Below, piece after piece: positions 1 through 64,000 of a DNA stretch of 64,000 bases. The notes under the pieces are model-generated. The model did not search any database and was not told the origin of the DNA. It saw only the letters and a list, made by a program, of their open reading frames with translations. Position 1 is the first letter of the stretch. Each line of letters starts with the position of its first letter. Position numbers and translations under genes: made by a program. Source of the stretch: Candidatus Omnitrophota bacterium (lineage in GTDB: Bacteria; Ratteibacteria; UBA8468; MWAK01); NCBI GenBank assembly GCA_043826355.1, contig JBDRQI010000005.1:48678-112677 (forward strand), given 5' to 3'.

Positions 1-366
1 TTTCAACCAGGGCATCTTATCCGGAAACACCTCCTGCTTCAGGCCAAAAACGGTTGCCAGAAAACCGGTGCCAAAATTAACTCTAACCGAAGGAACGCTA
101 TCGCTCTTTGCCCGCAAAATATCCAGAATCGGCCAGAGTTGCTCGTAGAGCATCTTCTCCGGGTCAAAAAATTGCTCTTTGAGGTCAAAAACAGGATAGT
201 TCTCCCTCTCTGGAAGAGACTCTTCAGAAACCAGAATGGGCAGGTAGTCCGGCTCTTTTCCATACCAGACTGCAGACTGACGTTCTTCGGCTTTCTCTAA
301 GATAACCGGGTCAACTTCCTTCTTAATTAAACCAAGTAATTCATCAAGCGGAATTTTTTCGCTCAT
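1..366 (-). CDS. hypothetical protein, N-terminal part (gene runs off window start)
   Basis: ATG at 364-366 (reverse strand) reads MSEKIPLDELLGLIKKEVDPVILEKAEERQ... in an open frame to position 1. Not in the ORF track because no stop lies inside the window. No recognisable family. Confidence 0.4.
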   Translation of the reverse strand, partial: MSEKIPLDELLGLIKKEVDPVILEKAEERQSAVWYGKEPDYLPILVSEESLPERENYPVFDLKEQFFDPEKMLYEQLWPILDILRAKSDSVPSVRVNFGTGFLATVFGLKQEVFPDKMPWLK

Positions 367-384
367 TTTTTCCTTTCTGTCTCC

Positions 385-1017
385 CTAATCCCGGGCGAGC
401 GTCAGACCGTAAACCTCTTCTGCGCCGGCCGAAAGAAGACGGCTTCGGCAGGCATTCAAGGTGGCGCCGGTGGTCAATACGTCATCCACCAAAAGGCACC
501 GCCTACCTTTAAACGTTAACGGTTTTCGAACCTGAAACGCATCGGAAACATTTGCCATCCGCTCTTTCCCGGAAAGACCGGTCTGGGAAGGCGTATTTCG
601 GAAACGAATCAGAAATCGGTTTAATACGGGCAGGGAAAAAGAAGCGGCTATCTCCTGTCCAAGCAGTTCCGACTGGTTAAAATAACGCTCCCGAAACCGG
701 GTTGGATGGAGCGGTACCGGAACAACGCAATCAATCCGCTCGTTAAGTTTATGGCGCCGGCATAATTCAATCAGAAATTCAGCCAGGTGCGGAGCCAGAA
801 AAACCTCCCCGCGGTACTTGAACCGGTGGATGGCGGTTACAATCGGTTCCCGGTAACGCACGGCACTGAAAAGGTGGGGAAGAATAGCCACGGTCAACGG
901 TTCAATCCGGATGTAACATTCCATACAGAAAATTCCGGGCGGAATTTTTTTTCCGCAGGCACAGCAGAAATAGGGGTAAAATAAGTCAAGGATTCCCTGT
1001 CCTAAATTTTTGAACAT
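385..1017 (-). CDS. comF: ComF family protein (double zinc-ribbon plus phosphoribosyltransferase domain)
   Basis: N-terminal CxxC...CxxC (FCCACGKK...CMEC) followed by the PRTase motif LLVDDVLTTGAT. Confidence 0.8.
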   Translation of the reverse strand: MFKNLGQGILDLFYPYFCCACGKKIPPGIFCMECYIRIEPLTVAILPHLFSAVRYREPIVTAIHRFKYRGEVFLAPHLAEFLIELCRRHKLNERIDCVVPVPLHPTRFRERYFNQSELLGQEIAASFSLPVLNRFLIRFRNTPSQTGLSGKERMANVSDAFQVRKPLTFKGRRCLLVDDVLTTGATLNACRSRLLSAGAEEVYGLTLARD

Positions 1018-1028
1018 ACAATTGTAGT

Positions 1029-1100
1029 CATTCCCACAGATAGTAAGTGGGAATCCAAACCAATAAGGTGTAGATTCCCGCCTACCACATGCGGGAATGA
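1029..1100. repeat. Tandem pair of family-A hairpin repeats (ATTCCCAC-N9-GTGGGAAT and ATTCCCGC-N9-GCGGGAAT)
   Basis: Inverted repeats read directly. The same composite recurs at 34285-34375; single copies lie at 31583, 51863 and 59782. Confidence 0.7.
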
Positions 1101-1126
1101 CAAATTATTTTTTACCGATGTATTAA

Positions 1127-2038
1127 TTACAATTTTTCCAAATACTTCTGGGCTGAAGATACTGCCAGCGCACCCTCGGCGCAGGCGGTCACCACCTGGC
1201 GCAAAACCTTTTGGCGGCAGTCACCGCAGGCGAAAACCCCGGCCATCGAGGTTTCCAGCGTCTCATCGGTGATAATGTATTTATGGTTATCGACTTTAAT
1301 TTCCGGCGGCAGAAAATCGGTGTTGGGCTGAGTGCCGACAAGTACAAAAATTCCGTCAACCGGCAGTTCTTTTTCTGCGCAGTTTTTAAGGTTCTGAAGC
1401 CGGATGCTCTTAACCGCATCGGTTCCGCTGATTTCCTGCACGATTGAATTCAAGATAATTTCAATCCTGGATTCGGCAAAAAGTTTTTCCTGAAGCGCCT
1501 GCGAGGCCCGGAGTGCTTCGCGACGATGAACCAAAAAAATTTTTGCTGCCAGCCGGCTCAGAAAAAGCGCTTCGTGAACCGCGGTGTTGCCGCCGCCGAT
1601 TACCGCCACGGTCCGGTTGCGAAAAAAAGGTCCGTCGCAGGTGGCACAATACGATACGCCCCGACCAATCAGTTCTTTTTCGCCCGGCACATCGATTTTT
1701 TTGGGCTGGGCACCGGTAGCAACAATTACGGCTTTTGCCTCGTAAATATCTCCGGCCGAAATGAAAAATCGGTGTTCCCCTTCCTTCTTAAGTCCGGTTA
1801 CCTGACCGCTGATAATCCGGGTGCCGGCCTTTTCGGCCTGTTCCTTCATTTTGGCGGTCAGATCCCGACCGCTGATACCACTTGGAAATCCGGGATAGTT
1901 TTCGATCAGACTGCTCCAGACGGCCTGACCGCCAACAGCGGTTTTTTCCAGGATAAGAACCTGCGATCCTTCGCGCGCAGCATAGATACCGGCGGTCAAA
2001 CCAGCCGGACCGGCACCGATGATTATTAAATCGTACAT
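1127..2038 (-). CDS. trxB: thioredoxin-disulfide reductase
   Basis: GAGPAG FAD motif, redox-active CATCDG, second NAD(P) Rossmann motif GGGNTA. Confidence 0.9.
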   Translation of the reverse strand: MYDLIIIGAGPAGLTAGIYAAREGSQVLILEKTAVGGQAVWSSLIENYPGFPSGISGRDLTAKMKEQAEKAGTRIISGQVTGLKKEGEHRFFISAGDIYEAKAVIVATGAQPKKIDVPGEKELIGRGVSYCATCDGPFFRNRTVAVIGGGNTAVHEALFLSRLAAKIFLVHRREALRASQALQEKLFAESRIEIILNSIVQEISGTDAVKSIRLQNLKNCAEKELPVDGIFVLVGTQPNTDFLPPEIKVDNHKYIITDETLETSMAGVFACGDCRQKVLRQVVTACAEGALAVSSAQKYLEKL

Positions 2039-2056
2039 CGCTCTCCCCCTTTTAAA

Positions 2057-2722
2057 TTAGGTACGTGTAGGCCTGGGGCCGAAAATACCGGTACCGATGC
2101 GCACCAGATTAGCGCCTTCCTCAATAGCCACCCGGTAAGAATCGCTCATACCCATCGAGAGATAACGCATCTCCGCGTTTGACGGAACAGAACTTTTAAG
2201 CCCTGCCCATAATGCCTTTGTCTCCTTAAAATACGGCCTTAAGTCCTCAGGGTTAATGCAAGTCGGCCCCATAGTCATTAACCCCATAATTTTTAGGTTG
2301 GAAAATCCGGAGATTTTTATGAGAAACGGCTCCACCTCTTCCGGCATCACGCCGAACTTCTGGGGTTCCCTTCCGCTGTTTACTTCAACAAAGATTTCTA
2401 TTTTCTTGCCGATGGCTCTGCTGCGGCGGTCAATCTCCGCGGCCATCTCCGGAGAATCAACCGTCTCAATGAGGTCAAAGAGCGCAACCGCTTTCTTTAT
2501 CTTGTTCTTCTGGAGATGGCCGATGAAATGCCAGGAAATTTTGCGGCCGACCGCTTGAAAATGGGCCTCTGCTTCCTGCAAGTAATTCTCGCCGATAATT
2601 CTCACCCCGGCTTCCACCGCCCCCAGGATTTCCGCCGGGCTCCGGCTTTTTGCCGCCGCAACCAATTCGCAACCGGCCGGCAGTTTTCCTAAAATCTCCT
2701 TTACGTTATCCGTAATGATCAT
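2057..2722 (-). CDS. yggS: YggS family pyridoxal phosphate homeostasis protein
   Basis: About 220 aa with an alanine-racemase N-terminal-like fold (VAAAKSRS...IGENYLQE...HFIGHLQ.NK). Confidence 0.8.
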   Translation of the reverse strand: MIITDNVKEILGKLPAGCELVAAAKSRSPAEILGAVEAGVRIIGENYLQEAEAHFQAVGRKISWHFIGHLQKNKIKKAVALFDLIETVDSPEMAAEIDRRSRAIGKKIEIFVEVNSGREPQKFGVMPEEVEPFLIKISGFSNLKIMGLMTMGPTCINPEDLRPYFKETKALWAGLKSSVPSNAEMRYLSMGMSDSYRVAIEEGANLVRIGTGIFGPRPTRT

Positions 2723-4662
2723 AGTATTAAATTTAACAATATCCCGGTCAAAAAAGCAACGGACAGGGTCAGAACCAATATTTTTGCCGTATCTTTTATC
2801 CCCATCTCTTTTAACAGAACGAAAAAGGTGGCCAGGCAGGGCAGGTACAAGACCAGAAAGGTGCTGGCCACGACCAGCTGTTTGGCGGAAAGGTTAAACG
2901 GCACCAGCAGCGCGATGGATATATCTTTTCTCAAAAAGCCCAGAAGCATGACCGAAGAGATTTCACCGGGCAGACCCAGCATCTTGACGATAACTGGTTC
3001 GAATGGCTTTGAAATAAATTCGATGATGCCGGCTATATCCAGGATATTCACGAAAAGGACGCCCAGCATAATCAGGGGAATCGCTTCAAAGATAAAACTT
3101 TTTACCCTCATCCAGAGTTTTTTCAGCAGCGGCAATATCCTCGGCATCTGATAGGCGGGGATTTCAACGAACAATTCGGGGGCCTCACCTTTCAACAACT
3201 TGTTAAGAACGGAACCGCTGATTACGGCTACAGCCAAAAGCGTCCCGAAAACGATGGCCAGATATCTCAAACCGTATTTTCCCAGGATACTCAAAATCAT
3301 CGCGCTTTGCGGCATGCAGGGGGCAATCATTATAATCAGCGTCAGCGCAATGACCTTCTCCCGGCGCGTCTCCAGAATTCTGGCAGAGAGCATCGCAGGA
3401 ACCTTGCAGCCCAAACCCAGGATTAACGGGATGGCGCCGTAACCGTGCAGGCCGAATTTATGCAGAATGTTGTCAAGCAAAACGGCCAGGCGGGGCAAAT
3501 ACCCTAAATCCTCCAGAAAACCCAGGACAAAATAAAAAGATAATATGTAAGGAAGCACGACGACAAAGGGAATGTAGATGCCGGTGGTAAGAACGCCGAA
3601 AGATTCCATAACACCATGGGTAGTCCCCAAAAATAAGTTCTGCAAAACACCCGGAGGAAGAAGAAATTTTACTGCGTCAGTAACCGCCGGATGATATACC
3701 CTGTTAAAGAACGGGTCAAGGATACGGGTTATCAGGCCTTCGCCCACAAACCTTATGACATAAAAAGTAAGCGCCAGAACGATAAAAGCGATGGGAAAAC
3801 CCGTCAAAGGCCTGATGCAGGCATCGGCCAGTTTCTCCAGGAAGGAAGGATGCTTGTGCACGGTCTTCTGGACATGGCCGCTGATTTCACCTATTAATTT
3901 CCATTTTTCGTCGTTCCCCGCCGGAATTTGCCGGGACGGGGCGCGCCGGGTGGAGATGGTTTCTTTAAACGCCTTTAAAAAATCTTTAATGCCTTCGCCG
4001 GTAACAGCCACAAAAGGAATTGTCTCTACCCCCACCCTCCGGGACAACCCCTCAAGGTCAATGCTGATGCCCTTCCATTTCGCCATATCCCACTTATTAA
4101 GCAGGATAATCGTGGGTATGCCTTTTTCCAATATTTGCAGCGAGAGATAAAGGTTTCTTTCCAGGTTGGTTGCGTCAACCACGTTTACGACCAGGTCCGG
4201 CTTTTCCCGCAACAACATTTCGGATGCCACTTCTTCCGCTTTATTGGTGGGTTCAAGGGTATACGCGCCGGGAACGTCGATAATCTTAATCCGCTCCTTC
4301 TCCACCCAGGCGGTGCCGGATGTATACTCAACGGTTGTTCCCGGATAATTTGAACAGATGGCATCCAGCCCGGTCAACCTGGAAAAGACCGCGCTCTTGC
4401 CCACGTTGGGGTTGCCCATCAAAAGAACTTTTATCTTTCTTACCTCCACCATTATCTTTTTGGCCATCCCGTATCCGACGGCGGACTTGGAACCGTCTAT
4501 TTCCAGCACCACCGGCCCGCCGCGGCTTGGTTCGTTTACCCTGCGAACCGTTTTACCAACCCGGATTCCCAAACTCTCCAGTTTCCGCCTTAAACCATGG
4601 CCGCCCTGCAGTTCTTTGATTATGCCCTGCTCGCCCGATTTTAATTCACTCAATGTAAGCAT
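2719..4662 (-). CDS. feoB: ferrous iron transporter FeoB with N-terminal FeoA domain fused
   Basis: FeoA-like SH3 domain in the first ~75 aa, then G-domain GNPNVGKS and DxxG, then a polytopic membrane domain. Confidence 0.9.
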   Translation of the reverse strand: MLTLSELKSGEQGIIKELQGGHGLRRKLESLGIRVGKTVRRVNEPSRGGPVVLEIDGSKSAVGYGMAKKIMVEVRKIKVLLMGNPNVGKSAVFSRLTGLDAICSNYPGTTVEYTSGTAWVEKERIKIIDVPGAYTLEPTNKAEEVASEMLLREKPDLVVNVVDATNLERNLYLSLQILEKGIPTIILLNKWDMAKWKGISIDLEGLSRRVGVETIPFVAVTGEGIKDFLKAFKETISTRRAPSRQIPAGNDEKWKLIGEISGHVQKTVHKHPSFLEKLADACIRPLTGFPIAFIVLALTFYVIRFVGEGLITRILDPFFNRVYHPAVTDAVKFLLPPGVLQNLFLGTTHGVMESFGVLTTGIYIPFVVVLPYILSFYFVLGFLEDLGYLPRLAVLLDNILHKFGLHGYGAIPLILGLGCKVPAMLSARILETRREKVIALTLIIMIAPCMPQSAMILSILGKYGLRYLAIVFGTLLAVAVISGSVLNKLLKGEAPELFVEIPAYQMPRILPLLKKLWMRVKSFIFEAIPLIMLGVLFVNILDIAGIIEFISKPFEPVIVKMLGLPGEISSVMLLGFLRKDISIALLVPFNLSAKQLVVASTFLVLYLPCLATFFVLLKEMGIKDTAKILVLTLSVAFLTGILLNLIL

Positions 4663-4669
4663 GCAGATT

Positions 4670-5590
4670 TCAGGAGTTAACGCTGTGGTATTCGTTTTTC
4701 CCGATACGCCGATTTTTAATCAGACCTTTTTTTGTCAAACCGCCCAGGACTTTAATTATCTCATTCGGGTTGCAACCGGTAACCAAAACGATGTCTTGTA
4801 GGGTCAACGGCCGGCGTTTAAGCGTCGCCAGAATGAGTTCTTCTTCGGCCTGAAAATGGGCCGGTTCCCGTCCGGCAAATTCCGCGATTATCTCGCAACC
4901 CGGCCCGATAATTTCAGCGGCTTTTTCCATCTCAGCCTGGACAAGGGGGAAGAATCCTTCTTCCGCCGGAGGCCGCACCACGGTATTCAACTGAATTTTG
5001 TCGATTTTTAAAGATTTAATTGTCTTTCGTATCTTCTCTAGTTCGGACTTTGAATCGTTAACACCTTTCACCAGCATTATTTCCAGCCATATCTTGCCCG
5101 GATACTCCCGGCTGAATTTACGCAGACCTTCAATCATAATCTTCGATTTCAAATCCGGGTGGGGCCGGTTGACAGCTTGAAAAATTTTCTCGGAAACCGC
5201 GTCCAGGGAAGGAACCACAACATCCGCCTCCATTAAATCCTGCCGCACTTCTTTTTGGCAAAGTAGAGAACCGTTGGTCAGGACCGCAATGGGAATCCGG
5301 GTAATCTTCTTTAAACCACAAATCATCTTACCCAGTTCGGAATTGAGGGTCGGCTCACCGGAACCGGAGAAGGTAAGGAAATCTACGCGGGGATTCTTCT
5401 TAAGGAGTTCGGTAACTTCGGCAATTATCGTTTCCGCCGGCACATATGGTTTTCGCTCCAGGGTCAATTCCGGCGTCGGCCCCAACTGGCAATAAACGCA
5501 GTTGAGCGTACAGGTTTTGGCCGGAATAACGTCGATCCCCAGCGAAAAACCTAAGCGTCGTGAAGGCACCGGCCCGAAAAGATGCTCCAT
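4670..5590 (-). CDS. radical SAM protein (GPVPSRRLG-type) with C-terminal winged-helix domain
   Basis: CTLNCVYC is a CxxxCxxC radical SAM motif, preceded by FGPVPSRRLGFSLGI. The C-terminus looks like a wHTH (LTLQDIVLVTGCNPNEIIKVLGGLTKKGLI). Confidence 0.65.
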   Translation of the reverse strand: MEHLFGPVPSRRLGFSLGIDVIPAKTCTLNCVYCQLGPTPELTLERKPYVPAETIIAEVTELLKKNPRVDFLTFSGSGEPTLNSELGKMICGLKKITRIPIAVLTNGSLLCQKEVRQDLMEADVVVPSLDAVSEKIFQAVNRPHPDLKSKIMIEGLRKFSREYPGKIWLEIMLVKGVNDSKSELEKIRKTIKSLKIDKIQLNTVVRPPAEEGFFPLVQAEMEKAAEIIGPGCEIIAEFAGREPAHFQAEEELILATLKRRPLTLQDIVLVTGCNPNEIIKVLGGLTKKGLIKNRRIGKNEYHSVNS

Positions 5591-5624
5591 ACCTTTTTAT
5601 CATAACCGAAAGCAAGGGAAATCG

Positions 5625-6248
5625 TCAATGAACCTTCTTTGCGCTAACTACAACAAATCCGCCTTTACCGAACCCTTTTCCGGGATTTTGAATTGAACCT
5701 ATTTTTTCGGGTAAATTATATATAGTTTGATAATATGAAAATCTGCCAAAGCCCGTCTTTTTCAACAAGTCAGTCAGTTCACCGACGCTGAAAAATTTTG
5801 CCTGTTTGTAAAATACGCTCTTTTTCTTCTGATAGAACCTGCCTAAAAAACTATCCCGGTCGACGATGCCGAGAATTATCCTGCCTTCTTTTTTTAAAAC
5901 CCTCCTTGCCTCGATCAAAACTTTTAAAGTATTTCTGACAAAACAGATGGTAATTATAATTACGGCATAATCAAAAACAGAATCTTCAAACGGCAGTCTT
6001 TCCCCATAACTCAGATGCGCGTCTATGCCTCTTTTACGGGCGATTCCAAGCATATTTTCCGAAGGGTCAACTCCATACCTTATCCCCAGAGCAGACGCAA
6101 ATCTCCCTGTACCCACGCCGATTTCCAATCCTTTGCCTTTTTTCGGTAAAACCTTTTTTATGGCTTTCAGTTCCGAAAGATAGGCAAATGTATTCCGCTC
6201 ATACCAGGCATCATACTTTTTGTAATATCGGTCAAATATGCCTTCCAT
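5625..6248 (-). CDS. class I SAM-dependent methyltransferase
   Basis: Motif I LEIGVGTGRF; about 200 aa Methyltransf_11-like. Confidence 0.75.
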   Translation of the reverse strand: MEGIFDRYYKKYDAWYERNTFAYLSELKAIKKVLPKKGKGLEIGVGTGRFASALGIRYGVDPSENMLGIARKRGIDAHLSYGERLPFEDSVFDYAVIIITICFVRNTLKVLIEARRVLKKEGRIILGIVDRDSFLGRFYQKKKSVFYKQAKFFSVGELTDLLKKTGFGRFSYYQTIYNLPEKIGSIQNPGKGFGKGGFVVVSAKKVH

Positions 6249-6272
6249 ATCCGTGTTTGCTTGAAGCGCCCG

Positions 6273-7544
6273 TCACGAATTCACCGATTGAGACTCATCA
6301 AGCGAATGTGTCGGCGCAATAATCTGTTCAAGTTTATTGTCGCGATATTTCTCAATCACCTCTTTTACCGTTGAGTCTTCGTCTATCTTATAAATGTCCA
6401 CAAAATTATCTTTCAGCATATAGAAAGACAATTCTCCGATGCGGGATGTAAAGAGCAAATCCAGTTTATATTTAACGACGGTCTTGATAACTTTAATCCC
6501 TATGTGTTTAGTTTCTTTAAGAAACTCATTATAGTAAAAATCTTCTATCTCCGGCTCGTCATTTTTGAGCCTTAAAATAAGGTAATAAGGCGCCCGGCCA
6601 AAATGTCCGTAAACTTTTGAATTTAAACCATCAATATTTTTTACCGGAATAACGGCTGAAACAGCTTTTTCTTTTGACGGTTCAACGTGAATGAAAACCG
6701 ATTCTATGTGTTCGTAATTTTTTACTATAAAATCTTCCGTTTTATCCGCTAATTCATGCGCCCGGTATAAAGGCAAAGCGGGAGAAGTTTTTATTTTGCA
6801 CTCAACCATCTTAAAAGGGCCTGCCTGTCGAATCTTTACCTCGCTTACGCCTTTCACTCCATATATTTCATTTACCTTTTTTTCAATTTCGTTTTGTAAC
6901 TCCGGGTCAAGATTCGCATCCATTAAAACCAAAAATGCTGTCCGCGCATTCGTTAAACCCAGTTTAAAGATAAGGATTGAAATCAATATGATAACAAAGC
7001 CTTCAACGTAGGGAATCTTCGCGTAAACCAATACTATGCCTAAAAGAACTACTATTGATGTATAAATATCCAAAAACGATTCGGAAGCATTGGCCAGAAG
7101 AGACTGCGAACCTATTGCCCGACCAACCGCTTTCTCTTTTTTTGCGATAAAATAGGCGGCGATGATGGAAATTATACTTGCGCCAACCGGAAAAATTGAA
7201 ATTTCCCGAATAGAAAGAGGACGAAAAAATCTTTGGTACCCGTCTTTGAAAATCTGGATTCCCGCCCAAACAATTAAAATACCGATGATAAGGCTTCCCA
7301 ACGTCTCCGCTTTATACAATCCGTAAGGAAATGTCTTGCTTTTTTTCTTGGAAGCAAGCCACAGGCCGAATCCGGAAGCAAAAATAGCCAAAACGTCGGC
7401 TCCGCTGTGGAAAGCATCGGCTATCAATATCTTTAAATCAAATAAATACCCCACCGCCGCTTTTATCAGAGCCAAAAAAATTGTCGCAAAAGTCGCAATG
7501 AAGGCTATTTTCTGTCCTTGTTTTAAACCTTCCGTTCTCTCCAT
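6273..7544 (-). CDS. cation diffusion facilitator (CDF) transporter fused to a C-terminal NifX/NifB-like (dinitrogenase FeMo-cofactor biosynthesis) domain
   Basis: Six-TM CDF core (ADAFHSGADV..., LYKAETLGSLIIG) plus cytoplasmic domain. The extra ~120 aa C-terminus carries VYGHFGRAPYYLIL, typical of the NifX-like domain family. Confidence 0.7.
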   Translation of the reverse strand: MERTEGLKQGQKIAFIATFATIFLALIKAAVGYLFDLKILIADAFHSGADVLAIFASGFGLWLASKKKSKTFPYGLYKAETLGSLIIGILIVWAGIQIFKDGYQRFFRPLSIREISIFPVGASIISIIAAYFIAKKEKAVGRAIGSQSLLANASESFLDIYTSIVVLLGIVLVYAKIPYVEGFVIILISILIFKLGLTNARTAFLVLMDANLDPELQNEIEKKVNEIYGVKGVSEVKIRQAGPFKMVECKIKTSPALPLYRAHELADKTEDFIVKNYEHIESVFIHVEPSKEKAVSAVIPVKNIDGLNSKVYGHFGRAPYYLILRLKNDEPEIEDFYYNEFLKETKHIGIKVIKTVVKYKLDLLFTSRIGELSFYMLKDNFVDIYKIDEDSTVKEVIEKYRDNKLEQIIAPTHSLDESQSVNS

Positions 7545-7553
7545 AGCAAAAAC

Positions 7554-7772
7554 CTATTCCTCATGGAAAAATTGGCGGGCCATAATGGAACCGCACCGCG
7601 GACATCTTGTCTGGAAACAAGGCAACCCGGAACTGCGCGGCATAATCAAACCGCATTTAGGACAAACGCAAACGGGCACGGGTCCCCGGGAACCAAAAAC
7701 CCCCGGCCATCTTCCGTGAAATCCCCTCCCCCTACCGCCTCTACCCCTACCTTTTCCGAAACCAAACGGCAT
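7554..7772 (-). CDS. DUF5320-like Gly/Arg-rich small protein with C-terminal zinc ribbon
   Basis: MPFGFGKGRGRGGRGRG... then CPKCG...CPRCG. Paralogous to 19906-20151 and to the DUF5320 protein at 22304-22708. Confidence 0.6.
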   Translation of the reverse strand: MPFGFGKGRGRGGRGRGFHGRWPGVFGSRGPVPVCVCPKCGLIMPRSSGLPCFQTRCPRCGSIMARQFFHEE

Positions 7773-7858
7773 TTTTTCTCCTTTTCAGCTAAAAAATTTT
7801 TACAATTTGTGATGTAAGTTTTGCCAGTTTTTTTTTATCGATTCGGAATTTTTTCGTT

Positions 7859-9703
7859 TCACTTTTCTAAGATTTTCCGCACCTTTCCCCAGATCTTCTT
7901 TATGCTGTCGGTTAAGGCCGTATTTGTATATTCAACCACCGAAAGTTTCCGCATCTGCGCTTCCGTAACCTCTTTTCCGTACGGTATCACCCCCAGAAAT
8001 TCCGAACCGTGTTTCCCCGAAAGTTCCCTTATCTTTTCGGTCATTTCTTCATTCAAATCATACTTGTTTACGACTATGCCCGACTTGACCCCAAAATGCT
8101 TGATTACCTGCAATATCCTTTCCAAATCGTGCACGCCGGACACCGTGGGCTCGGTAATTGCCAGGGCGTAATCGGCTCCCGTAATGGAAGATATTACCGG
8201 ACAGCCCGTGCCGGGGGCTCCGTCCATTACGGCCCTGTTTCTCTTATTCCGCTCGGCAAGCAGGGCGGCTTTATCCCTGACCAGAGTAACCAACCTGCCG
8301 GAGTTTTCCTCGGCCACTCCTAATTTAGCGTGGCTCATCGGGCCAAACCGGGTATCGGACATAAACCATTCGCCGTTAACGGCCGGCCTGGTCTTTACGG
8401 CGCCATACTCACACACCAATTCGCACACCCCGCATCCTTCGCAAGCCAGTTTATCAATTATATATCTTTTTTTATTCTTCTCCCGGAATTCATTAATGGC
8501 AAAAAATCTGCAGGCTTCTTTACATTTTCCGCATTGGACACACGCCTTCTGGTCTATTTCCGCCTCTACCCCCCCACTAAAAAAACTTTTCTCTTTTATT
8601 CGGGGCGATAAGACCAGATGCAAGTCCGCCGCGCCGACATCGCAATCGGAAATCACGCTATTTTTTGCCAAAGCGGCGAAAGACGCCGTCAAAGAAGTTT
8701 TTCCGGTTCCGCCTTTTCCGCTGATAACCACTAATTCCCTGGGCTTTTTAGCTCCGGAAACGCCGTACTTCCTGACTTCTTCAGGAATTTTTTTACCGGA
8801 TAATCTATCCTTTTTCACTAACTTCGGTATTTTTTTCTCACCTTGGGCCAAAATTAATATTTTATCACCCAGGGTTTCAAACATTTTTTTTATTTCGGGA
8901 AACTTCTCTACCGCCATTTCACCCCGGGAATAACTTTCGGCTATCCGCCGTTGGTCGGGAATTTCTCCGATTATATCCAGTTCTTCCTTTAAACAATATT
9001 CCTTTAAAGCCGCATCTTTATATTCGGCCCGATTGACTATTATTACCGGTTCCTGTCCTACTTCCCTGGCCATATCTACGGAAAGTTTCAGGTCGTTTAT
9101 ACCAAAAGGAGTGGGGTCGGTAACCAGAATGCATACATCAACGTCTTTAACCGTTTCCACCACCGGACAACTTGTCCCGGGCGCCGAATCCAAAATATTA
9201 ATTCCTTCTCCGATACATTCTTTTACTCTTTTTACCAACCGGGGCGACATACCCCCCTCTGCCGTTTCCAGCAACGCGTAATAGACCTTTATCTTATCGC
9301 TTACACCCTCCTTCATAACGCCTATTTTTCTTTTCTTTTCAATAATCGCATCCACCGGACAGACAATCTTGCATGCGCCGCAGACATGGCATAACTCGTT
9401 GAATATGAGTACCTGTTTGTTAACCACCGCTATCGCATTATATTTGCAGACCTGTGCGCATTTACCGCATAAGATGCATTTTTTTTTATCCGCCTCCGCC
9501 GGGGCGATTAAATTAATATCTTCTTCCTTGTTGATGACGGGCTTAAGAAACAGGTGCCCGTTAGGTTCTTCCACATCGCAGTCCAGATAGCGAATCCGGC
9601 TGTACTTTTCAGCCAATACCTTTGCCAGATTTGTTGCGATAAAAGTTTTGCCTGTTCCGCCTTTGCCGCTGGAAATAGCAATTTTTATGTTAATTTTTTT
9701 CAT
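7859..9703 (-). CDS. tandem-duplicated MinD/ParA-type P-loop ATPase with 4Fe-4S ferredoxin inserts
   Basis: Two Walker A motifs (SSGKGGTGKT and ISGKGGTGKT), each followed by a double CxxCxxCxxxCP ferredoxin cassette. Confidence 0.8.
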   Translation of the reverse strand: MKKINIKIAISSGKGGTGKTFIATNLAKVLAEKYSRIRYLDCDVEEPNGHLFLKPVINKEEDINLIAPAEADKKKCILCGKCAQVCKYNAIAVVNKQVLIFNELCHVCGACKIVCPVDAIIEKKRKIGVMKEGVSDKIKVYYALLETAEGGMSPRLVKRVKECIGEGINILDSAPGTSCPVVETVKDVDVCILVTDPTPFGINDLKLSVDMAREVGQEPVIIVNRAEYKDAALKEYCLKEELDIIGEIPDQRRIAESYSRGEMAVEKFPEIKKMFETLGDKILILAQGEKKIPKLVKKDRLSGKKIPEEVRKYGVSGAKKPRELVVISGKGGTGKTSLTASFAALAKNSVISDCDVGAADLHLVLSPRIKEKSFFSGGVEAEIDQKACVQCGKCKEACRFFAINEFREKNKKRYIIDKLACEGCGVCELVCEYGAVKTRPAVNGEWFMSDTRFGPMSHAKLGVAEENSGRLVTLVRDKAALLAERNKRNRAVMDGAPGTGCPVISSITGADYALAITEPTVSGVHDLERILQVIKHFGVKSGIVVNKYDLNEEMTEKIRELSGKHGSEFLGVIPYGKEVTEAQMRKLSVVEYTNTALTDSIKKIWGKVRKILEK

Positions 9704-10031
9704 ATTTACCGTATTTCTCGCAATTTTTTATCTGGGAAACCGTCCTTTTCGATTCCTGCCTCCTGTTTTGCCACGGCCAAAATCTCCTCTCCTTCCAAAA
9801 GAATTTCTGCCTGTAAAAAAGGGGGGTGGGGTTTTTAGAAAAATTCAGGTCGTTTTTTGACGGACTAAAATTAATTGCTCTCGCAGGACAAACATTGACA
9901 CACCTACCGCACTCGGTGCATTTATTAGTACTAATATGAGCAATATCTTTAATTAGAGTTATTGCTTGCGCCGGACAAACATTTATGCAAGCGCCACAAC
10001 CTCTACATTTAGTAATGTTAACGCACACCAT
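9690..10031 (-). CDS. 2x[4Fe-4S] ferredoxin
   Basis: CRGCGACINVCP and CTECGRCVNVCP. The ~50-aa low-complexity tail crosses homopolymer runs and overlaps the downstream gene by 14 nt, so the true stop is uncertain. Confidence 0.65.
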   Translation of the reverse strand: MVCVNITKCRGCGACINVCPAQAITLIKDIAHISTNKCTECGRCVNVCPARAINFSPSKNDLNFSKNPTPLFYRQKFFWKERRFWPWQNRRQESKRTVSQIKNCEKYGKYEKN

Positions 10032-10586
10032 TTAATGCCTCCTGAAATTTAATACATAGCCCTCGTTGTAACTTTTATCGTGCAGAAGAATCCTTAGAAC
10101 CTTTTTCTCAAGAATAAAACCGGCTTTTTCTATTTCCTCCACCACGCCGTCCAGATTAACATCAGTCAACTCCATTGCAGGGTGGTCTTCTTTGTGATGT
10201 CTTGAGTAAACGGAAAGAAAACCCTCTTTTTTTAAAACCCGGCGAATCTCATTATAAATGACAGTTCTTCTCTTTCTGTTCTGGTAGTGGATAACGTCAT
10301 AACATAAAACCGCATCCAAGAAATCATCTTTTAAAGGAATTTTTGAGTCCTTTTTTATTAACTCAATGTTTTTTATATTACCCTTTTTCACTCTTTCTTT
10401 TAATCTATCCAGAGCATCCTTGTCCCTGTCCAGAGCGTATACTTTAGCCGCTATTTTTGAGGCGGGAATTGTGTAGTGCCCCTCGCCTGAACCAAAATCC
10501 AGGATAGTTCGGCCTTTTTTAATTCCGATTTCTTCTAAAAATTTTTCACCGTCCTGTTCCATCCATTTTTTAACATAATTTTCCAT
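10032..10586 (-). CDS. class I SAM-dependent methyltransferase
   Basis: Motif I ILDFGSGEGHYT; about 180 aa. Confidence 0.75.
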   Translation of the reverse strand: MENYVKKWMEQDGEKFLEEIGIKKGRTILDFGSGEGHYTIPASKIAAKVYALDRDKDALDRLKERVKKGNIKNIELIKKDSKIPLKDDFLDAVLCYDVIHYQNRKRRTVIYNEIRRVLKKEGFLSVYSRHHKEDHPAMELTDVNLDGVVEEIEKAGFILEKKVLRILLHDKSYNEGYVLNFRRH

Positions 10587-10628
10587 CTTAACGTTTACTC
10601 TTCATTGCGCCGGTTTAAAAATCAACGT

Positions 10629-10877
10629 TTATTTGCTGTATAATTCTTCGAAAACGCTTTCGGCGGCTAACGCTATCGGTTCTCTGCCGGGGTCAGGGGA
10701 CAATTCCGGCTGACCGGCGCATCTCAAAATAGATTCTTGTTTCGCTGCAATCACTTTCTCATTAGGTTCCCGAATTATGGTTACTTCAAAAAAAGGTTTC
10801 AGTTTTTTTACCGCGAGAGCGGCTAACGCGCCGCATCCGGAACATCCTATTGCAACAACTCTTTTTTTTCCATCCAT
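10629..10877 (-). CDS. hypothetical small Cys-containing protein
   Basis: 82-aa ORF in the operon, VVAIGCSGCGALAA. No recognisable family. Confidence 0.35.
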   Translation of the reverse strand: MDGKKRVVAIGCSGCGALAALAVKKLKPFFEVTIIREPNEKVIAAKQESILRCAGQPELSPDPGREPIALAAESVFEELYSK

Positions 10878-10922
10878 CTTTCTCCTGCAGGTGCACCTCG
10901 TTTTATAAAGCGTTTGCCCGCT

Positions 10923-11165
10923 TCAAAAATTCGTCGGGCAACTTCCGGTTGGACAAGTCGGACAAGAAGAATCTGAATTCTTGTTGCCGGAAGAAACGTT
11001 AATTCCAAAAGAAGCGAAACCCTTTTCAATATTCTTGCTTCCGCATTTCTGACACTTCAATTTTACCGTTTCAGAAGATACGCCTACCAGCAGGTCAAAC
11101 CTATAACCACAATCTTTACAAACATAAACATAAACAGGCATTGTTTGTCGCCTCCTTTCAAGCAA
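10923..11165 (-). CDS. FmdB family zinc ribbon protein
   Basis: MPVYVYVCKDCGYRF...CQKCGS; ends with a Cys-rich tail. Confidence 0.75.
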   Translation of the reverse strand: MLERRRQTMPVYVYVCKDCGYRFDLLVGVSSETVKLKCQKCGSKNIEKGFASFGINVSSGNKNSDSSCPTCPTGSCPTNF

Positions 11166-11189
11166 TGCTTCCTTTTTTCACTCTTGCTT

Positions 11190-12842
11190 TTACCGAAAGT
11201 ACATATTTTCTGCTACCAAATAGGCAAAATCTTTTTCCGTTTCATTAGGTTTGCAGTGTTCTATTTTTTTCGCAATCTCTTTCGCCGTTTCCCTTCGTTG
11301 CCTGGATAAAAGCATTTCTCTTGCTCCCTCTAGGGCGCCGTTTCCGATTTTTACAACTTTTTCTTCTTCTGCTTCCGGAATCAAACCGATTTTCATGGCG
11401 TTTTTGACGTTTATGAAATTACCGAAACCGCCGGCAAGATAAATTCTGCTTATGTTTTTTAAATCTACCGGGTACTGTTTCATTAAAAGGTCCTGGTCGG
11501 TTCTTAATCCGCCTTTGGCGGTAATAAGTTGATAAATATCCTGCTGGCTAATTTTAATTTTTCCGGTTACATAAAAATCCTGCCCTATTTTTGCTGTTTT
11601 GCTCATAATTCCATGAGTTAAAAGCTCAGCCAGCAAATCTATTAAGCCGGAACCGCAAATGCCTATCGGATGTTTATCTTCTATTGTTGAGTAAGCAACT
11701 CTTCCGTTAATTATTTCTACCTGTTTTATCGCTCCTCCGATGGCGCCGCAGCCGGAGGAAATCGTTGTGCCTTCATAAGCGCCTCCGGCGGCGCAGGAAG
11801 CGCTTATCATCCTTTCGGAATTACCCAAAACTATCTCGCCGTTGGTTCCTATGTCGATAACCATACCTACCTCTTTATTTTTATATATTTCAGACGCCAA
11901 GACATCCGCCACCGTATCCGCGCCGGCATGTCCGCCAATTAACGGCGCCCCAAAAACCCGGCCCTTTGAATTAATCAAAAGACCTATTTCCTCGGGTTTT
12001 TTAATTACCGATTCCTTATGGCCGGGTTCAAAAGGAATTAATCCAAGTGAAGCGACGTCAAACCCAAAAAAAAGGTTCCTCATTGTGGGGTTGCCTACAA
12101 CAACCGCCTCATAAATATATCGTAAAATATCCTCTTCGCACCTTTCCGAAATCTCTTTAATGGAACTATTTATTGATTCCACCACCGTTTCCTGCAGTAT
12201 TCTTACCCTTTCCGTTCTTTCGTTCTCTTTAAAATATCGCCCTTTTTCTTCATCTACAAGAGTAAATCCGATTCGGGAAATGACGTCGTTTCCATAAGAA
12301 ATCTGAGGATTCGTCTTGGCAACTGTGGCGATAACATCTCCGTTTTCCAGGTTTACAAGGTCAAAAACCAGAGTAGTTGTGCCCACGTCTATAGCTAATC
12401 CGTAAATTTTGCCTTGATATTTGTCAATTTCTTCTTCGTTTTTAAAAACCTTGTCTCCTTTTTTATAAAAAACGGGGTTGACGGGAACCTCTTTTTCTGT
12501 TCCGCTTTTCAATATTTCATATTCTCCAAAACTCTTCATAAAAACAGACATATCCTTCAGTTCCCGAATAATGGTCGTTTGACAGGCCAACCTTTCGTTA
12601 GCGCCCAGTTTAAAATTTTTCTCGGCATGGGTCAGTTCATTCAAATTTTCTTTTCCTTTTTCTATCCTTACGATACATTTGCCGCATTTGCCCTGGCCTC
12701 CGCATTCTGCATTTATCTTGACTCCCGAGTTTCTTGCAAGGTCAAGAATAGAGAGCCCCGGATGTATTCTTGTTCCCGTCTTTCCCTGTTTAAACTGGGG
12801 AAAATATATGTCACACATTATTTTCTCCCTTTGACATTTCAA
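11190..12842 (-). CDS. ASKHA-domain (DUF4445) protein with N-terminal 2Fe-2S ferredoxin domain (RACo-like reductive activator family)
   Basis: Plant-type ferredoxin cysteines (ECGGQGKCGKC...LACQ), then a large sugar-kinase/Hsp70-fold ATPase domain, as in corrinoid-protein reductive activators. Confidence 0.65.
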   Translation of the reverse strand: MKCQREKIMCDIYFPQFKQGKTGTRIHPGLSILDLARNSGVKINAECGGQGKCGKCIVRIEKGKENLNELTHAEKNFKLGANERLACQTTIIRELKDMSVFMKSFGEYEILKSGTEKEVPVNPVFYKKGDKVFKNEEEIDKYQGKIYGLAIDVGTTTLVFDLVNLENGDVIATVAKTNPQISYGNDVISRIGFTLVDEEKGRYFKENERTERVRILQETVVESINSSIKEISERCEEDILRYIYEAVVVGNPTMRNLFFGFDVASLGLIPFEPGHKESVIKKPEEIGLLINSKGRVFGAPLIGGHAGADTVADVLASEIYKNKEVGMVIDIGTNGEIVLGNSERMISASCAAGGAYEGTTISSGCGAIGGAIKQVEIINGRVAYSTIEDKHPIGICGSGLIDLLAELLTHGIMSKTAKIGQDFYVTGKIKISQQDIYQLITAKGGLRTDQDLLMKQYPVDLKNISRIYLAGGFGNFINVKNAMKIGLIPEAEEEKVVKIGNGALEGAREMLLSRQRRETAKEIAKKIEHCKPNETEKDFAYLVAENMYFR

Positions 12843-13728
12843 GTGTTTGGTTATAGGAAAGTAAAATTACATCGCCCACTTTGCAACCTATCTCTCCGGC
12901 AATTACCGGACATTTTGCCATAAGAAGAAAAAAGATGGGGCCGGCTACCGCAGAAAGCGCCTCGAAATTTCCCTGTCCCTTGCTGATAATCAAATCAGCC
13001 TTTTTGAATCTTTTTAAAAAATCTTTTGAGCAGCGGGAAAGAATCGTCGCGGGAACGTCTGAACCGGATGATGCTATCTGCGCCGATTTGTCTATTCCGC
13101 AAAAATAGGCGTCTGCTGCCAGGGCGTCGTTTATTGCCGGTTTTTCTTTTACGGCATAAATAATGTTTTTAGAGCTGTCCCTAATCTTGATTTCTTCAAT
13201 AAAGACACGGTCAAACAACGTTTCACCCGCATTATCCGCCAGATAAAGAACGTTTTTTGCTTTATCAAGAGCGTTTTTAAACTGCGGATAATTAAAAAAG
13301 CGGTTATCTTCCGCGCCGATTGCTCTTTTTTCTTCAGCCAGAATTTTTTTAAGTTCTTTGCCTACATTCAAAGAATTTTTTACGCCGCAATCCAGGATAT
13401 TGCCGGCGATAGCAAGTTCAGCGGCCGTCAATAACCTGTCACGGCTTTCTTGCAATTTTTTCTTCAATTTACCGTAGATACTTAAAGCCAAGTTGTTGCT
13501 CTTTTTTTTTATTTCGGCATAGGGGTCGTTGACTCCGGTATGTTTCTTAACTATCCCGTGAATCACCCTGGCCATTTCCGGCGGGGACAAGGTCAAGGAA
13601 AAACCGGGCAGGGCTCCGGCAACCTTGTCTAATATTTCCTTTTGCCCCTCTTCTGACGCCCCGGCCATCCGCGCGGCTTCTAATGCTTGCTTAAAAAAAC
13701 AGGGGATGCAATCCAAAAAAGTTCTCAT
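12811..13728 (-). CDS. DUF89 / ARMT1-like damage-control phosphatase family protein
   Basis: N-terminal CIPCF motif characteristic of the DUF89 subfamily; about 300 aa. Confidence 0.7.
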   Translation of the reverse strand: MRTFLDCIPCFFKQALEAARMAGASEEGQKEILDKVAGALPGFSLTLSPPEMARVIHGIVKKHTGVNDPYAEIKKKSNNLALSIYGKLKKKLQESRDRLLTAAELAIAGNILDCGVKNSLNVGKELKKILAEEKRAIGAEDNRFFNYPQFKNALDKAKNVLYLADNAGETLFDRVFIEEIKIRDSSKNIIYAVKEKPAINDALAADAYFCGIDKSAQIASSGSDVPATILSRCSKDFLKRFKKADLIISKGQGNFEALSAVAGPIFFLLMAKCPVIAGEIGCKVGDVILLSYNQTLEMSKGENNV

Positions 13729-13752
13729 CTATTCTTATTGTCAATCAGTAAT

Positions 13753-14601
13753 TTAATTACTCTTGTTGCTTTTCAAAAATTCTTTGATTTTATTTATAAT
13801 GCCTTCCATATTTTTTGCTGCCGGGCTTTCGTTTCCGGAGGAAATAAACGGCTTTCCGGCATCTCCGGATTTTACCACGGCAGGTTCCATCGGAATTCTT
13901 CCCAGAAACGGCACCTTTAAGTCGCGGGCAGACTTTTCACCGCCGCCGGTTCCGAATAAATCTATTTCTTTCAGGCAGTGCGGACATATAAAACCGCTCA
14001 TATTTTCAATTATTCCCACAACGGGAACTTTTACTTCCTTTGCAAATGAAACGCTTTTTCTTGAATCCAGTATGGCCACCTCCTGGGGGGTGGTGACGAT
14101 AACTGCCCCGTCTATATCCGGAATAAGCTGGCATACGCTTAAAGGCTCGTCTCCGGTTCCGGGAGGAGAATCTATTATCAGATAATCAAGTTCTCCCCAG
14201 TTCACGTCGCTTAAGAATTGTTTTATGGTCATCATCTTTAAAGGTCCGCGCCAGATTACCGGCTGGTCTTTATCTTGCAACAAAAAAGAGAGACTTACCG
14301 CTTTTAAATTAGCCGAGACCGCAACCGGCTCGATACCCGCCTCAGAACCGGCAAATTTCTTTTCTTCGATTCCCAGCATCTTGGCGATATTGGGTCCGTG
14401 AATGTCTACATCTAAAATTCCTACCTTATTTCCTTTAACAGCCAAACCATAGGCTAAATTAACCGCCACGGTCGTCTTACCGACTCCGCCCTTGCCGCTC
14501 ATTACAATAAGTTTATACTTAATCTTAAACATACGTTCTTTAAGTTGCCTGTCCTGCTCAATCCCCTCCTTTTCTCTTTTTTTCTCGTCAATGTTTTGCA
14601 T
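13753..14601 (-). CDS. apbC: Mrp/NBP35 (ApbC) iron-sulfur cluster carrier ATPase
   Basis: Walker [12 protein letters not shown] and the CPHC cluster-binding motif. Confidence 0.85.
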
Positions 14602-14622
14602 TGCTTAACCCTCATAAAATTT

Positions 14623-15276
14623 TTACAAAATATTTCGTCTAGCTATGAGAACATGCTGGTAAATACTTTTCGCTTCTTTAACCGAAAAACCTTTTTCTTC
14701 AAGATAAAACGTGATATCTGAAAGCGTTATTTTTCCAGATTCATGCCTTTTACCTTCAAGCGCGTGAATCTTATCTATAATTCGAAAACCTTCTTCCGTA
14801 AAATCACTTAGAACGAGTTTGCCGTTCCGCGAAAGGACGCGGACCAACTCGTCTACCGCCCGGTAAGGATTACGCATGTGATGAAGGACATTAACCGAAA
14901 ATACCACACCAAAACTTCCGTCGGTAAAACTCGTATGTTCGCCGTTTTCTATCCTGAAATTTGTTGATTTTTCAAGACCGAAATAGATTAAATTTAATCT
15001 TGCAAAACGCTGTTCCTTCTCTGAAACATCAAAAGTAAAAAACGAGTATCCCTGTTTTGCCAGCGCAAGCGCAAAATGTCCCTTCCCGGTCCCGGCCTCG
15101 AGAATTTTACCGTAAAAAGGTTTTGCCTGTTCTAAAATAAAATCCCGTTCCTTCTCCAGAGAGTAGCCGAAACTTTTATAAACCTTTTTTCGTGCAAGAT
15201 ATTCTCTATGGTTCTCGCGTATTTCCTCGCTGAATTTATATTTTTCTGAATCAAAAATCTCCGCCTCTTTATTCAT
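14623..15276 (-). CDS. class I SAM-dependent methyltransferase
   Basis: Motif I ILEAGTGKGHF; LHH post-I motif. Confidence 0.75.
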   Translation of the reverse strand: MNKEAEIFDSEKYKFSEEIRENHREYLARKKVYKSFGYSLEKERDFILEQAKPFYGKILEAGTGKGHFALALAKQGYSFFTFDVSEKEQRFARLNLIYFGLEKSTNFRIENGEHTSFTDGSFGVVFSVNVLHHMRNPYRAVDELVRVLSRNGKLVLSDFTEEGFRIIDKIHALEGKRHESGKITLSDITFYLEEKGFSVKEAKSIYQHVLIARRNIL

Positions 15277-15303
15277 GGATAAAACAGTTATTTTATATAA
15301 AAA

Positions 15304-16689
15304 TTATAGTTTTCCCGTAGCATCCTGAGCGGCCAGCACAACCGGGTACATTGTCGGCGCGGACGTCAAATACGGATGGGTTGCCATCTGCAATGTTTCC
15401 AGTTCACACAGAGAAACCCTTTGTTGTATCGCCATGCCGACGATGTTGATTATCTCGCCAGCCGATATGCCCCCGGAAATCTGACCGCCCATCAGTATCC
15501 CCGATTGACGGGAAAAAATCAGTTTTACCTTTATTTTACTTGCCCCCGGCAAGTTTTTCGGATGTTTATCCACGCCCTCTGTAGTACCGACGATAATTTC
15601 AAATCCTTCCTTCTTGGCGCTTGTTTCGGTAAGGCCCGCAGAACCCAAAACCAGACCGTCAATATAAGTAGAATAAATTGCGATAGTCCCTTTGTTTTCG
15701 CGAACAACCTTCAATTGATAAAGGTTAGCGCCCGCGACCCTTGCTTCGGCAGTGGCGGTGGAGGCAAGCATAACCGCAGCATCTCTGCGCGTATAAAAAT
15801 CCCTCTTACCCGCGCAATCACCGATGGCAAAAATATCGGGGTCAGAAGTGCGCATATACTCGTCCACCCATATTCCTTTGCCCCGTCCCAAATCCAAACC
15901 GGCATCAGTCGCTAATTTTGTGTTAGGAATTGCCCCTATTCCCAAAATAATACTGTCTACTTTCAATTCTTCGCCGCTTTCAAACCGCACTCCTTCAACT
16001 TTTTCCCGGCCTGAAATTTCCACAACTTTTGTGTTAAGGAAAATTTCAACGCCCCTATTTTTAAGTTTTTCTTCAACCAGCAAAGAAAAATCCCGGTCGA
16101 AAGAATTTGCCAACAAACGAGGAAGGGCTTCCACCAAATAAACATTGACCCCTTGAATTTTTGAAATCTCATCCGCGAATTCTATTCCGATGAACCCTCC
16201 CCCAATTATCAAAACGTTTTTTGCTTTTTTAATTTTGGCAACACAGGTTTTGAGATAATCCATGTCTTTGTATATGGGATACACTCCTTTTTTACCAATG
16301 CCGGGAATATTCGGAACAATGGGAAGAGAACCCGTCGCTAAAATCATTTTTTCATAAATATATTCATTTCCATTCTTTGTTTTCAAACTTTTTTTCTCTT
16401 TGTTAACAGTCGCCCCTTCGTCAATTACCACTTCAATATTATTCTTTATCAGGTTATCTGTTCCTAAAACATTATCCTGGGGATTTTCCAAACTGGAGAA
16501 CATATAGGGAATACCGCAGGGAATACAACCATTAGTTACGTTTTTTATCACCAAAATATTTTTATCCGAATAATATCTTCTGACCGTAATAGCGCATACC
16601 ATTCCCGCGGGACCGGAACCGACAACAAGTATATCCACCTTTTTACTCATAAAATCTCCCCCTTTTTCAGCGATTCCAGCATCACGCAA
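15304..16689 (-). CDS. CoA-disulfide reductase / NADH oxidase family FAD-dependent oxidoreductase
   Basis: FAD motif VGSGPAG, active-site region NGCIPCGIPY, second Rossmann motif IIGGGFIGIE. A CoA-binding protein follows. Likely start at the internal MSKKVD. Confidence 0.8.
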   Translation of the reverse strand: MRDAGIAEKGGDFMSKKVDILVVGSGPAGMVCAITVRRYYSDKNILVIKNVTNGCIPCGIPYMFSSLENPQDNVLGTDNLIKNNIEVVIDEGATVNKEKKSLKTKNGNEYIYEKMILATGSLPIVPNIPGIGKKGVYPIYKDMDYLKTCVAKIKKAKNVLIIGGGFIGIEFADEISKIQGVNVYLVEALPRLLANSFDRDFSLLVEEKLKNRGVEIFLNTKVVEISGREKVEGVRFESGEELKVDSIILGIGAIPNTKLATDAGLDLGRGKGIWVDEYMRTSDPDIFAIGDCAGKRDFYTRRDAAVMLASTATAEARVAGANLYQLKVVRENKGTIAIYSTYIDGLVLGSAGLTETSAKKEGFEIIVGTTEGVDKHPKNLPGASKIKVKLIFSRQSGILMGGQISGGISAGEIINIVGMAIQQRVSLCELETLQMATHPYLTSAPTMYPVVLAAQDATGKL

Positions 16690-17069
16690 ATACCGTGAAT
16701 TACTTTTATGCCGTTATCGTGGCAAAACTTGACGGCGGCCTGGCTTTCGGCCCCGGGCTGAAGCCATACTCTCTTTACGCCTTTCTGCAGGCATTCCTTT
16801 AAAATACTCTCCGTTACCGCCGGAGGAGTGACTAAATCAGCAATATCCACCGGATATAGAATATCGTTTATGGTTTTGTAACAGATTCTACCCTCAACTT
16901 CACGCATACTGGGATTAACGGGAAAAACTTCATAACCCTTAGCCAGTAAATTAATTAAAATCTTATAGGCGTATTTGGTCTTGTTCCTGAACGAACCTAC
17001 TACCGCGAATCTTTTTTGTTTCAAAAAATCTTCAACTAAATTTTCCATCTTTGATTGCATTAAAAACAC
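16647..17069 (-). CDS. CoA-binding domain protein
   Basis: FAVVGSFRNKTKYAYKI...PVNP; about 130 aa YccU-like. Confidence 0.75.
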   Translation of the reverse strand: MFLMQSKMENLVEDFLKQKRFAVVGSFRNKTKYAYKILINLLAKGYEVFPVNPSMREVEGRICYKTINDILYPVDIADLVTPPAVTESILKECLQKGVKRVWLQPGAESQAAVKFCHDNGIKVIHGICVMLESLKKGEIL

Positions 17070-17155
17070 TTTGAAATTTCCTGTACTCTAAAAAACTCAA
17101 ACAGGCGTGCCCTTAGAATAAGCTACGGTTATTTCTTTTTTAAGGCCGGCTTCTC

Positions 17156-17884
17156 TTACTCGAATTTTTTACGGAATAATTTTATCGCCGGTAAAATGAA
17201 AAAAACAAAAAAGCCGATAAGTGTCAGGGTATAAAGAAAAATCATTTTATTTGAAACAGCTGAAAATGATAATCGCAGGCCGTCCACCGTATAAGTAAGG
17301 GGTAAAACATAGGCAAAATGCCGTAAAACAAGCGGCATTTTAGATACGGGATAGACAACACCGCTCAAAAATATCAACAAGAAACGCGGGAGGTTAAGTA
17401 ATGTCTGGGCTTCAAAAACTTCTTTAACCATCACGCACAAAAGGGCGCCGAGAGAAGAAAATACAAAGAGCGAAGGAAAAATTATCAGAATAAGGTAAAG
17501 GATGTTTGGGTGGAGCCCAAGCACTACCACAGAAATTATTGTTACTGCAGTTGTCATCAAACAGCCGAAAACAACACCTCCCAAAATCTTTCCGAAAAGC
17601 ACCGCAGTTGTACTGATGGGCGCCAAAAGCAATCTCTCCAAAGAACCAAGCCGTAGTTCAAAGTTTATAACAACTGCTTCGGCAGCAGTGGTGCTGAAAA
17701 GAATCGTCATCGCAATCAATCCGGGCACTAACTCTTTAAAATCTCCGGGATTCCTTAAATAAAAAGCTAAAATCCAGGTAATCGGAAAGACGATACCCCA
17801 ACTGACTGACGGCGGTTTAAAATAGTATGTCTTTATGTCTTTTAAAACGATATAGAAAATACCCCGCAGGTTATCGCGCCACAT
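17156..17884 (-). CDS. ABC-2 family transporter permease
   Basis: Six-TM, about 240 aa, immediately downstream of an ABC ATPase. Confidence 0.75.
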   Translation of the reverse strand: MWRDNLRGIFYIVLKDIKTYYFKPPSVSWGIVFPITWILAFYLRNPGDFKELVPGLIAMTILFSTTAAEAVVINFELRLGSLERLLLAPISTTAVLFGKILGGVVFGCLMTTAVTIISVVVLGLHPNILYLILIIFPSLFVFSSLGALLCVMVKEVFEAQTLLNLPRFLLIFLSGVVYPVSKMPLVLRHFAYVLPLTYTVDGLRLSFSAVSNKMIFLYTLTLIGFFVFFILPAIKLFRKKFE

Positions 17885-18703
17885 TTAATGTCCTTTTTCA
17901 ATTGCTAAAATTTCCGGCTCTAAACCCGTAATTTTCATAAACGCTTCTTCCAATGATTTTTTATCAGTTTTTACCTTTAAAACTTGAGGAGTATCGAACA
18001 CCAAAATTCTCCCCTTTACGAGGATGGCCACACGGTCGCATAAAAGATCTGCCTCTTCTAAGTAATGGGTAGTAAGAAAAATGGTTATCCCTTGCCGGCG
18101 GAGATTAGATATCAAATTACGCAAAGAACGAGCAGCCACTACATCTAAGCCGGCCGTAGGCTCATCCAGAAAAAGAACTTCAGGATTATGAATTAACGCC
18201 GCTGCGACAGTCAAAGCCCGCTTCATACCGCGGGAAAATGTACGGAAGGAACTGTCTTTGCGCTCATAGAGTCGGAAGGTTTTCAGCAATTCTTCCGCTT
18301 TTTTCTTGCGCTGAGCGCGGGGAACACCATAAAGTTGCGCCATGAATATCAGATTATCCATTGCAGATAGTTCATCATAAAGATTAGAGATTTCCGGAAC
18401 AACCCCAATATGTTTCTTTATCTGCACAATTTGTGAACCAATGTCAAGTCCAAAAATAGATGCTTTTCCACCGGTGGGTTTAGAAAGCCCCGTAAGCATC
18501 CTTATAGTTGTAGTTTTTCCGGCGCCATTTGGACCCAAAAATCCAAAAATATCGCCTTTCTCAACTTCAAAATTGATATGGTCAACAGCGAGAAAATCGC
18601 CGTAATGCTTTGTTAAACCTGACGCTTTAATTATAATGTCCTTATTCATTTGTAGATACCCACGGGCACAGCCCGTGTAACTCAAAGCGGCTTTTAGAGA
18701 CAA
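17885..18703 (-). CDS. ABC transporter ATP-binding protein
   Basis: Walker A GPNGAGKTT, signature LSRGMKRAL, Walker B LFLDEPT. Confidence 0.9.
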   Translation of the reverse strand: MSLKAALSYTGCARGYLQMNKDIIIKASGLTKHYGDFLAVDHINFEVEKGDIFGFLGPNGAGKTTTIRMLTGLSKPTGGKASIFGLDIGSQIVQIKKHIGVVPEISNLYDELSAMDNLIFMAQLYGVPRAQRKKKAEELLKTFRLYERKDSSFRTFSRGMKRALTVAAALIHNPEVLFLDEPTAGLDVVAARSLRNLISNLRRQGITIFLTTHYLEEADLLCDRVAILVKGRILVFDTPQVLKVKTDKKSLEEAFMKITGLEPEILAIEKGH

Positions 18704-18737
18704 TTATTTGTTTTACTTTGTTATTGCGGAAGGATCT

Positions 18738-19058
18738 TTAAAAAGTCAAAAGTCTGTCGCTTTCCTTAACCAATTCGTACAAATCTTTCATCGTTGACAA
18801 AGGGCACGTCTCAGAACCGTTGGACTGCCGGATTTTCAGGCATGAGCCGCAAGCCAATATCTTTCCGCCGTTGTCAACGAAGGAACGCATCTGTTCCGTT
18901 ACCTTAAATTTATCGGTATCCAAAGATTCGCATTCCACGCCTTTGCCGAGCAAAAAAACCTTAACCTCGTCATTTTCTTTCCGGCTATAAACACCGAGCC
19001 GAAATGCGTTCCAAACGGTCTCCGAATCATTTGAATAAATAATTATCCCTAACTTCAA
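18738..19058 (-). CDS. DsrE/DsrF-like family protein
   Basis: About 105 aa; DsrE-like fold with conserved Cys (ACGSC). Confidence 0.6.
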   Translation of the reverse strand: MKLGIIIYSNDSETVWNAFRLGVYSRKENDEVKVFLLGKGVECESLDTDKFKVTEQMRSFVDNGGKILACGSCLKIRQSNGSETCPLSTMKDLYELVKESDRLLTF

Positions 19059-19105
19059 AAGGCCTCCTCTTTTTTATCTAATACGAACGCATTAAATCTT
19101 TTTAT

Positions 19106-19175
19106 GTAGGGGTCGGATTCATCCGACCCGCGGGCTTGATAAATCAAGCCCCTACAAAATCCTTATGTAAATTTA
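19106..19175. repeat. Family-B palindromic repeat (GTAGGGG...GCCCCTACAA..TGTAAATTTA)
   Basis: Nested hairpins ggtcggattcatccgacc and gggcttgataaatcaagccc. Related copies at 30557-30606 and 31495-31570. Confidence 0.65.
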
Positions 19176-19886
19176 GAGATTCAGGGTCTGCCCTGCTTTT
19201 ATCGGAATAAAACGGTCCCCGTATCTTTCCTTGAAAATTTCCTCGGCAACTTTGCCGCTGCAATGAGTAGGACCCACCTTTTCGATTTTCATCTTTTGAA
19301 ACCGTTTGGCTATAATAGATATAATTCTTTTATCCTCTTCCATCAAATGAAAACCGCCGAACACCAGATATATCGTTTCACCCGGAAATTTCCTTCGGAC
19401 TCTTTCCAGGATTTTAAGAATCCCGGGATGGGCGCACCCGGTCATTACCGTAAGACCGTTCTGCGTCTTCACGATAAGCGCCTGTTCAGGCATATCACTT
19501 CCGTGATAAACGCCCGGTATCTCCCCTGTGATAAAAATATCTTTTGCAATCTCCTTGAATTTTTCCGTTTCAACAAAAATCCCCTGCAACTTTTTTACTT
19601 TTTCCTTAAACTCTGCGCTGAAATGCGGGCAGGCATAAACGGTGATTCCCTTTCTTCTGGCCAGTATTTCCCATAATCCTCCGGCATGGTCCCAGTGGTC
19701 ATGAGAAATTACCACCGCTTCAAATTCCGCTAAATTTATTCCCAGTTTATCAATATTCTCAATGAGCCATTGCCCGTTTTCACCGGTATCAAATAAGATT
19801 CTATTATCAACCAGGAACGAAACACCCCACCCGATATGAAGATTCTTTGCACAAGAATCTTCATCAAAAATAACCTTTATTTCCAT
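19173..19886 (-). CDS. MBL-fold metallo-hydrolase
   Basis: HxHxDH motif (VISHDHWDHAGG). Confidence 0.8.
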   Translation of the reverse strand: MEIKVIFDEDSCAKNLHIGWGVSFLVDNRILFDTGENGQWLIENIDKLGINLAEFEAVVISHDHWDHAGGLWEILARRKGITVYACPHFSAEFKEKVKKLQGIFVETEKFKEIAKDIFITGEIPGVYHGSDMPEQALIVKTQNGLTVMTGCAHPGILKILERVRRKFPGETIYLVFGGFHLMEEDKRIISIIAKRFQKMKIEKVGPTHCSGKVAEEIFKERYGDRFIPIKAGQTLNL

Positions 19887-19905
19887 TCTTTGGTCTTCTT
19901 TTAAA

Positions 19906-20151
19906 TTACTCCCTTATCATCAAACTGTTGCATTTAGGGCACCTGACCGAAGAACAAGGTACGCCTACATCATGCGTCGCTTTTGCGCCGCACTTGGGGC
20001 AAATACAATTTCCGCTCGGGCCTGCGCCGGCTCTATTTCCCCTATTTCTGCCCATTCCTCCGGAAATTCCGATTCTTCTGCCCATGCCCCTGCCTGTACC
20101 CGGACCTTGTCCAAAAGGGCCTGTTCCGTTTCCTCCCGGCATTTTAATCAC
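19906..20151 (-). CDS. DUF5320-like Gly/Arg-rich small protein with C-terminal zinc ribbon
   Basis: [19 protein letters not shown]... then CPKCG...CPKC. Overlaps the downstream NifX-like gene by 4 nt. Confidence 0.6.
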
Positions 20152-20528
20152 CTCCCCTTATTTTGTATTCCGAATTTTGAACCGACCGTGGATTTCTGCG
20201 TCGGCGTGAACTCTCCCTTTTTATATTTTTCCACCGCTTCTTTAACCGTTCCGGACACGCCGACGATAATATTTATCCCGGCTGCCTGCAAAGTCTGAAA
20301 TGCGTTCGGTCCAACGTTTCCCGTGAGCACGGCTTCAACCTGTTTTTCGGCCATAACCTGGCCCGACTGAATACCCGCCCCTCCTCCCGCTTGAATATTT
20401 GGATTTTCCACCGCTTCAAATTCCATAGTGTCGGTATTTACGATGATAAAATACCGGCATCTTCCGAAACGCGGGTCAACCACGGAATCCAGATTATCAC
20501 CTTCTGCCGTAACGCAAATTTTACCCAT
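20148..20528 (-). CDS. NifX/NifB-like (dinitrogenase iron-molybdenum cofactor biosynthesis) domain protein
   Basis: [13 protein letters not shown] motif; about 125 aa. Confidence 0.75.
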
Positions 20529-20561
20529 CTTTACCTCCCCTGTTTAACTTTCGCAAATTTC

Positions 20562-20942
20562 TTAATCGGAATGGTCGCACACCGTTTTGTCCAAACCATA
20601 TCCCTTACCGGAACCGGGTTTGCAAAAACTTTCGCCGCCGCCTAAAGTTCCTTTCACAAGTTTCTCAATTACTTCCGTTAATGTTCCGCTTACTCCCACA
20701 ATGGTTTTTATCCCGAACTCTTCAAATAGACCCTGGGCCCTTGCACCCATTCCGCCGGCAACGATACAACCTACTCCTCGCTGATGCAAAAACTGCGGAA
20801 TGAATCCCGGTTCATGTCCGGGATTACCAACCGATTCTTTTTTGGTAACTTTTCCTTTTTCGATATCTACTATCGTGAAGGTCGGGCAACGTCCAAAGTG
20901 ACCGGATACAAAATCACCATCCGTGGATATTGCTATACGCAT
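20562..20942 (-). CDS. NifX/NifB-like (dinitrogenase iron-molybdenum cofactor biosynthesis) domain protein
   Basis: SGHFGRCPTFTIVD motif; about 125 aa. Confidence 0.75.
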   Translation of the reverse strand: MRIAISTDGDFVSGHFGRCPTFTIVDIEKGKVTKKESVGNPGHEPGFIPQFLHQRGVGCIVAGGMGARAQGLFEEFGIKTIVGVSGTLTEVIEKLVKGTLGGGESFCKPGSGKGYGLDKTVCDHSD

Positions 20943-20952
20943 AATCCTCCTT

Positions 20953-21504
20953 TCATAAAATCAACACCGCGGCTGCAAAGACGGTCGTCCACCGTCCGTC
21001 CTTGTCTCCGATAGCCGACTGGGTAACGTTGGTTGTCTTGACTATCTGGTCGCTCAGCCGCCAGACCTGTTTCTTTTCGTCGTAACTGCTGTCCGGGTCA
21101 AACTTCACGCCCAGGGTGGTGGCCAGCATCTGGGCAGCCAGGTCTTCGGCGTAATCGCCCGCCTTTTCATCGGTCAGGCCGAAGCCGGAAAATTCGGAGA
21201 GGTAGCCGTGGCTGTGCGGGTTTTTGGGAAGGGCGACCCCGATGGAAGAGGTGATGAGCCGGTGCGGTTCGTTGGTGGAGTTCTTGCTCATCACGCAGAA
21301 GAGAATCTGGCCCGGGTCCAGCAGTTTCTGGCCGGATTCCCGGCTGATTAGTTTGGCTCCCGGCGGGAAGATGCTGGTGATGGGCACCAGGTTGAAAGGC
21401 GCAATGCCGGCATCCCGCAGTGCCCGTTCCAGGCTGGTCAGTTTCTCCCGGTCCCGGCCAACTCCCTTGGTCAAAAATATCTTCTTTGCAGTCAAGTTAA
21501 CCAT
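20953..21504 (-). CDS. pdaD: pyruvoyl-dependent arginine decarboxylase
   Basis: KIFLTKGVG...LERALRDAGIAPFNLV...S; about 180 aa PdaD family. Confidence 0.7.
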   Translation of the reverse strand: MVNLTAKKIFLTKGVGRDREKLTSLERALRDAGIAPFNLVPITSIFPPGAKLISRESGQKLLDPGQILFCVMSKNSTNEPHRLITSSIGVALPKNPHSHGYLSEFSGFGLTDEKAGDYAEDLAAQMLATTLGVKFDPDSSYDEKKQVWRLSDQIVKTTNVTQSAIGDKDGRWTTVFAAAVLIL

Positions 21505-21517
21505 CCCTTTTACCCTC

Positions 21518-22234
21518 TCATTTTTTCAAAATTGTTGTCAACACCTTTTCCTTGCTGATTTTTTTAGTGCAGAAGAACCAGTCGTAACATTTTATACCTT
21601 CTTTTGACTCCATCCGTTCCTTGGCTACTCCGCAGGAACCTGCCGTGGGCACGATGACATCGTCACCGGGCTGCCAATCGGCCGGAGTTGCAACCGAAAA
21701 CTCATCGGCTGTCTGGAGAGCCAACAGGATGCGGTACAATTCAGCAAAGTTTCTCCCCATGCTTAAAGGATAGTACAGGATGGTCCGGATAATCCCCTTG
21801 GGGTCTATAACGAAGACGGCCCGGACCGCCTTGGTGGAACTTTCCCCGGGCTGAATCATCCCGTATTTCTTGGCAACTTCCATCGTAATGTCTTCAATCA
21901 GGGGAAACTTGACTTCCACGTCCTTCATGCCGCGGTACTCAATCTTTTCCTTGATGGTGCGTAACCAGGCAATGTGGCTGTAAAGACCGTCCACCGACAG
22001 GCCGACCAATTTGCAGTTTGCCTTTAAAAACTGCTCCTCCATTGAAGCGAACGTCATGAACTCAGAAGTGCAGACGGGCGTAAAATCGGCGGGGTGGCTG
22101 AAAAGGATAACCCAGCTTCCCGCATATTGTTTCGGAAAATCTATTTCGCCCTGCGTTGTAACCGCCTTAAAAGCAGGGGCTTTTTCGCCGATGCGGGGCA
22201 TTGCAACAAATCCAACCGTATTTTGATTGTCCAT
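21518..22234 (-). CDS. peroxiredoxin (Prx6-like, AhpC/TSA family)
   Basis: FTPVCTSEF peroxidatic cysteine motif. Confidence 0.85.
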   Translation of the reverse strand: MDNQNTVGFVAMPRIGEKAPAFKAVTTQGEIDFPKQYAGSWVILFSHPADFTPVCTSEFMTFASMEEQFLKANCKLVGLSVDGLYSHIAWLRTIKEKIEYRGMKDVEVKFPLIEDITMEVAKKYGMIQPGESSTKAVRAVFVIDPKGIIRTILYYPLSMGRNFAELYRILLALQTADEFSVATPADWQPGDDVIVPTAGSCGVAKERMESKEGIKCYDWFFCTKKISKEKVLTTILKK

Positions 22235-22263
22235 CGTTATTCTCCTCCGCTATTCCCTTGATA

Positions 22264-22295
22264 AACAGGGGGCAGCCAAAAGACTGCCCCCTGTT
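22264..22295. terminator. perfect stem-loop (12-bp stem) between the DUF5320-fur unit and the peroxiredoxin gene
   Basis: aacagggggcag-ccaaaaga-ctgccccctgtt. Confidence 0.5.
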
Positions 22296-22303
22296 CCCGG
22301 TAC

Positions 22304-22708
22304 TCACTTCTTTTCCGCTCCCGCCTTTTCCTCGGCGGCAAGCTTCTCCAGTTCCGCAATGTACCGGTGTATCTCCTTTATCTCCTTTTCCATCGCGGAA
22401 ACCTGCTCTTTAAGCAATACCGCTTCATTCTGCGGGCTTAATTCCGGACCCGCCGGAGGCACCGGATAACCTCCCCAGGCCGGAAGACCCATGCCTGCCC
22501 GATACCAACCGGGAAGACCGGTTGCGTAGTAACGGTTGCGCCGTCCTCTGCCTCCGCCGCGGCCAAAAAATCCTCTGCCCCCGCCAAAATAACCCCGGCC
22601 GGGGATTGGATTCGCATAGCCGGGCATTCCGTAGCCGGCGCAGTATCCGGCGCCTCTTCCGGTCATCGGCCCCAGACCATTCGGCCCTGTTCCATCTCCA
22701 AACGGCAT
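22304..22708 (-). CDS. DUF5320 domain protein
   Basis: MPFGDGTGPNGLGPMTGRGAGYCAG...; C-terminal coiled coil. Confidence 0.7.
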   Translation of the reverse strand: MPFGDGTGPNGLGPMTGRGAGYCAGYGMPGYANPIPGRGYFGGGRGFFGRGGGRGRRNRYYATGLPGWYRAGMGLPAWGGYPVPPAGPELSPQNEAVLLKEQVSAMEKEIKEIHRYIAELEKLAAEEKAGAEKK

Positions 22709-22709
22709 C

Positions 22710-23201
22710 TTATCTCACCCCCTTTCCGCGGCAATCGTGACATAAACCCAGAAATTGAATCTGGTGTTCGTTAATCTGAAAATTATGCTTTCGGCTCAAG
22801 GCTTCTTCAATATTCTTAATCACCTTCTTCTCTTCCTCTAAAAATTCCTGATAATCAATAATCCGGCCGCAATTGGTGCAACAAAGATGGTGGTGGTGAT
22901 TGCCCCCGGAACCAAAAGAGAGTTCGTAACGACTCTTTCCGTCCCCAAAATCGAGTCGGGAAACCAGGCCCATCTCAACCAGGACTTCCAGGGTCCGGTA
23001 AACGGTGGTCAGGCCGATTGAAGGAAAAGTTTTATGAATATTACGGTAAATCTCTTCAACGGGAAGATGGCCGCCGGTTCGCTGTAAAAACTCCATAATC
23101 GCCTGCCTGGGAAAGGTCAGCCGGTACCCGCAGTTTCGCAACCGGCCATGCCACCAGCCGGGATGGTTCATCCTGCCCGTGAAACCGGCTTTCCGTCCCA
23201 T
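22710..23201 (-). CDS. fur: Fur family transcriptional regulator
   Basis: wHTH N-terminal domain, HHHH.C..C and C..C metal sites. True start probably at the internal Met. Confidence 0.85.
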   Translation of the reverse strand: MGRKAGFTGRMNHPGWWHGRLRNCGYRLTFPRQAIMEFLQRTGGHLPVEEIYRNIHKTFPSIGLTTVYRTLEVLVEMGLVSRLDFGDGKSRYELSFGSGGNHHHHLCCTNCGRIIDYQEFLEEEKKVIKNIEEALSRKHNFQINEHQIQFLGLCHDCRGKGVR

Positions 23202-23247
23202 TTTAAACAGACCCTCCCGGATTTGATCAAATTATGACAACAATTAA

Positions 23248-23270
23248 CTATTGACAATTATTTTCAATAG
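23248..23270. promoter_or_regulatory. candidate Fur-type operator palindrome upstream of fur
   Basis: CTATTGA-N9(AT-rich)-TCAATAG, located 47 nt upstream of the fur ORF. Confidence 0.4.
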
Positions 23271-23394
23271 TATTGTACCCTGAAAATTTCGGGTTGTCAA
23301 GCAAACGCCGCTTGCGGCTGCAGCTTTTGCTTTTCTCGAAAGGCGGGATAACGCTGCGGGCCAACCCCGGCCGAAATTGACCGCAGGAGCTAAA

Positions 23395-24180
23395 TCAACC
23401 GGTCAGCAAGGTTGCAAAAAAAGTGGCGCCGTCTTTTTCAATCATCTTTGGGGCGATGCCAAAGACCGTTTTCAGATTGTTTTCGGTCAAAACTTCGCGG
23501 CCGCCGGCGGCGTAAATACGCCCTTCGGAAAAGAGGAGTATTTTTTCGGCAAACTGGAAAGCCAGGTTAATATCGTGGCTGGCAAAAAGAATGGTTAAAT
23601 TACCCCGTTGCGAACTCTTCTTGAGCAAGCTCAAAATTTCCACCTGGCTCTTGAGGTCAAGGTGAAGGGTTGGTTCATCGCAAAGCAAAATTCCGGGATT
23701 TTGATATAGGGCTCGGGCAATGATGATCCGCTGTTTTTCTCCGCCGCTCAACCGGCAGAATGGCCGGTGCGCAAAATCGGTTGTGCCGGTTTCCCGCAAG
23801 ATATCACGGATCGCCCCGGGGTCGTGTTCGTTCGTCCGGGCGAATCCGCCGCCATGCGCATACCGCCCCATCAGGATTATTTCCAGGCCGGTAAAGGAAG
23901 AAGTTGTTTCGCTCTCCTGGGGAACAAAACCGATCTTCCGGGCAATCTCCCGCCGGGAAAAGGTTTCCAGGTTCCGGTCCTCAAGCATTATGCTGCCTTT
24001 TGGCTTTAACTTCCGGTTAAGGCACTTAAGAAAGGTTGTTTTGCCGGTTCCGTTGGGCCCTAAGATCGCGAACCGGTCGCCTTCTTCAATTATCAGGCTC
24101 ACGCCTTTAAGGACCGGGGCGCTCTGGTAAGAAAATTCCAATCCGGCTATCTTCAGGACACAGTTATGATTGCGATTCAT
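23395..24180 (-). CDS. iron-siderophore/cobalamin-type ABC transporter ATP-binding protein
   Basis: Walker A GPNGTGKTT, LSGGEKQR, Walker B LLCDEPT. Confidence 0.85.
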   Translation of the reverse strand: MNRNHNCVLKIAGLEFSYQSAPVLKGVSLIIEEGDRFAILGPNGTGKTTFLKCLNRKLKPKGSIMLEDRNLETFSRREIARKIGFVPQESETTSSFTGLEIILMGRYAHGGGFARTNEHDPGAIRDILRETGTTDFAHRPFCRLSGGEKQRIIIARALYQNPGILLCDEPTLHLDLKSQVEILSLLKKSSQRGNLTILFASHDINLAFQFAEKILLFSEGRIYAAGGREVLTENNLKTVFGIAPKMIEKDGATFFATLLTG

Positions 24181-25130
24181 CTTTTGAAGAGCAGATAGAG
24201 AAAAAAAGGCACGCCTAAAAGCGAGGTGAATATCCCCACCGGAATTTCTCCGGTGAATGATATGCAGCGGGAAAGATTATCGGCCCAGAGCAACAGGACG
24301 GCGCCGGCCAGCACCGAACCGGGCAGGAGGAATCGATGGTCGGAACCAAGCCAGATTCGGGCCAAGTGGGGAACCACCAGCCCGATAAAACCGATGGTGC
24401 CGCTCACCGAAACAGCGGCCGCGACAAGCAGTGAAGCCGAAACCAGAACTATCTTCTTCACCCGGGATACTTCCACACCCAGGTCCAGGGCGGTCTCTTC
24501 ACCGGTTGAAACAACATTCAAATCCACCGGGAAGAAAAAAATGGCAAAAAGGGCGGGAATTATCCAGGCGGATGCGTAGATTACTTTTCGCCATTCGGCC
24601 GTCCAGAATCCGCCCATGAGCCAGAAGACGATCTGATGCAGTTTTTCGCCTGAAATAAAGATGAGCAGGGAGACCAGCGCCGAAAAAAAAGCGCCGGCGG
24701 CGATGCCCAACAAAATCAATCCCTGTCCGGAGGCATGGCTGCTTTTTTCGGCAAAAAAATAGAGCAGGAAAGTGGTTGCCAAGCCGAAGGCAAACGCGCC
24801 GGGAATCACCGGTAGTCCAAACAACATGGCCAGGCAGGCGCCAAACGCCGAAGCAGATGAAATTCCCAGAATATAAGGACTGGCCAGCGGATTCCGGAAC
24901 AGGGCCTGCAGGCCCATGCCGGAAGCGGCCAGGGCCGAACCAACCAGAGATGCTAGAACCAGGCGCGGCAGTCTTATCAAAAATAAGATCTCCCGTTCCC
25001 CGGCGGCATCCCGCCAGCTGACCGGACCCAGAAAAAAAGACCCGGCCAGGGAAAGAAGAAGAAAAACACCCAAACCGGCAATCTTTAATCTCTTAACTTT
25101 TAAGTCCGCCTGATATCGTTTCAGGGCCAT
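24177..25130 (-). CDS. FecCD/BtuC family ABC transporter permease
   Basis: About 315 aa polytopic; FecCD-like. Confidence 0.8.
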   Translation of the reverse strand: MALKRYQADLKVKRLKIAGLGVFLLLSLAGSFFLGPVSWRDAAGEREILFLIRLPRLVLASLVGSALAASGMGLQALFRNPLASPYILGISSASAFGACLAMLFGLPVIPGAFAFGLATTFLLYFFAEKSSHASGQGLILLGIAAGAFFSALVSLLIFISGEKLHQIVFWLMGGFWTAEWRKVIYASAWIIPALFAIFFFPVDLNVVSTGEETALDLGVEVSRVKKIVLVSASLLVAAAVSVSGTIGFIGLVVPHLARIWLGSDHRFLLPGSVLAGAVLLLWADNLSRCISFTGEIPVGIFTSLLGVPFFLYLLFKR

Positions 25131-25840
25131 ACGATTTTGCTTTGAAAGCGATTATCGGATTTGGCAGGCGAAAAGAGCCTTTCCTTGTCAATAAAAGAAC
25201 AGGTTACCCGATTCAAATGATTGCGCGCCGCCGCCACGGCCTCTTCCAATTCCTCGCGGGCGGGCGCCCGCCAAGGCCTGCCCGGAACCGGGAAATATCC
25301 CTGAACGTGAAAAGGTATGTTCCGGTCAAGACCGGCCAAAAACTTCGCCGCCGATTCAATTTCGTCCAGGTCTACCAGACCCGGTATCAAAATCATGTTT
25401 GCCTTTATCCGGATGCCTTCTTGAAAAGCGCGGACCAGGTTATCGAAAACTCTTTTCCGGGAAACCCCGGTAACCCGCATGTGGGTCTCTTCTGAAAATG
25501 CCTTGAGCCCGATGTTGGCCGCATCCAGGTTATCAAGGGGCAAAAGAGAACCGTTGGTGTGCCCCAGCACGGTTTCAACCCCCAGGGTATCTTTGCAGAA
25601 AGAGAGCAGTTCGGGTAGTTCCCGATCAACGGTAGGTTCGCCGCCCAGAAAATGGACCCGGCTGGTTCTATCCCGGTATTCCAGGAGTATTTTTTGAACC
25701 TCTGCCCGTGATAAAAATTTCTCCGGAGCCGACGGCGTCTTCACCTGATAGACGCAGGTAAGGCAACGGAAATTACAACCCCGGTTATAAACGCAAATCC
25801 GGCGGAACTGTTCAGAATAAGTAATCTTATGGAATGGCAT
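25121..25840 (-). CDS. radical SAM protein (PflA/NrdG activase-like)
   Basis: CNFRCLTC is a Cx3Cx2C motif; about 240 aa. Confidence 0.65.
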   Translation of the reverse strand: MPFHKITYSEQFRRICVYNRGCNFRCLTCVYQVKTPSAPEKFLSRAEVQKILLEYRDRTSRVHFLGGEPTVDRELPELLSFCKDTLGVETVLGHTNGSLLPLDNLDAANIGLKAFSEETHMRVTGVSRKRVFDNLVRAFQEGIRIKANMILIPGLVDLDEIESAAKFLAGLDRNIPFHVQGYFPVPGRPWRAPAREELEEAVAAARNHLNRVTCSFIDKERLFSPAKSDNRFQSKIVWP

Positions 25841-26741
25841 CCTGACTCCAATCGGAAATTATCCGGCTGATTAATTCAACGCCTTCAACGGCTTTCGGCC
25901 CCGGGGTAATCAGTTCGTTGGGAATTCTGAATACCTTTCCGTTGCGCACGGCTTTAATGCCGGTCCAGCCGGGCCGGCCGATGATATCTTCCCTACTCCC
26001 GCTTACCCCGGTGAAAATAATAATGTCCGGGTCCGATTTAATAATCTGCTCCGCGGAAATCAGGGGGTAGTCCATTTTAAAAAGAGCGCCCAGATTGCGG
26101 CCTCCGGAAATTTTAATAATCTGATCCGTGAAAGTACCCGGGCCCGCCGTTTTGAACGGGGTGTTAAGTTCAAAATAGACCAGGGGCGTCTGTCCGGTCG
26201 AAGATACCCGTATCCCGTCCAACCGGTCCTTCAATTCTTCCACCAGCCGTCGAGCCCGGTATTCGCAACCCAGAAAACGGCCGAGCCGCTCCGCAAGCAA
26301 AAAAACATCCTCAATCTTTTGGGGATGGTAGGTCAGGTGATTTATGCCGAACCTTTGCAGACTTTCAATCAATTGTTCCTGATACCACCAGACAATCACC
26401 AGGTCCGGATCCAGATGAAGTATCTTTTCCAGTGAGAACACCGCGTTTTGGGAGATAACCTCTTTGTTGTGAAACTCCGGCGCGGTTTCCCGGCTGTACC
26501 GGTCAATCCCGACCACGGATTTTTCGGCACCGAGCAAATGCAGGATCTGGGAAGAAGGCAAAGTAAGACTGACTATCCACGCAGAACACGCTTCGGAAAA
26601 AATGGTTTTTCCCCCGGTCCGGCCGGATCGCGGAGTTTCGCTCCGGCGGTAATGCGCGACCAGCAAAAACGCGGTTAAGGCAATCGCCGCTCCAACCAGA
26701 AAAACGCTTTTTTTGATCAGTATTCGGGACATAGTTCCCAA
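25827..26741 (-). CDS. ABC transporter periplasmic substrate-binding protein (BtuF/FecB-like)
   Basis: Signal peptide plus class III PBP fold. Confidence 0.7.
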
Positions 26742-27334
26742 TCAAGCCTTTCCGTTTTGGCAAACCAGCTTACGCCTCCGTCATAGCGCAGGCCGTTAAA
26801 GCCCCCGAGGTGCCGATAACCGACCCAGGGCACCGGTTCTGAAAATGTGGAACCACTTCCGACATAGTAGGGGGTTCCGGTGGTGTGAATACCGACATCG
26901 GCAACAACGATAACCTGGGAATTGCACACATTGGCGTCCGGCACCGAATACCAGAAACAGCGGGTGTTGTCTCCGGAAAAGTTGTAGGTATTCATTCCAT
27001 AGGAGAGCGTTATATCAGGATCGTGCTGGGAGAGGATGGGAGGTATCTGGGACGGGCAATGGTAGACCGCGTAAGTCTGGAGATAGGGTTTAATGTTGTG
27101 CATCCAATATATTCCGGAAGCGACGTAGATGCGCGTATTCCAGCCCTCATAATCCATCCGGTACATTGCCAGGGCAAGGCCTATCTGTTTCAGGTTGTTT
27201 ATGCACGAAACCTGCCTCGCCTTTTCCCTTGCCCGGCTGAGCGCCGGCAGGAGCAGTGAAGCCAGAATGGCGATAATCGCGATAACTACCAGCAGTTCAA
27301 TCAGGGTAAATCCGGTCTTCCTGCCTGCGCTCAA
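26717..27334 (-). CDS. prepilin-type N-terminal cleavage/methylation domain protein with DUF1559
   Basis: [18 protein letters not shown] prepilin signal; [17 protein letters not shown]1559 hallmark. Confidence 0.8.
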
Positions 27335-27505
27335 ACCTGTCTCCTTAAATTTTAAGCGTTTCCGGAATAAAAATTTTTGTATTACTATTATAAAATACGT
27401 GCTACGAATTTGTCAAAGCAGTCAGCGCTCCGCAAAAAACAGCTCTGTTGGCTGGCAGCGCGGGGAAATTTATTTTTGACAGAAACGAAAAAGGAATGTT
27501 AATAT

Positions 27506-27526
27506 AAATAGAAATGGTTTCTATTT
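27506..27526. promoter_or_regulatory. perfect 9-3-9 palindrome, candidate Zur/Fur-family operator upstream of zur-znuABC
   Basis: AAATAGAAA-TGG-TTTCTATTT, 16 nt upstream of the regulator start. Confidence 0.5.
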
Positions 27527-27541
27527 AAAAATGGGGGGACG

Positions 27542-27964
27542 GTGAAAGAATACCGGAAAAAATTGAAAAAGAACGGCTTTAAGATTACGCCCAAGAGAGA
27601 AGCGATTATCGCTTTCTTTTCCCGGAAAAACCGTTACGCCACTCCGGAAACGGTCTGGAAAGAAGTTAAGAAATCTCTGCCGCAACTGGGCCTGCCGACC
27701 GTGTACCGCAACTTGGAGCAGATGCGTAAAATCGGCATCCTGACACAGGTTGAAGGAACGGAAAACCGTTTCTATTTCGGACTCTGCCGAGCCGAAAACC
27801 CGGGCGAGCATCATCACCATATTAGTTGCCAAAAATGTCACCGGGTCAGCGAAGTGGAAAGTTGTTATTTGGAATCGTTAAGAAAGGAAATAAAGAAAAA
27901 AACCGGTTTTCTGATTACCAATCATAAACTTCAATTGACCGGCGTCTGCCGGAATTGCCAGTAA
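27542..27964 (+). CDS. zur: Fur family transcriptional regulator (probable Zur)
   Basis: Fur fold with HHHH.C..C and C..C. Heads a znuABC-like operon. Confidence 0.75.
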   Translation: MKEYRKKLKKNGFKITPKREAIIAFFSRKNRYATPETVWKEVKKSLPQLGLPTVYRNLEQMRKIGILTQVEGTENRFYFGLCRAENPGEHHHHISCQKCHRVSEVESCYLESLRKEIKKKTGFLITNHKLQLTGVCRNCQ

Positions 27965-27979
27965 AAAAAGGGGCTGCTG

Positions 27980-28906
27980 ATGAAAACAGGATGGCGGATA
28001 ATTTTTTTAGTGGTGCTGGTCATCGCCGGGGTCTGGTTGCTTATGACTTTCGTACCGAGAAAATCACAACCAGCCAAAACGGCGCCCGGCGGAGATAGAT
28101 TAAAAGTAATCGCGACCATCTTCCCGCTGGCCGACATCGCCAAACAGGTCGGCGGCGAAAGGGTAAACGTAATCACCATCCTGCCAATCGGAGCCAGTCC
28201 TCATACTTTCGAACCCGCCCCGCAACAAATGAAAGAATTGTCCGATTCCAAACTTTTTTTGAAAGTAGGCGCGGGGCTTGACTTCTGGGCTGACAATATT
28301 ATTAAATCGGCGAGTCAGCCGGATTTAAAAACCGTAGTCGCTTCCGAAGGCATTCATCTTATTGAGGGTGACGAGCACGGGCACGAACACGAAAACGGCA
28401 ATCCACATATCTGGCTTGACCCGGTTCTGGTAAAAAGAATTGTAGATAAAATTGAAAAATCCCTGGTAATTCTTGACCCGGAGGGGGCAATTTACTATCA
28501 AAAAATGGCAACGGATTATCTTCAGGAACTTGACCGGCTGGATGCAGAAATCAAAAAGAAGGTAGCCGGATTCAGGGTCAGGAAATATATTACTTTTCAC
28601 CCGGCCTGGGCCTACTTCGGATTGCGTTACGGGATTAAAGAAGCCGGCGTAATTGAAGAAACCCCTGGTCGGGAACCTACCCCAAGACAGGTTAAAGCAA
28701 TCATTGACAACATCAGGAAATCAGGCATAAAAGCGGTCTTCGCCGAACCTCAATTCTCTTCAAGAACCGCCGAAGCGATTGCCGAAAATACCGGAGCGAA
28801 AGTTCTCTTCCTGGACCCGATAGGCAACCCGGAAGTTCCGGACCGAAATACCTACCTGAACTTGATGCGGTATAATTTAAAAGTAATGAAAGAAGCGATG
28901 GAATGA
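27980..28906 (+). CDS. znuA: metal ABC transporter substrate-binding protein (ZnuA/TroA family)
   Basis: Cluster A-I SBP with a His-rich loop (GDEHGHEHENGNPH). Confidence 0.85.
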   Translation: MKTGWRIIFLVVLVIAGVWLLMTFVPRKSQPAKTAPGGDRLKVIATIFPLADIAKQVGGERVNVITILPIGASPHTFEPAPQQMKELSDSKLFLKVGAGLDFWADNIIKSASQPDLKTVVASEGIHLIEGDEHGHEHENGNPHIWLDPVLVKRIVDKIEKSLVILDPEGAIYYQKMATDYLQELDRLDAEIKKKVAGFRVRKYITFHPAWAYFGLRYGIKEAGVIEETPGREPTPRQVKAIIDNIRKSGIKAVFAEPQFSSRTAEAIAENTGAKVLFLDPIGNPEVPDRNTYLNLMRYNLKVMKEAME

Positions 28907-28987
28907 GAACGGACGAGATTGCCGCGCCCTGAATACAGACAGGCGGGACGCCTGTTCTACTGAAGGGCTCGCAATGACGGAGTAAAG

Positions 28988-29770
28988 ATGGAAAATATCC
29001 TGCAAATCAAGGACCTGCGGGTAGTTCTTAACGGTAATCTTGTTTTGGACGGAATCAGCCTTAAGATGGAAGAAGCCACTTTTCTGTCACTGATCGGTCC
29101 CAACGGCGGCGGTAAGACAACTCTCCTTAAAGCCATTTTAGGATTAGTCCAACCTCTTTCCGGCAAAATCAGGGTCTTCGGGTTAAAACCCTCCCAGGTT
29201 AATAAAAAGATGGCCGGGATAATCGGTTACGTTTCCCAGTCGCCTCTGTTTGACCCGGATTTTCCGGTATCCGCCTTTGACGTGGTTTTAATGGGTAACT
29301 ACCGGAAGATCGGCCTGGGTCACCGGGCAAATAAGACCGACCGAAAAAGAGCGTTGGAAAGTTTAGAACTGGTGGGAATGGAGTCGCTGGCCAACCGGCC
29401 CATCGGCCAGATGTCAGGCGGCCAGCAACAGCGCGTCTTTATCGCCCGCAGTCTTATCACCCGGCCCAAACTTCTGATTCTGGATGAGCCGACTACCGGA
29501 GTAGATGCCCTTTCCCAGGACCAGTTTTACCGACTGCTTAAGGAATTGCAAATAAAACTTTCCCTGTCCGTAATCCTGGTTTCTCACGATATCGGGCTGG
29601 TACCCAATTACTGCGACCAGGTTGCCTGTCTTAACCAACGCCTTTTTTTACACGGGAAACCGGCGGAAGTGCTTCACAGCGAGGCTTTACGCGAAGCTTA
29701 CGGCTGTGAGGTTGACTTCCTCTTTCACGGAAAGATGCCGCACCGGGTAGTTGACCAACACGATGAGTGA
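28988..29770 (+). CDS. znuC: metal ABC transporter ATP-binding protein
   Basis: [23 protein letters not shown]. Confidence 0.85.
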
Positions 29771-30554
29771 AATCCTTTCTTACGGGTTTATGCAGCGGGC
29801 TATCCTGGCCGGCGTCATAGTCGGCCTCCTCTGTTCCGTCCTCTCCTTATTTGTCGTGCTGAAGCGCCTCTCGTTCATCGGTGTCGGTATCTCTCATTCC
29901 GCCTTTGGCGGCGTAGCGCTCGGTTTTCTGCTGGGCATTGAACCGACCTGGACCGCCGCAATCTTCTGTATTTTAATCGCCCTTTTAATCGGATTGGTCA
30001 AACAACGGGGGAAAATTCAGGAAGATACCACCATCGGCATATTTTTTGCGGCCACGATGGCTTTCGGAATACTCCTGGTGGGTTTGAGCAAACGCTACAA
30101 TATGGACCTCTTCGGGTACCTTTTCGGCAATATCCTGGCAATCAGCGCTTCGGATGTAAAAATGGTCGTTGCGGTAAGTATCGTTGTCCTGTCCGTAATC
30201 GCTGTCTTTTTCAAGGAGTTGTTATTTTACAGTTTTGATGAAGCGATGGCAAAAGTTTCCGGCATTCCGACCGGATTTCTGAACTACCTGCTCCTGACGC
30301 TTCTGGCGCTGGTCACTGTGGTCTCAATCAAGGTGGTCGGCATTGTACTTGTCTCCGCGCTTCTGGTAATTCCGGGCGCTGCCGGCCGGCAGATTTCTTC
30401 CAACTACCGCGGCATGCTGGCGATAGCGATTTTGGCAGGTTTGCTTGCAGTATCCGGCGGCCTGATTCTTTCTTACTTTCTTAATATACCTTCCGGTTCC
30501 ACCATCGTACTTCTGGCAACCCTATTCTTTTTCCTCTCTCTTCTAAAAAGATAA
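29751..30554 (+). CDS. znuB: metal ABC transporter permease
   Basis: ABC-3 family permease, about 265 aa. Confidence 0.85.
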   Translation: MTNTMSEILSYGFMQRAILAGVIVGLLCSVLSLFVVLKRLSFIGVGISHSAFGGVALGFLLGIEPTWTAAIFCILIALLIGLVKQRGKIQEDTTIGIFFAATMAFGILLVGLSKRYNMDLFGYLFGNILAISASDVKMVVAVSIVVLSVIAVFFKELLFYSFDEAMAKVSGIPTGFLNYLLLTLLALVTVVSIKVVGIVLVSALLVIPGAAGRQISSNYRGMLAIAILAGLLAVSGGLILSYFLNIPSGSTIVLLATLFFFLSLLKR

Positions 30555-30556
30555 AA

Positions 30557-30606
30557 CCGCGGGCGGGGATGTAACCCCGCCCCTACAATTTATTGATGTA
30601 AATTTA
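30557..30606. repeat. Family-B palindromic repeat
   Basis: gcgggcggggatgtaaccccgcccctacaa...tgtaaattta. Confidence 0.65.
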
Positions 30607-30628
30607 CTTAATACATTTGGAGCGAAAA

Positions 30629-31483
30629 TTACATCAGGGATTTCTGGAATTCCTTCGCTTCATCCAAGGCCTTCAGAACGTACTCCCGGTCTCCTGCCTG
30701 CAGCGCGCTCTTCCATTCCGCCAACATCTTCTCTAGGACCGACAGATTCTGCAGCAAATATTCCCGGTTGGTCAGGAAGACGTCCTGCCAGACTGAGGGC
30801 TCGCCTGCGGCGATACGGGTAACGTCGCGAAAACCGGTGCCGAGGAACCTCTCCGGCTTTGCAACCGCCAGCCGCTTGACCGTCAGAGCAGCCAGAACCG
30901 CCAGGAGGTGGGGAATATGGCTGGTCGTTGCCAAAATCCGGTCGTGTTCTTCCGGAGAAAGCAGAAACACCCTGCTTCCCAAGCCTTCCCAGAACAATTG
31001 AACCTTCTTTAAATCCGACGGTCCAGTCTTGGATGTAGGCGTTAAAACCGTAACGCGGTTCTCAAAAAGGTTGGGGTCCGCGGCTTCCGGACCGTTTTGC
31101 TCAGACCCGGCAATCGGATGACCGCCGACAAAAGAGAAGTTGCCGGGCAGCGCATCCCCGGCAACTTTCAAGACCGCAGCCTTGGTACTGCAGGCATCCG
31201 TAATCAAACAACGTCTGCTTCCCAAAAAAGGAAGACCGGACTTCAAAAGTTCCAAAACCGCATTGATTGGCGCCGCCAGAATAATCAGGTCGGCGCCAAC
31301 AAGGCCTTCACCCGGGTTAACGGTATAAGAATCAATTGCGTCAACAGCAGCGGCTTTTTTCAGCGATTCCAAGCGTCGGCCCACCCCAACCACTTCCTGC
31401 GCCATTTTCCGCGTTTTCAAACCGGCGCCGATAGACCCGCCGATTAGACCAACTCCGAATATCGCCACTTTTTTAAAAACCAT
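30629..31483 (-). CDS. tyrA: prephenate dehydrogenase
   Basis: Rossmann motif IFGVGLIGGS. Start trimmed to MVFKKVAIFG because the longer ORF reads through the family-B repeat. Confidence 0.8.
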   Translation of the reverse strand: MVFKKVAIFGVGLIGGSIGAGLKTRKMAQEVVGVGRRLESLKKAAAVDAIDSYTVNPGEGLVGADLIILAAPINAVLELLKSGLPFLGSRRCLITDACSTKAAVLKVAGDALPGNFSFVGGHPIAGSEQNGPEAADPNLFENRVTVLTPTSKTGPSDLKKVQLFWEGLGSRVFLLSPEEHDRILATTSHIPHLLAVLAALTVKRLAVAKPERFLGTGFRDVTRIAAGEPSVWQDVFLTNREYLLQNLSVLEKMLAEWKSALQAGDREYVLKALDEAKEFQKSLM

Positions 31484-31494
31484 GCGAGATTTTC

Positions 31495-31610
31495 GTAGGG
31501 GAGGGGTTATATCCCCGCCCGCGGGCTGAAAGTCCGCCTCAGGCGGGAGGGGACACAGTCCTTCCCCTACATTAAAAAATGGATTCCCGTTAACCATATA
31601 CGGGAATGAC
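31495..31610. repeat. Family-B repeat (inverted orientation) followed by a family-A hairpin
   Basis: gtaggggaggggttatatccccgcccgcgggc...cccctac, then attcccgt-N9-acgggaat. Confidence 0.6.
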
Positions 31611-31622
31611 AACGTTTTTGTA

Positions 31623-32432
31623 CTACTCCTTGGCCGGCGCTATCTTCTTCAAGAATGCGCTGAATAATTCCATCGGCAAGGGGAAGACCAGCGTTGAATT
31701 CTTCTCCGAAGCAATTTCGGTGGCAACCTGAAGGTAACGCAATTGGATGCCCAGCGGAGACTGTTCCAGGATTTTGGAAGCGGCCACCAGTTTTTCACTC
31801 GCCTGGAATTCACCCTCGGCCGCGATAATCTTCGCCCGCCGGTTCCGTTCCGCCTCGGCCTGACTGGCCATCGCCCGTTTCATCGTATCCGGCAATTCCA
31901 CTTCCTTAACCTCTACGATGCTGACCTTAACGCCCCAGGGGTCGGTCTGCTCGTCAATAATCTGCTGCAGCCGCTGATTAATCTTCTCCCGTTCCGAAAG
32001 CAGTTCGTCCAGTTCCGACTGGCCCAGGACGCCGCGCAGGGTCGTCTGGGCAATCTGCATCGTCGCCAATTGATAGTTTTCCACGTCAACCACCGCCTTG
32101 GACGGGTCCAGCACCCGGAAATAGATTACCGCATTGACCTTCACCGGAACGTTATCCTTGGTGATAATCTCCTGCGGGGTAACGTCAAAAGTAACGGTGC
32201 GCAAACTGATCTTGACCATCCGGTCCACAATCGGAACCAGGAAAAAAAGGCCCGGCCCCTTGGCGCCGATGAGACGTCCCAGCCGAAAAATTACGCCTCT
32301 TTCGTACTCATTGACAACCCGAATCGTGTTGGCAAGAATAATCAAAACAACTACCCCCAAAAATACCCATGCACCCATTTTACCTCCTATTTTGACATTC
32401 TTTGACCATCCCCCCCACCTTGCCTCCCCCAC
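31623..32432 (-). CDS. SPFH/band 7 (stomatin-like) family protein
   Basis: N-terminal TM then the SPFH domain ([16 protein letters not shown]...). Confidence 0.85.
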
Positions 32433-33027
32433 CAGGGGGGAAAAGTTCAGGATGGCAAGTTCTACTGCCGGGTTTTACCAGCGGAATCTGCTGCCGGCAG
32501 AACAAGCAGTCGTCCGGCGGAAAAGTGGTTAAAGGAAGCTGTAGGAGAACTTCCTTCCGCACCCCGAAATCCTTTGGTTGGCTGCTCCGCTCGGCAACCG
32601 CGGCCACTCCGCAGATTTCCGCCTGAAAAGATTTAACCAGCGTTATCACCTCCCGGATAGAACCACCGGTAGTGATTACATCTTCTACCACCAGGACCTT
32701 TTCTCCTTTCCGAATTTCAAAACCGCGGCGCAAGGTAAAAACGCCTTCCTGCCGCTCGGCGAAGATTGCCCGGCTGCCTTTCAAACCTCCGGCCACCGCA
32801 AAAGCGATAACCACTCCGCCCAGGGCCGGGCCGATAACAACTGAAATGCGCTCACCCCGAAACCGGCTTGCCAATTCCCCGCCGAGTAAAAGAGCTGTGG
32901 CCGGCTCCTGCAAAACAAGGGCGGCCTGCAAATACCGATCGCTGTGGAGGCCGGAAGAAAGAAGAAAGTGGCCGGTCAGAAGAGCATTACTTTGCTCAAA
33001 AATTTTCAGAATTTCTGCTTGTTCCAC
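32380..33027 (-). CDS. pyrE: orotate phosphoribosyltransferase
   Basis: PRPP-binding motif [13 protein letters not shown]. Confidence 0.85.
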
Positions 33028-33106
33028 CCTCCCCCTTCCCTCGCCCCCTCCCGCCTACGCCAAAGATTCGGCGGGCACAGCCCGCCAGCCAGGAGAGGAG
33101 AATTGG

Positions 33107-34255
33107 TTATTCATGTTTATAAATCACCAGGCCGCTGGGAATTTTGGGATAAAAACAGGTGCTCTTGCGCGGCAGAATCACTTCCTTTTCCCAGACCTCG
33201 TGGAGCCGATTGGGCAAAAGAGGCGGCAGGAAAAAAGCGACCCCGCCTTCCCGGTGCACCATGTCCAAAAGCGATTGCGCGTCCGGGTCAAAAGAGACCT
33301 CGTCATCGCTCCGAGTAAGAATCTGATTGATAATTGTCCGTTGTAAAAAAGAAACCTCTAATTCCGCTCCTTTTTCTTCGGGAACGGCAAACCGGAAAAA
33401 TTTACCGGCAACCGTTGCCCCGAGCCAGCCGGAAGAAAGGTTGCCCACCAAACTCCTCAAGTCCGGTTCCGGCTGGAATTGAAACCGTTCCCAAACCGGG
33501 GCGAGGTCCTGTTCCTTCAATCCGGGAAGATACCGGTGGAAAGGCAAAACCGTGGTGTCGTCCGAAAAGGAATTCAGAAAGTAAGTCAGAACAAATCCGC
33601 AGGATCTGTTCCCCTGCTGCATAAAATGCTGATAAGCGCTGCTGTAACGGTGGTGTCCGTCCGCGATAAAAACCTTCTGGCCGGCAAAAATTTCCGGCAA
33701 CTCCGGAACCGGCCCTATCTTCCAGAGAGAAAATTTGACTCCGCGGTCGTCCTCATAAGCAATAAACGGCGGTTTCTTTTCCGCTTCGGCGGCAATCGTT
33801 TCCGCCGTCATTTTCCGGTCGCGGTAAAGGATGATAATCGGACAGAAATTAGCTTCCACTTCGCCGAGCAGTTGAAACTGTTCCTGCCGGATGCCGGGGA
33901 TGGTCTCTTCGTGCGGATAGACAGAACCCTTTTTCAGTTCTTCCAGCCCGAGCAGCGCAACCAGTCCCCGGCCGACGCGCGGGAAACCGTTAAATTGGTA
34001 GTCCTGCCGGCACCAGTAAAACGCGGGTTTCTCATCCTGAAAAAAGACCGGCTGCTCCAGCCAGCTCCGAAAATCCCGTTTCGCCGCCGCAAAACTCTCC
34101 GGCAGGATAAGCCGCACAACGTTGTGGGAGCTGCGTTCCAGCAGACAATTTTTTTCTTCGGGTGAAATCACATCATACGGCGGCGCCAACAACCCCCAGT
34201 ACGAATTCCGTTCGGGCCGGTAAAAGAATCCTTGAAAGGGGACAATTTTAGCCAT
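33107..34255 (-). CDS. DUF1015 domain protein
   Basis: N-terminal IVPFQGFFYRP...LAPPYDVIS, the DUF1015 hallmark. Confidence 0.75.
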   Translation of the reverse strand: MAKIVPFQGFFYRPERNSYWGLLAPPYDVISPEEKNCLLERSSHNVVRLILPESFAAAKRDFRSWLEQPVFFQDEKPAFYWCRQDYQFNGFPRVGRGLVALLGLEELKKGSVYPHEETIPGIRQEQFQLLGEVEANFCPIIILYRDRKMTAETIAAEAEKKPPFIAYEDDRGVKFSLWKIGPVPELPEIFAGQKVFIADGHHRYSSAYQHFMQQGNRSCGFVLTYFLNSFSDDTTVLPFHRYLPGLKEQDLAPVWERFQFQPEPDLRSLVGNLSSGWLGATVAGKFFRFAVPEEKGAELEVSFLQRTIINQILTRSDDEVSFDPDAQSLLDMVHREGGVAFFLPPLLPNRLHEVWEKEVILPRKSTCFYPKIPSGLVIYKHE

Positions 34256-34284
34256 AAGTTAACGGGATGCAGATTTACATAAAT

Positions 34285-34375
34285 AAAAAATTCTGTCATA
34301 CCCGCGTGTAGTAAACGGGGATACAGGAAAAAGTTACGAGTAGTTTAGATTCCCGCTTACGACGTGCGGGAATGA
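34285..34375. repeat. Composite family-A hairpin repeat pair
   Basis: tcatacccgcgtgtagtaaacggggata then attcccgc-ttacgacgt-gcgggaat. Same architecture as 1029-1100. Confidence 0.65.
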
Positions 34376-34408
34376 TAATCTTTTACTAACTGTCAGTGCC
34401 AAGAATTA

Positions 34409-36454
34409 TCACCAGAAACCTTCTTCGTAACCTTCTCCCGGAACAATCAGCTTTAAACTTCCCTGCTGAGGGAACCTTTTCAGGATATGGCTATTCCGCA
34501 GGATTTCAAGATAAAATTCAAACCCGGAACCGGAAATTAGATTCAGCGCTTTCCAGGGAAAAGCAACTTCAATAATATCATCCTGCGCAATCGGGAAAGG
34601 ATAACTTTGTGGAACTATTTTACCATTTTTCGCCTTAAAACTCCATTGCCCGGCGAAACCGAAATTAAGAGCGAAGATAAAACCGTCCTCTTCGGCGGCG
34701 GCCGGGTCTAAATCTATCCTGAGATAAAGGTTCTCCCGGTCCCAGCCGAAATAAAAATCATCAATTAACGCTCCCTGCTGCTGGTGCATCGCGCCGGAAA
34801 GAAGCCCCTCAACCAGGTGACCAGCGCCCAGCCATTCATAATAACTGGTTACCCGGCCATCAATCTCCGGCTGAATCGGGTTTTTGGGAAGATGAACCTC
34901 CTCTTTCCGGGATTCTTTGATGAACTTCTGTAGCTCTTCCGGTCCCTTTTCACCCTGGAACCGGTAAAAATTAAGCAGAAACAGCCGGAATAAAGCATCG
35001 AATTCCTGGTCCCGGCCGGAATAATGTTCCGGGGAGAACCACCAGAACCAGTCGCTCCCCTCTGCGGCCAAAATAGAGTTCCGGGCCGGTTCTTTAATCT
35101 CCTCCATTTTACGGCTCTGCCGCGCCTTCGCCACCGCAGCCCAGGCAAAATCGGCCGCCGGATAACCGGACCAGATGTGTAAATCCTGGTTAATCCAGGA
35201 ACCGGTGTGGATGCGGTTCAGGGGCAAGGTTCTGGCCTCGGACAGAGATTGACTCACTGTGCAGGTTTTAAATTCTTTCCGCTCGCTGAACATTGCGTAC
35301 AGGTTCGTCAGAAACGGCACGCCGTTTTCCGGATAAGATTCCCAGGCATTTTCACCATCCAAGATGATGCTGGCCGCACCCGGGCCACCCCCAATCAGGT
35401 CCTTGATGCGCAAAAGGTCCTCACAAAGATCGTCCGAGGCCGCTTTTGCTTCCTGAAAATGATAGGCAAAACCGATCTTATCGGAAATACGCCGGTCGCG
35501 AAAGAGCACTTTAATCTTCCCGGCATCGCTTTGATAGGTGTACGGTTGGTAAATACCTTCGGCCGGTAGTCCGCCGCCACCCAAAGAACGTCTTAGAATC
35601 CCTTCATCGGTGGCAGTCCAGGAAAACCCTTCCCGCGTTAAGAGGTTAAGCGTTTCATTGCTCACCGCACCTTCCGAAGGCCAGCAACCGGCCGGGTCGC
35701 TCCCGAAGATCTCCCGATGGAATTCCCGCGCCATCCGAACCTGCAAAACGGCGTCTTCGGGCAGGGGCTGGGGACCGGAAAGAAGCAGCGGCAGGATGGG
35801 GTGGTAATAAGGAGAGGTTGAAATCTCAACCTGGCCTTCCTCCGACATCTTCTTCCATAAAGGAATGACCCTGGCTATAATTTCATACTGAAAATCAAGC
35901 AGGACCGTCTTCTCCTCTTCAGTGTAATCGCGGCCTTTCCGGACGAGTTCCTTCAGTATGCCTTCTTCCTGCCGCAGGGTTGGATGAAACCAGGCCAGAT
36001 TAAAAAGGACCTGGAGGTCGCGCCATTCCGGCATCGAAAAATCACCCACCCTTTCTTCCAATTCTTCGCTGGAAGCGGTACGGCCCCGTTTGCCTAAGAG
36101 TTGCCGGTAGCGCGGAAACAACGTGACCATCGTCTCCCAATTCAGGGAAAAGAAGTTGCTCAGAAGAAATAACTGTTCTTCGGAATTCAGGGCGTCGGCC
36201 GGCCGGTAGCTTAAATCCAGGAACTTGTCGGATGGACGACGTTTCAGGATGTCAAGAATCTGGCTGGCTAAAACCGGCGTGACATTGAACGTTGCCTTTA
36301 TCTCCGGAAAACGGTTTAAGGTAAGAGCGAAACCGTAATAGTCCTTGATGGCGTGCAGCCGCACCCAGGGCATCCGGTAAACACCGGCAGCATAATCCAG
36401 ATAACAGGGTTGGTGGAAGTGCCACACGAAAACAACCGGCAGAGGTTTAGACAT
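34409..36454 (-). CDS. glycoside hydrolase family 57 protein (alpha-glucan branching/amylase-type)
   Basis: N-terminal VWHFHQP motif and GH57 catalytic region. Confidence 0.75.
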   Translation of the reverse strand: MSKPLPVVFVWHFHQPCYLDYAAGVYRMPWVRLHAIKDYYGFALTLNRFPEIKATFNVTPVLASQILDILKRRPSDKFLDLSYRPADALNSEEQLFLLSNFFSLNWETMVTLFPRYRQLLGKRGRTASSEELEERVGDFSMPEWRDLQVLFNLAWFHPTLRQEEGILKELVRKGRDYTEEEKTVLLDFQYEIIARVIPLWKKMSEEGQVEISTSPYYHPILPLLLSGPQPLPEDAVLQVRMAREFHREIFGSDPAGCWPSEGAVSNETLNLLTREGFSWTATDEGILRRSLGGGGLPAEGIYQPYTYQSDAGKIKVLFRDRRISDKIGFAYHFQEAKAASDDLCEDLLRIKDLIGGGPGAASIILDGENAWESYPENGVPFLTNLYAMFSERKEFKTCTVSQSLSEARTLPLNRIHTGSWINQDLHIWSGYPAADFAWAAVAKARQSRKMEEIKEPARNSILAAEGSDWFWWFSPEHYSGRDQEFDALFRLFLLNFYRFQGEKGPEELQKFIKESRKEEVHLPKNPIQPEIDGRVTSYYEWLGAGHLVEGLLSGAMHQQQGALIDDFYFGWDRENLYLRIDLDPAAAEEDGFIFALNFGFAGQWSFKAKNGKIVPQSYPFPIAQDDIIEVAFPWKALNLISGSGFEFYLEILRNSHILKRFPQQGSLKLIVPGEGYEEGFW

Positions 36455-36466
36455 TGTAGTATCCCC

Positions 36467-37966
36467 TTACCTTGCATCCTCTCCCCGATGGGAAAAGGTA
36501 GGGTGAGGGGAAATCATGGAACGGTATAACGCCAGATATTTTTGGGCGGAACTTGACCAGGAAAAATCAGAAGCAAAAGCGCTGGAAACCAATTTTGTCC
36601 AATCCTTTTTATTGCGGTAAACAACGGCAGCCTTTTGAAGAATGTCAAGCAGGTTCGCGGCTTTAGGCGGAACAAAACTGAATCCGTTTCCACTGGTACC
36701 GTCAAAATTAACAACCGAATCGGCCAATCCGCCGGTCTTGCGCACAACCGGAACGGTGCCGTAGCGGAGGGCTATCATCTGGCCCAGGCCGCAGGGTTCA
36801 AAGAGGGAAGGCATCAGGAAAAAGTCGACGCCGCCGTAAATCAGGTGGGCCAACTCTTCGTTATAACCGGTCCTGAACCCAAAAACACCTTCGTATTTTT
36901 GGGCGGCTGATTCAAAAAATTTTTCATAATCCGGACTCCCGCTGCCCAGGATAACCAGTTTAAATCCCTGTTTCAAAATTTGCGGCAATGCCTCCATTAT
37001 CATATCAAAACCTTTGGGCGGCACCAGGCGGCTCACCACGCCCAAAAGCGGATTATCCGATTGTTTCAAAGAAAATCGGCGGAACAATTCCGCCTTGTTT
37101 TCGGATTTCCCGAATAACCTCTCTTTTCCATAATTATATTTAAGCAACGGGTCGGTTTCCGGATTCCAATACCGGTAATCAATTCCGTTCAAGATGCCGA
37201 TAAGGTCCTTTGCCCGTTTGTTTAAAACTCCTTCCAGTTTCTGCCCGAACTCTTCGGTTTTAATCTCCTCGCTGTACGTGGGGCTGACCGTGGTAATCCG
37301 GTCCGCCCAGAGAAGTCCGGCTTTAAGCAGGTTGATTTTACCGTAGAATTCCAGTCCTTCCGGGTTAAAAAGCCGGTCCGGGAGAGAGAGTATCGACCAT
37401 TCATCTTTCGGGAAGATACCCTGGTAACCCAGATTGTGAATAGTCATAATGCTTTTCATCTTCCGGTAAAACGGGTCCGCCAAAAACAGCTCCTTCAAAT
37501 ACACCGGCACCAGGCCGGTGTGCCAATCGTGGCAGTGCACGATATCCGGTTGAAAGTTGAGACCGGCCATAGACCAAATAGCGGCGTAGGAGAAAAAACC
37601 GAACCGCAAAAGATTATCCGGGTAATCTTTGCCGGCCAGTCCGTAAATGGCGTCCCGGCCGAATAGTTCCGGCTGGTCGCAAAAAAGATACTCCACCCTC
37701 TGCTTTTGCAGGGAAAGAATCCGGAAGGCCCGGTCTTTGCCGGCAAAATTGAGCGTCGCTTCCAGGACCACCGAACATTCCTTTTCAAAATTAACGAGCC
37801 GGCGGTAAAAGGGCAGGATAATCTTGACTTCTACATCCAGGCCGGTTTTCGGCGAAGGGGACCCGGCCAGGAATTCCGGCAGGGAACCGATTACATCCGC
37901 CAGTCCGCCGGTCTTGAAGAACGGTACCGATTCTGCCGCCGTAAAAAGTATTTTTGTTTTCATCAT
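36467..37966 (-). CDS. glgA: glycogen synthase
   Basis: KTGGLADV motif. Start trimmed to MKTKILF. Confidence 0.9.
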   Translation of the reverse strand: MMKTKILFTAAESVPFFKTGGLADVIGSLPEFLAGSPSPKTGLDVEVKIILPFYRRLVNFEKECSVVLEATLNFAGKDRAFRILSLQKQRVEYLFCDQPELFGRDAIYGLAGKDYPDNLLRFGFFSYAAIWSMAGLNFQPDIVHCHDWHTGLVPVYLKELFLADPFYRKMKSIMTIHNLGYQGIFPKDEWSILSLPDRLFNPEGLEFYGKINLLKAGLLWADRITTVSPTYSEEIKTEEFGQKLEGVLNKRAKDLIGILNGIDYRYWNPETDPLLKYNYGKERLFGKSENKAELFRRFSLKQSDNPLLGVVSRLVPPKGFDMIMEALPQILKQGFKLVILGSGSPDYEKFFESAAQKYEGVFGFRTGYNEELAHLIYGGVDFFLMPSLFEPCGLGQMIALRYGTVPVVRKTGGLADSVVNFDGTSGNGFSFVPPKAANLLDILQKAAVVYRNKKDWTKLVSSAFASDFSWSSSAQKYLALYRSMISPHPTFSHRGEDAR

Positions 37967-38079
37967 AATATTTAGTTTATCATATTGATTGTAGATTTGA
38001 CGAGTAATTAACAATAACTTTGACAAAAAACCATCGTGCGGTATGGTATAATAAATATTTAACAACAGGGAGGCGTGAA

Positions 38080-38478
38080 ATGGTCAAATTGGGTGAACGG
38101 ATACAGGAAGCGGATTGGAAGACGGAGAAACACGTTCCGGCGATTGACGGCCCGGACAAGGTGAAAGCGGGTGAATTCTTTGAAGTGAAAGTGGCCGTGG
38201 GAAAGGAGATTGCGCACCCGAACACCACCGAACATCACATCCGGTGGATTACGCTCTTCTTCCACCCGGAGGGTGAAAAGTTTTCCTTCCAGGTCGGCCA
38301 CTATGAATTCACCGGTCACGGCGAATCAATCCAGGGGCCGAACACGGGCCCGGTTTACACCCACCCCGGAATCACCACTTCGTTGAAAATCGATAAGCCG
38401 GGCGCGCTCTACGCTCTGGCCCTGTGCAACATTCACGGATTGTGGCAATCCGCCAGGGAAATTGCGGTGAACAGTTAA
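38080..38478 (+). CDS. superoxide reductase (neelaredoxin-type 1Fe-SOR)
   Basis: EKHVPAI...H...H and C-terminal CNIHGLW. Start at MVKLGERIQ. Confidence 0.85.
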   Translation: MVKLGERIQEADWKTEKHVPAIDGPDKVKAGEFFEVKVAVGKEIAHPNTTEHHIRWITLFFHPEGEKFSFQVGHYEFTGHGESIQGPNTGPVYTHPGITTSLKIDKPGALYALALCNIHGLWQSAREIAVNS

Positions 38479-38522
38479 TCATGAACGGTGAACGGTAACT
38501 GCTGACTACGGTGAGGAGAAAA

Positions 38523-38657
38523 ATGGCTAACGTTAAGAATGCGGGCGAGGTCTATAAATGCGAAGTCTGCGGCAATACCGTCCAGGTGCTGGCGGTGGGC
38601 GGCGGTGAACTGGTCTGCTGCGGACAGCCGATGACGCTGACTGAAGAAAAGAAATAA
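38523..38657 (+). CDS. desulforedoxin
   Basis: 44-aa ORF with [11 protein letters not shown]...ELVCCGQPM, i.e. CxxC...CC. Below the 60-aa cutoff of the ORF track. RBS GAGGAG upstream. Confidence 0.7.
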
Positions 38658-38759
38658 AAAAGATGCGCATACTGGCCCTCCGTCGCAATACGGACGCCTC
38701 GCGAACGGGCGGCTTCGCCGCCACTCGACGTCCATGCTATGGCGGGCAAAGGAGACTAA

Positions 38760-38918
38760 ATGGATAAATGGCGCTGTCTGGTCTGCGGATATATTTATGA
38801 CCCGTCACTCGGGGACCCGGAAAACGGAATCAACCCGGGAACCTCTTTCGAACAACTCCCGGAAACCTGGGTCTGTCCGGAGTGCGGCGTGGGAAAGGAC
38901 CAGTTTGAAAAGATCTGA
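38760..38918 (+). CDS. rubredoxin
   Basis: 52-aa [18 protein letters not shown]...[22 protein letters not shown]. Stop overlaps the korA start (TGATG). Confidence 0.85.
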
Positions 38919-40654
38919 TGGAACAAAATGAGATTGCTTTCAAGATTGCCGGCGAGGCGGGCCAAGGGCTGAACGTTTCCACCCTGAATCTGGCCAGAAC
39001 GTTCACCCGGAAAGGTTTCCACGCTTTTCTGCTGACCGATAACCCCAACTCCATAAAACTGGAGCCCGCCTGGTGTTCCCTGAGGATAAGCACCCACTTG
39101 ATAGCCAGCCAGACCGAACGGGTTGACATTCTGGTGGCCTTAAAACCTGACGCCCTCCTGCATCACCAGGCAGAGATGTCGGACAACGGCTTCATTATCT
39201 ACGACAAAGAGGCTGCAAACCCGGAAGGCGAAAAAGGGAGCGCGAAGATTAAATACCTGCCGGTACCGCTTTCCGGAATAGCCAAAGAGATGAAAGCCCC
39301 GGATTTAATACGCAACACTATCGCCCTGGGCGCTTTTCTGTCTTTGATTGACTGCCGACCGGACGGGATGGAAGAGATTATAACCGAGGGCTTCGCGCGT
39401 AAAGGCGAAGCGGTCATCAAGCAAAATATCTCGGCGCTGAAAGCCGGTTTCAATTTTGTGCAAAGCAATTACGGAAATTTTATCCGGAAACGTTTACCCG
39501 AGGAGAACGGGCCGGCCCGTTTATTTCTAACCGGGAACGAGGCGCTTTCGCTCGGGGCCGTTAAAGCCGGCTGTAAACTGCTGGCCGCCTACCCGATGAC
39601 ACCTTCCTCACCCATTCTCCATTACATCGCTTCCAAGGAGCAGGAATATAATATCGTGGTCAAGCATACCGAAGATGAGATTGCCGCCATCAATATGGCC
39701 ATCGGCGCCAATTTTGCCGGAGTGCGAGCGATGACCTGCACTTCAGGCGGCGGTTTCTCCCTGATGGTGGAAGCGTTGGGCATGGCGGCGCAAAGCGAAA
39801 CGCCGGTCGTGGTGGTGGTCGGCCAGCGTCCTGGACCAAGCACCGGCCAGCCGACCCACACCGGCCAGGGAGAATTGCAGTTTTTAATCTCCGCTTCGCA
39901 GGGTGAATTTCCCAGAATCATTATTGCGCCCGGCGACGCGGCCGAGACCTTCCGGGAGACTTTTAACGCCTTCAATCTGGCGGAAAAGTTCCAGGTCCCG
40001 GTTCTCATCCTGACCGACAAATACCTGGCGGAAAGTTACGCCGACTGGCCGGAACTTAAAGATGATGACTTGAAGATTGACCGCGGTAAGTTATTAACCG
40101 AAGCGCAATTATCCGCGGAAAAAGATTACCGGCGCTATCGGATTACGCCCGACGGAATTTCTCCCCGGTCCACCCCTTCCCAAAAGAACGGCATTCACGT
40201 CGCCACCAGTTATGAACACGATGAATCCGGCTGGTACCAGGAAAACCCGGTTGGAGTTAAAACGATGTACGACAAGCGGTTCGCCAAAATGCCCTTTATT
40301 CTGAAGGAGATGAAAGAACCAAAACTTTACGGACCGGATGAGGCGCAAATAACGCTCCTGGCCTGGGGTTCCACCAAAGGCCCGGCTCTGGAAGCCCTGG
40401 AACGCCTGGCGAACAAAGGCATAACAGCCAACCTGATTCACCTAACCTACCTGTGGCCGCTGCCTGTTGAAACGCTGTCCGGATTGATTGAAAGCGCGCA
40501 GCAAACGCTGATGGTTGAGGGCAACCATAACGGACAATTAGCGCAGGTCATCCGCCAGGAGACCGGTTTAAAAATTAACCATATTTTGACAAAATATGAC
40601 GGACAGCCTTTCTACCCGGCTGACATTTGCGCAAAAGTCAAGGAGATTATTTAA
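38918..40654 (+). CDS. korA: 2-oxoacid:ferredoxin oxidoreductase alpha subunit (gamma-alpha fusion)
   Basis: N-terminal gamma-like domain, then the alpha-subunit core; 578 aa. Confidence 0.85.
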   Translation: MEQNEIAFKIAGEAGQGLNVSTLNLARTFTRKGFHAFLLTDNPNSIKLEPAWCSLRISTHLIASQTERVDILVALKPDALLHHQAEMSDNGFIIYDKEAANPEGEKGSAKIKYLPVPLSGIAKEMKAPDLIRNTIALGAFLSLIDCRPDGMEEIITEGFARKGEAVIKQNISALKAGFNFVQSNYGNFIRKRLPEENGPARLFLTGNEALSLGAVKAGCKLLAAYPMTPSSPILHYIASKEQEYNIVVKHTEDEIAAINMAIGANFAGVRAMTCTSGGGFSLMVEALGMAAQSETPVVVVVGQRPGPSTGQPTHTGQGELQFLISASQGEFPRIIIAPGDAAETFRETFNAFNLAEKFQVPVLILTDKYLAESYADWPELKDDDLKIDRGKLLTEAQLSAEKDYRRYRITPDGISPRSTPSQKNGIHVATSYEHDESGWYQENPVGVKTMYDKRFAKMPFILKEMKEPKLYGPDEAQITLLAWGSTKGPALEALERLANKGITANLIHLTYLWPLPVETLSGLIESAQQTLMVEGNHNGQLAQVIRQETGLKINHILTKYDGQPFYPADICAKVKEII

Positions 40655-41514
40655 TGGCTACACTGCCGGAATTGAAGACCGGACATAATCCATCCTGGTG
40701 CCTGGGCTGCGGTAATTACGGAATCCTCAACGGACTGAAAGCGGCCATCAGCCAGGCCGGACTTGAGCCGCACCTCACGGTGCTGGTCTCCGGCATCGGC
40801 TGTTCCGGAAAAGACCCTCACTTTGTCAAAACATACGGTTTTGAAGGCATCCACGGCCGGGTCCTGCCGGTGGCCACCGCCGTCCGGCTGGCCAACCACA
40901 AACTGAAAGTAATCGGTTGCGCCGGAGACGGCGACGCCTACGGAATCGGCGGCAACCATTTTCTGCATACGATGCGCCGCAACGTTGAGATAACCTACCT
41001 GGTCCACGACAACCAGATTTACGGTTTGACCACCGGGCAAACCTCGCCGACCAGCGTCAAGGGATTCGCCACCAAATCCACGCCCTTCGGTGTCATTGAA
41101 GAACCGGCTAATCCCGTCAGTCTGGCGATTGCGGCCGGCGCCACCTTCGTGGCTCGCGCTTTCGTGGGTGAGTTCAATCACTTCAAACAGGTCCTGGTAC
41201 AGGCCCTGAAACACAAAGGGTTCGCCCTAATTGACATCCTTCAACCCTGCGTCACCTTCAACTACCTGAATACCTACCAGTGGTTCAGCCAGCGCGTTTA
41301 CAAATTGGAAGACGAGCCCGGCTATGAACCGCGCGACCGAATGTATGCGTTTACCCGGGCGCAGGAATTAGGAGAACGGATTCCAATCGGGGTTTTCTTT
41401 CAGGAGACCAAACCAACCTACGAGGAACAGCTGCCGCAGATAAAAGATAAACCGCTCGCCGAGCAGGACATCTCTTCCGTTGATATTAAAAAGTCGCTCG
41501 CGGAATTTATTTAA
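40654..41514 (+). CDS. korB: 2-oxoacid:ferredoxin oxidoreductase beta subunit (TPP-binding)
   Basis: CLGCGNYG and the GDGD TPP motif. Start at the TAATG overlap. Confidence 0.85.
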   Translation: MATLPELKTGHNPSWCLGCGNYGILNGLKAAISQAGLEPHLTVLVSGIGCSGKDPHFVKTYGFEGIHGRVLPVATAVRLANHKLKVIGCAGDGDAYGIGGNHFLHTMRRNVEITYLVHDNQIYGLTTGQTSPTSVKGFATKSTPFGVIEEPANPVSLAIAAGATFVARAFVGEFNHFKQVLVQALKHKGFALIDILQPCVTFNYLNTYQWFSQRVYKLEDEPGYEPRDRMYAFTRAQELGERIPIGVFFQETKPTYEEQLPQIKDKPLAEQDISSVDIKKSLAEFI

Positions 41515-41544
41515 TCCAAAATTTACCGCCGGCGGCGGTCTCCC

Positions 41545-42021
41545 TTATTTTCTCTTGGCCTTCAAGGAACCGATCTTGCCTTGAAGGGTCCCCATCGGAC
41601 AAACTACGCACCAGGCCCTTTCCCGGGTAAATATGCCCAGGACGATGGCAACTAAAGTGGATAACAAGCACATCTGAACAAAAACAAATCCGATTTTAGG
41701 AAAAGTTTTTTCCACGGTTGCTAGCCGGAACATAAAAAACCCGATAAAAAACGCAAAAACAACCCACCGGAACCACTTTTTTAAAAACAAGCGGGGAACC
41801 TGTCTCTTTAAACTTGCCTGGCTCAAAACAAGGTCCAGAAAAGAACCGCGCGGGCAAAACCGGCTGCACCAGAGCCGTCCCTTAAAATAGGAAAGGACCA
41901 GAAAAAAGAGCATCATTAAGAAAACCAGGTAACCCATAAGCGGGTAAAACAACCCCCCGAAAATTATCAGGGGCAGAAACCAAACCATGATTTTTTGAAC
42001 GCTCTTTTTCCCCGGCGCCAT
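41545..42021 (-). CDS. membrane 4Fe-4S-binding (CxxCP motif) protein
   Basis: Four TM segments, WCSRFCPRGS and AWCVVCPMGT. Confidence 0.55.
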   Translation of the reverse strand: MAPGKKSVQKIMVWFLPLIIFGGLFYPLMGYLVFLMMLFFLVLSYFKGRLWCSRFCPRGSFLDLVLSQASLKRQVPRLFLKKWFRWVVFAFFIGFFMFRLATVEKTFPKIGFVFVQMCLLSTLVAIVLGIFTRERAWCVVCPMGTLQGKIGSLKAKRK

Positions 42022-42023
42022 AC

Positions 42024-42509
42024 CTACTCTTTTCTTCTGGCCAGCTTCCGATTCATCGCAGCAACCGCATCGGGCCCGGATTTCTGTTTCAACTCCGCTG
42101 CAATCCGGGAAGCGTTCTCTTCCTCTTCAACCTGTTCCCTGACAAACCATTGAAGAAAATCGGAGGCGTCCTTGTCACCGGATTCCTTGGAAATAGCGCA
42201 GAGCCGCTTAATCAAACCGGTTACTTTCTGTTCGTGCCGGTAAACCCGTTCAAACAGGCCCGGAGATGAAGTGAACTTTACCGTCGGCTGGTTAATCGCC
42301 TTTAAAACAACCCTTTCTCCCCGGCTGACCAAAAAATCATATAGCTTCATCCCATGCGCCCACTCTTCCTTAAACTGGATTTTCAACCAGTGCGCAAACC
42401 CCGCAAGCGAAACTGAATCACTGTAAGCGGCCATGGATAAGTAGAGATACGCCGAATAAAATTCTTTGTTAATCTGGTCGTTCAGAGCATCCCGTAATTT
42501 TTTGTTCAC
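42024..42509 (-). CDS. ferritin
   Basis: Ferritin-like diiron ligands (E..Y...EEWAH). Confidence 0.8.
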   Translation of the reverse strand: MNKKLRDALNDQINKEFYSAYLYLSMAAYSDSVSLAGFAHWLKIQFKEEWAHGMKLYDFLVSRGERVVLKAINQPTVKFTSSPGLFERVYRHEQKVTGLIKRLCAISKESGDKDASDFLQWFVREQVEEEENASRIAAELKQKSGPDAVAAMNRKLARRKE

Positions 42510-43108
42510 AAACCCTCCCCTTTCTGCATCTGGTTTTGTCTGACTAAATAAGCGACCTTGGCACCCAACTCAAAAACTTTTTCCAGGCAATCCGGGCGCT
42601 GCAACACTTTGCCTTTTTCATCAATACCCCGACACAAAATTTCTTCCCGGTAGTTAGCGTCAATAACCGCAAAAAAGTTCTTGATGATAGAACGGGCATT
42701 TACAAAAAAATCTTCACGGTTTGAGGCCTCCACTGAGATAAATGCGCCTACTTTTTCTTTTTTAACCGTGCTCTTTTTCAAAATAAACTTAGCCCGCCAG
42801 AGGCACTGGAAACGATCAATCATAATCTTCACCTGGGCGGTAATGCTTCCGAAAAATACCGGTGAAGCCATAATGACGGCGTCCGCTTCCAAAATCTTCC
42901 GGTACACCCCCTGCATATCATCCTCAATTATGCAGGAGCCGTCGTCCTTGAGGTTTGCGCATTCCTGGCAGGGAGCAATCTTCAGGGTGTTCAGTATTAC
43001 TTTTTCGGTCTCCGCGCCGATACTCCGGGCGCCTTCCAGCGCCTTGTCAAGCAGAATATCCGTATTTCCGCCAATCCTGGGGCTTCCGTTTATCCCGATT
43101 ATTTTCAC
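42506..43108 (-). CDS. flavodoxin-like NADPH-dependent FMN reductase / iron-sulfur flavoprotein family
   Basis: MKIIGINGSPRIGGNT plus a Cys cluster (CQEC...C). Confidence 0.7.
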   Translation of the reverse strand: MKIIGINGSPRIGGNTDILLDKALEGARSIGAETEKVILNTLKIAPCQECANLKDDGSCIIEDDMQGVYRKILEADAVIMASPVFFGSITAQVKIMIDRFQCLWRAKFILKKSTVKKEKVGAFISVEASNREDFFVNARSIIKNFFAVIDANYREEILCRGIDEKGKVLQRPDCLEKVFELGAKVAYLVRQNQMQKGEGL

Positions 43109-43109
43109 T

Positions 43110-43307
43110 CTATTGTCTTCCTTTTCTCGTAAGATAAATAATTGTTCCGGCGTGCACGGTCGCCAGGATAACGGTCAGCAACGCCGGCAATTTGTGGTGC
43201 CTGAGTTTGAGTTTAAATTTGACCCGGAATAAACCGCTTAAAATGGTTGCCACCAACAGGGTATAAGCCAAGACGCCTAAAGGTACAACGAATAGGTCCA
43301 GGTCCAT
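43110..43307 (-). CDS. hypothetical small membrane protein
   Basis: Two hydrophobic helices; co-oriented downstream of the flavoprotein. Confidence 0.35.
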   Translation of the reverse strand: MDLDLFVVPLGVLAYTLLVATILSGLFRVKFKLKLRHHKLPALLTVILATVHAGTIIYLTRKGRQ

Positions 43308-43445
43308 ATTTGGAAAATAAGTATATCACTTTTTCCGGTGCCGGTCAATTTGCCGCTTGATTCTATTTTTTTCTTGCATTACAATAATAAGCGGGTCCGC
43401 CTGCGTCCGCCTCTGGCGGACTATGACGGGCGAAGGAGGTGCGCT

Positions 43446-43703
43446 ATGGAAGAAAAGGAAATTGGGCAGGTTGCGGATTTTTTTACGCACGTCAACGTAA
43501 TCGCGGTAAAGCTTTCCGGAGAACTGTCGGTCGGCGACCGTATCCATATCAAAGGTCATACCACCGACTTCATCCAGGAAGTAGCTTCAATGCAGATTGA
43601 GCACCAGGCCGTGCTTAAAGCGAAGGCCGGCGACGATGTGGGAATTAAAGTCACGGAAAAGGTCCGTCACGGGGACAAGATATTCAAGGTTATCGCCGAC
43701 TAA
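43446..43703 (+). CDS. translation elongation factor-like protein (EF-Tu domain 2-like)
   Basis: About 85-aa beta-barrel-like sequence (GQVADFF...VGDRIHIKGHTTDF). RBS AAGGAGG. Confidence 0.55.
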   Translation: MEEKEIGQVADFFTHVNVIAVKLSGELSVGDRIHIKGHTTDFIQEVASMQIEHQAVLKAKAGDDVGIKVTEKVRHGDKIFKVIAD

Positions 43704-44634
43704 AATCGAGCCACACGATTCGTTTCTCTTTACGGAACCAGGTCAATTGCCGCTTAGCGTAATTCCTGGTCTTCTGTTTGATAATCTTTTTTGCCTCCGG
43801 CAGGGATATTTTTCCGGAAAGATAGGCTGCCGTCTCCCGATAGCCGATCGCTTCAAAAGCCGGCAGAGTGAAATCATAACGTTTGCGAAGCGCTTCTACT
43901 TCCGCCGGAAATCCGGCCGTAAAAATCTCCTCAACCCGCCGGTCAATCCGGCCATAAAGTTCCTCCCGGTTCCGGTGAACGCCGAGCAGACGGAACGGGT
44001 AGACAAACCGCGTGGTCTGACGTTGCAGTGCCGAAATGGGCTTGCCGGTCGCCAGGTAAATCTCCAGCGCCCGGCCCAGGCGGTAAGTATCGTTAGGGTG
44101 AATCCGGACGGCTGCCTCCGGATCCACCCGTTTTAATCGAAACAGGAGTTCTGCCGGGCCAACACCGAGGAGCCCCTTTCTTGCTTCCAGGACCGCTGCC
44201 TGGTTTGGAACTTCAAAAAATCCATCCAGAACCGCTCTCAGATAAAGTCCACTTCCGCCCACCAGAATCGGAACCCTCTTGCGGCCGATAATCTCCGGAA
44301 CTAACGAACAAACTTTTTCGGCATACCAGTAAGCGTTCGCATTTTCTTCCGGAGAGAGGCAATCAATAAGGTGGTGGGAAACTTTTTCTCTTTCCGAAAC
44401 GGTTGGTTTGGCAGTGCCCAGGTCAAGGCCGCGGTAGAACTGAAAAGCGTCGGCGGAGATTATCTCTCCGCCTATCTTTTCGGCCAGAATCAGGCCCGCT
44501 TCGCTCTTGCCGGAGCCGGTAGGCCCGCAGATAAACAGAACGACTGATGCGGGAAATACAAATCCCTCACTTTTTTTCTGCTTCCAGAAGTTCTTTTCCG
44601 TATTCAATTCCGGCGATAACCGCAGAATCGTCAC
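43690..44634 (-). CDS. miaA: tRNA dimethylallyltransferase
   Basis: P-loop ICGPTGSGKS; DAFQFYRGLDLGTAKP. Confidence 0.9.
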   Translation of the reverse strand: MTILRLSPELNTEKNFWKQKKSEGFVFPASVVLFICGPTGSGKSEAGLILAEKIGGEIISADAFQFYRGLDLGTAKPTVSEREKVSHHLIDCLSPEENANAYWYAEKVCSLVPEIIGRKRVPILVGGSGLYLRAVLDGFFEVPNQAAVLEARKGLLGVGPAELLFRLKRVDPEAAVRIHPNDTYRLGRALEIYLATGKPISALQRQTTRFVYPFRLLGVHRNREELYGRIDRRVEEIFTAGFPAEVEALRKRYDFTLPAFEAIGYRETAAYLSGKISLPEAKKIIKQKTRNYAKRQLTWFRKEKRIVWLDFSRR

Positions 44635-45439
44635 TGCGCAAAGTTCTTCCTTTACCGCTTTCCGGGCTGAAAAAAACCCTTTCCCGGTAAAGCTTCAAAA
44701 AACGTTTCTTAAAATCTTCAAAACTGGAACCGTAGATATGATAGGAATCGGTAATGTCAACGTAAGACCCGACCGATACCGGCTGTTTCAACCTTTCCTG
44801 AATTTGAGCCGCCAAGACCTTTTGAAGGTCGGTCAATCCGTAAATATTCATATAGGCGGCCCGGTAAGCGTCCCGGCTGCGCCAATGGGTATGCATCTGA
44901 AGGTTATACCCTTCCCCTTCCGAAAAAAGCCGGCACCAAACCCGCTGCAGACAGGGCGGGTCGTCTGTTTCCGGATCAACCAGGGGCATCCAGGTAATAC
45001 CCTGGGCGCGGCGGCTGTAAGGCTGTTCCGAAAGTTTCCGAACGATATAGTCCAACTGGTTGACGCTTTTAAAAGGAAGCTTCTTCGGGTTGCGGCAGGA
45101 AAGGTCATCGGTAACCAGATAATCGGTCAGACGCTGGTGATAGGTGTAAGTCCACTTCCCCTCTTCCGGGGCAATCCAGTGGTCGTGAACACCGTCAACC
45201 ACTTCCTGACGATACTTTTCCAAATCTTCAATCCCGCCGCAGAAACCCAGGTGTATCCTGGGTTCGGCAAACGGTTGGCGAATCACCATTACCATTCCTG
45301 CGTCCTTGGCCGGCGGGTCAGTTGGTTTGTCATATTCGGTCTTAATCTGAGTTCCCTTTTCCCACAACAGAACCAGACTCTTCTCCCAAACTTCTGCGAT
45401 CCCGTCGCCTTCCACAAAAAGAACCGGCGCTCCTCCCAT
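44567..45439 (-). CDS. thymidylate synthase-like protein (divergent)
   Basis: PCLQRVWCRL...HWRSRDAYRAAYMNIYGL resembles ThyA PCH...QRSAD...PFNIASY. Confidence 0.5.
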   Translation of the reverse strand: MGGAPVLFVEGDGIAEVWEKSLVLLWEKGTQIKTEYDKPTDPPAKDAGMVMVIRQPFAEPRIHLGFCGGIEDLEKYRQEVVDGVHDHWIAPEEGKWTYTYHQRLTDYLVTDDLSCRNPKKLPFKSVNQLDYIVRKLSEQPYSRRAQGITWMPLVDPETDDPPCLQRVWCRLFSEGEGYNLQMHTHWRSRDAYRAAYMNIYGLTDLQKVLAAQIQERLKQPVSVGSYVDITDSYHIYGSSFEDFKKRFLKLYRERVFFSPESGKGRTLRSDDSAVIAGIEYGKELLEAEKK

Positions 45440-45491
45440 CTCATCACCCCGTTAATATGCCCTTACCGATTCAACGGTACGGGTACTCATG

Positions 45492-45510
45492 TTGCAAATG
45501 CAGTTTGCAA
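45492..45510. promoter_or_regulatory. 7-5-7 palindrome upstream of the thyA-like/miaA unit
   Basis: TTGCAAA-TGCAG-TTTGCAA. Confidence 0.3.
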
Positions 45511-45702
45511 CAATCCCGTCCTTTATGATACCACAGAACACTTGCCGCAAGAAAGGCGCTAACATCTAAAATATGGTAAAATATTTGGTCGGTCGCACTG
45601 TTTTGCTGTTCACTTTAAATTTATCAGGGCGCAGCGCAGTCTGCCAGAGGCGAAGCTGAAGGGATATGAGAAGGGGCAAAACCTTTCTTAAATATTGGTT
45701 TC

Positions 45703-45776
45703 GGGGCGTAGCTCAGCTTGGCTAGAGCGCTTGGTTTGGGACCAAGAGGTCGCTGGTTCGAATCCAGTCGCCCCGA
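45703..45776 (+). tRNA. tRNA-Pro (anticodon TGG)
   Basis: Cloverleaf folded by eye: acceptor GGGGCGT/CGCCCCG, anticodon loop TTTGGGA, T-loop TTCGAAT. Confidence 0.85.
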
Positions 45777-45841
45777 CTCTTCCTAAAGCTTATATATAAG
45801 AATTAAATCTTTTCCTGCCTGCATCCCCGCCGGTTCGAACC

Positions 45842-46273
45842 TTAGAAATTCCTTTTTGAAGGGATAATGTACGGTTCCACTTGGTTGAAGTTGCTTAATG
45901 ACGTCAATACTGCCGACTTCTTCATTTCGTTTTTCAGGTAATCGATTATGAATCCGTCGATTCGTTTCCAAATGTAAGAAACAAATTTAACGGGCTTGAG
46001 GTTTCCCTGCTTGTCCCGATAATAAGGGTCGTAACTTTCAATCTTCTTGTAAACAACCGGAATGATTTCTGCGAGCAAGTCCTCCCCGAACCGCCTAATT
46101 AACTCGGGGAATACTCTCCGGTGGATTCTAAAGATTAAGAAATCGATATGACGAAGAACAATCTCATCCTTGCTTTTCTTCGAACCTTTTTGGGCTTTTG
46201 AGATTAAACGTCGTTCTTCAGATAGGGTAACTTTTGGATGGTCCTGAATAATGTTGCGGTATAATTCCCACAT
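45842..46273 (-). CDS. sigma-70 region 2-only protein (truncated sigma factor-like)
   Basis: Region 1.2/2-like sequence; no region 4. Sits within the tRNA-Pro islet. Confidence 0.45.
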   Translation of the reverse strand: MWELYRNIIQDHPKVTLSEERRLISKAQKGSKKSKDEIVLRHIDFLIFRIHRRVFPELIRRFGEDLLAEIIPVVYKKIESYDPYYRDKQGNLKPVKFVSYIWKRIDGFIIDYLKNEMKKSAVLTSLSNFNQVEPYIIPSKRNF

Positions 46274-46341
46274 ATTTAGGTAGCAAAATGGGGGATAATT
46301 TTTAAATTATTACGACTAAAAAATTAGGTTAGGCAAGGTAG

Positions 46342-47397
46342 TTATCCAAAAAGCCTAATGGCTATGACGAGAATCGCAAAATGAAGTGAACCCCTATCCT
46401 TGGACAGACAGGTTAGAATAACATGGCTGGACCGGCGAATTATTTTGTTCTTTGAAAAGTAACCGATTTTCAAACTCCTCCGGGGCAAGTACCCCAGGGA
46501 AGAATGCAACCTTTTTTTATTATACACCGCTTCCAGGAAATAGGGAATCCGTCCCTGAACATCCGCGAGGTTTCGTTATTTCCAGAGGTAAACTTCTTCC
46601 GCTTTCAGAGTTTTAAAGAAACTTTCGGCGGTGGCGTTATCGTAAGGGTTGTCTTTTCGGGACATACTGATTTGAAAACCGCAGGTTTTAAGCCGGTTTG
46701 TATAATCGCCGGACGCATACTGCACCCCGCGATCGGAATGGTGGATTGTTCCCGGAGCGGGATTTCTCCGGCAGATAGCCATATCCAGGGCGGTAAGCGC
46801 CAACTGGGTATCCAAACTCCTGGAGACGCAGTAACCGACGACCCGGCGGGAGAAGGCGTCCAGGATAACCGCCAGATAAACAAAGCCCGATTCTATCCGA
46901 TATAGGTAATGTCGGATACCCAAACCTGATTTGTCGCTGTTGGCGGGCGCTCTTTTGTCAGGTTCGGATAGATTGGATAAGCATGGTTGGAGTCGGTGGT
47001 GGTTACCCAGCGTTTCTTAACGGATACCAAGAGGGAACTTTCCCGCATGATGCGGAGGACCCGCTTGTGGTTTACGCAAGATCCGTCTATCTTTAAGTTG
47101 ATGGGTTATATGCCGGTATCCGTATTTGGAAAATTCCAGGGCGACCTCTTCTATCCGGTCCCGAAGATCGTTGTCCGTTTTCATCTTTACCCGGTTTTCC
47201 GGCCGGTAGTAATAGGTGCTGCGGGGAATCTTTAACATTTGGCACCGCCTTTTGACGCAGCCGTGGTATCGGGGGGAAAAGCCGGTAACAAGCCTTCTCT
47301 TTTCCGGGTTTGTTCGATCGTGGCGGAAATGGCGTTTTTTAAAAAGCTCTTGATTTCTGCTGTAATTATACTGGAATCGCCACTCTTCCGACCACAA
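46342..47397 (-). mobile_element. IS3 family transposase pseudogene (orfB split over at least 3 frames, orfA missing)
   Basis: HTH_21 fragment (KIPRSTYYY), DDE core (ILDAFSRRVVGY), C-terminal YNKKRLHSSLGYL, each in a different frame. Slippery A7 near 47335. Confidence 0.75.
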
Positions 47398-47584
47398 AGC
47401 CGGAATCCTTGGGAACTTTCAGGTGTTCCTCCTTCATTCCCTCAAGATGAAGTTCTATTGCCTCCTCAACATTCTTCATCGATTCTTCAATCGTTTCACC
47501 TTGTGAGTAGCAACCGGGAAGAGCCGGAACGTCAACCCAATATCCACCTTCTTCCGCTTCGTGAAAAATCACTGTGTATTCCAT
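47366..47584 (-). CDS. hicB: type II toxin-antitoxin system HicB family antitoxin
   Basis: About 70 aa UPF0150 (YTVIFHEAEEGGYWVDVPALPGC). Confidence 0.75.
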   Translation of the reverse strand: MEYTVIFHEAEEGGYWVDVPALPGCYSQGETIEESMKNVEEAIELHLEGMKEEHLKVPKDSGFVVGRVAIPV

Positions 47585-47592
47585 TTTGCTCC

Positions 47593-47817
47593 TTATAGAA
47601 GTTCTAAAAACTGAGATTCGGTAAGGCCTGCTTTTCGCAGGGCGTCCTTTAGCAACCCAATTTTCAACTCTTTTGTTACCGGAATTGTTATCAGTTGTCC
47701 GTTTGTCATCTTGATGTTAACGTGGCTTCCTTTAGTGGACTTTTTTACGCCTCCTGCCCGTAGAAAGGCTTTTACGGCCGCCTCTCCTTGGATGCTTCTA
47801 AGTTGCTTGCCGCCCAT
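47593..47817 (-). CDS. hicA: type II toxin-antitoxin system HicA family toxin
   Basis: About 74 aa YcfA/HicA (TKGSHVNIKMTNGQLITIPV). Confidence 0.75.
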   Translation of the reverse strand: MGGKQLRSIQGEAAVKAFLRAGGVKKSTKGSHVNIKMTNGQLITIPVTKELKIGLLKDALRKAGLTESQFLELL

Positions 47818-48177
47818 GTCAATATTTTACTCTGATTATGACTTTTTGTAAAACACGGGGGTGTTTGATCTCTTCCCTTAAAACTATGTTGTACCACCCA
47901 CAAGTCTAATCTTTGGCTTTTTTAAAATTCTTATTAATTCGTCCAGCGTATACACGCCCCCTTGGGTCAGCGGTCAACTGTTTCCACCGGATAATTAATA
48001 ACCCTTCGTATGTTATAATATTTCTGCGGGGTTTGGCTGTATGTCTGTTTTCTTTAAGAACAAACCTTACGGGTCTTCTACCTTTACTTATTAAAGTGCT
48101 TCATTCTGGGTGCAAAGATCATGCAAAAGGTCAAGCTGGATTTCCAGTTCGGTGGGGTTGAATAAGGACTGAAAAGA

Positions 48178-48204
48178 GGTTCGAATTGCGTCCAGTCGCC
48201 CCGA
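48178..48204 (+). repeat. partial duplicate of tRNA-Pro 3' end (att-like right boundary of islet)
   Basis: ggttcgaat[tgcgt]ccagtcgccccga versus tRNA 45755-45776. Confidence 0.65.
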
Positions 48205-48234
48205 CAATAAAATAACATTTGAGGAGGAAAAATT

Positions 48235-49947
48235 ATGACAGCAAAAGGCCTGCCGCTTACGACCCGAATGGAAAAGAGCGTACCGGCCATCGGAGTATTT
48301 GCCACCTGCGACCCGCGGGTGGATAACCCTTCGCGGGAACGGGCCGCAAACATCATCCGGATGACCGCGGAAATAATCGCCAAATCAGTAAAGACGCCGG
48401 ACGGCGAACTTGTGCCTGTGGTCTGGACCCCGGTGTTGATAGACGGAGAAAAAGAGGCCGACATCGTCGCCAGGCAGTTTAAAGACGAAGGGGTGCAGGC
48501 CCTGGTCTGCCTGCCGGACACCTGGGCGTTCCCGCAACTGAGCCTGCTCTCCCTGCTCAGCCACTTCCCCGTCAACACTCCGATTAACCTGACCTGCGGC
48601 AACAGCGGGCCGAAACCAGGCGTGGTCTTTGCGCACGCGGCCAGCGGGGCCCTGGCCCAATCCGGACGTCTTTCGCACCTGAACGTCGGTTCCTGGCCGG
48701 ATACCGGACTGGAACCGAAGATGACCGGCGAGACCGCGGAAGCGCTGATTGACTGGTGCTACGCCGCCTTCACCACGGTAAATCTAAGGGGCAGGCGCCT
48801 GGTAAACTTCGGACACGACTCCATGGGCATGGAGACCGCCCTGGCCCACATTTTCCCCACCCGGAAGACCTTCGGCATCGAGATTACCCGGCTGGACATG
48901 AAGATGCTGGCGGATATGCTCCGAAAAGGTTCTTACGACAAAAGGGAACTTAAGGAACTGCGAGGCTGGATCGACAAATGCGTCGGCAAACGCCTGGAAC
49001 TGAAGACCGGGGACGACAGCGAACTTTTCAACCAGAGCTTGGCGATGTATTTGATAACCCGGGATTTGATGCATGACCTGAATGCGGTCGGCGGCGGTTT
49101 CATGAGTCAGCTGGAATGGGGTTCGGATAAACGCGGCCTGCCTTTGCCGGTGGCGGACGTGATGGAGTCGCTCTTCAACTCAACCTTCGACCACAACGGC
49201 AAAAAACCGCCCCTTCCTTACGCCACCGAAGCGGATGTCCAGGGGCTATTAACCATGCTCTTCTTCACCGGCCTCTCCGGCGGCAACCCTCCGCTCTTCA
49301 TGGACTTCCGCAAGGTCTGGGAACCGTGGGAGATAAAAAACCTGGCCGGAAAAATTGGCGTCAAATTGAATAATTCCACGCTCTGGGAAAGGAAGGGTTT
49401 TGTGGACGGCGACAATTCCGGAAGTGCGTCTTTTGACTGGGCGGCTTTGCCCGGAGAGAACGTAAGGGAAATTATGAGCCGGATAAAACTGCCGCTGGCG
49501 GACCAGTTCTATTTCCCGGGCGGCGGCAATTCGGTCACCTTCGTGACTCCGGAAGGTATTTCCGGCATAGCGGGCAGGATGGCTTACAGTTCTCTCAACA
49601 ACCTCTTCTCCATGGTTTGGGACGAGGCAACTACCGTGGAACTTCCGGAAAAACTATCCCGGGCCGTCTGCCAGACGTCCACCGCCACCTGGCCGCACAC
49701 TTTCGTCGTGCCGAAATACGCCAGCATGCTGGAATACAAACAGTTCGCGCCGGCAAACCACTTCCACATGACCTGGAATTTAAAGCCGGCCCGACTTCAG
49801 TACTGGATGGATTTGACCAACGTGCTCTCCGTAACGCCCTGGAATGGACGGCCGGCGTTCGTGGAGAAGGTTGACCGGCCCACGCCCCTGCTTTACCTGA
49901 TAAACGGGGGCGAACTGGAAACAAAAAAACTCCTCAGTCCGAGATAA
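48235..49947 (+). CDS. L-fucose isomerase family protein
   Basis: 570 aa; N-terminal architecture resembles FucI-type isomerases; RBS GAGGAGG. Family call is tentative. Confidence 0.45.
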   Translation: MTAKGLPLTTRMEKSVPAIGVFATCDPRVDNPSRERAANIIRMTAEIIAKSVKTPDGELVPVVWTPVLIDGEKEADIVARQFKDEGVQALVCLPDTWAFPQLSLLSLLSHFPVNTPINLTCGNSGPKPGVVFAHAASGALAQSGRLSHLNVGSWPDTGLEPKMTGETAEALIDWCYAAFTTVNLRGRRLVNFGHDSMGMETALAHIFPTRKTFGIEITRLDMKMLADMLRKGSYDKRELKELRGWIDKCVGKRLELKTGDDSELFNQSLAMYLITRDLMHDLNAVGGGFMSQLEWGSDKRGLPLPVADVMESLFNSTFDHNGKKPPLPYATEADVQGLLTMLFFTGLSGGNPPLFMDFRKVWEPWEIKNLAGKIGVKLNNSTLWERKGFVDGDNSGSASFDWAALPGENVREIMSRIKLPLADQFYFPGGGNSVTFVTPEGISGIAGRMAYSSLNNLFSMVWDEATTVELPEKLSRAVCQTSTATWPHTFVVPKYASMLEYKQFAPANHFHMTWNLKPARLQYWMDLTNVLSVTPWNGRPAFVEKVDRPTPLLYLINGGELETKKLLSPR

Positions 49948-49996
49948 TTAAAAATAGCGGTGCGATACATCGCGGCCCTACGCCACGGAGAAATTT

Positions 49997-50722
49997 ATGG
50001 TAAAAATAATTGCCCACCAAGGATTTTCCGGAAGGTATCCCGGAAATACGGAGATTGCGTTTCAGAAAGCCCTTGCCCTCAACGTCGATGCCGTTGAATT
50101 TGACGTTCACCTCTCCGCAGATGCAGCGTTAATCATATGCCACGACGGGGACGTGGACAGAACATCCGATGGTTCCGGTAAAATCAGTCAACTGACGCTG
50201 CCGGAAATTAAAAACTTGGACGCCGGCGGCTGGTTCGGAAAGGAATTTGAGAAACAGCGTTTTTTAACGCTTCAAGAAGCGCTTGATGTCCTCGGCACCA
50301 AAATCAGGCTTAACATCCACGTCAAGACCTATGAATTTGACCGGGAAAAAATAACGCCGCTAATCGTTAAGGAACTGGAACGCAGAAATCTCCTGCGCCA
50401 GGTGTTCATCGCCTCTGGCGAAGAAACGATTAAACTGGTCAAAAAGATTCAGCCGAAACTGGAAATCTGCAACCTTTCCAGGAAACCCGAAAACACTTAC
50501 ATTAAGCGTTCTCTCTCGGTCGGGTGCTACATCCTGCAGCCGGAAAATATACAAGTAAATCAATCATTCGTTGAAGAAGCCCACCGCCACGGTATGGAGG
50601 TCAACCCGTTTTACGCCGATGATATTGCCGAGATGCGCCGGCTGATTCAATGCGGGGTAGACGGAATATTAACGAATTACCCGGATGTGTTGTTAAGAGT
50701 CCGAAAGGCAATCTCCTCATAA
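49997..50722 (+). CDS. glycerophosphodiester phosphodiesterase
   Basis: HQGFSGRYPGNTEIAF...EFDVHLSADA...HD. Confidence 0.85.
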   Translation: MVKIIAHQGFSGRYPGNTEIAFQKALALNVDAVEFDVHLSADAALIICHDGDVDRTSDGSGKISQLTLPEIKNLDAGGWFGKEFEKQRFLTLQEALDVLGTKIRLNIHVKTYEFDREKITPLIVKELERRNLLRQVFIASGEETIKLVKKIQPKLEICNLSRKPENTYIKRSLSVGCYILQPENIQVNQSFVEEAHRHGMEVNPFYADDIAEMRRLIQCGVDGILTNYPDVLLRVRKAISS

Positions 50723-50847
50723 AAATTGCGTTTTTGATTAAATAAACTTAAAAAACGAACTTTCTTGGTACTCAATTTTGAGGAACCGGATCGGGTGCCA
50801 AGTTTCGACCGCCAGAGCGACGGCGGCATATCAGGACTACGGACACT

Positions 50848-51198
50848 ATGCCAGGAAAAATGTTGTCGGAACAGATTAAAAAAATCAACGAATCCACACA
50901 CCTCAGTGAAACAGATAAGAACCGCCTCATTTCGGAACTGCTCAAACATGCTGCGCCGCAACCCGACAGCCCGGAATTCAATCCGGCAGGCGGATATATC
51001 CTCAGTTTCCTCTTTCCCCCGCTGGGCTTATTCATCGGCGGCCATTACCTGTTCCGCTATGGGGAAGACGGGGTTAAACCCGGCATAATCTGTATCACGC
51101 TCACTTCTATTTCACTGGTAATCGAACTCCTGCTCTTCAAAAACATGCTCCGGGCTCTCCTGTCCGGCCTTTCCTCCTTGAAAATCCCGGGCATGTAA
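50848..51198 (+). CDS. hypothetical membrane protein
   Basis: Two predicted TM helices; no family recognised. Confidence 0.3.
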   Translation: MPGKMLSEQIKKINESTHLSETDKNRLISELLKHAAPQPDSPEFNPAGGYILSFLFPPLGLFIGGHYLFRYGEDGVKPGIICITLTSISLVIELLLFKNMLRALLSGLSSLKIPGM

Positions 51199-51245
51199 TT
51201 ACAATAAAAACTCAAGCAAGCTTGGCAACTACAACAGCAATTCTT

Positions 51246-52619
51246 ATGAAATTCTATATCAGGACGTTCGGGTGCCAGATGAACCAGGCCGACAGCGCCT
51301 ACCTGTTCGGTCGCCTCATTGAGGCCGGGTACCGGAAGACGGAAGACCCGGAAGAGGCACAGGTCATCATCTTCAATACCTGCAGCGTCCGGCAACACGC
51401 AGAGGAGCGGCTCTTCCAAAACCTGAAAACGTTGCAGCCTCTGAAAAAGAAGAGGCCGGAGTTGATTATCGGCCTGATCGGTTGCATTCCGGCCCTGCGC
51501 CGGGAGATGCTGTTCCGCTCTTTCCCTTACCTTAATTTTCTGGCCGGTCCAGAAAGTCTGGCCATGATTCCGGACTTGATTTCCCGCAGTAAAAATGGCG
51601 CGCAGATTGCGGTCTTTGACTCCAAATTAGATTCCTATGCCTGCCCTCAAGCGCAAAGGAATATCAGCGCTTTTCTACCGATAATCATTGGCTGCGACAA
51701 CTTCTGCAGTTACTGCGTGGTACCACTTACCCGGGGCAGGGAAAAGAGCCGACCGGCCGAAGATATTCTGACAGAGGCGAAAAAAATGGTTTTCGGCGGC
51801 GTCAAAGAGATAATCCTCCTGGGTCAGAACGTCAATTCCTACCGGGAAACGACAGGGACGAGATTCCCGCTTACAACATGCGGGAATGACATCGTTTCGG
51901 GTCGGATAAATCCGCCCCCCGGAAATAAAGGGATCGAAATCGATTTTCCGGAACTCCTGTCCCGGATAGCCGGGCTATTCGGCATCTTGCGACTGGGTTT
52001 TATGACCTCCCACCCCAAGGACGTCTCCCCGAAACTTTTTAAAGTAATCGCCGAACATTCAAGCATCTATCGCCACCTGCACCTCCCCTTGCAGAGCGGT
52101 TCCGACTCCATCCTGCAGACAATGAACCGCGGCTACACCGCCGCCCATTACCGGCAGAGAATGGGAGAAGCCAGGGAAATTGTTCCCGGGTTGTCGCTCA
52201 CTTCGGATGTCATCGCGGGATTTCCGGGCGAAACGGAAGATGACTTTAATAAAACCTTATCGTTAATTGAGGAAATACAATTTGATGACTTGTTTGCCTT
52301 TAAATATTCGGACCGCCCCAAAACTAAAGCCGAAAGACTGGGCGGCAAGATTCCGGAAAAGACGAAAGAGGAACGCTTGGCCAAACTCTGGAAACTGCAG
52401 GACGGAATCTCCCTGAAAAAAAACCTGGAGATGAAAGGTAAAACTTGCGAAGTTCTCTTGCTGAGCGAGAGCTGGAAAAGACCGGGTTTCCTGATTGGCA
52501 AGACGGAAAATGGAAAGAAAATTCTCGTTTCGGAAAACGCAAAATCAGTCGGTTCTTTAGTTCGGGTTCAAATTACTTCGGTTGACCGCCGCCTGCTCTA
52601 CGGGGTTGCCGAAAAATAA
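51246..52619 (+). CDS. miaB: MiaB/RimO-family tRNA methylthiotransferase with an in-frame repeat-derived insertion
   Basis: MTTase N-terminal domain FGCQMN, radical SAM motif CDNFCSYC, C-terminal TRAM domain. About 33 extra codons at 51852-51950 carry the intergenic repeat families. Confidence 0.8.
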
Positions 52620-52633
52620 ACAGGACACGCGCC

Positions 52634-53665
52634 ATGAAAAATTTTACGGTTAAAGCCAAAATGATATGTACGCTCGGTCCGGCTTCATCAAGTGAAACTG
52701 TTATAAGAAAAATGATGCGCGCCGGCATGGATGTTGCGCGTCTTAACTTTTCGCACGGAAAACCCCAGGAATTGCTTCACAGAATAAAACTCGTCCGGCT
52801 TTTAAACACGAAACACCGCAGACGCATCAAACTTCTCGGCGACCTTCAGGGCCATCGGATAAGGATAGGCCAATTCGTTGCTCCGTTAGAGCTTAAAAAG
52901 CGCCGGATAGTTTGGCTTTCCCGCCAAAAGACAAAAAGCGAAAACGCAAAAATACCATTCGATTACCAGGGACCGTTAAGCGGCATTAAAAACGGCTGCC
53001 AAATATTTATAGACGACGGTAATATCGCTTTGGAAGTAATCGGCCGGTCTAAAAACAGCCTGAAGGCCCGGGTAATAGCCGGCGGGCTATTAAAGGAGCG
53101 CAAAGGCGTAAATATTCCGGGGGCACAGCTTGAGTTCGGCGGTATAAGCAAAAAAGACGCCCGGGATATACTTTTTTGCGAAAAAACCGGTGTTGAATAT
53201 ATTGCGCAGTCATTCGTGCGTACAAAAAAAGATATTTTAGAGGTAAGAAAACTTCTCCAGCCGGGTTCGTCCTGTCAGGTTATCGCTAAAATTGAATGCC
53301 GGGAAGGCATAAAAAATATTGACGATATAATCAAAGTTTCAGACGGCATTATGATTGCGCGCGGAGACATGGGCGTATCGCTCCCTGTTTACGAAATTCC
53401 TATTATTCAAAAGATGATTATCAAAAAATGCAATCGCGCCGGGAAATTTGTCATTACCGCCACCCAGATGCTTGAGAGTATGACGGATAACCTTCGCCCT
53501 ACCCGCGCAGAGGTAACAGACGTGGCAAACGCCATAATAGACGGCACTGATTTTGTGATGCTCTCGGCAGAGACGGCAGCGGGTAAATACCCCGCCGAAG
53601 CGGTTACGATGATGAATAATATAATAAAATTTACGGAAATAAATTCGAGTAAATTGTTTTTATAA
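52634..53665 (+). CDS. pyruvate kinase-like barrel-domain protein (no C-terminal domain, divergent active-site residues)
   Basis: NFSHG and MIARGDMG motifs present, but [12 protein letters not shown] replaces the canonical LDTKGPEIR; stops after the barrel. Confidence 0.55.
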
Positions 53666-53700
53666 GCACCCGGTTCAACGCCAACAAACACGGAGAAAAT

Positions 53701-56418
53701 ATGAAAGAATTAAAATGGTATCAGCATTCAATAACGGAAGTTCTTTCGCATCTCCAGGTTACGGAAACGGGGCTTGCCGAACAGGAGGCGCAGGCAAGGC
53801 TGGCTGAACACGGGCCAAACCAGTTGGAAGCAAAAAAGAAGGAAAGCCGGCTTTTAATCTTCATCAAGCAATTCAAAAGTCCGCTTATATACATTCTGTT
53901 ATTTGCCGCCTTGATATCGTTTTTTGTCGGTAAAACCGTCAACGCGCTGGTTATCCTTTTCGTTCTATTTTCCAACGCAATAATCGGTTTCATACAGGAA
54001 TCAAAAGCCCGGAGCACCATGGATTCCCTCAAGGAACTCTCTTCGCCAAAAGCCAGAGTAATGCGCGCGGGTGAAGAAACGGAGATACCCACCAAAGACA
54101 TCGTGCCGGGAGATATCATCCTGGTGGAATCGGGAAGCAGGGTTCCTGCGGACGCGCGGATTATTGAGTCGGTAAGGCTCCAGATCGATGAAGCGGCGCT
54201 TACCGGAGAATCCCAGCCGGTCTATAAAATCATTGATTCCATCAAACTGGAAACCACGGTTGCCGACCGGCTGAACATGCTCTTTGCCGGAACGGTTGTC
54301 GCCTCGGGCCGGGGCAAGGCGGTGGTCATCTCCACGGGCATGAATACGGAAATCGGCAAAATTGCCGGCATTATTCAATCGGAACCGGAGACCAGAACTC
54401 CGCTCCAGCGCCGCATGGAGGCTTTCGGCAAGGTTATCATCTTTATCGTCCTAGCGCAGGTAACCTTTGCATTTATCGTCGGATGGGTTCTGCGGGGTCT
54501 GCCGTTTTACGAGATATTCCTGGTTGTCTTAAGCCAGACGGTCTCTTCCATACCGGAAGGCCTGCCGGTGGCGGTAACGGTGGCCCTGGCGGTAGGCATG
54601 CAGAGAATGGCAAAAAAGAAGGCTTTTATCAGGAAACTGGCGGCGGTGGAAGGGTTGGGCAGCGCCACTATTATTTGCAGCGATAAAACCGGAACCCTTA
54701 CGAAGAACGAGATGACTTCGCGGCGTCTGGCCACCATGAAGCAAACAATAGAAATAACCGGAGCCGGATACCGGCCTCAGGGTAAATTCTTATTAGACGG
54801 CAACGAAATAAACCCGCTTGAAAATAAAGAAATAAACCTGCTTCTCAAAACAGCTTCTCTCTGCAATAATGCCCAGTGGAAGGAGAGGCCGGATGATGAC
54901 GGCGGGGTAAAAAGTTCGGGAGACCCGACGGAAATCGCTTATCTGGTAACGGCCGTTAAAGCCGGAATTAGCCCGGATAAACTTAATGAAGAATTTCCCA
55001 GAATCGATGAAATTCCTTTTGAGTCCCATATTCAGATGATGGCAACCAGGAATAGGTCGGGTGATAATAAAAATATGATCTCGGTCAAGGGCGCTCCGGA
55101 AAAGATTGCGGACCTTTGCGGGTATTATCTTCAAGACGATAAAACAACGGAATTAACCGATTCTCTGCGCAAGGAAATATTATTACGTTCGGAGAAAATG
55201 GCCAAGGATGCGCTCCGGGTTTTAGCTTTCGGTTTCAGCGAAGAAGACAACGCGCCGGGCGGCGCATTTGACTGGGATTCTTTAAAAAGAAAAATTGTTT
55301 TCGCGGGCTTAATCGGCAATATTGACCCGCCGCGGCCGGAAGCCAGAGAAGCGATAAAAATATGCAAAAACGCAGGTATTAAAATAGCGATGATTACCGG
55401 AGACCATCTCTCCACGGCCGAAGCGGTGGCGGTTGAATTGGGCATAATGGAAAAGGGCGACGAAGGCATTGCCGGTGACCTATTAGACAATATGACCGAA
55501 AAAGAATTAGAAGAGGTGGTGACAAATTTCACGGTCTTCGCCCGAATCGAGCCGAAACACAAATACCTGATAGTCAAGGCCCTGCAGAAACACGAAGTGG
55601 TGGCCATGACCGGCGACGGGGTAAACGACGCGCCGGCTTTGGCGGCGGCCGATATCGGGGTGGCCATGGGGATAACCGGCACCGACGTGGCCAAGGAATC
55701 GAGCAGTATGGTTATCGCCGACGATAATTTTGCCACTATCGTGGATGCGGTTGAAGAAGGCCGGGGCATAACCGCCAACATGCGCAAAACCATCCTGTAT
55801 CTTCTCTGTTCCAGCAGCACCGAAATTTTAGTCCTGCTGACCACCCTGGCCATCGGGGTGCCTTTACCGTTATTTGCCCTGCAGATTTTATGGATAAACC
55901 TCGTTACCGACGGCGCCCTTACGGTTAACTTGATTATGGAGCCGAAAGAGGAGGTAATGAACCATCCGCCGGATAAGAAAAATGAACTTTTGCTGAACAA
56001 GAGGTTGATGGGGCTGCTGATTTTCCGCGCTTCCATTATGGCGGCGGGAATAATCGGACTCTTTATTTACGAGTTGACCAGGGGTATGCCTTTAATCTAT
56101 TGCCGCAGCGTTGCCTTTACGACGCTGGCGGTTACCCAATGGCTGAACGGAATCAACTGCCGTTCCACTACAAAATCTATCTTTAAAATGCCGTTTTTAG
56201 GCAATAAGTACTTGATTGCCGGCCTGACGGCGGCAATAATCTTACAGATATCGGTTATTTATATTCCTTTTCTGCAGAATATCTTTTCTACGGTTACGCT
56301 TGATTCAACGGACTGGATTAAAATCTTACTGGTGGGCAGCGGCGTATTCTGGCTGGAAGAGGTGCGGAAATTCATCGCCGGCCGCCGCCTTTCCGGCGCA
56401 AACGAAAATTTAAGATAA
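53701..56418 (+). CDS. cation-translocating P-type ATPase (Ca2+-type, P2)
   Basis: DKTGTLT, TGDHLSTA, GDGVNDAPAL; 905 aa. Confidence 0.9.
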   Translation: MKELKWYQHSITEVLSHLQVTETGLAEQEAQARLAEHGPNQLEAKKKESRLLIFIKQFKSPLIYILLFAALISFFVGKTVNALVILFVLFSNAIIGFIQESKARSTMDSLKELSSPKARVMRAGEETEIPTKDIVPGDIILVESGSRVPADARIIESVRLQIDEAALTGESQPVYKIIDSIKLETTVADRLNMLFAGTVVASGRGKAVVISTGMNTEIGKIAGIIQSEPETRTPLQRRMEAFGKVIIFIVLAQVTFAFIVGWVLRGLPFYEIFLVVLSQTVSSIPEGLPVAVTVALAVGMQRMAKKKAFIRKLAAVEGLGSATIICSDKTGTLTKNEMTSRRLATMKQTIEITGAGYRPQGKFLLDGNEINPLENKEINLLLKTASLCNNAQWKERPDDDGGVKSSGDPTEIAYLVTAVKAGISPDKLNEEFPRIDEIPFESHIQMMATRNRSGDNKNMISVKGAPEKIADLCGYYLQDDKTTELTDSLRKEILLRSEKMAKDALRVLAFGFSEEDNAPGGAFDWDSLKRKIVFAGLIGNIDPPRPEAREAIKICKNAGIKIAMITGDHLSTAEAVAVELGIMEKGDEGIAGDLLDNMTEKELEEVVTNFTVFARIEPKHKYLIVKALQKHEVVAMTGDGVNDAPALAAADIGVAMGITGTDVAKESSSMVIADDNFATIVDAVEEGRGITANMRKTILYLLCSSSTEILVLLTTLAIGVPLPLFALQILWINLVTDGALTVNLIMEPKEEVMNHPPDKKNELLLNKRLMGLLIFRASIMAAGIIGLFIYELTRGMPLIYCRSVAFTTLAVTQWLNGINCRSTTKSIFKMPFLGNKYLIAGLTAAIILQISVIYIPFLQNIFSTVTLDSTDWIKILLVGSGVFWLEEVRKFIAGRRLSGANENLR

Positions 56419-56432
56419 ACCGAATAACATAA

Positions 56433-56918
56433 TTATCGTTTCGGTTGACCGCCGCTTGCTCTACGGAAAAACTGCCTGAGTGCAAAAGCAAGTATCGCTA
56501 AAAGGGCTAATTCCGACGAAAGTTTTAATCTGCTCCGGTCAAGAATTTCGTCAACGGCATTACCGGACCTGATAATCTCTATGCGGGAGGCGTGAATTCC
56601 GGTCTGCCCGTAATGGACAGGGCAGGCGTCGTAAAAGGTCCCAGTTACCCTCACCCTGTCTCCGACAATCTTGTAACGGCCCAGGTGTTTAATCTGGTCT
56701 AAATATTCGCTGGGGGCGTAAACGCCGATGGCGCTATTGCCGTCGTTCAGGTTAACCCAGCCGTATTCCCCCCTCAACATTAAATCGCCAATCGCTTCCC
56801 CTTCGGTCACTATTACCCTGCCGTCATAAAAACGGCTCTGGGTAATAAGGTCGGAGATGGAGACGGGCGCAGGCGCAATAATGTTACCGCCGAGCGTTAA
56901 AAACCAAAGTATCAACAT
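56433..56918 (-). CDS. hypothetical secreted/membrane-anchored protein
   Basis: N-terminal signal-like segment and a C-terminal TM helix. The 3' end overlaps the direct repeat at 56440-56466. Confidence 0.4.
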   Translation of the reverse strand: MLILWFLTLGGNIIAPAPVSISDLITQSRFYDGRVIVTEGEAIGDLMLRGEYGWVNLNDGNSAIGVYAPSEYLDQIKHLGRYKIVGDRVRVTGTFYDACPVHYGQTGIHASRIEIIRSGNAVDEILDRSRLKLSSELALLAILAFALRQFFRRASGGQPKR

Positions 56919-57016
56919 AGTTTTGTAAAACGGGATCCTTCACTTAGTTCAGGATGACAAACTCAACAAGGTGTCATTCTGAGTGTAAGCGAAGAATCTC
57001 GTCTCTTTTAATCGCA

Positions 57017-58516
57017 TTACCTGCCTTTAGCCCAGGAAAAGAGAAATCCGAAAAGTCCGAAGAGGGCCATAAATTCAAAGCGGCCTATCCACATCTGTAT
57101 CATATAAGTTATCTTTAAAGCGGCCGGCATCGTCGTGGCGGTAATGCCGACGCTCTGGCCGACGTTGGCGGCCGCTGAGACCGATTCAAAGAGTGCGGGC
57201 AAAAACTGGTATCCGCAGAAAACGCCGACCAGGGAACCCAGCAAGTAGAGAAAAAGATAGGCCAGGAATACCAGGCCGGCGGCCGCAATCTGGTTATCTT
57301 CCAGGACCGTATCCCGGAAGTGATGAATCTTTTCAATCACTATCCCCTGTTCCGGCATCAGGAGCATCTTCATCTGGCGCCAGAAACCTTTAAAAATAAT
57401 TCCGATACGCAGGGCCTTGATGGCGCCGGCCGTGGAACAGGCACAGCCGCCGATTGCCATCGCCATAATGATACCCAGCAGCGCCAACTCGTTCCAACGG
57501 GATAATTGGCTGGAAGTCACGGTCATAAAACCGACGCCGGCGTGGCCGGAAATCACCTGGTAGAACCCGACCCGCAAAACAGACGGCAGGCTTGCAAAGA
57601 ACGGCAGCCGGACCAGACCCAGCAGGGTTATGAATAAAGTAATAATGATGGTGGAAACGTAGGTCCGGGTCTCAATGTCCCGCCACAACTCGCGGCGCCG
57701 GCCGTTCCAGACAAGATAGTGCAGGCCAAAGTTGATGGAACCCAGGAAGAAGATTATGAAGGTCGTTATTTCGTAAAATACGCTGTGGTAATAGAGAATG
57801 GATTGACTCTGCGGGGTGAAACCGCCGGTATCCCAGCCGGCCATAAAGATGCATACCGCGTGAAAAATAGAGCGGCCCGGACCGATGCCCAGTCGTAAGC
57901 CGATGATTGTCAAGATCGCGCCTCCCAATAAAAAATAGACCAGGGTAACTAACCAGATGAACCGGGCGGTGGAAATGACGTTGGGAAGTATCTTCTCTTC
58001 CCTGGCTTCGCCCAAATACAGGGAAAAAGCGCCGCTGACCCCCCTGATGAAAAAGGCGAGCGCGATGATGACCACGCCCTGCCCGCCGATAAATTGGGTA
58101 ACGTGGCGCCAGAGGTTGTAACTGTGGGCAAGATGGTCAAGGTCCTGGGTCAAAGAGAGGCCGGTAGTGGTAAACCCGCTCATCATTTCAAAAAGGCTGT
58201 CCAGGAACGAGACATAGTGGCCGGAAAGGAAGAGCGGAATCGCCGAGAGCGCCATTGCCAAAAACCAGGAGATGCCGGCGATTAAAACCCCGTTAACCAG
58301 AGAAAGGTCTGTCTTCTTTGGCCGGAAAAAGGTTAGCAGGCAGCCCAGGGACAGAGAAATGCTGATGCCGGATATAAAATCGAGCGCCGGGTTCAATTCC
58401 CAAAAGAGAAACGCGGTGAATAAGGGCGCCAGCATCGTAATCCCCAGACCCGCGGAAATTTTGCCCAGGTAATAACCGATTACCTTAAAATCTTCTTTTT
58501 GCGGTTTCAAAAACAT
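57017..58516 (-). CDS. trkH: TrkH family potassium uptake protein
   Basis: About 500 aa polytopic with repeated pore-loop-like GxGx segments. Confidence 0.85.
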   Translation of the reverse strand: MFLKPQKEDFKVIGYYLGKISAGLGITMLAPLFTAFLFWELNPALDFISGISISLSLGCLLTFFRPKKTDLSLVNGVLIAGISWFLAMALSAIPLFLSGHYVSFLDSLFEMMSGFTTTGLSLTQDLDHLAHSYNLWRHVTQFIGGQGVVIIALAFFIRGVSGAFSLYLGEAREEKILPNVISTARFIWLVTLVYFLLGGAILTIIGLRLGIGPGRSIFHAVCIFMAGWDTGGFTPQSQSILYYHSVFYEITTFIIFFLGSINFGLHYLVWNGRRRELWRDIETRTYVSTIIITLFITLLGLVRLPFFASLPSVLRVGFYQVISGHAGVGFMTVTSSQLSRWNELALLGIIMAMAIGGCACSTAGAIKALRIGIIFKGFWRQMKMLLMPEQGIVIEKIHHFRDTVLEDNQIAAAGLVFLAYLFLYLLGSLVGVFCGYQFLPALFESVSAAANVGQSVGITATTMPAALKITYMIQMWIGRFEFMALFGLFGFLFSWAKGR

Positions 58517-58521
58517 AAAGT

Positions 58522-58692
58522 CATTTAAATTTTATCCAGTTTCCAAAAAGGGTGGCTAAAGCGATAATCAGGATAAATCCCAGGAGAAGAGCAATCGGCA
58601 GCAGCAGAGAATAACCGATGCCCAGAAGTCCGTTTCGAAAAGAAAGAATGAAGTTGCGAATATGACGCGGAAATGCAACCAGAGGTTTCATA
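58522..58692 (-). CDS. possible small membrane protein (56 aa)
   Basis: ORF MKPLVAFPRHIRNF...LLLPIALLLGFILIIALATLFGNW sits between trkA and trkH. Below the ORF-track cutoff. Confidence 0.3.
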
Positions 58693-58696
58693 AATT

Positions 58697-59359
58697 TTAA
58701 ATTTCAGGCAGGAAAATCTGCAAAACCGCGTTCTCCTCACCGATTCGCGTCAAAGCCACGATTTCGTCCTGGGGTTTGAAAACGGTGTCTCCGTGCGGAA
58801 TGAAAACACCGTCTCCCCGCACAATGGCCACCAACACCGACTCTACCGGCAGGATAACTTCGGAAACCTTTTTGGAAATTATCGGAGACTCGGCCGGAAG
58901 GTCAAACCGGACCAGCGCTAATTTTCCCTTGCGAAAGGTCACCAGGTTTACGAAATCGGAAAGAGATACTTCTTCTTCAATGACGCGCGCCAGGATGCCG
59001 GTGCTGTCAATCGGCACATCCACGCCTAATTCATTGAAGATGTGCTCATTGCGGCTGTCGTTCACCCGGGCTACGGTCCGGTCAATATGGAAAACCTCCT
59101 TGGCTAACTGACAGATAACCAGGTTATCCTCGTCGCTGCCGGTAACCGCGGCCAGAACATCGGCGCGCTCAATGCCGGCCGCTTGCAGGGTGGAAATTTC
59201 ACATCCGTCGCCGTTCACAACCAGGATATCAAGCTCCTGGCCGATACGGTCGCACACGGCGCGGTCTTTCTCCACCAGGGCAATCATGTGCTTATCCCCG
59301 AAGAGGCGGTGCGCAAGATAATGCCCTACGTTTCCGGCGCCGACAATAATTACGTACAT
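58697..59359 (-). CDS. trkA: Trk system NAD-binding component TrkA (RCK N plus C domains)
   Basis: IIVGAGNVGHYLA Rossmann motif plus a TrkA-C domain. Confidence 0.85.
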   Translation of the reverse strand: MYVIIVGAGNVGHYLAHRLFGDKHMIALVEKDRAVCDRIGQELDILVVNGDGCEISTLQAAGIERADVLAAVTGSDEDNLVICQLAKEVFHIDRTVARVNDSRNEHIFNELGVDVPIDSTGILARVIEEEVSLSDFVNLVTFRKGKLALVRFDLPAESPIISKKVSEVILPVESVLVAIVRGDGVFIPHGDTVFKPQDEIVALTRIGEENAVLQIFLPEI

Positions 59360-59362
59360 ATT

Positions 59363-59767
59363 TTATCCTTTCGTAAAGACCTTTTTTTTGAGAGCATCCA
59401 CCACCAATTGGGTTTCGCTGATGATATCCACGCCCATCTTCTGGTAAGTTGCCGCCCGGGCCGGGTCGTAAATCCGGGCAAAGACCTTCTCCAGATTAAA
59501 TAACTTCCTGGCAACCTGGGCGCAGACAATATTGGCGTTATCGCTGTCGGTAACCGCCAGGAGGACGTCAGCGCGGCCAATACCGGCCTCTTTAAGAACC
59601 TCCGGTGCAAAACCGTTTCCGACTATCGTAATACCGGAAAAAGACCGGCCCAGTTCTTTCAGATTTTCCCGGCTCCGGTCAACCACCACTACGTTGTGAC
59701 CTTCGCTTTCCAGCAATTGAGCGATTGTAACTCCCACCCGGCTGCATCCCACGACAATAATATACAT
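59363..59767 (-). CDS. TrkA-N (RCK N-terminal) domain protein
   Basis: IVVGCSRVGVTIA Rossmann motif; 134 aa. Confidence 0.8.
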   Translation of the reverse strand: MYIIVVGCSRVGVTIAQLLESEGHNVVVVDRSRENLKELGRSFSGITIVGNGFAPEVLKEAGIGRADVLLAVTDSDNANIVCAQVARKLFNLEKVFARIYDPARAATYQKMGVDIISETQLVVDALKKKVFTKG

Positions 59768-59781
59768 AATTATTTTCTGTC

Positions 59782-59806
59782 ATTCCCGCATGCATTAAGC
59801 GGGAAT
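59782..59806. repeat. family-A hairpin repeat
   Basis: attcccgc-atgcattaa-gcgggaat. Confidence 0.65.
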
Positions 59807-59818
59807 CTCTAATTTAGG

Positions 59819-60337
59819 CTATTTTATCATTAAATACCTTTTCATCCCTTCCAGTTTCTTCGAACCGACCCCCTTAACTTTCAACAGGTCTTCCACCTGC
59901 AAAAATTGCTCGCCGGCCCTGTATTCTATTATTCTCCCGGCCAGTTCCGGACCGATGCCCGGTAAAACATCCAGCTCTTCCGGGGAGGCGGTGTTCGGGT
60001 CAATCCGGGCCCGAACTAAACGTGTTTTTAAATCATTTCTTTCTGCCGCTGCTGCTACCCGATGAGCCTGCTCCAGGGTCTGGCTATCTGAAGCGCGATA
60101 ATGATAACTCACCTCCGCGGTTTTTTTGTATAGAGCCACCGCCTGACTGAGCAAAACACTTCCCACTACAAAAAGAATACCGAACCGTTCCGTCTTTGTC
60201 AGCGATATCACGTTTTTTTGTTTTTGACTAAAGCGAAGGTGTTTGGTTAAGCAAAACTTCACGGAGTGACAAAAATAAAACAAGCAAAACGAGGGAATGA
60301 GTATCCGGGGCGCGCCTTGTTTTACAGGCAAGGACAC
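59819..60337 (-). CDS. comEA: ComEA family helix-hairpin-helix DNA-binding protein
   Basis: C-terminal HhH pair (NTASPEELDVLPGIGPELAGRII...VKGVGSKK) after an N-terminal TM. Start uncertain; the annotated N-terminus approaches the tRNA-Arg. Confidence 0.7.
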   Translation of the reverse strand: MSLPVKQGAPRILIPSFCLFYFCHSVKFCLTKHLRFSQKQKNVISLTKTERFGILFVVGSVLLSQAVALYKKTAEVSYHYRASDSQTLEQAHRVAAAAERNDLKTRLVRARIDPNTASPEELDVLPGIGPELAGRIIEYRAGEQFLQVEDLLKVKGVGSKKLEGMKRYLMIK

Positions 60338-60406
60338 GGAGAACCTCGTTCCCGAGTTGCGTAGTTTTATCTGTCACGTAGGGCGTTTTGCGAACCAAAC
60401 ACCCGA

Positions 60407-60480
<74 letters not shown>

Positions 60481-60494
60481 CAACCTCCTGCTTT

Positions 60495-60989
60495 CTAAAA
60501 TCTTTCCCAGTGCAAAACTTCGGAAAGCGGCCTCTTGGCCGGGTTGGGTAAATCCCCTTTCGGATAACCAATGGCAATCAGGCTGATTAATTTATAACCG
60601 CTGGGCACGCTCAGGAAACTTAAAACCTTATCCGCGTATGGTTTTTTATCCCCGGCAACCCAACAGGAGCCCAGACCCAGTTCCGTGGCGGCCAGCAGGA
60701 TATTTTCGGTTGCAGCCGAACCATCCTCCAAGTAATATTTGGTCTCTTTGGCGACCACCGCAATACAGGCGCCGGCATCCTTGATAAACTTTCCGTGGTC
60801 GGTAATATCAGCCAGTTCTTTCCTTCTTGCCGGGTCAACAATGACGATAAATTCCCAGGGTTGGATATTGATGGCCGTTGCCGCCAGCCTCCCGGCATCA
60901 ACAATCTTTTCCAGCAGATTCCTGGCTACCGGGTCCGGACGATAGTTCCGTACGCTTCTCCGTTTTTCGATTAACTCCAACCCGTTCAT
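60495..60989 (-). CDS. nitroreductase family protein
   Basis: RRSVRNY...; about 165 aa. Confidence 0.8.
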   Translation of the reverse strand: MNGLELIEKRRSVRNYRPDPVARNLLEKIVDAGRLAATAINIQPWEFIVIVDPARRKELADITDHGKFIKDAGACIAVVAKETKYYLEDGSAATENILLAATELGLGSCWVAGDKKPYADKVLSFLSVPSGYKLISLIAIGYPKGDLPNPAKRPLSEVLHWERF

Positions 60990-61095
60990 TTTTTGCCTTT
61001 AAGAGTTTAAAATAATAATTTTATCCTTTTTCGGGTGATTTGGCAAGAAACAACACCGTGTTGTATAATTTAAAGTTAAAGATACGGAGGAACTT

Positions 61096-61593
61096 ATGGT
61101 TTTAAAAGGAAGGGCGCATATTCTTGGCGATGACATCAACACCGATTATATCATATCCGGAAGATACAAGTTTAAGACACTGGATAAGAAAGAACTGGCC
61201 AGCCATCTTCTTGAAGATTTAGACCCGGAATTCGTAAAAAAAATTGCCCCGGGAGATATCATTATAGCCGGTAAAAATTTTGGGTGCGGAAGCAGCCGAG
61301 AACAGGCACCGCTAGCAATCCAATATGCCGGTGTCGCCGCCGTCTGCGCGCAAACTTTTGCCCGGATCTTTTTCCGGAACAGCATTAACGTTGGCCTACC
61401 ACTAATTGAATGCGATACTTCCGGAATCGAGGAAGGCGACAAAATCGAACTCAATTTCGGCGGAGGTAAACTGGTCAACATCACCCAAAAAACAACCATT
61501 TGCTTTAAACCTCTCCCGAAAATAATGCTTTCCATACTTTCCGAGGGAGGCCTGGTTCCCTATTTCCAGAAAAACCGTCAATTTCAACTCTAG
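61096..61593 (+). CDS. leuD: 3-isopropylmalate dehydratase small subunit-like (LeuD/aconitase swivel domain) protein
   Basis: GDDINTDYIISGRY, GKNFGCGSSREQAP. Confidence 0.75.
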   Translation: MVLKGRAHILGDDINTDYIISGRYKFKTLDKKELASHLLEDLDPEFVKKIAPGDIIIAGKNFGCGSSREQAPLAIQYAGVAAVCAQTFARIFFRNSINVGLPLIECDTSGIEEGDKIELNFGGGKLVNITQKTTICFKPLPKIMLSILSEGGLVPYFQKNRQFQL

Positions 61594-61599
61594 AATATT

Positions 61600-61674
61600 T
61601 CCGGCGTAGCGCAACGGTAGCGCGGCTGGCTGTTAACCAGTAGGTTGTAGGTTCGAATCCTACCGCCGGAGCCA
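61600..61674 (+). tRNA. tRNA-Asn (anticodon GTT), CCA encoded
   Basis: Acceptor TCCGGCG/CGCCGGA, anticodon loop CTGTTAA, T-loop TTCGAAT, 3' GCCA. Confidence 0.8.
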
Positions 61675-61756
61675 CGTAAAATCCGCCTTCGGCGGATCAC
61701 GTGGTCCCGTGATGATTCGCAGAATCATTTTACGGGACAATATATCAATTACAAGT

Positions 61757-62032
61757 ATGTATTATGTTTATATTCTGCGTAGCCTGAAAGATAACCGGTT
61801 TTACACCGGTTACACGGAAAACATCCAAAGAAGATTCAAGGAACACAATGCAGGTCAAGAAAAATCCACCAAATATCGCCTGCCTTTTGTCTTGGTCTAT
61901 TTTGAAGCCTACACAGATAAACGGGATGCTCTCGGTAGAGAGGAATTCCTGAAAAGCGGTTCAGGTAAGAGATATTTGAAAAAACAACTCAAGAATTATC
62001 TGACTGAAAACGATGGGCTGAATTTAATATAG
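61757..62032 (+). CDS. GIY-YIG nuclease family protein
   Basis: YVYILRS..RFYTGYTENIQRRFKEHN. Lies between tRNA-Asn and a partial tRNA-Asn 3' repeat. Confidence 0.75.
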   Translation: MYYVYILRSLKDNRFYTGYTENIQRRFKEHNAGQEKSTKYRLPFVLVYFEAYTDKRDALGREEFLKSGSGKRYLKKQLKNYLTENDGLNLI

Positions 62033-62045
62033 TGAAAACCGAGCG

Positions 62046-62134
62046 GTACCGAATCCTACCTCCGGAGCAAGCCCAATAACCGCACTATTCCTACGTTTAT
62101 GATTGTACCCTGGTAGGACGTTCGAACCTTTTTC
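62046..62134 (+). repeat. tRNA-Asn 3'-end-like fragment plus ~75-nt repeat unit R1
   Basis: cgaatcctacc[t]ccggagc matches the tRNA-Asn 3' end. R1 is about 85% identical to R2 at 63010-63099. Confidence 0.6.
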
Positions 62135-62227
62135 TAAAAACCCAAACTAAAATAGACCTATCCCAATTTTAAAATTGACTTTTCTTTGCGTAAGTAATAG
62201 AGTATCTATTATAAATAGAGGTGTAAA

Positions 62228-62835
62228 ATGTTTAAAAAAACAGGATTCACCCTTATCGAACTCCTCGTCGTAATGGCAATTATATCAATTCTTGCCGCAA
62301 TGCTACTGCCGGCTTTAAGTAGCGCCAGGGAAAGTGCAAGACGAGTAAATTGTATTTTGGTAATTTGAAACAAATCGGCTTGGCGGTAGCGATGCGCGGA
62401 CAAGATGGCGTGGACTCACCTTCAAACCCTTTTGATTTTGCGACACCGTTTATAAGAATCGGCGCAGACCAATATACAGGACTTGGCCGTTTATATCCAA
62501 ACCGTACCAGCAATATAAGAATATTCAGCTGTCCTGGAAGTACCAAAGCAAAACCCGATGATGTTCAAAAAGCGCTTGATGGAACCGGAGATGTGGTTGG
62601 AAACTATAATTATCGAATAAAAACCGGTGGAACTACGCCACTTCCTACATTAGTTATTGCGATGAGTTATAATTGTAAAAGCCAAAACAGATATGACCAT
62701 ACGGGAAAATGGGTATCCCTGTTATATTATGACGGAAGCGCGAGAGGCGTAAATAATTCTGACGGAAAATTGACAAACTTATCCGATACAGATGAGGAGT
62801 TTGAAAGAACTTTTTTAGAGGCGGGTACAAAGTAA
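62228..62835 (+). pseudogene. prepilin-type DUF1559 protein, frameshifted
   Basis: [29 protein letters not shown]...RVNCIL then stop. [12 protein letters not shown]... continues in another frame (62350-62835). Confidence 0.65.
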
Positions 62836-63009
62836 AATGTCAATATTATGCGTTCAATCTATATTCCCTGTGTCGCCGAAACTATCAAAAACAGAGATAC
62901 AGTGAGTGGCACGGTAGGATAAACTTTTACAATTAAGCCAAGCTGGCTTGCAGCGCCAAATCTGGTATGTAAATCGCCTCGTTTGACCGTTGAAGTATGG
63001 TTCTAACGT

Positions 63010-63099
63010 TGTCCACGATGCGGAGCTTTTAAGCCCAAGAACCGCACTATTACTACGTTTCTTATTGTACCCCAGGTAAGATGTTCGAACCTTTCTGCC
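63010..63099 (+). repeat. repeat unit R2 (partner of R1)
   Basis: ...cggagcttttaagcccaagaaccgcactattactacgtttcttattgtaccccaggtaagatgttcgaacc. Confidence 0.6.
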
Positions 63100-63256
63100 T
63101 TTCTGTTAAAAATTACCTTATGGCGGTTAAACCGGGTCAAGTTCTACCCTCAAACAGTACGGTTTTCGGAGAGAAGATCAAAAATACTCCCATAAATTAC
63201 TTTGGCGAGACTTTTAAAAAAAATAAAAATAATTTATAATTAACATACACAACTAT

Positions 63257-63420
63257 ATGGAAAAAACATGTAAAAATTGTCAGAGTTGCGGAATACCGAC
63301 AAAAAAGACCCGGAAGGCGGCGGAACAAATACCGAAGGAACAAAATCGGAAATGTATTGCAGTTATTGTTATCAAAAAAGAGCTTTTACAAGGAATTGCA
63401 CGGTAGAACAAATGCAGTAA
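63257..63420 (+). pseudogene. Zn_ribbon_2-type small zinc-ribbon protein interrupted by a frameshift at an A6 tract
   Basis: MEKTCKNCQSCGIPTKK then, after a +1 shift at 63301-63306, DPEGGGTNTEGTKSEMYCSYCYQKRAFTRNCTVEQMQ*. Confidence 0.55.
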
Positions 63421-63481
63421 CCCGGTGGGTAATTAGAATTGTCGCCGTTGGGTAAATAATTGACGTTAATCATAAATCACT

Positions 63482-63877
63482 ATGAACACATACAACTGGT
63501 ACTCACAAATTATCAGACCTTCATGGTCGCCACCGTCTTGGCTCTTTGGGCCAGTTTGGACGCTCCTATATATATTGATTGCTGTTTCGTTTGGCAAGGT
63601 TTTTTTGATGGTGTGGAAAAAAGAGATTGCGTTTCTGGTTGCTTTGCCATTTATTCTTAATCTCGTTTTCAACCTTTCTTTTACGCCTTTGCAATTCGGG
63701 CTGAGAAACAATCTCCTTGCGGCGATTGATATTTTATTGGTGCTGGGCACGCTCATCTGGGCAATGGTAGCTATTTATCCTCACGCGCGCTGGATTGCAT
63801 ACATCCAAATTCCGTATTTGCTTTGGGTATCGTTTGCGACAGTTTTACAATTAACCATTACATATCTTAATCGTTAG
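63482..63877 (+). CDS. tspO: TspO/MBR family tryptophan-rich sensory protein
   Basis: Five-TM, about 130 aa, with W-rich motifs (PSWSPPSWLFGPVWTLLY). Confidence 0.75.
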   Translation: MNTYNWYSQIIRPSWSPPSWLFGPVWTLLYILIAVSFGKVFLMVWKKEIAFLVALPFILNLVFNLSFTPLQFGLRNNLLAAIDILLVLGTLIWAMVAIYPHARWIAYIQIPYLLWVSFATVLQLTITYLNR

Positions 63878-63887
63878 CTTTATGCGC

Positions 63888-64000
63888 ATATGGGATATTC
63901 ATCCAAAACATTTGTGCCGAAAGCATTTGCTGGCAGAACATAGAGAGCTCCACGGTCTTTGGAACATCTTAACCAAACACAAAAGTAAAGGTGGATATTC
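63888..64000 (+). CDS. pyrimidine dimer DNA glycosylase / endonuclease V family protein, N-terminal part (runs off window)
   Basis: MRIWDIHPKHLCRKHLLAEHRELHGLWNIL matches the Pyr_excise N-terminus. Confidence 0.6.
   Translation, partial: MWDIHPKHLCRKHLLAEHRELHGLWNILTKHKSKGGY

Follow-up and report, generated by a model that had tools for sequence, protein, structure and literature searches.

A pyruvate kinase and P-type ATPase gene pair between direct repeats of the miaB 3' end in Omnitrophota: a probable old insertion allele

The window, by which we mean the whole 64,000-nucleotide stretch of Candidatus Omnitrophota DNA analysed here, carries a run of neighbouring genes comprising a fucose isomerase-family gene, a glycerophosphodiester phosphodiesterase (GDPD) gene, an open reading frame (ORF) of 116 aa, miaB, a convergent gene of 161 aa, and the genes for TrkH and TrkA. 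Between miaB and the 161-aa gene lies a unit of two further genes, bracketed by a direct repeat. The features of the locus are as follows; empty-site relatives are those in which the unit is absent.

51279–52619, plus strand: miaB, the target gene, encoding a tRNA methylthiotransferase with Pfam UPF0004, Radical_SAM and TRAM domains
52577–52603 (possibly from 52572), plus strand: repeat copy 1, coding the last TRAM-domain residues of MiaB (10 residues)
52604–52633, plus strand: left junction, where GGTTGCCGAAAAATAA supplies the new MiaB tail and stop
52634–53665, plus strand: short pyruvate kinase (PK), first gene of the unit, with the A and B domains only and no C-terminal domain
53701–56418, plus strand: type IIA P-type ATPase (putatively Ca-type), second gene of the unit, with six Pfam P-type ATPase domains
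56419–56434, plus strand: right end of the inserted DNA, AACCGAATAACATAATT, the native ATPase 3' flank, homologous to the flank in locus L089 by alignment
56433–56918, minus strand: convergent 161-aa gene, called 'DNA-binding protein' in one NCBI record
56440–56466 (possibly from 56435), plus strand: repeat copy 2, a relic of the MiaB end that now codes, on the minus strand, for the C-terminal tail of the 161-aa protein
56467–56479, plus strand: what is left of the original miaB tail and its stop codon, AAAAACTGCCTGA, which reads KTA and stop and is colinear in alignments with the functional miaB ends of empty-site relatives

The two copies of the repeat (TTCGGTTGACCGCCGCCTGCTCTACGG at 52577–52603 and TTCGGTTGACCGCCGCTTGCTCTACGG at 56440–56466) are identical at 26 of 27 positions. 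They are the only matches in the window when up to three mismatches are allowed, and none of 100 dinucleotide-preserving shuffles contained a match. The duplication is perhaps as long as 32 nt (52572–52603 versus 56435–56466, 28/32 identical), given that ATCGTTTCGG, which stands left of copy 2, is also the miaB sequence in the relative L083. Read in the plus frame, copy 2 gives 12 residues of the old MiaB end followed by TGA at 56477–56479; on the minus strand it provides the last codons of the 161-aa gene, ending FRRASGGQPKR and stop. Immediately left of the repeat, copy 1 has ATTACT and copy 2 has ATCGTT, each matching the miaB allele of different relatives; an origin from two lineages and later divergence would account for this difference about equally well. 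Spacers of 14, 35 and 14 nt separate the repeats and genes, and there are just two ORFs between the repeats. An earlier note on this DNA had described a repeat at the miaB 3' end, a second copy that is a relic of the MiaB C-terminus, and only two genes in between; all of this stands, and the relic includes the old stop codon.

MiaB passes the cut-off of the NCBIfam MiaB equivalog TIGR01574 over the whole protein (405.9 bits against 355.3), and the gene is called at 446 aa in an independently assembled Logan contig. The 161-aa protein has no match in Pfam, NCBIfam or PDB, and its distant homologues have unrelated tails. The kinase matches PF00224 over positions 3–328 of 328 (E = 2e-111) and aligns to residues 3–336 of the 470-aa E. 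coli PykF structures; against TIGR01064 it scores 433.8, above the cut-off of 306.4, yet covers only positions 2–337 of 476. The C-terminal alpha/beta (regulatory) domain (PF02887) is absent, the protein stopping at model position 337/476 and PykF residue 336/470. Its relatives are also short (335–345 aa). The earlier note had called this gene divergent, a description that we do not find apt, since the protein is 77–84% identical to more than 120 protein clusters, the majority of the source-named ones from Omnitrophota, and passes the equivalog cut-off; it is simply without the C-terminal domain. In the ATPase, Cation_ATPase_N, E1-E2, the P-type nucleotide-binding domain, HAD and Cation_ATPase_C are all there. 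Its designation as a putative Ca-type pump comes from these domains, the top two NCBIfam equivalog models, PMR1 type (711 bits, cut-off 798) and SERCA type (636 bits, cut-off 703), both scoring below cut-off. At the amino acid level it is 94% identical to the copy in locus L084 and 81–83% identical to those in L089 and L090. The inserted genes, each with a ribosome-binding site of its own, begin 14 nt behind the miaB stop; neither junction shows an evident promoter or terminator, and the genes are presumably read through from the miaB operon.

Thirteen loci, the window included, allow the site to be compared across related lineages: two are occupied, five are clean empty sites, one carries a palindrome scar and four carry short scars. 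L087 is not among the five clean empty sites, being too short to show the junction. Wherever the contig reaches, TrkH and TrkA lie on the right at all 13 loci. The clean empty sites (L001, L083, L085/L086, L093 and L096) consist of the left flank, a single repeat copy and the right flank, without the module. In these loci miaB is followed directly by the convergent gene, as the earlier note had predicted, and the 3' end of the 161-aa gene overlaps miaB by 44 nt (positions 810–853 in L001, 5390–5433 in L085 and 1068–1111 in L096). A target-duplicating insertion at the 3' end of miaB, also proposed there, is supported by five empty-site relatives with one repeat copy. The earlier reading had missed that the target is a 44-nt convergent overlap and that the insertion appears to be old, polymorphic and repeatedly lost with scars. 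The empty-site miaB stop sits within conserved codons of the 161-aa gene (...LRQF...), and the window has these bases after copy 2, suggesting that the overlapping state preceded the insertion. MiaB of the empty-site relatives ends in QTA or KIA before the stop; relative to these, the last four codons of the window gene (VAEK) and its stop are new.

L084, from a different sample, is the other occupied lineage; its ATPase DNA is 93% identical to that of the window. Its left junction (...CTACGG followed by GGTTACCGGAAAATAAA) and right junction (TAATTACCGTTTCGG...) are both as in the window, and it is without the kinase gene. Copy 1 of the window is identical at 27/27 positions to copy 1 of L084 and also to the single copy of L096, whereas decay has left copy 2 of L084 at 21/27. 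The occupied L084 nevertheless has the empty L096 as its closest relative (92% identity in the 3' part of miaB). Short scars in L094, L088 and L097 comprise GGTTGC(C) and a partial second ...CTCTA/CTCGG remnant. The scar in L095 contains GGTTGCCAAAGAATAAAATTGA, as in the left junction of L084, within a 20-bp palindrome (dG -26.6 kcal/mol, z = -7.3). GGTTGCC and the next bases of the window left junction are common to the scars of L095, L094, L088 and L097. Such scars in empty relatives indicate probable repeated loss of the unit; they could instead mean that the target already had a 12-nt stretch beginning GGTTGCC, which copy 2 must then have lost.

When JGI metagenomes were scanned with the core as an exact pattern, only two further loci were recovered, L093 and L094, and a search with the ATPase returned no further occupied relatives above 83% identity. 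No outgroup for polarity was found, the distant Omnitrophota miaB loci (L002–L080) having no 161-aa homologue nearby. Single-gene trees are poorly resolved and mutually conflicting. The tree of the 161-aa protein was rejected as a basis for mapping allele states, the protein being too short and the tree poorly resolved and in conflict with the miaB and trkH identities. We infer the probable order of states, and how many gains and losses there were, solely from nested sequence features.

The two module genes are native to the phylum. At other loci in Omnitrophota, PK and a downstream ATPase recur as a conserved gene pair, which lies behind a glycogen phosphorylase gene (L089 and L092) or behind a rhodanese gene (L090/L091), and the module shares homology with L089 and L092 in its left spacer, internal spacer and right flank. 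In alignments to L089 and L092, homology with the native phosphorylase–PK spacer of other Omnitrophota begins at about 52617; the true left edge of the inserted DNA is ambiguous and falls somewhere in 52604–52620. A derivation of the left-junction bases GGTTGCCGAA from the 3' end of the phosphorylase gene in the donor context was rejected, as the similarity is not significant. With up to seven mismatches allowed, the 27-mer is not found in the native PK–ATPase loci L089–L092. Module GC (0.45–0.50) is ordinary for the window, and the codon usage divergence of the ATPase (0.032) and PK (0.111) falls within the window range, every ORF of at least 150 aa having been compared. Both genes have their closest relatives in Omnitrophota. 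A foreign island, as the earlier note had supposed, was therefore rejected on the GC, GC3 and codon-usage divergence of all window ORFs of at least 150 aa and on the taxonomic spread of homologues. Fragments resembling the 5' part of miaB behind the L089 ATPase prompted us to consider a local swap of neighbouring genes; this was rejected since the empty-site relatives have no PK–ATPase upstream of miaB.

Between the two carriers the insert is less diverged than its flanks, a comparison that consists of a single carrier pair. At third codon positions, the window is identical to L084 at 86.4% of sites in the ATPase, 80.2% in the 3' part of miaB and 66.5% in the 161-aa gene, and a sliding identity profile rises from 81 to 91% through miaB, stands at 93–96% in the ATPase and falls from 84 to 78% beyond. 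For other lineage pairs, third-codon identity in TrkH and TrkA is 65–83%. The ATPase is thus younger than its flanks between both occupied lineages, suggesting that the allele spreads by homologous recombination.

A search of the window revealed no recombinase or transposase domains, terminal inverted repeats or hairpins, on which grounds a mobile element was rejected. Neither the core nor the left-junction motif recurs elsewhere in the window or in 98 loci, and inverted matches between the two 80-nt module ends reach 7 nt at most. We therefore favor, with a probability of roughly 0.7, an old insertion allele, variable among related lineages, which is neither a mobile element nor a foreign island. 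Ancestrally in this Omnitrophota clade, a tail-to-tail overlap of 44 nt would have joined miaB to the convergent 161-aa gene. A copy of the native unit of PK and type IIA P-type ATPase, its own short spacers included, would have been inserted within this overlap, leaving 27–32 nt of overlap on both sides of the insert. With overlap bases on both sides, MiaB would have retained the end of its TRAM domain and gained a new four-codon tail, and the 161-aa gene would have retained its tail, now coded by the relic copy. The duplication may have arisen through repair of a staggered break or through replication template switching; in the latter case replication would exit at ...CTACGG, copy the unit and re-enter approximately 30 nt upstream. 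Given that a recombinase, a transposase, terminal inverted repeats and a site with dyad symmetry are all absent, we infer that break repair or template switching best explains the duplication. Later, the allele would have moved between lineages by homologous recombination in flanking genes, the kinase gene would have been lost in one lineage, and the whole unit would have been lost in others, either precisely (recombination between the repeats, restoring the overlap) or imprecisely, leaving scars.

Several known systems share part of this pattern: (i) Genomic islets, which are fixed-site presence/absence segments between core genes exchanged by flank recombination, likewise have a fixed site with patchy presence, no mobility genes, ordinary composition and an insert younger than its flanks (here in two carriers). 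Like recombination-spread islets, the present locus is occupied or empty in close relatives with conserved flanks. It differs in that a 27–32-nt target duplication flanks the insert, two formerly overlapping genes have been split, and the cargo is a housekeeping-type operon of the same phylum rather than accessory or foreign genes. (ii) Integrase islands and prophages, with their attL and attR sites, also show direct repeats of tens of bases, insertion in the 3' end of a conserved gene, a target gene kept intact with a new terminal tail and a relic end at the far junction. The direct repeats, one in the target 3' end, are present here, whereas a recombinase gene and a core belonging to the element itself (attP) are not. 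There is no integrase, excisionase or remnant of either, the 3.8 kb are filled by two metabolic and transport genes, the repeat is missing from the donor contexts and has no dyad symmetry, and the losses are irregular. (iii) Transposons also bracket their insert with directly duplicated target, usually of 2–15 bp. Here the duplication is 27–32 nt, and neither a transposase with terminal inverted repeats nor a short target-site duplication of fixed length is seen; the duplication is longer than those that classical transposases make and has no direct precedent that is testable here. (iv) The 28-bp sites of Xer/dif or pdif, with inverted 11-bp arms around a 6-bp spacer, are not matched, since in TTCGGTTGACC GCCGCC TGCTCTACGG the arms are not complementary. 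(v) As to integron cassettes, no inverted repeat or terminator-like hairpin occurs in 56380–56470, and there is no integrase. (vi) Insertions by break repair or template switching, such as microhomology-mediated break-induced replication and homology-facilitated illegitimate recombination, are enzyme-independent copy-and-paste events of a chromosomal segment with flanking duplication of arbitrary length, as here. Later deletions with small remnants and inverted duplication are typical products (compare the L095 palindrome). These are mechanisms and not families, and junction microhomology here is at best 4–5 nt (AATTA) and ambiguous.

The 'repeats' might instead be alleles of two lineages rather than a duplication made at insertion. 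By homology-facilitated illegitimate recombination, which is described for bacteria (PMC3240628), DNA of a related lineage already carrying miaB–PK–ATPase would have been captured on one side, with a homologous join within miaB and an illegitimate join approximately 30 nt upstream of the resident miaB end. Consistent with this, the locus demonstrably recombines, and the bases left of copy 1 (ATT ACT) are those of L096 and L084, those left of copy 2 (ATC GTT) are those of L083, and L097 has ATT GTT. Moreover, the window 161-aa gene pairs with that of L083 in a neighbor-joining tree, whereas the window MiaB is least like that of L083 (70% aa, 77.6% DNA identity). However, the allele argument involves three discriminating bases, roughly a 1-in-64 coincidence, no lineage with miaB–PK–ATPase minus the relic copy was found, the other PK–ATPase pairs all lying in unrelated contexts, and an earlier event putting the unit beside miaB would still be required. 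We consider such a capture rather unlikely. That the structure stems from faulty assembly, through a chimeric join or a collapsed duplication, or that the repeat is due to chance, has a negligible probability: the source is a metagenome-assembled genome, but a separate and independent Logan assembly, from run SRR26275510, matches the window at 100% identity along 13,525 bp that span both junctions, the divergent relative L084 from another sample has the same two junctions, and zero matches are expected by chance.

Flanking direct repeats at the 3' end of a conserved gene, patchy presence and absence in close relatives and the apparently precise empty site of L096 beside the occupied L084 would also be expected of a site-specific cassette, with the 27-bp core as attachment site and the recombinase encoded elsewhere, in the manner of an integrase-less island, an Xer/dif-dependent element or an integron cassette. 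This is very unlikely, given that no recombinase lies in or beside the unit and there is no space for a decayed one, that the core has no dyad symmetry and the unit ends have no attC-like hairpin or inverted repeats, that the would-be donors, the native PK–ATPase loci, are without the 27-mer, that copy 2 of L084 has drifted to an extent unexpected for a functional site, and that the scars are irregular, as expected of illegitimate deletion. There is a very slim chance that the core is a functional site for a recombinase acting in trans, with a kinase–pump cassette repeatedly integrated and excised at the miaB/161-aa junction and the scars as excision footprints; if true, this would be a recombinase-in-trans cassette system in Omnitrophota, carrying a housekeeping operon. 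Long palindromes are known break sites, and the L095 palindrome has 23–25 nt of its left arm and loop in common with the left junctions of both occupied loci. A hairpin of the L095 kind might once have separated miaB and the 161-aa gene, with the overlap arising from hairpin deletion, the module entering at a break in the palindrome loop and copy 2 being synthesized in repair. This order of events is highly improbable: the right arm is untraceable in the occupied loci, copy 2 is joined downstream exactly as in the overlap alleles, the near-perfect 20-bp stem (one mismatch) looks recent, and more events are needed than for an overlap followed by insertion and then scarring.

If the locus is an old insertion allele, as we favor, it is a tidy but ordinary case of genome rearrangement that leaves the current view of genome evolution unchanged. 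It offers a clean natural record of two overlapping convergent genes being separated without damage to either, the overlapped bases having been duplicated so that each gene has one copy, and related lineages preserve the states of intact overlap, occupied site, palindrome scar and short scars. For annotation, it cautions against taking every repeat-flanked segment at the end of a gene for a foreign island. It also suggests that a core metabolic operon of uncultured Omnitrophota can relocate without mobile-element machinery and then spread or be lost by ordinary recombination.

The 27-mer TTCGGTTGACCGCCGCCTGCTCTACGG at 52577-52603 recurs at 56440-56466 with a single C/T difference. With three mismatches allowed, the window contains no third copy, and 100 dinucleotide-preserving shuffles yielded none at all, which bears out the repeat-flanked module described in the earlier note. 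Between the copies lie only genes for a 343-aa pyruvate kinase and a 905-aa type IIA P-type ATPase, with spacers of 14, 35 and 14 nt around and within the module.

Features of the module and its flanks
51279-52619, plus strand: miaB, a genuine MiaB (TIGR01574, 405.9 bits against a cut-off of 355.3)
52577-52603, plus strand: repeat copy 1, coding for the end of the MiaB TRAM domain
52634-53665, plus strand: pyruvate kinase gene
53701-56418, plus strand: P-type ATPase gene
56440-56466: repeat copy 2, reading the former MiaB end in the frame of copy 1, then TGA at 56477-56479
56433-56918, minus strand: 161-aa gene, its last codons (...FRRASGGQPKR*) supplied by copy 2

The 161-aa protein has no match in Pfam, NCBIfam or the PDB. 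Run SRR26275510, independently assembled in Logan, gives sequence that is 100% identical across 13,525 bp including both junctions, so misassembly is very unlikely.

Relatives of the window organism, a Candidatus Omnitrophota bacterium, reveal the site without the module. At locus L001, whose MiaB is 75% identical to the window's, miaB ends at 853 and the 161-aa homologue at 810 on the opposite strand, TrkH and TrkA come next as in the window, and neither kinase nor ATPase is present. A three-way alignment shows L001 to consist of the left and right flanks seen in the window, joined by a single copy of the repeat. The clean 44-nt overlap, with miaB running directly into the convergent gene, is also found at L083, L085/L086, L093 and L096. 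At these empty sites the miaB stop codon sits within the conserved ...LRQF... codons of the 161-aa gene, and the bases of this stop region are also present right after copy 2 in the window. This agreement argues that the overlapping arrangement is older than the occupied one and that copy 2 is the former end of miaB. A relic MiaB end and an insertion that duplicated its target, the core of what the earlier note had proposed, are supported.

That note also called the segment foreign and the kinase divergent, neither of which is supported. In GC content, GC3 and codon-usage divergence, neither gene lies outside the range spanned by the window's other 52 ORFs, and the ATPase is among the most typical in composition. 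More than 120 protein clusters share 77-84% identity with the kinase, and the majority of those with a source name are from Omnitrophota; all are about 335-345 aa and, like the window kinase, comprise only the catalytic A and B domains. The pair stands with native spacers elsewhere: in L089 and L092 the gene ahead of it is one for glycogen phosphorylase, in L090/L091 one for a rhodanese. From about 52617 the window can be aligned to the spacer between phosphorylase and kinase in L089 and L092, and the 16 nt past the ATPase stop align with the L089 ATPase 3' flank. The unit is therefore native.

The site is also occupied in a second lineage, L084, from another ENA sample, whose 161-aa protein and ATPase share 78% and 94% identity, respectively, with those of the window. 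Its left junction, ...CTCTACGG|GGTTACCGGAAAATAAA, gives the MiaB tail GVTGK* (GVAEK* in the window), and its right junction reads TAATTACCGTTTCGG... The insertion is probably a single event common to both. L084 lacks the kinase gene, the stretch from the shared left junction to the ribosome-binding site of the ATPase being shorter by about 1.07 kb (L084:3314-3335, the counterpart of window 52620-53700). Since the window's kinase-ATPase spacer is homologous to that of L089, the pair probably arrived as a unit, with the kinase lost later in L084.

Between the window and L084, third-codon identity is 86.4% in the ATPase, 80.2% in the miaB 3' part and 66.5% in the 161-aa gene; across other lineage pairs it is only 65-83% even in the very conserved TrkH and TrkA. 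Sliding identity climbs from 81 to 91% along the last part of miaB, holds at 93-96% over most of the ATPase and, beyond copy 2, declines from 84 to 78%. The ATPase being less diverged than its flanks, together with mutually inconsistent single-gene similarities, indicates that the occupied allele has been exchanged between lineages via its conserved flanks.

Other relatives carry apparent scars of the module. After ...CTCTACGG come GGTTGCCCTCTA in L094, GGTTGCGCTCGG in L088 and GGTTGCCTGCGCCCCCTA in L097/L098, then the shared ACAAACTG... These scars open with the 6-7 bases that start the occupied left junction and continue with a piece resembling the repeat 3' end (CTCTA, GCTC..GG or TGC...CTA), the pattern expected from deletion of the unit and most of copy 2. 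L095 keeps more, GGTTGCCAAAGAATAAAATTGA, which matches the L084 left junction and is followed by an inverted copy of the same bases. The resulting 20-bp palindrome between miaB and the 161-aa gene (L095:8319-8365; JGI 3300022818, Ga0255658_129306), with arms GGGGTTGCCAAAGAATAAAA and TTTTATTTTTTGGCAACCCC, has a single mismatch and a 7-nt loop (dG -26.6 kcal/mol, z = -7.3). One arm codes for the MiaB terminus with its stop (GVAKE*), the other for that of the 161-aa protein (GVAKK*). MiaB of L095 was called at 420 aa, with no TRAM match. Taking out the 36 nt inside the palindrome leaves a close match to the 12-nt scars seen in L094 and L088. Of 20 clusters, judged by the tail of the 161-aa protein, about 8 have short scars, 2 have the palindrome-type tail and 2 are occupied. 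The most economical order is overlap, insertion with duplication, palindrome scar and short scars. Exact reversion, by recombination of one repeat with the other, is possible too; L096, the nearest relative of occupied L084 (92% in the miaB 3' part), nonetheless has an empty site.

The module contains no recombinase or transposase domain and is too tightly packed to hold a decayed one. The longest inverted match between its ends is 7 nt, the core read directly has no dyad symmetry, the right end has no hairpin, and neither the core nor the left-junction motif occurs further in the window or in the native kinase-ATPase loci. Transposon, Xer/dif element and integron cassette were each rejected on their defining tests; an integrase-borne island at a gene 3' end is similar in structure, yet the module fails the tests that define that class as well. 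It fits a small islet whose presence varies among relatives and which is spread by homologous recombination. Its unusual features are the split convergent-gene overlap and a cargo that is a housekeeping-type operon.

The simplest origin would be enzyme-independent copying of the native unit into the overlap, by staggered-break repair or replication template switching, with some 30 nt copied twice during insertion. The left boundary is uncertain, lying somewhere in 52604-52620, as is the duplication length (27, 32 or more). The main rival, one-sided homologous capture (concept in PMC3240628) from a lineage that already had miaB beside the unit, would account for the different miaB alleles matched by the bases immediately left of each copy, but such a donor arrangement was not found. 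Under the copying origin, the duplication kept the MiaB TRAM-domain end, which is under strong constraint, as shown by a copy 1 that does not differ among the window, L084 and L096. The 161-aa tail is evidently less constrained, since that of L095 differs and copy 2 of L084 has drifted to 21/27, so the duplication may have arisen as a side effect of the mechanism and not through selection.

Several other segments also stood out. In L089:6443-7330, directly downstream of the kinase-ATPase pair, two MiaB-like N-terminal fragments (39 and 36 aa, each with a GCQMN motif), both ending in the same ~45-nt stretch GATGTCATARTTCTWAAMAAGAATAATTAAGTATTGTGTCCCC, flank an acetyltransferase gene; the arrangement resembles a further insertion with a duplicated gene fragment on either side. 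Upstream of miaB, a second variable slot (49997-51198), between a fucose isomerase-family gene and a 116-aa ORF, holds a glycerophosphodiester phosphodiesterase in the window, a URO-D family gene in L085:6903-8337 and L096:2630-4064, and a Polbeta-type nucleotidyltransferase pair in L095:9793-11056. A minus-strand HicA/HicB toxin-antitoxin pair (47366-47817) adjoins the fucose isomerase-family gene, in the same position as in L095. Over about 14 kb (5625-19886) GC drops to 0.37-0.44 (GC3 0.36-0.46), against ~0.49-0.55 elsewhere in the window; among the products encoded there are several SAM methyltransferases, a RACo-type activase, an ARMT1-like phosphatase, a cation-efflux protein fused to a Nitro_FeMo-Co domain and a pyridine nucleotide-disulphide oxidoreductase. 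Within 60407-62835, tRNA-Arg(TCT) (60407-60481) and tRNA-Asn(GTT) (61600-61674) precede a 161-aa ORF at 62350-62835 that has no Pfam match and whose codon usage deviates more than that of any other ORF in the window (divergence 0.277, GC3 0.33), which may mark a small acquired segment beside a tRNA gene.

Across all the Omnitrophota contexts inspected, the gene directly behind that of a pyruvate kinase without the C-terminal domain encodes a P-type ATPase (window 52634-56418; L089:2520-6308; L090:8001-11731; L092:8001-11769), which suggests that an enzyme making ATP and a pump driven by it are functionally paired. In L090 the two genes share 4 nt, and the L092 ATPase is just 39% identical to the window's. 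The absence of the kinase from L084 implies that this organism has another kinase or that the gene is dispensable there.
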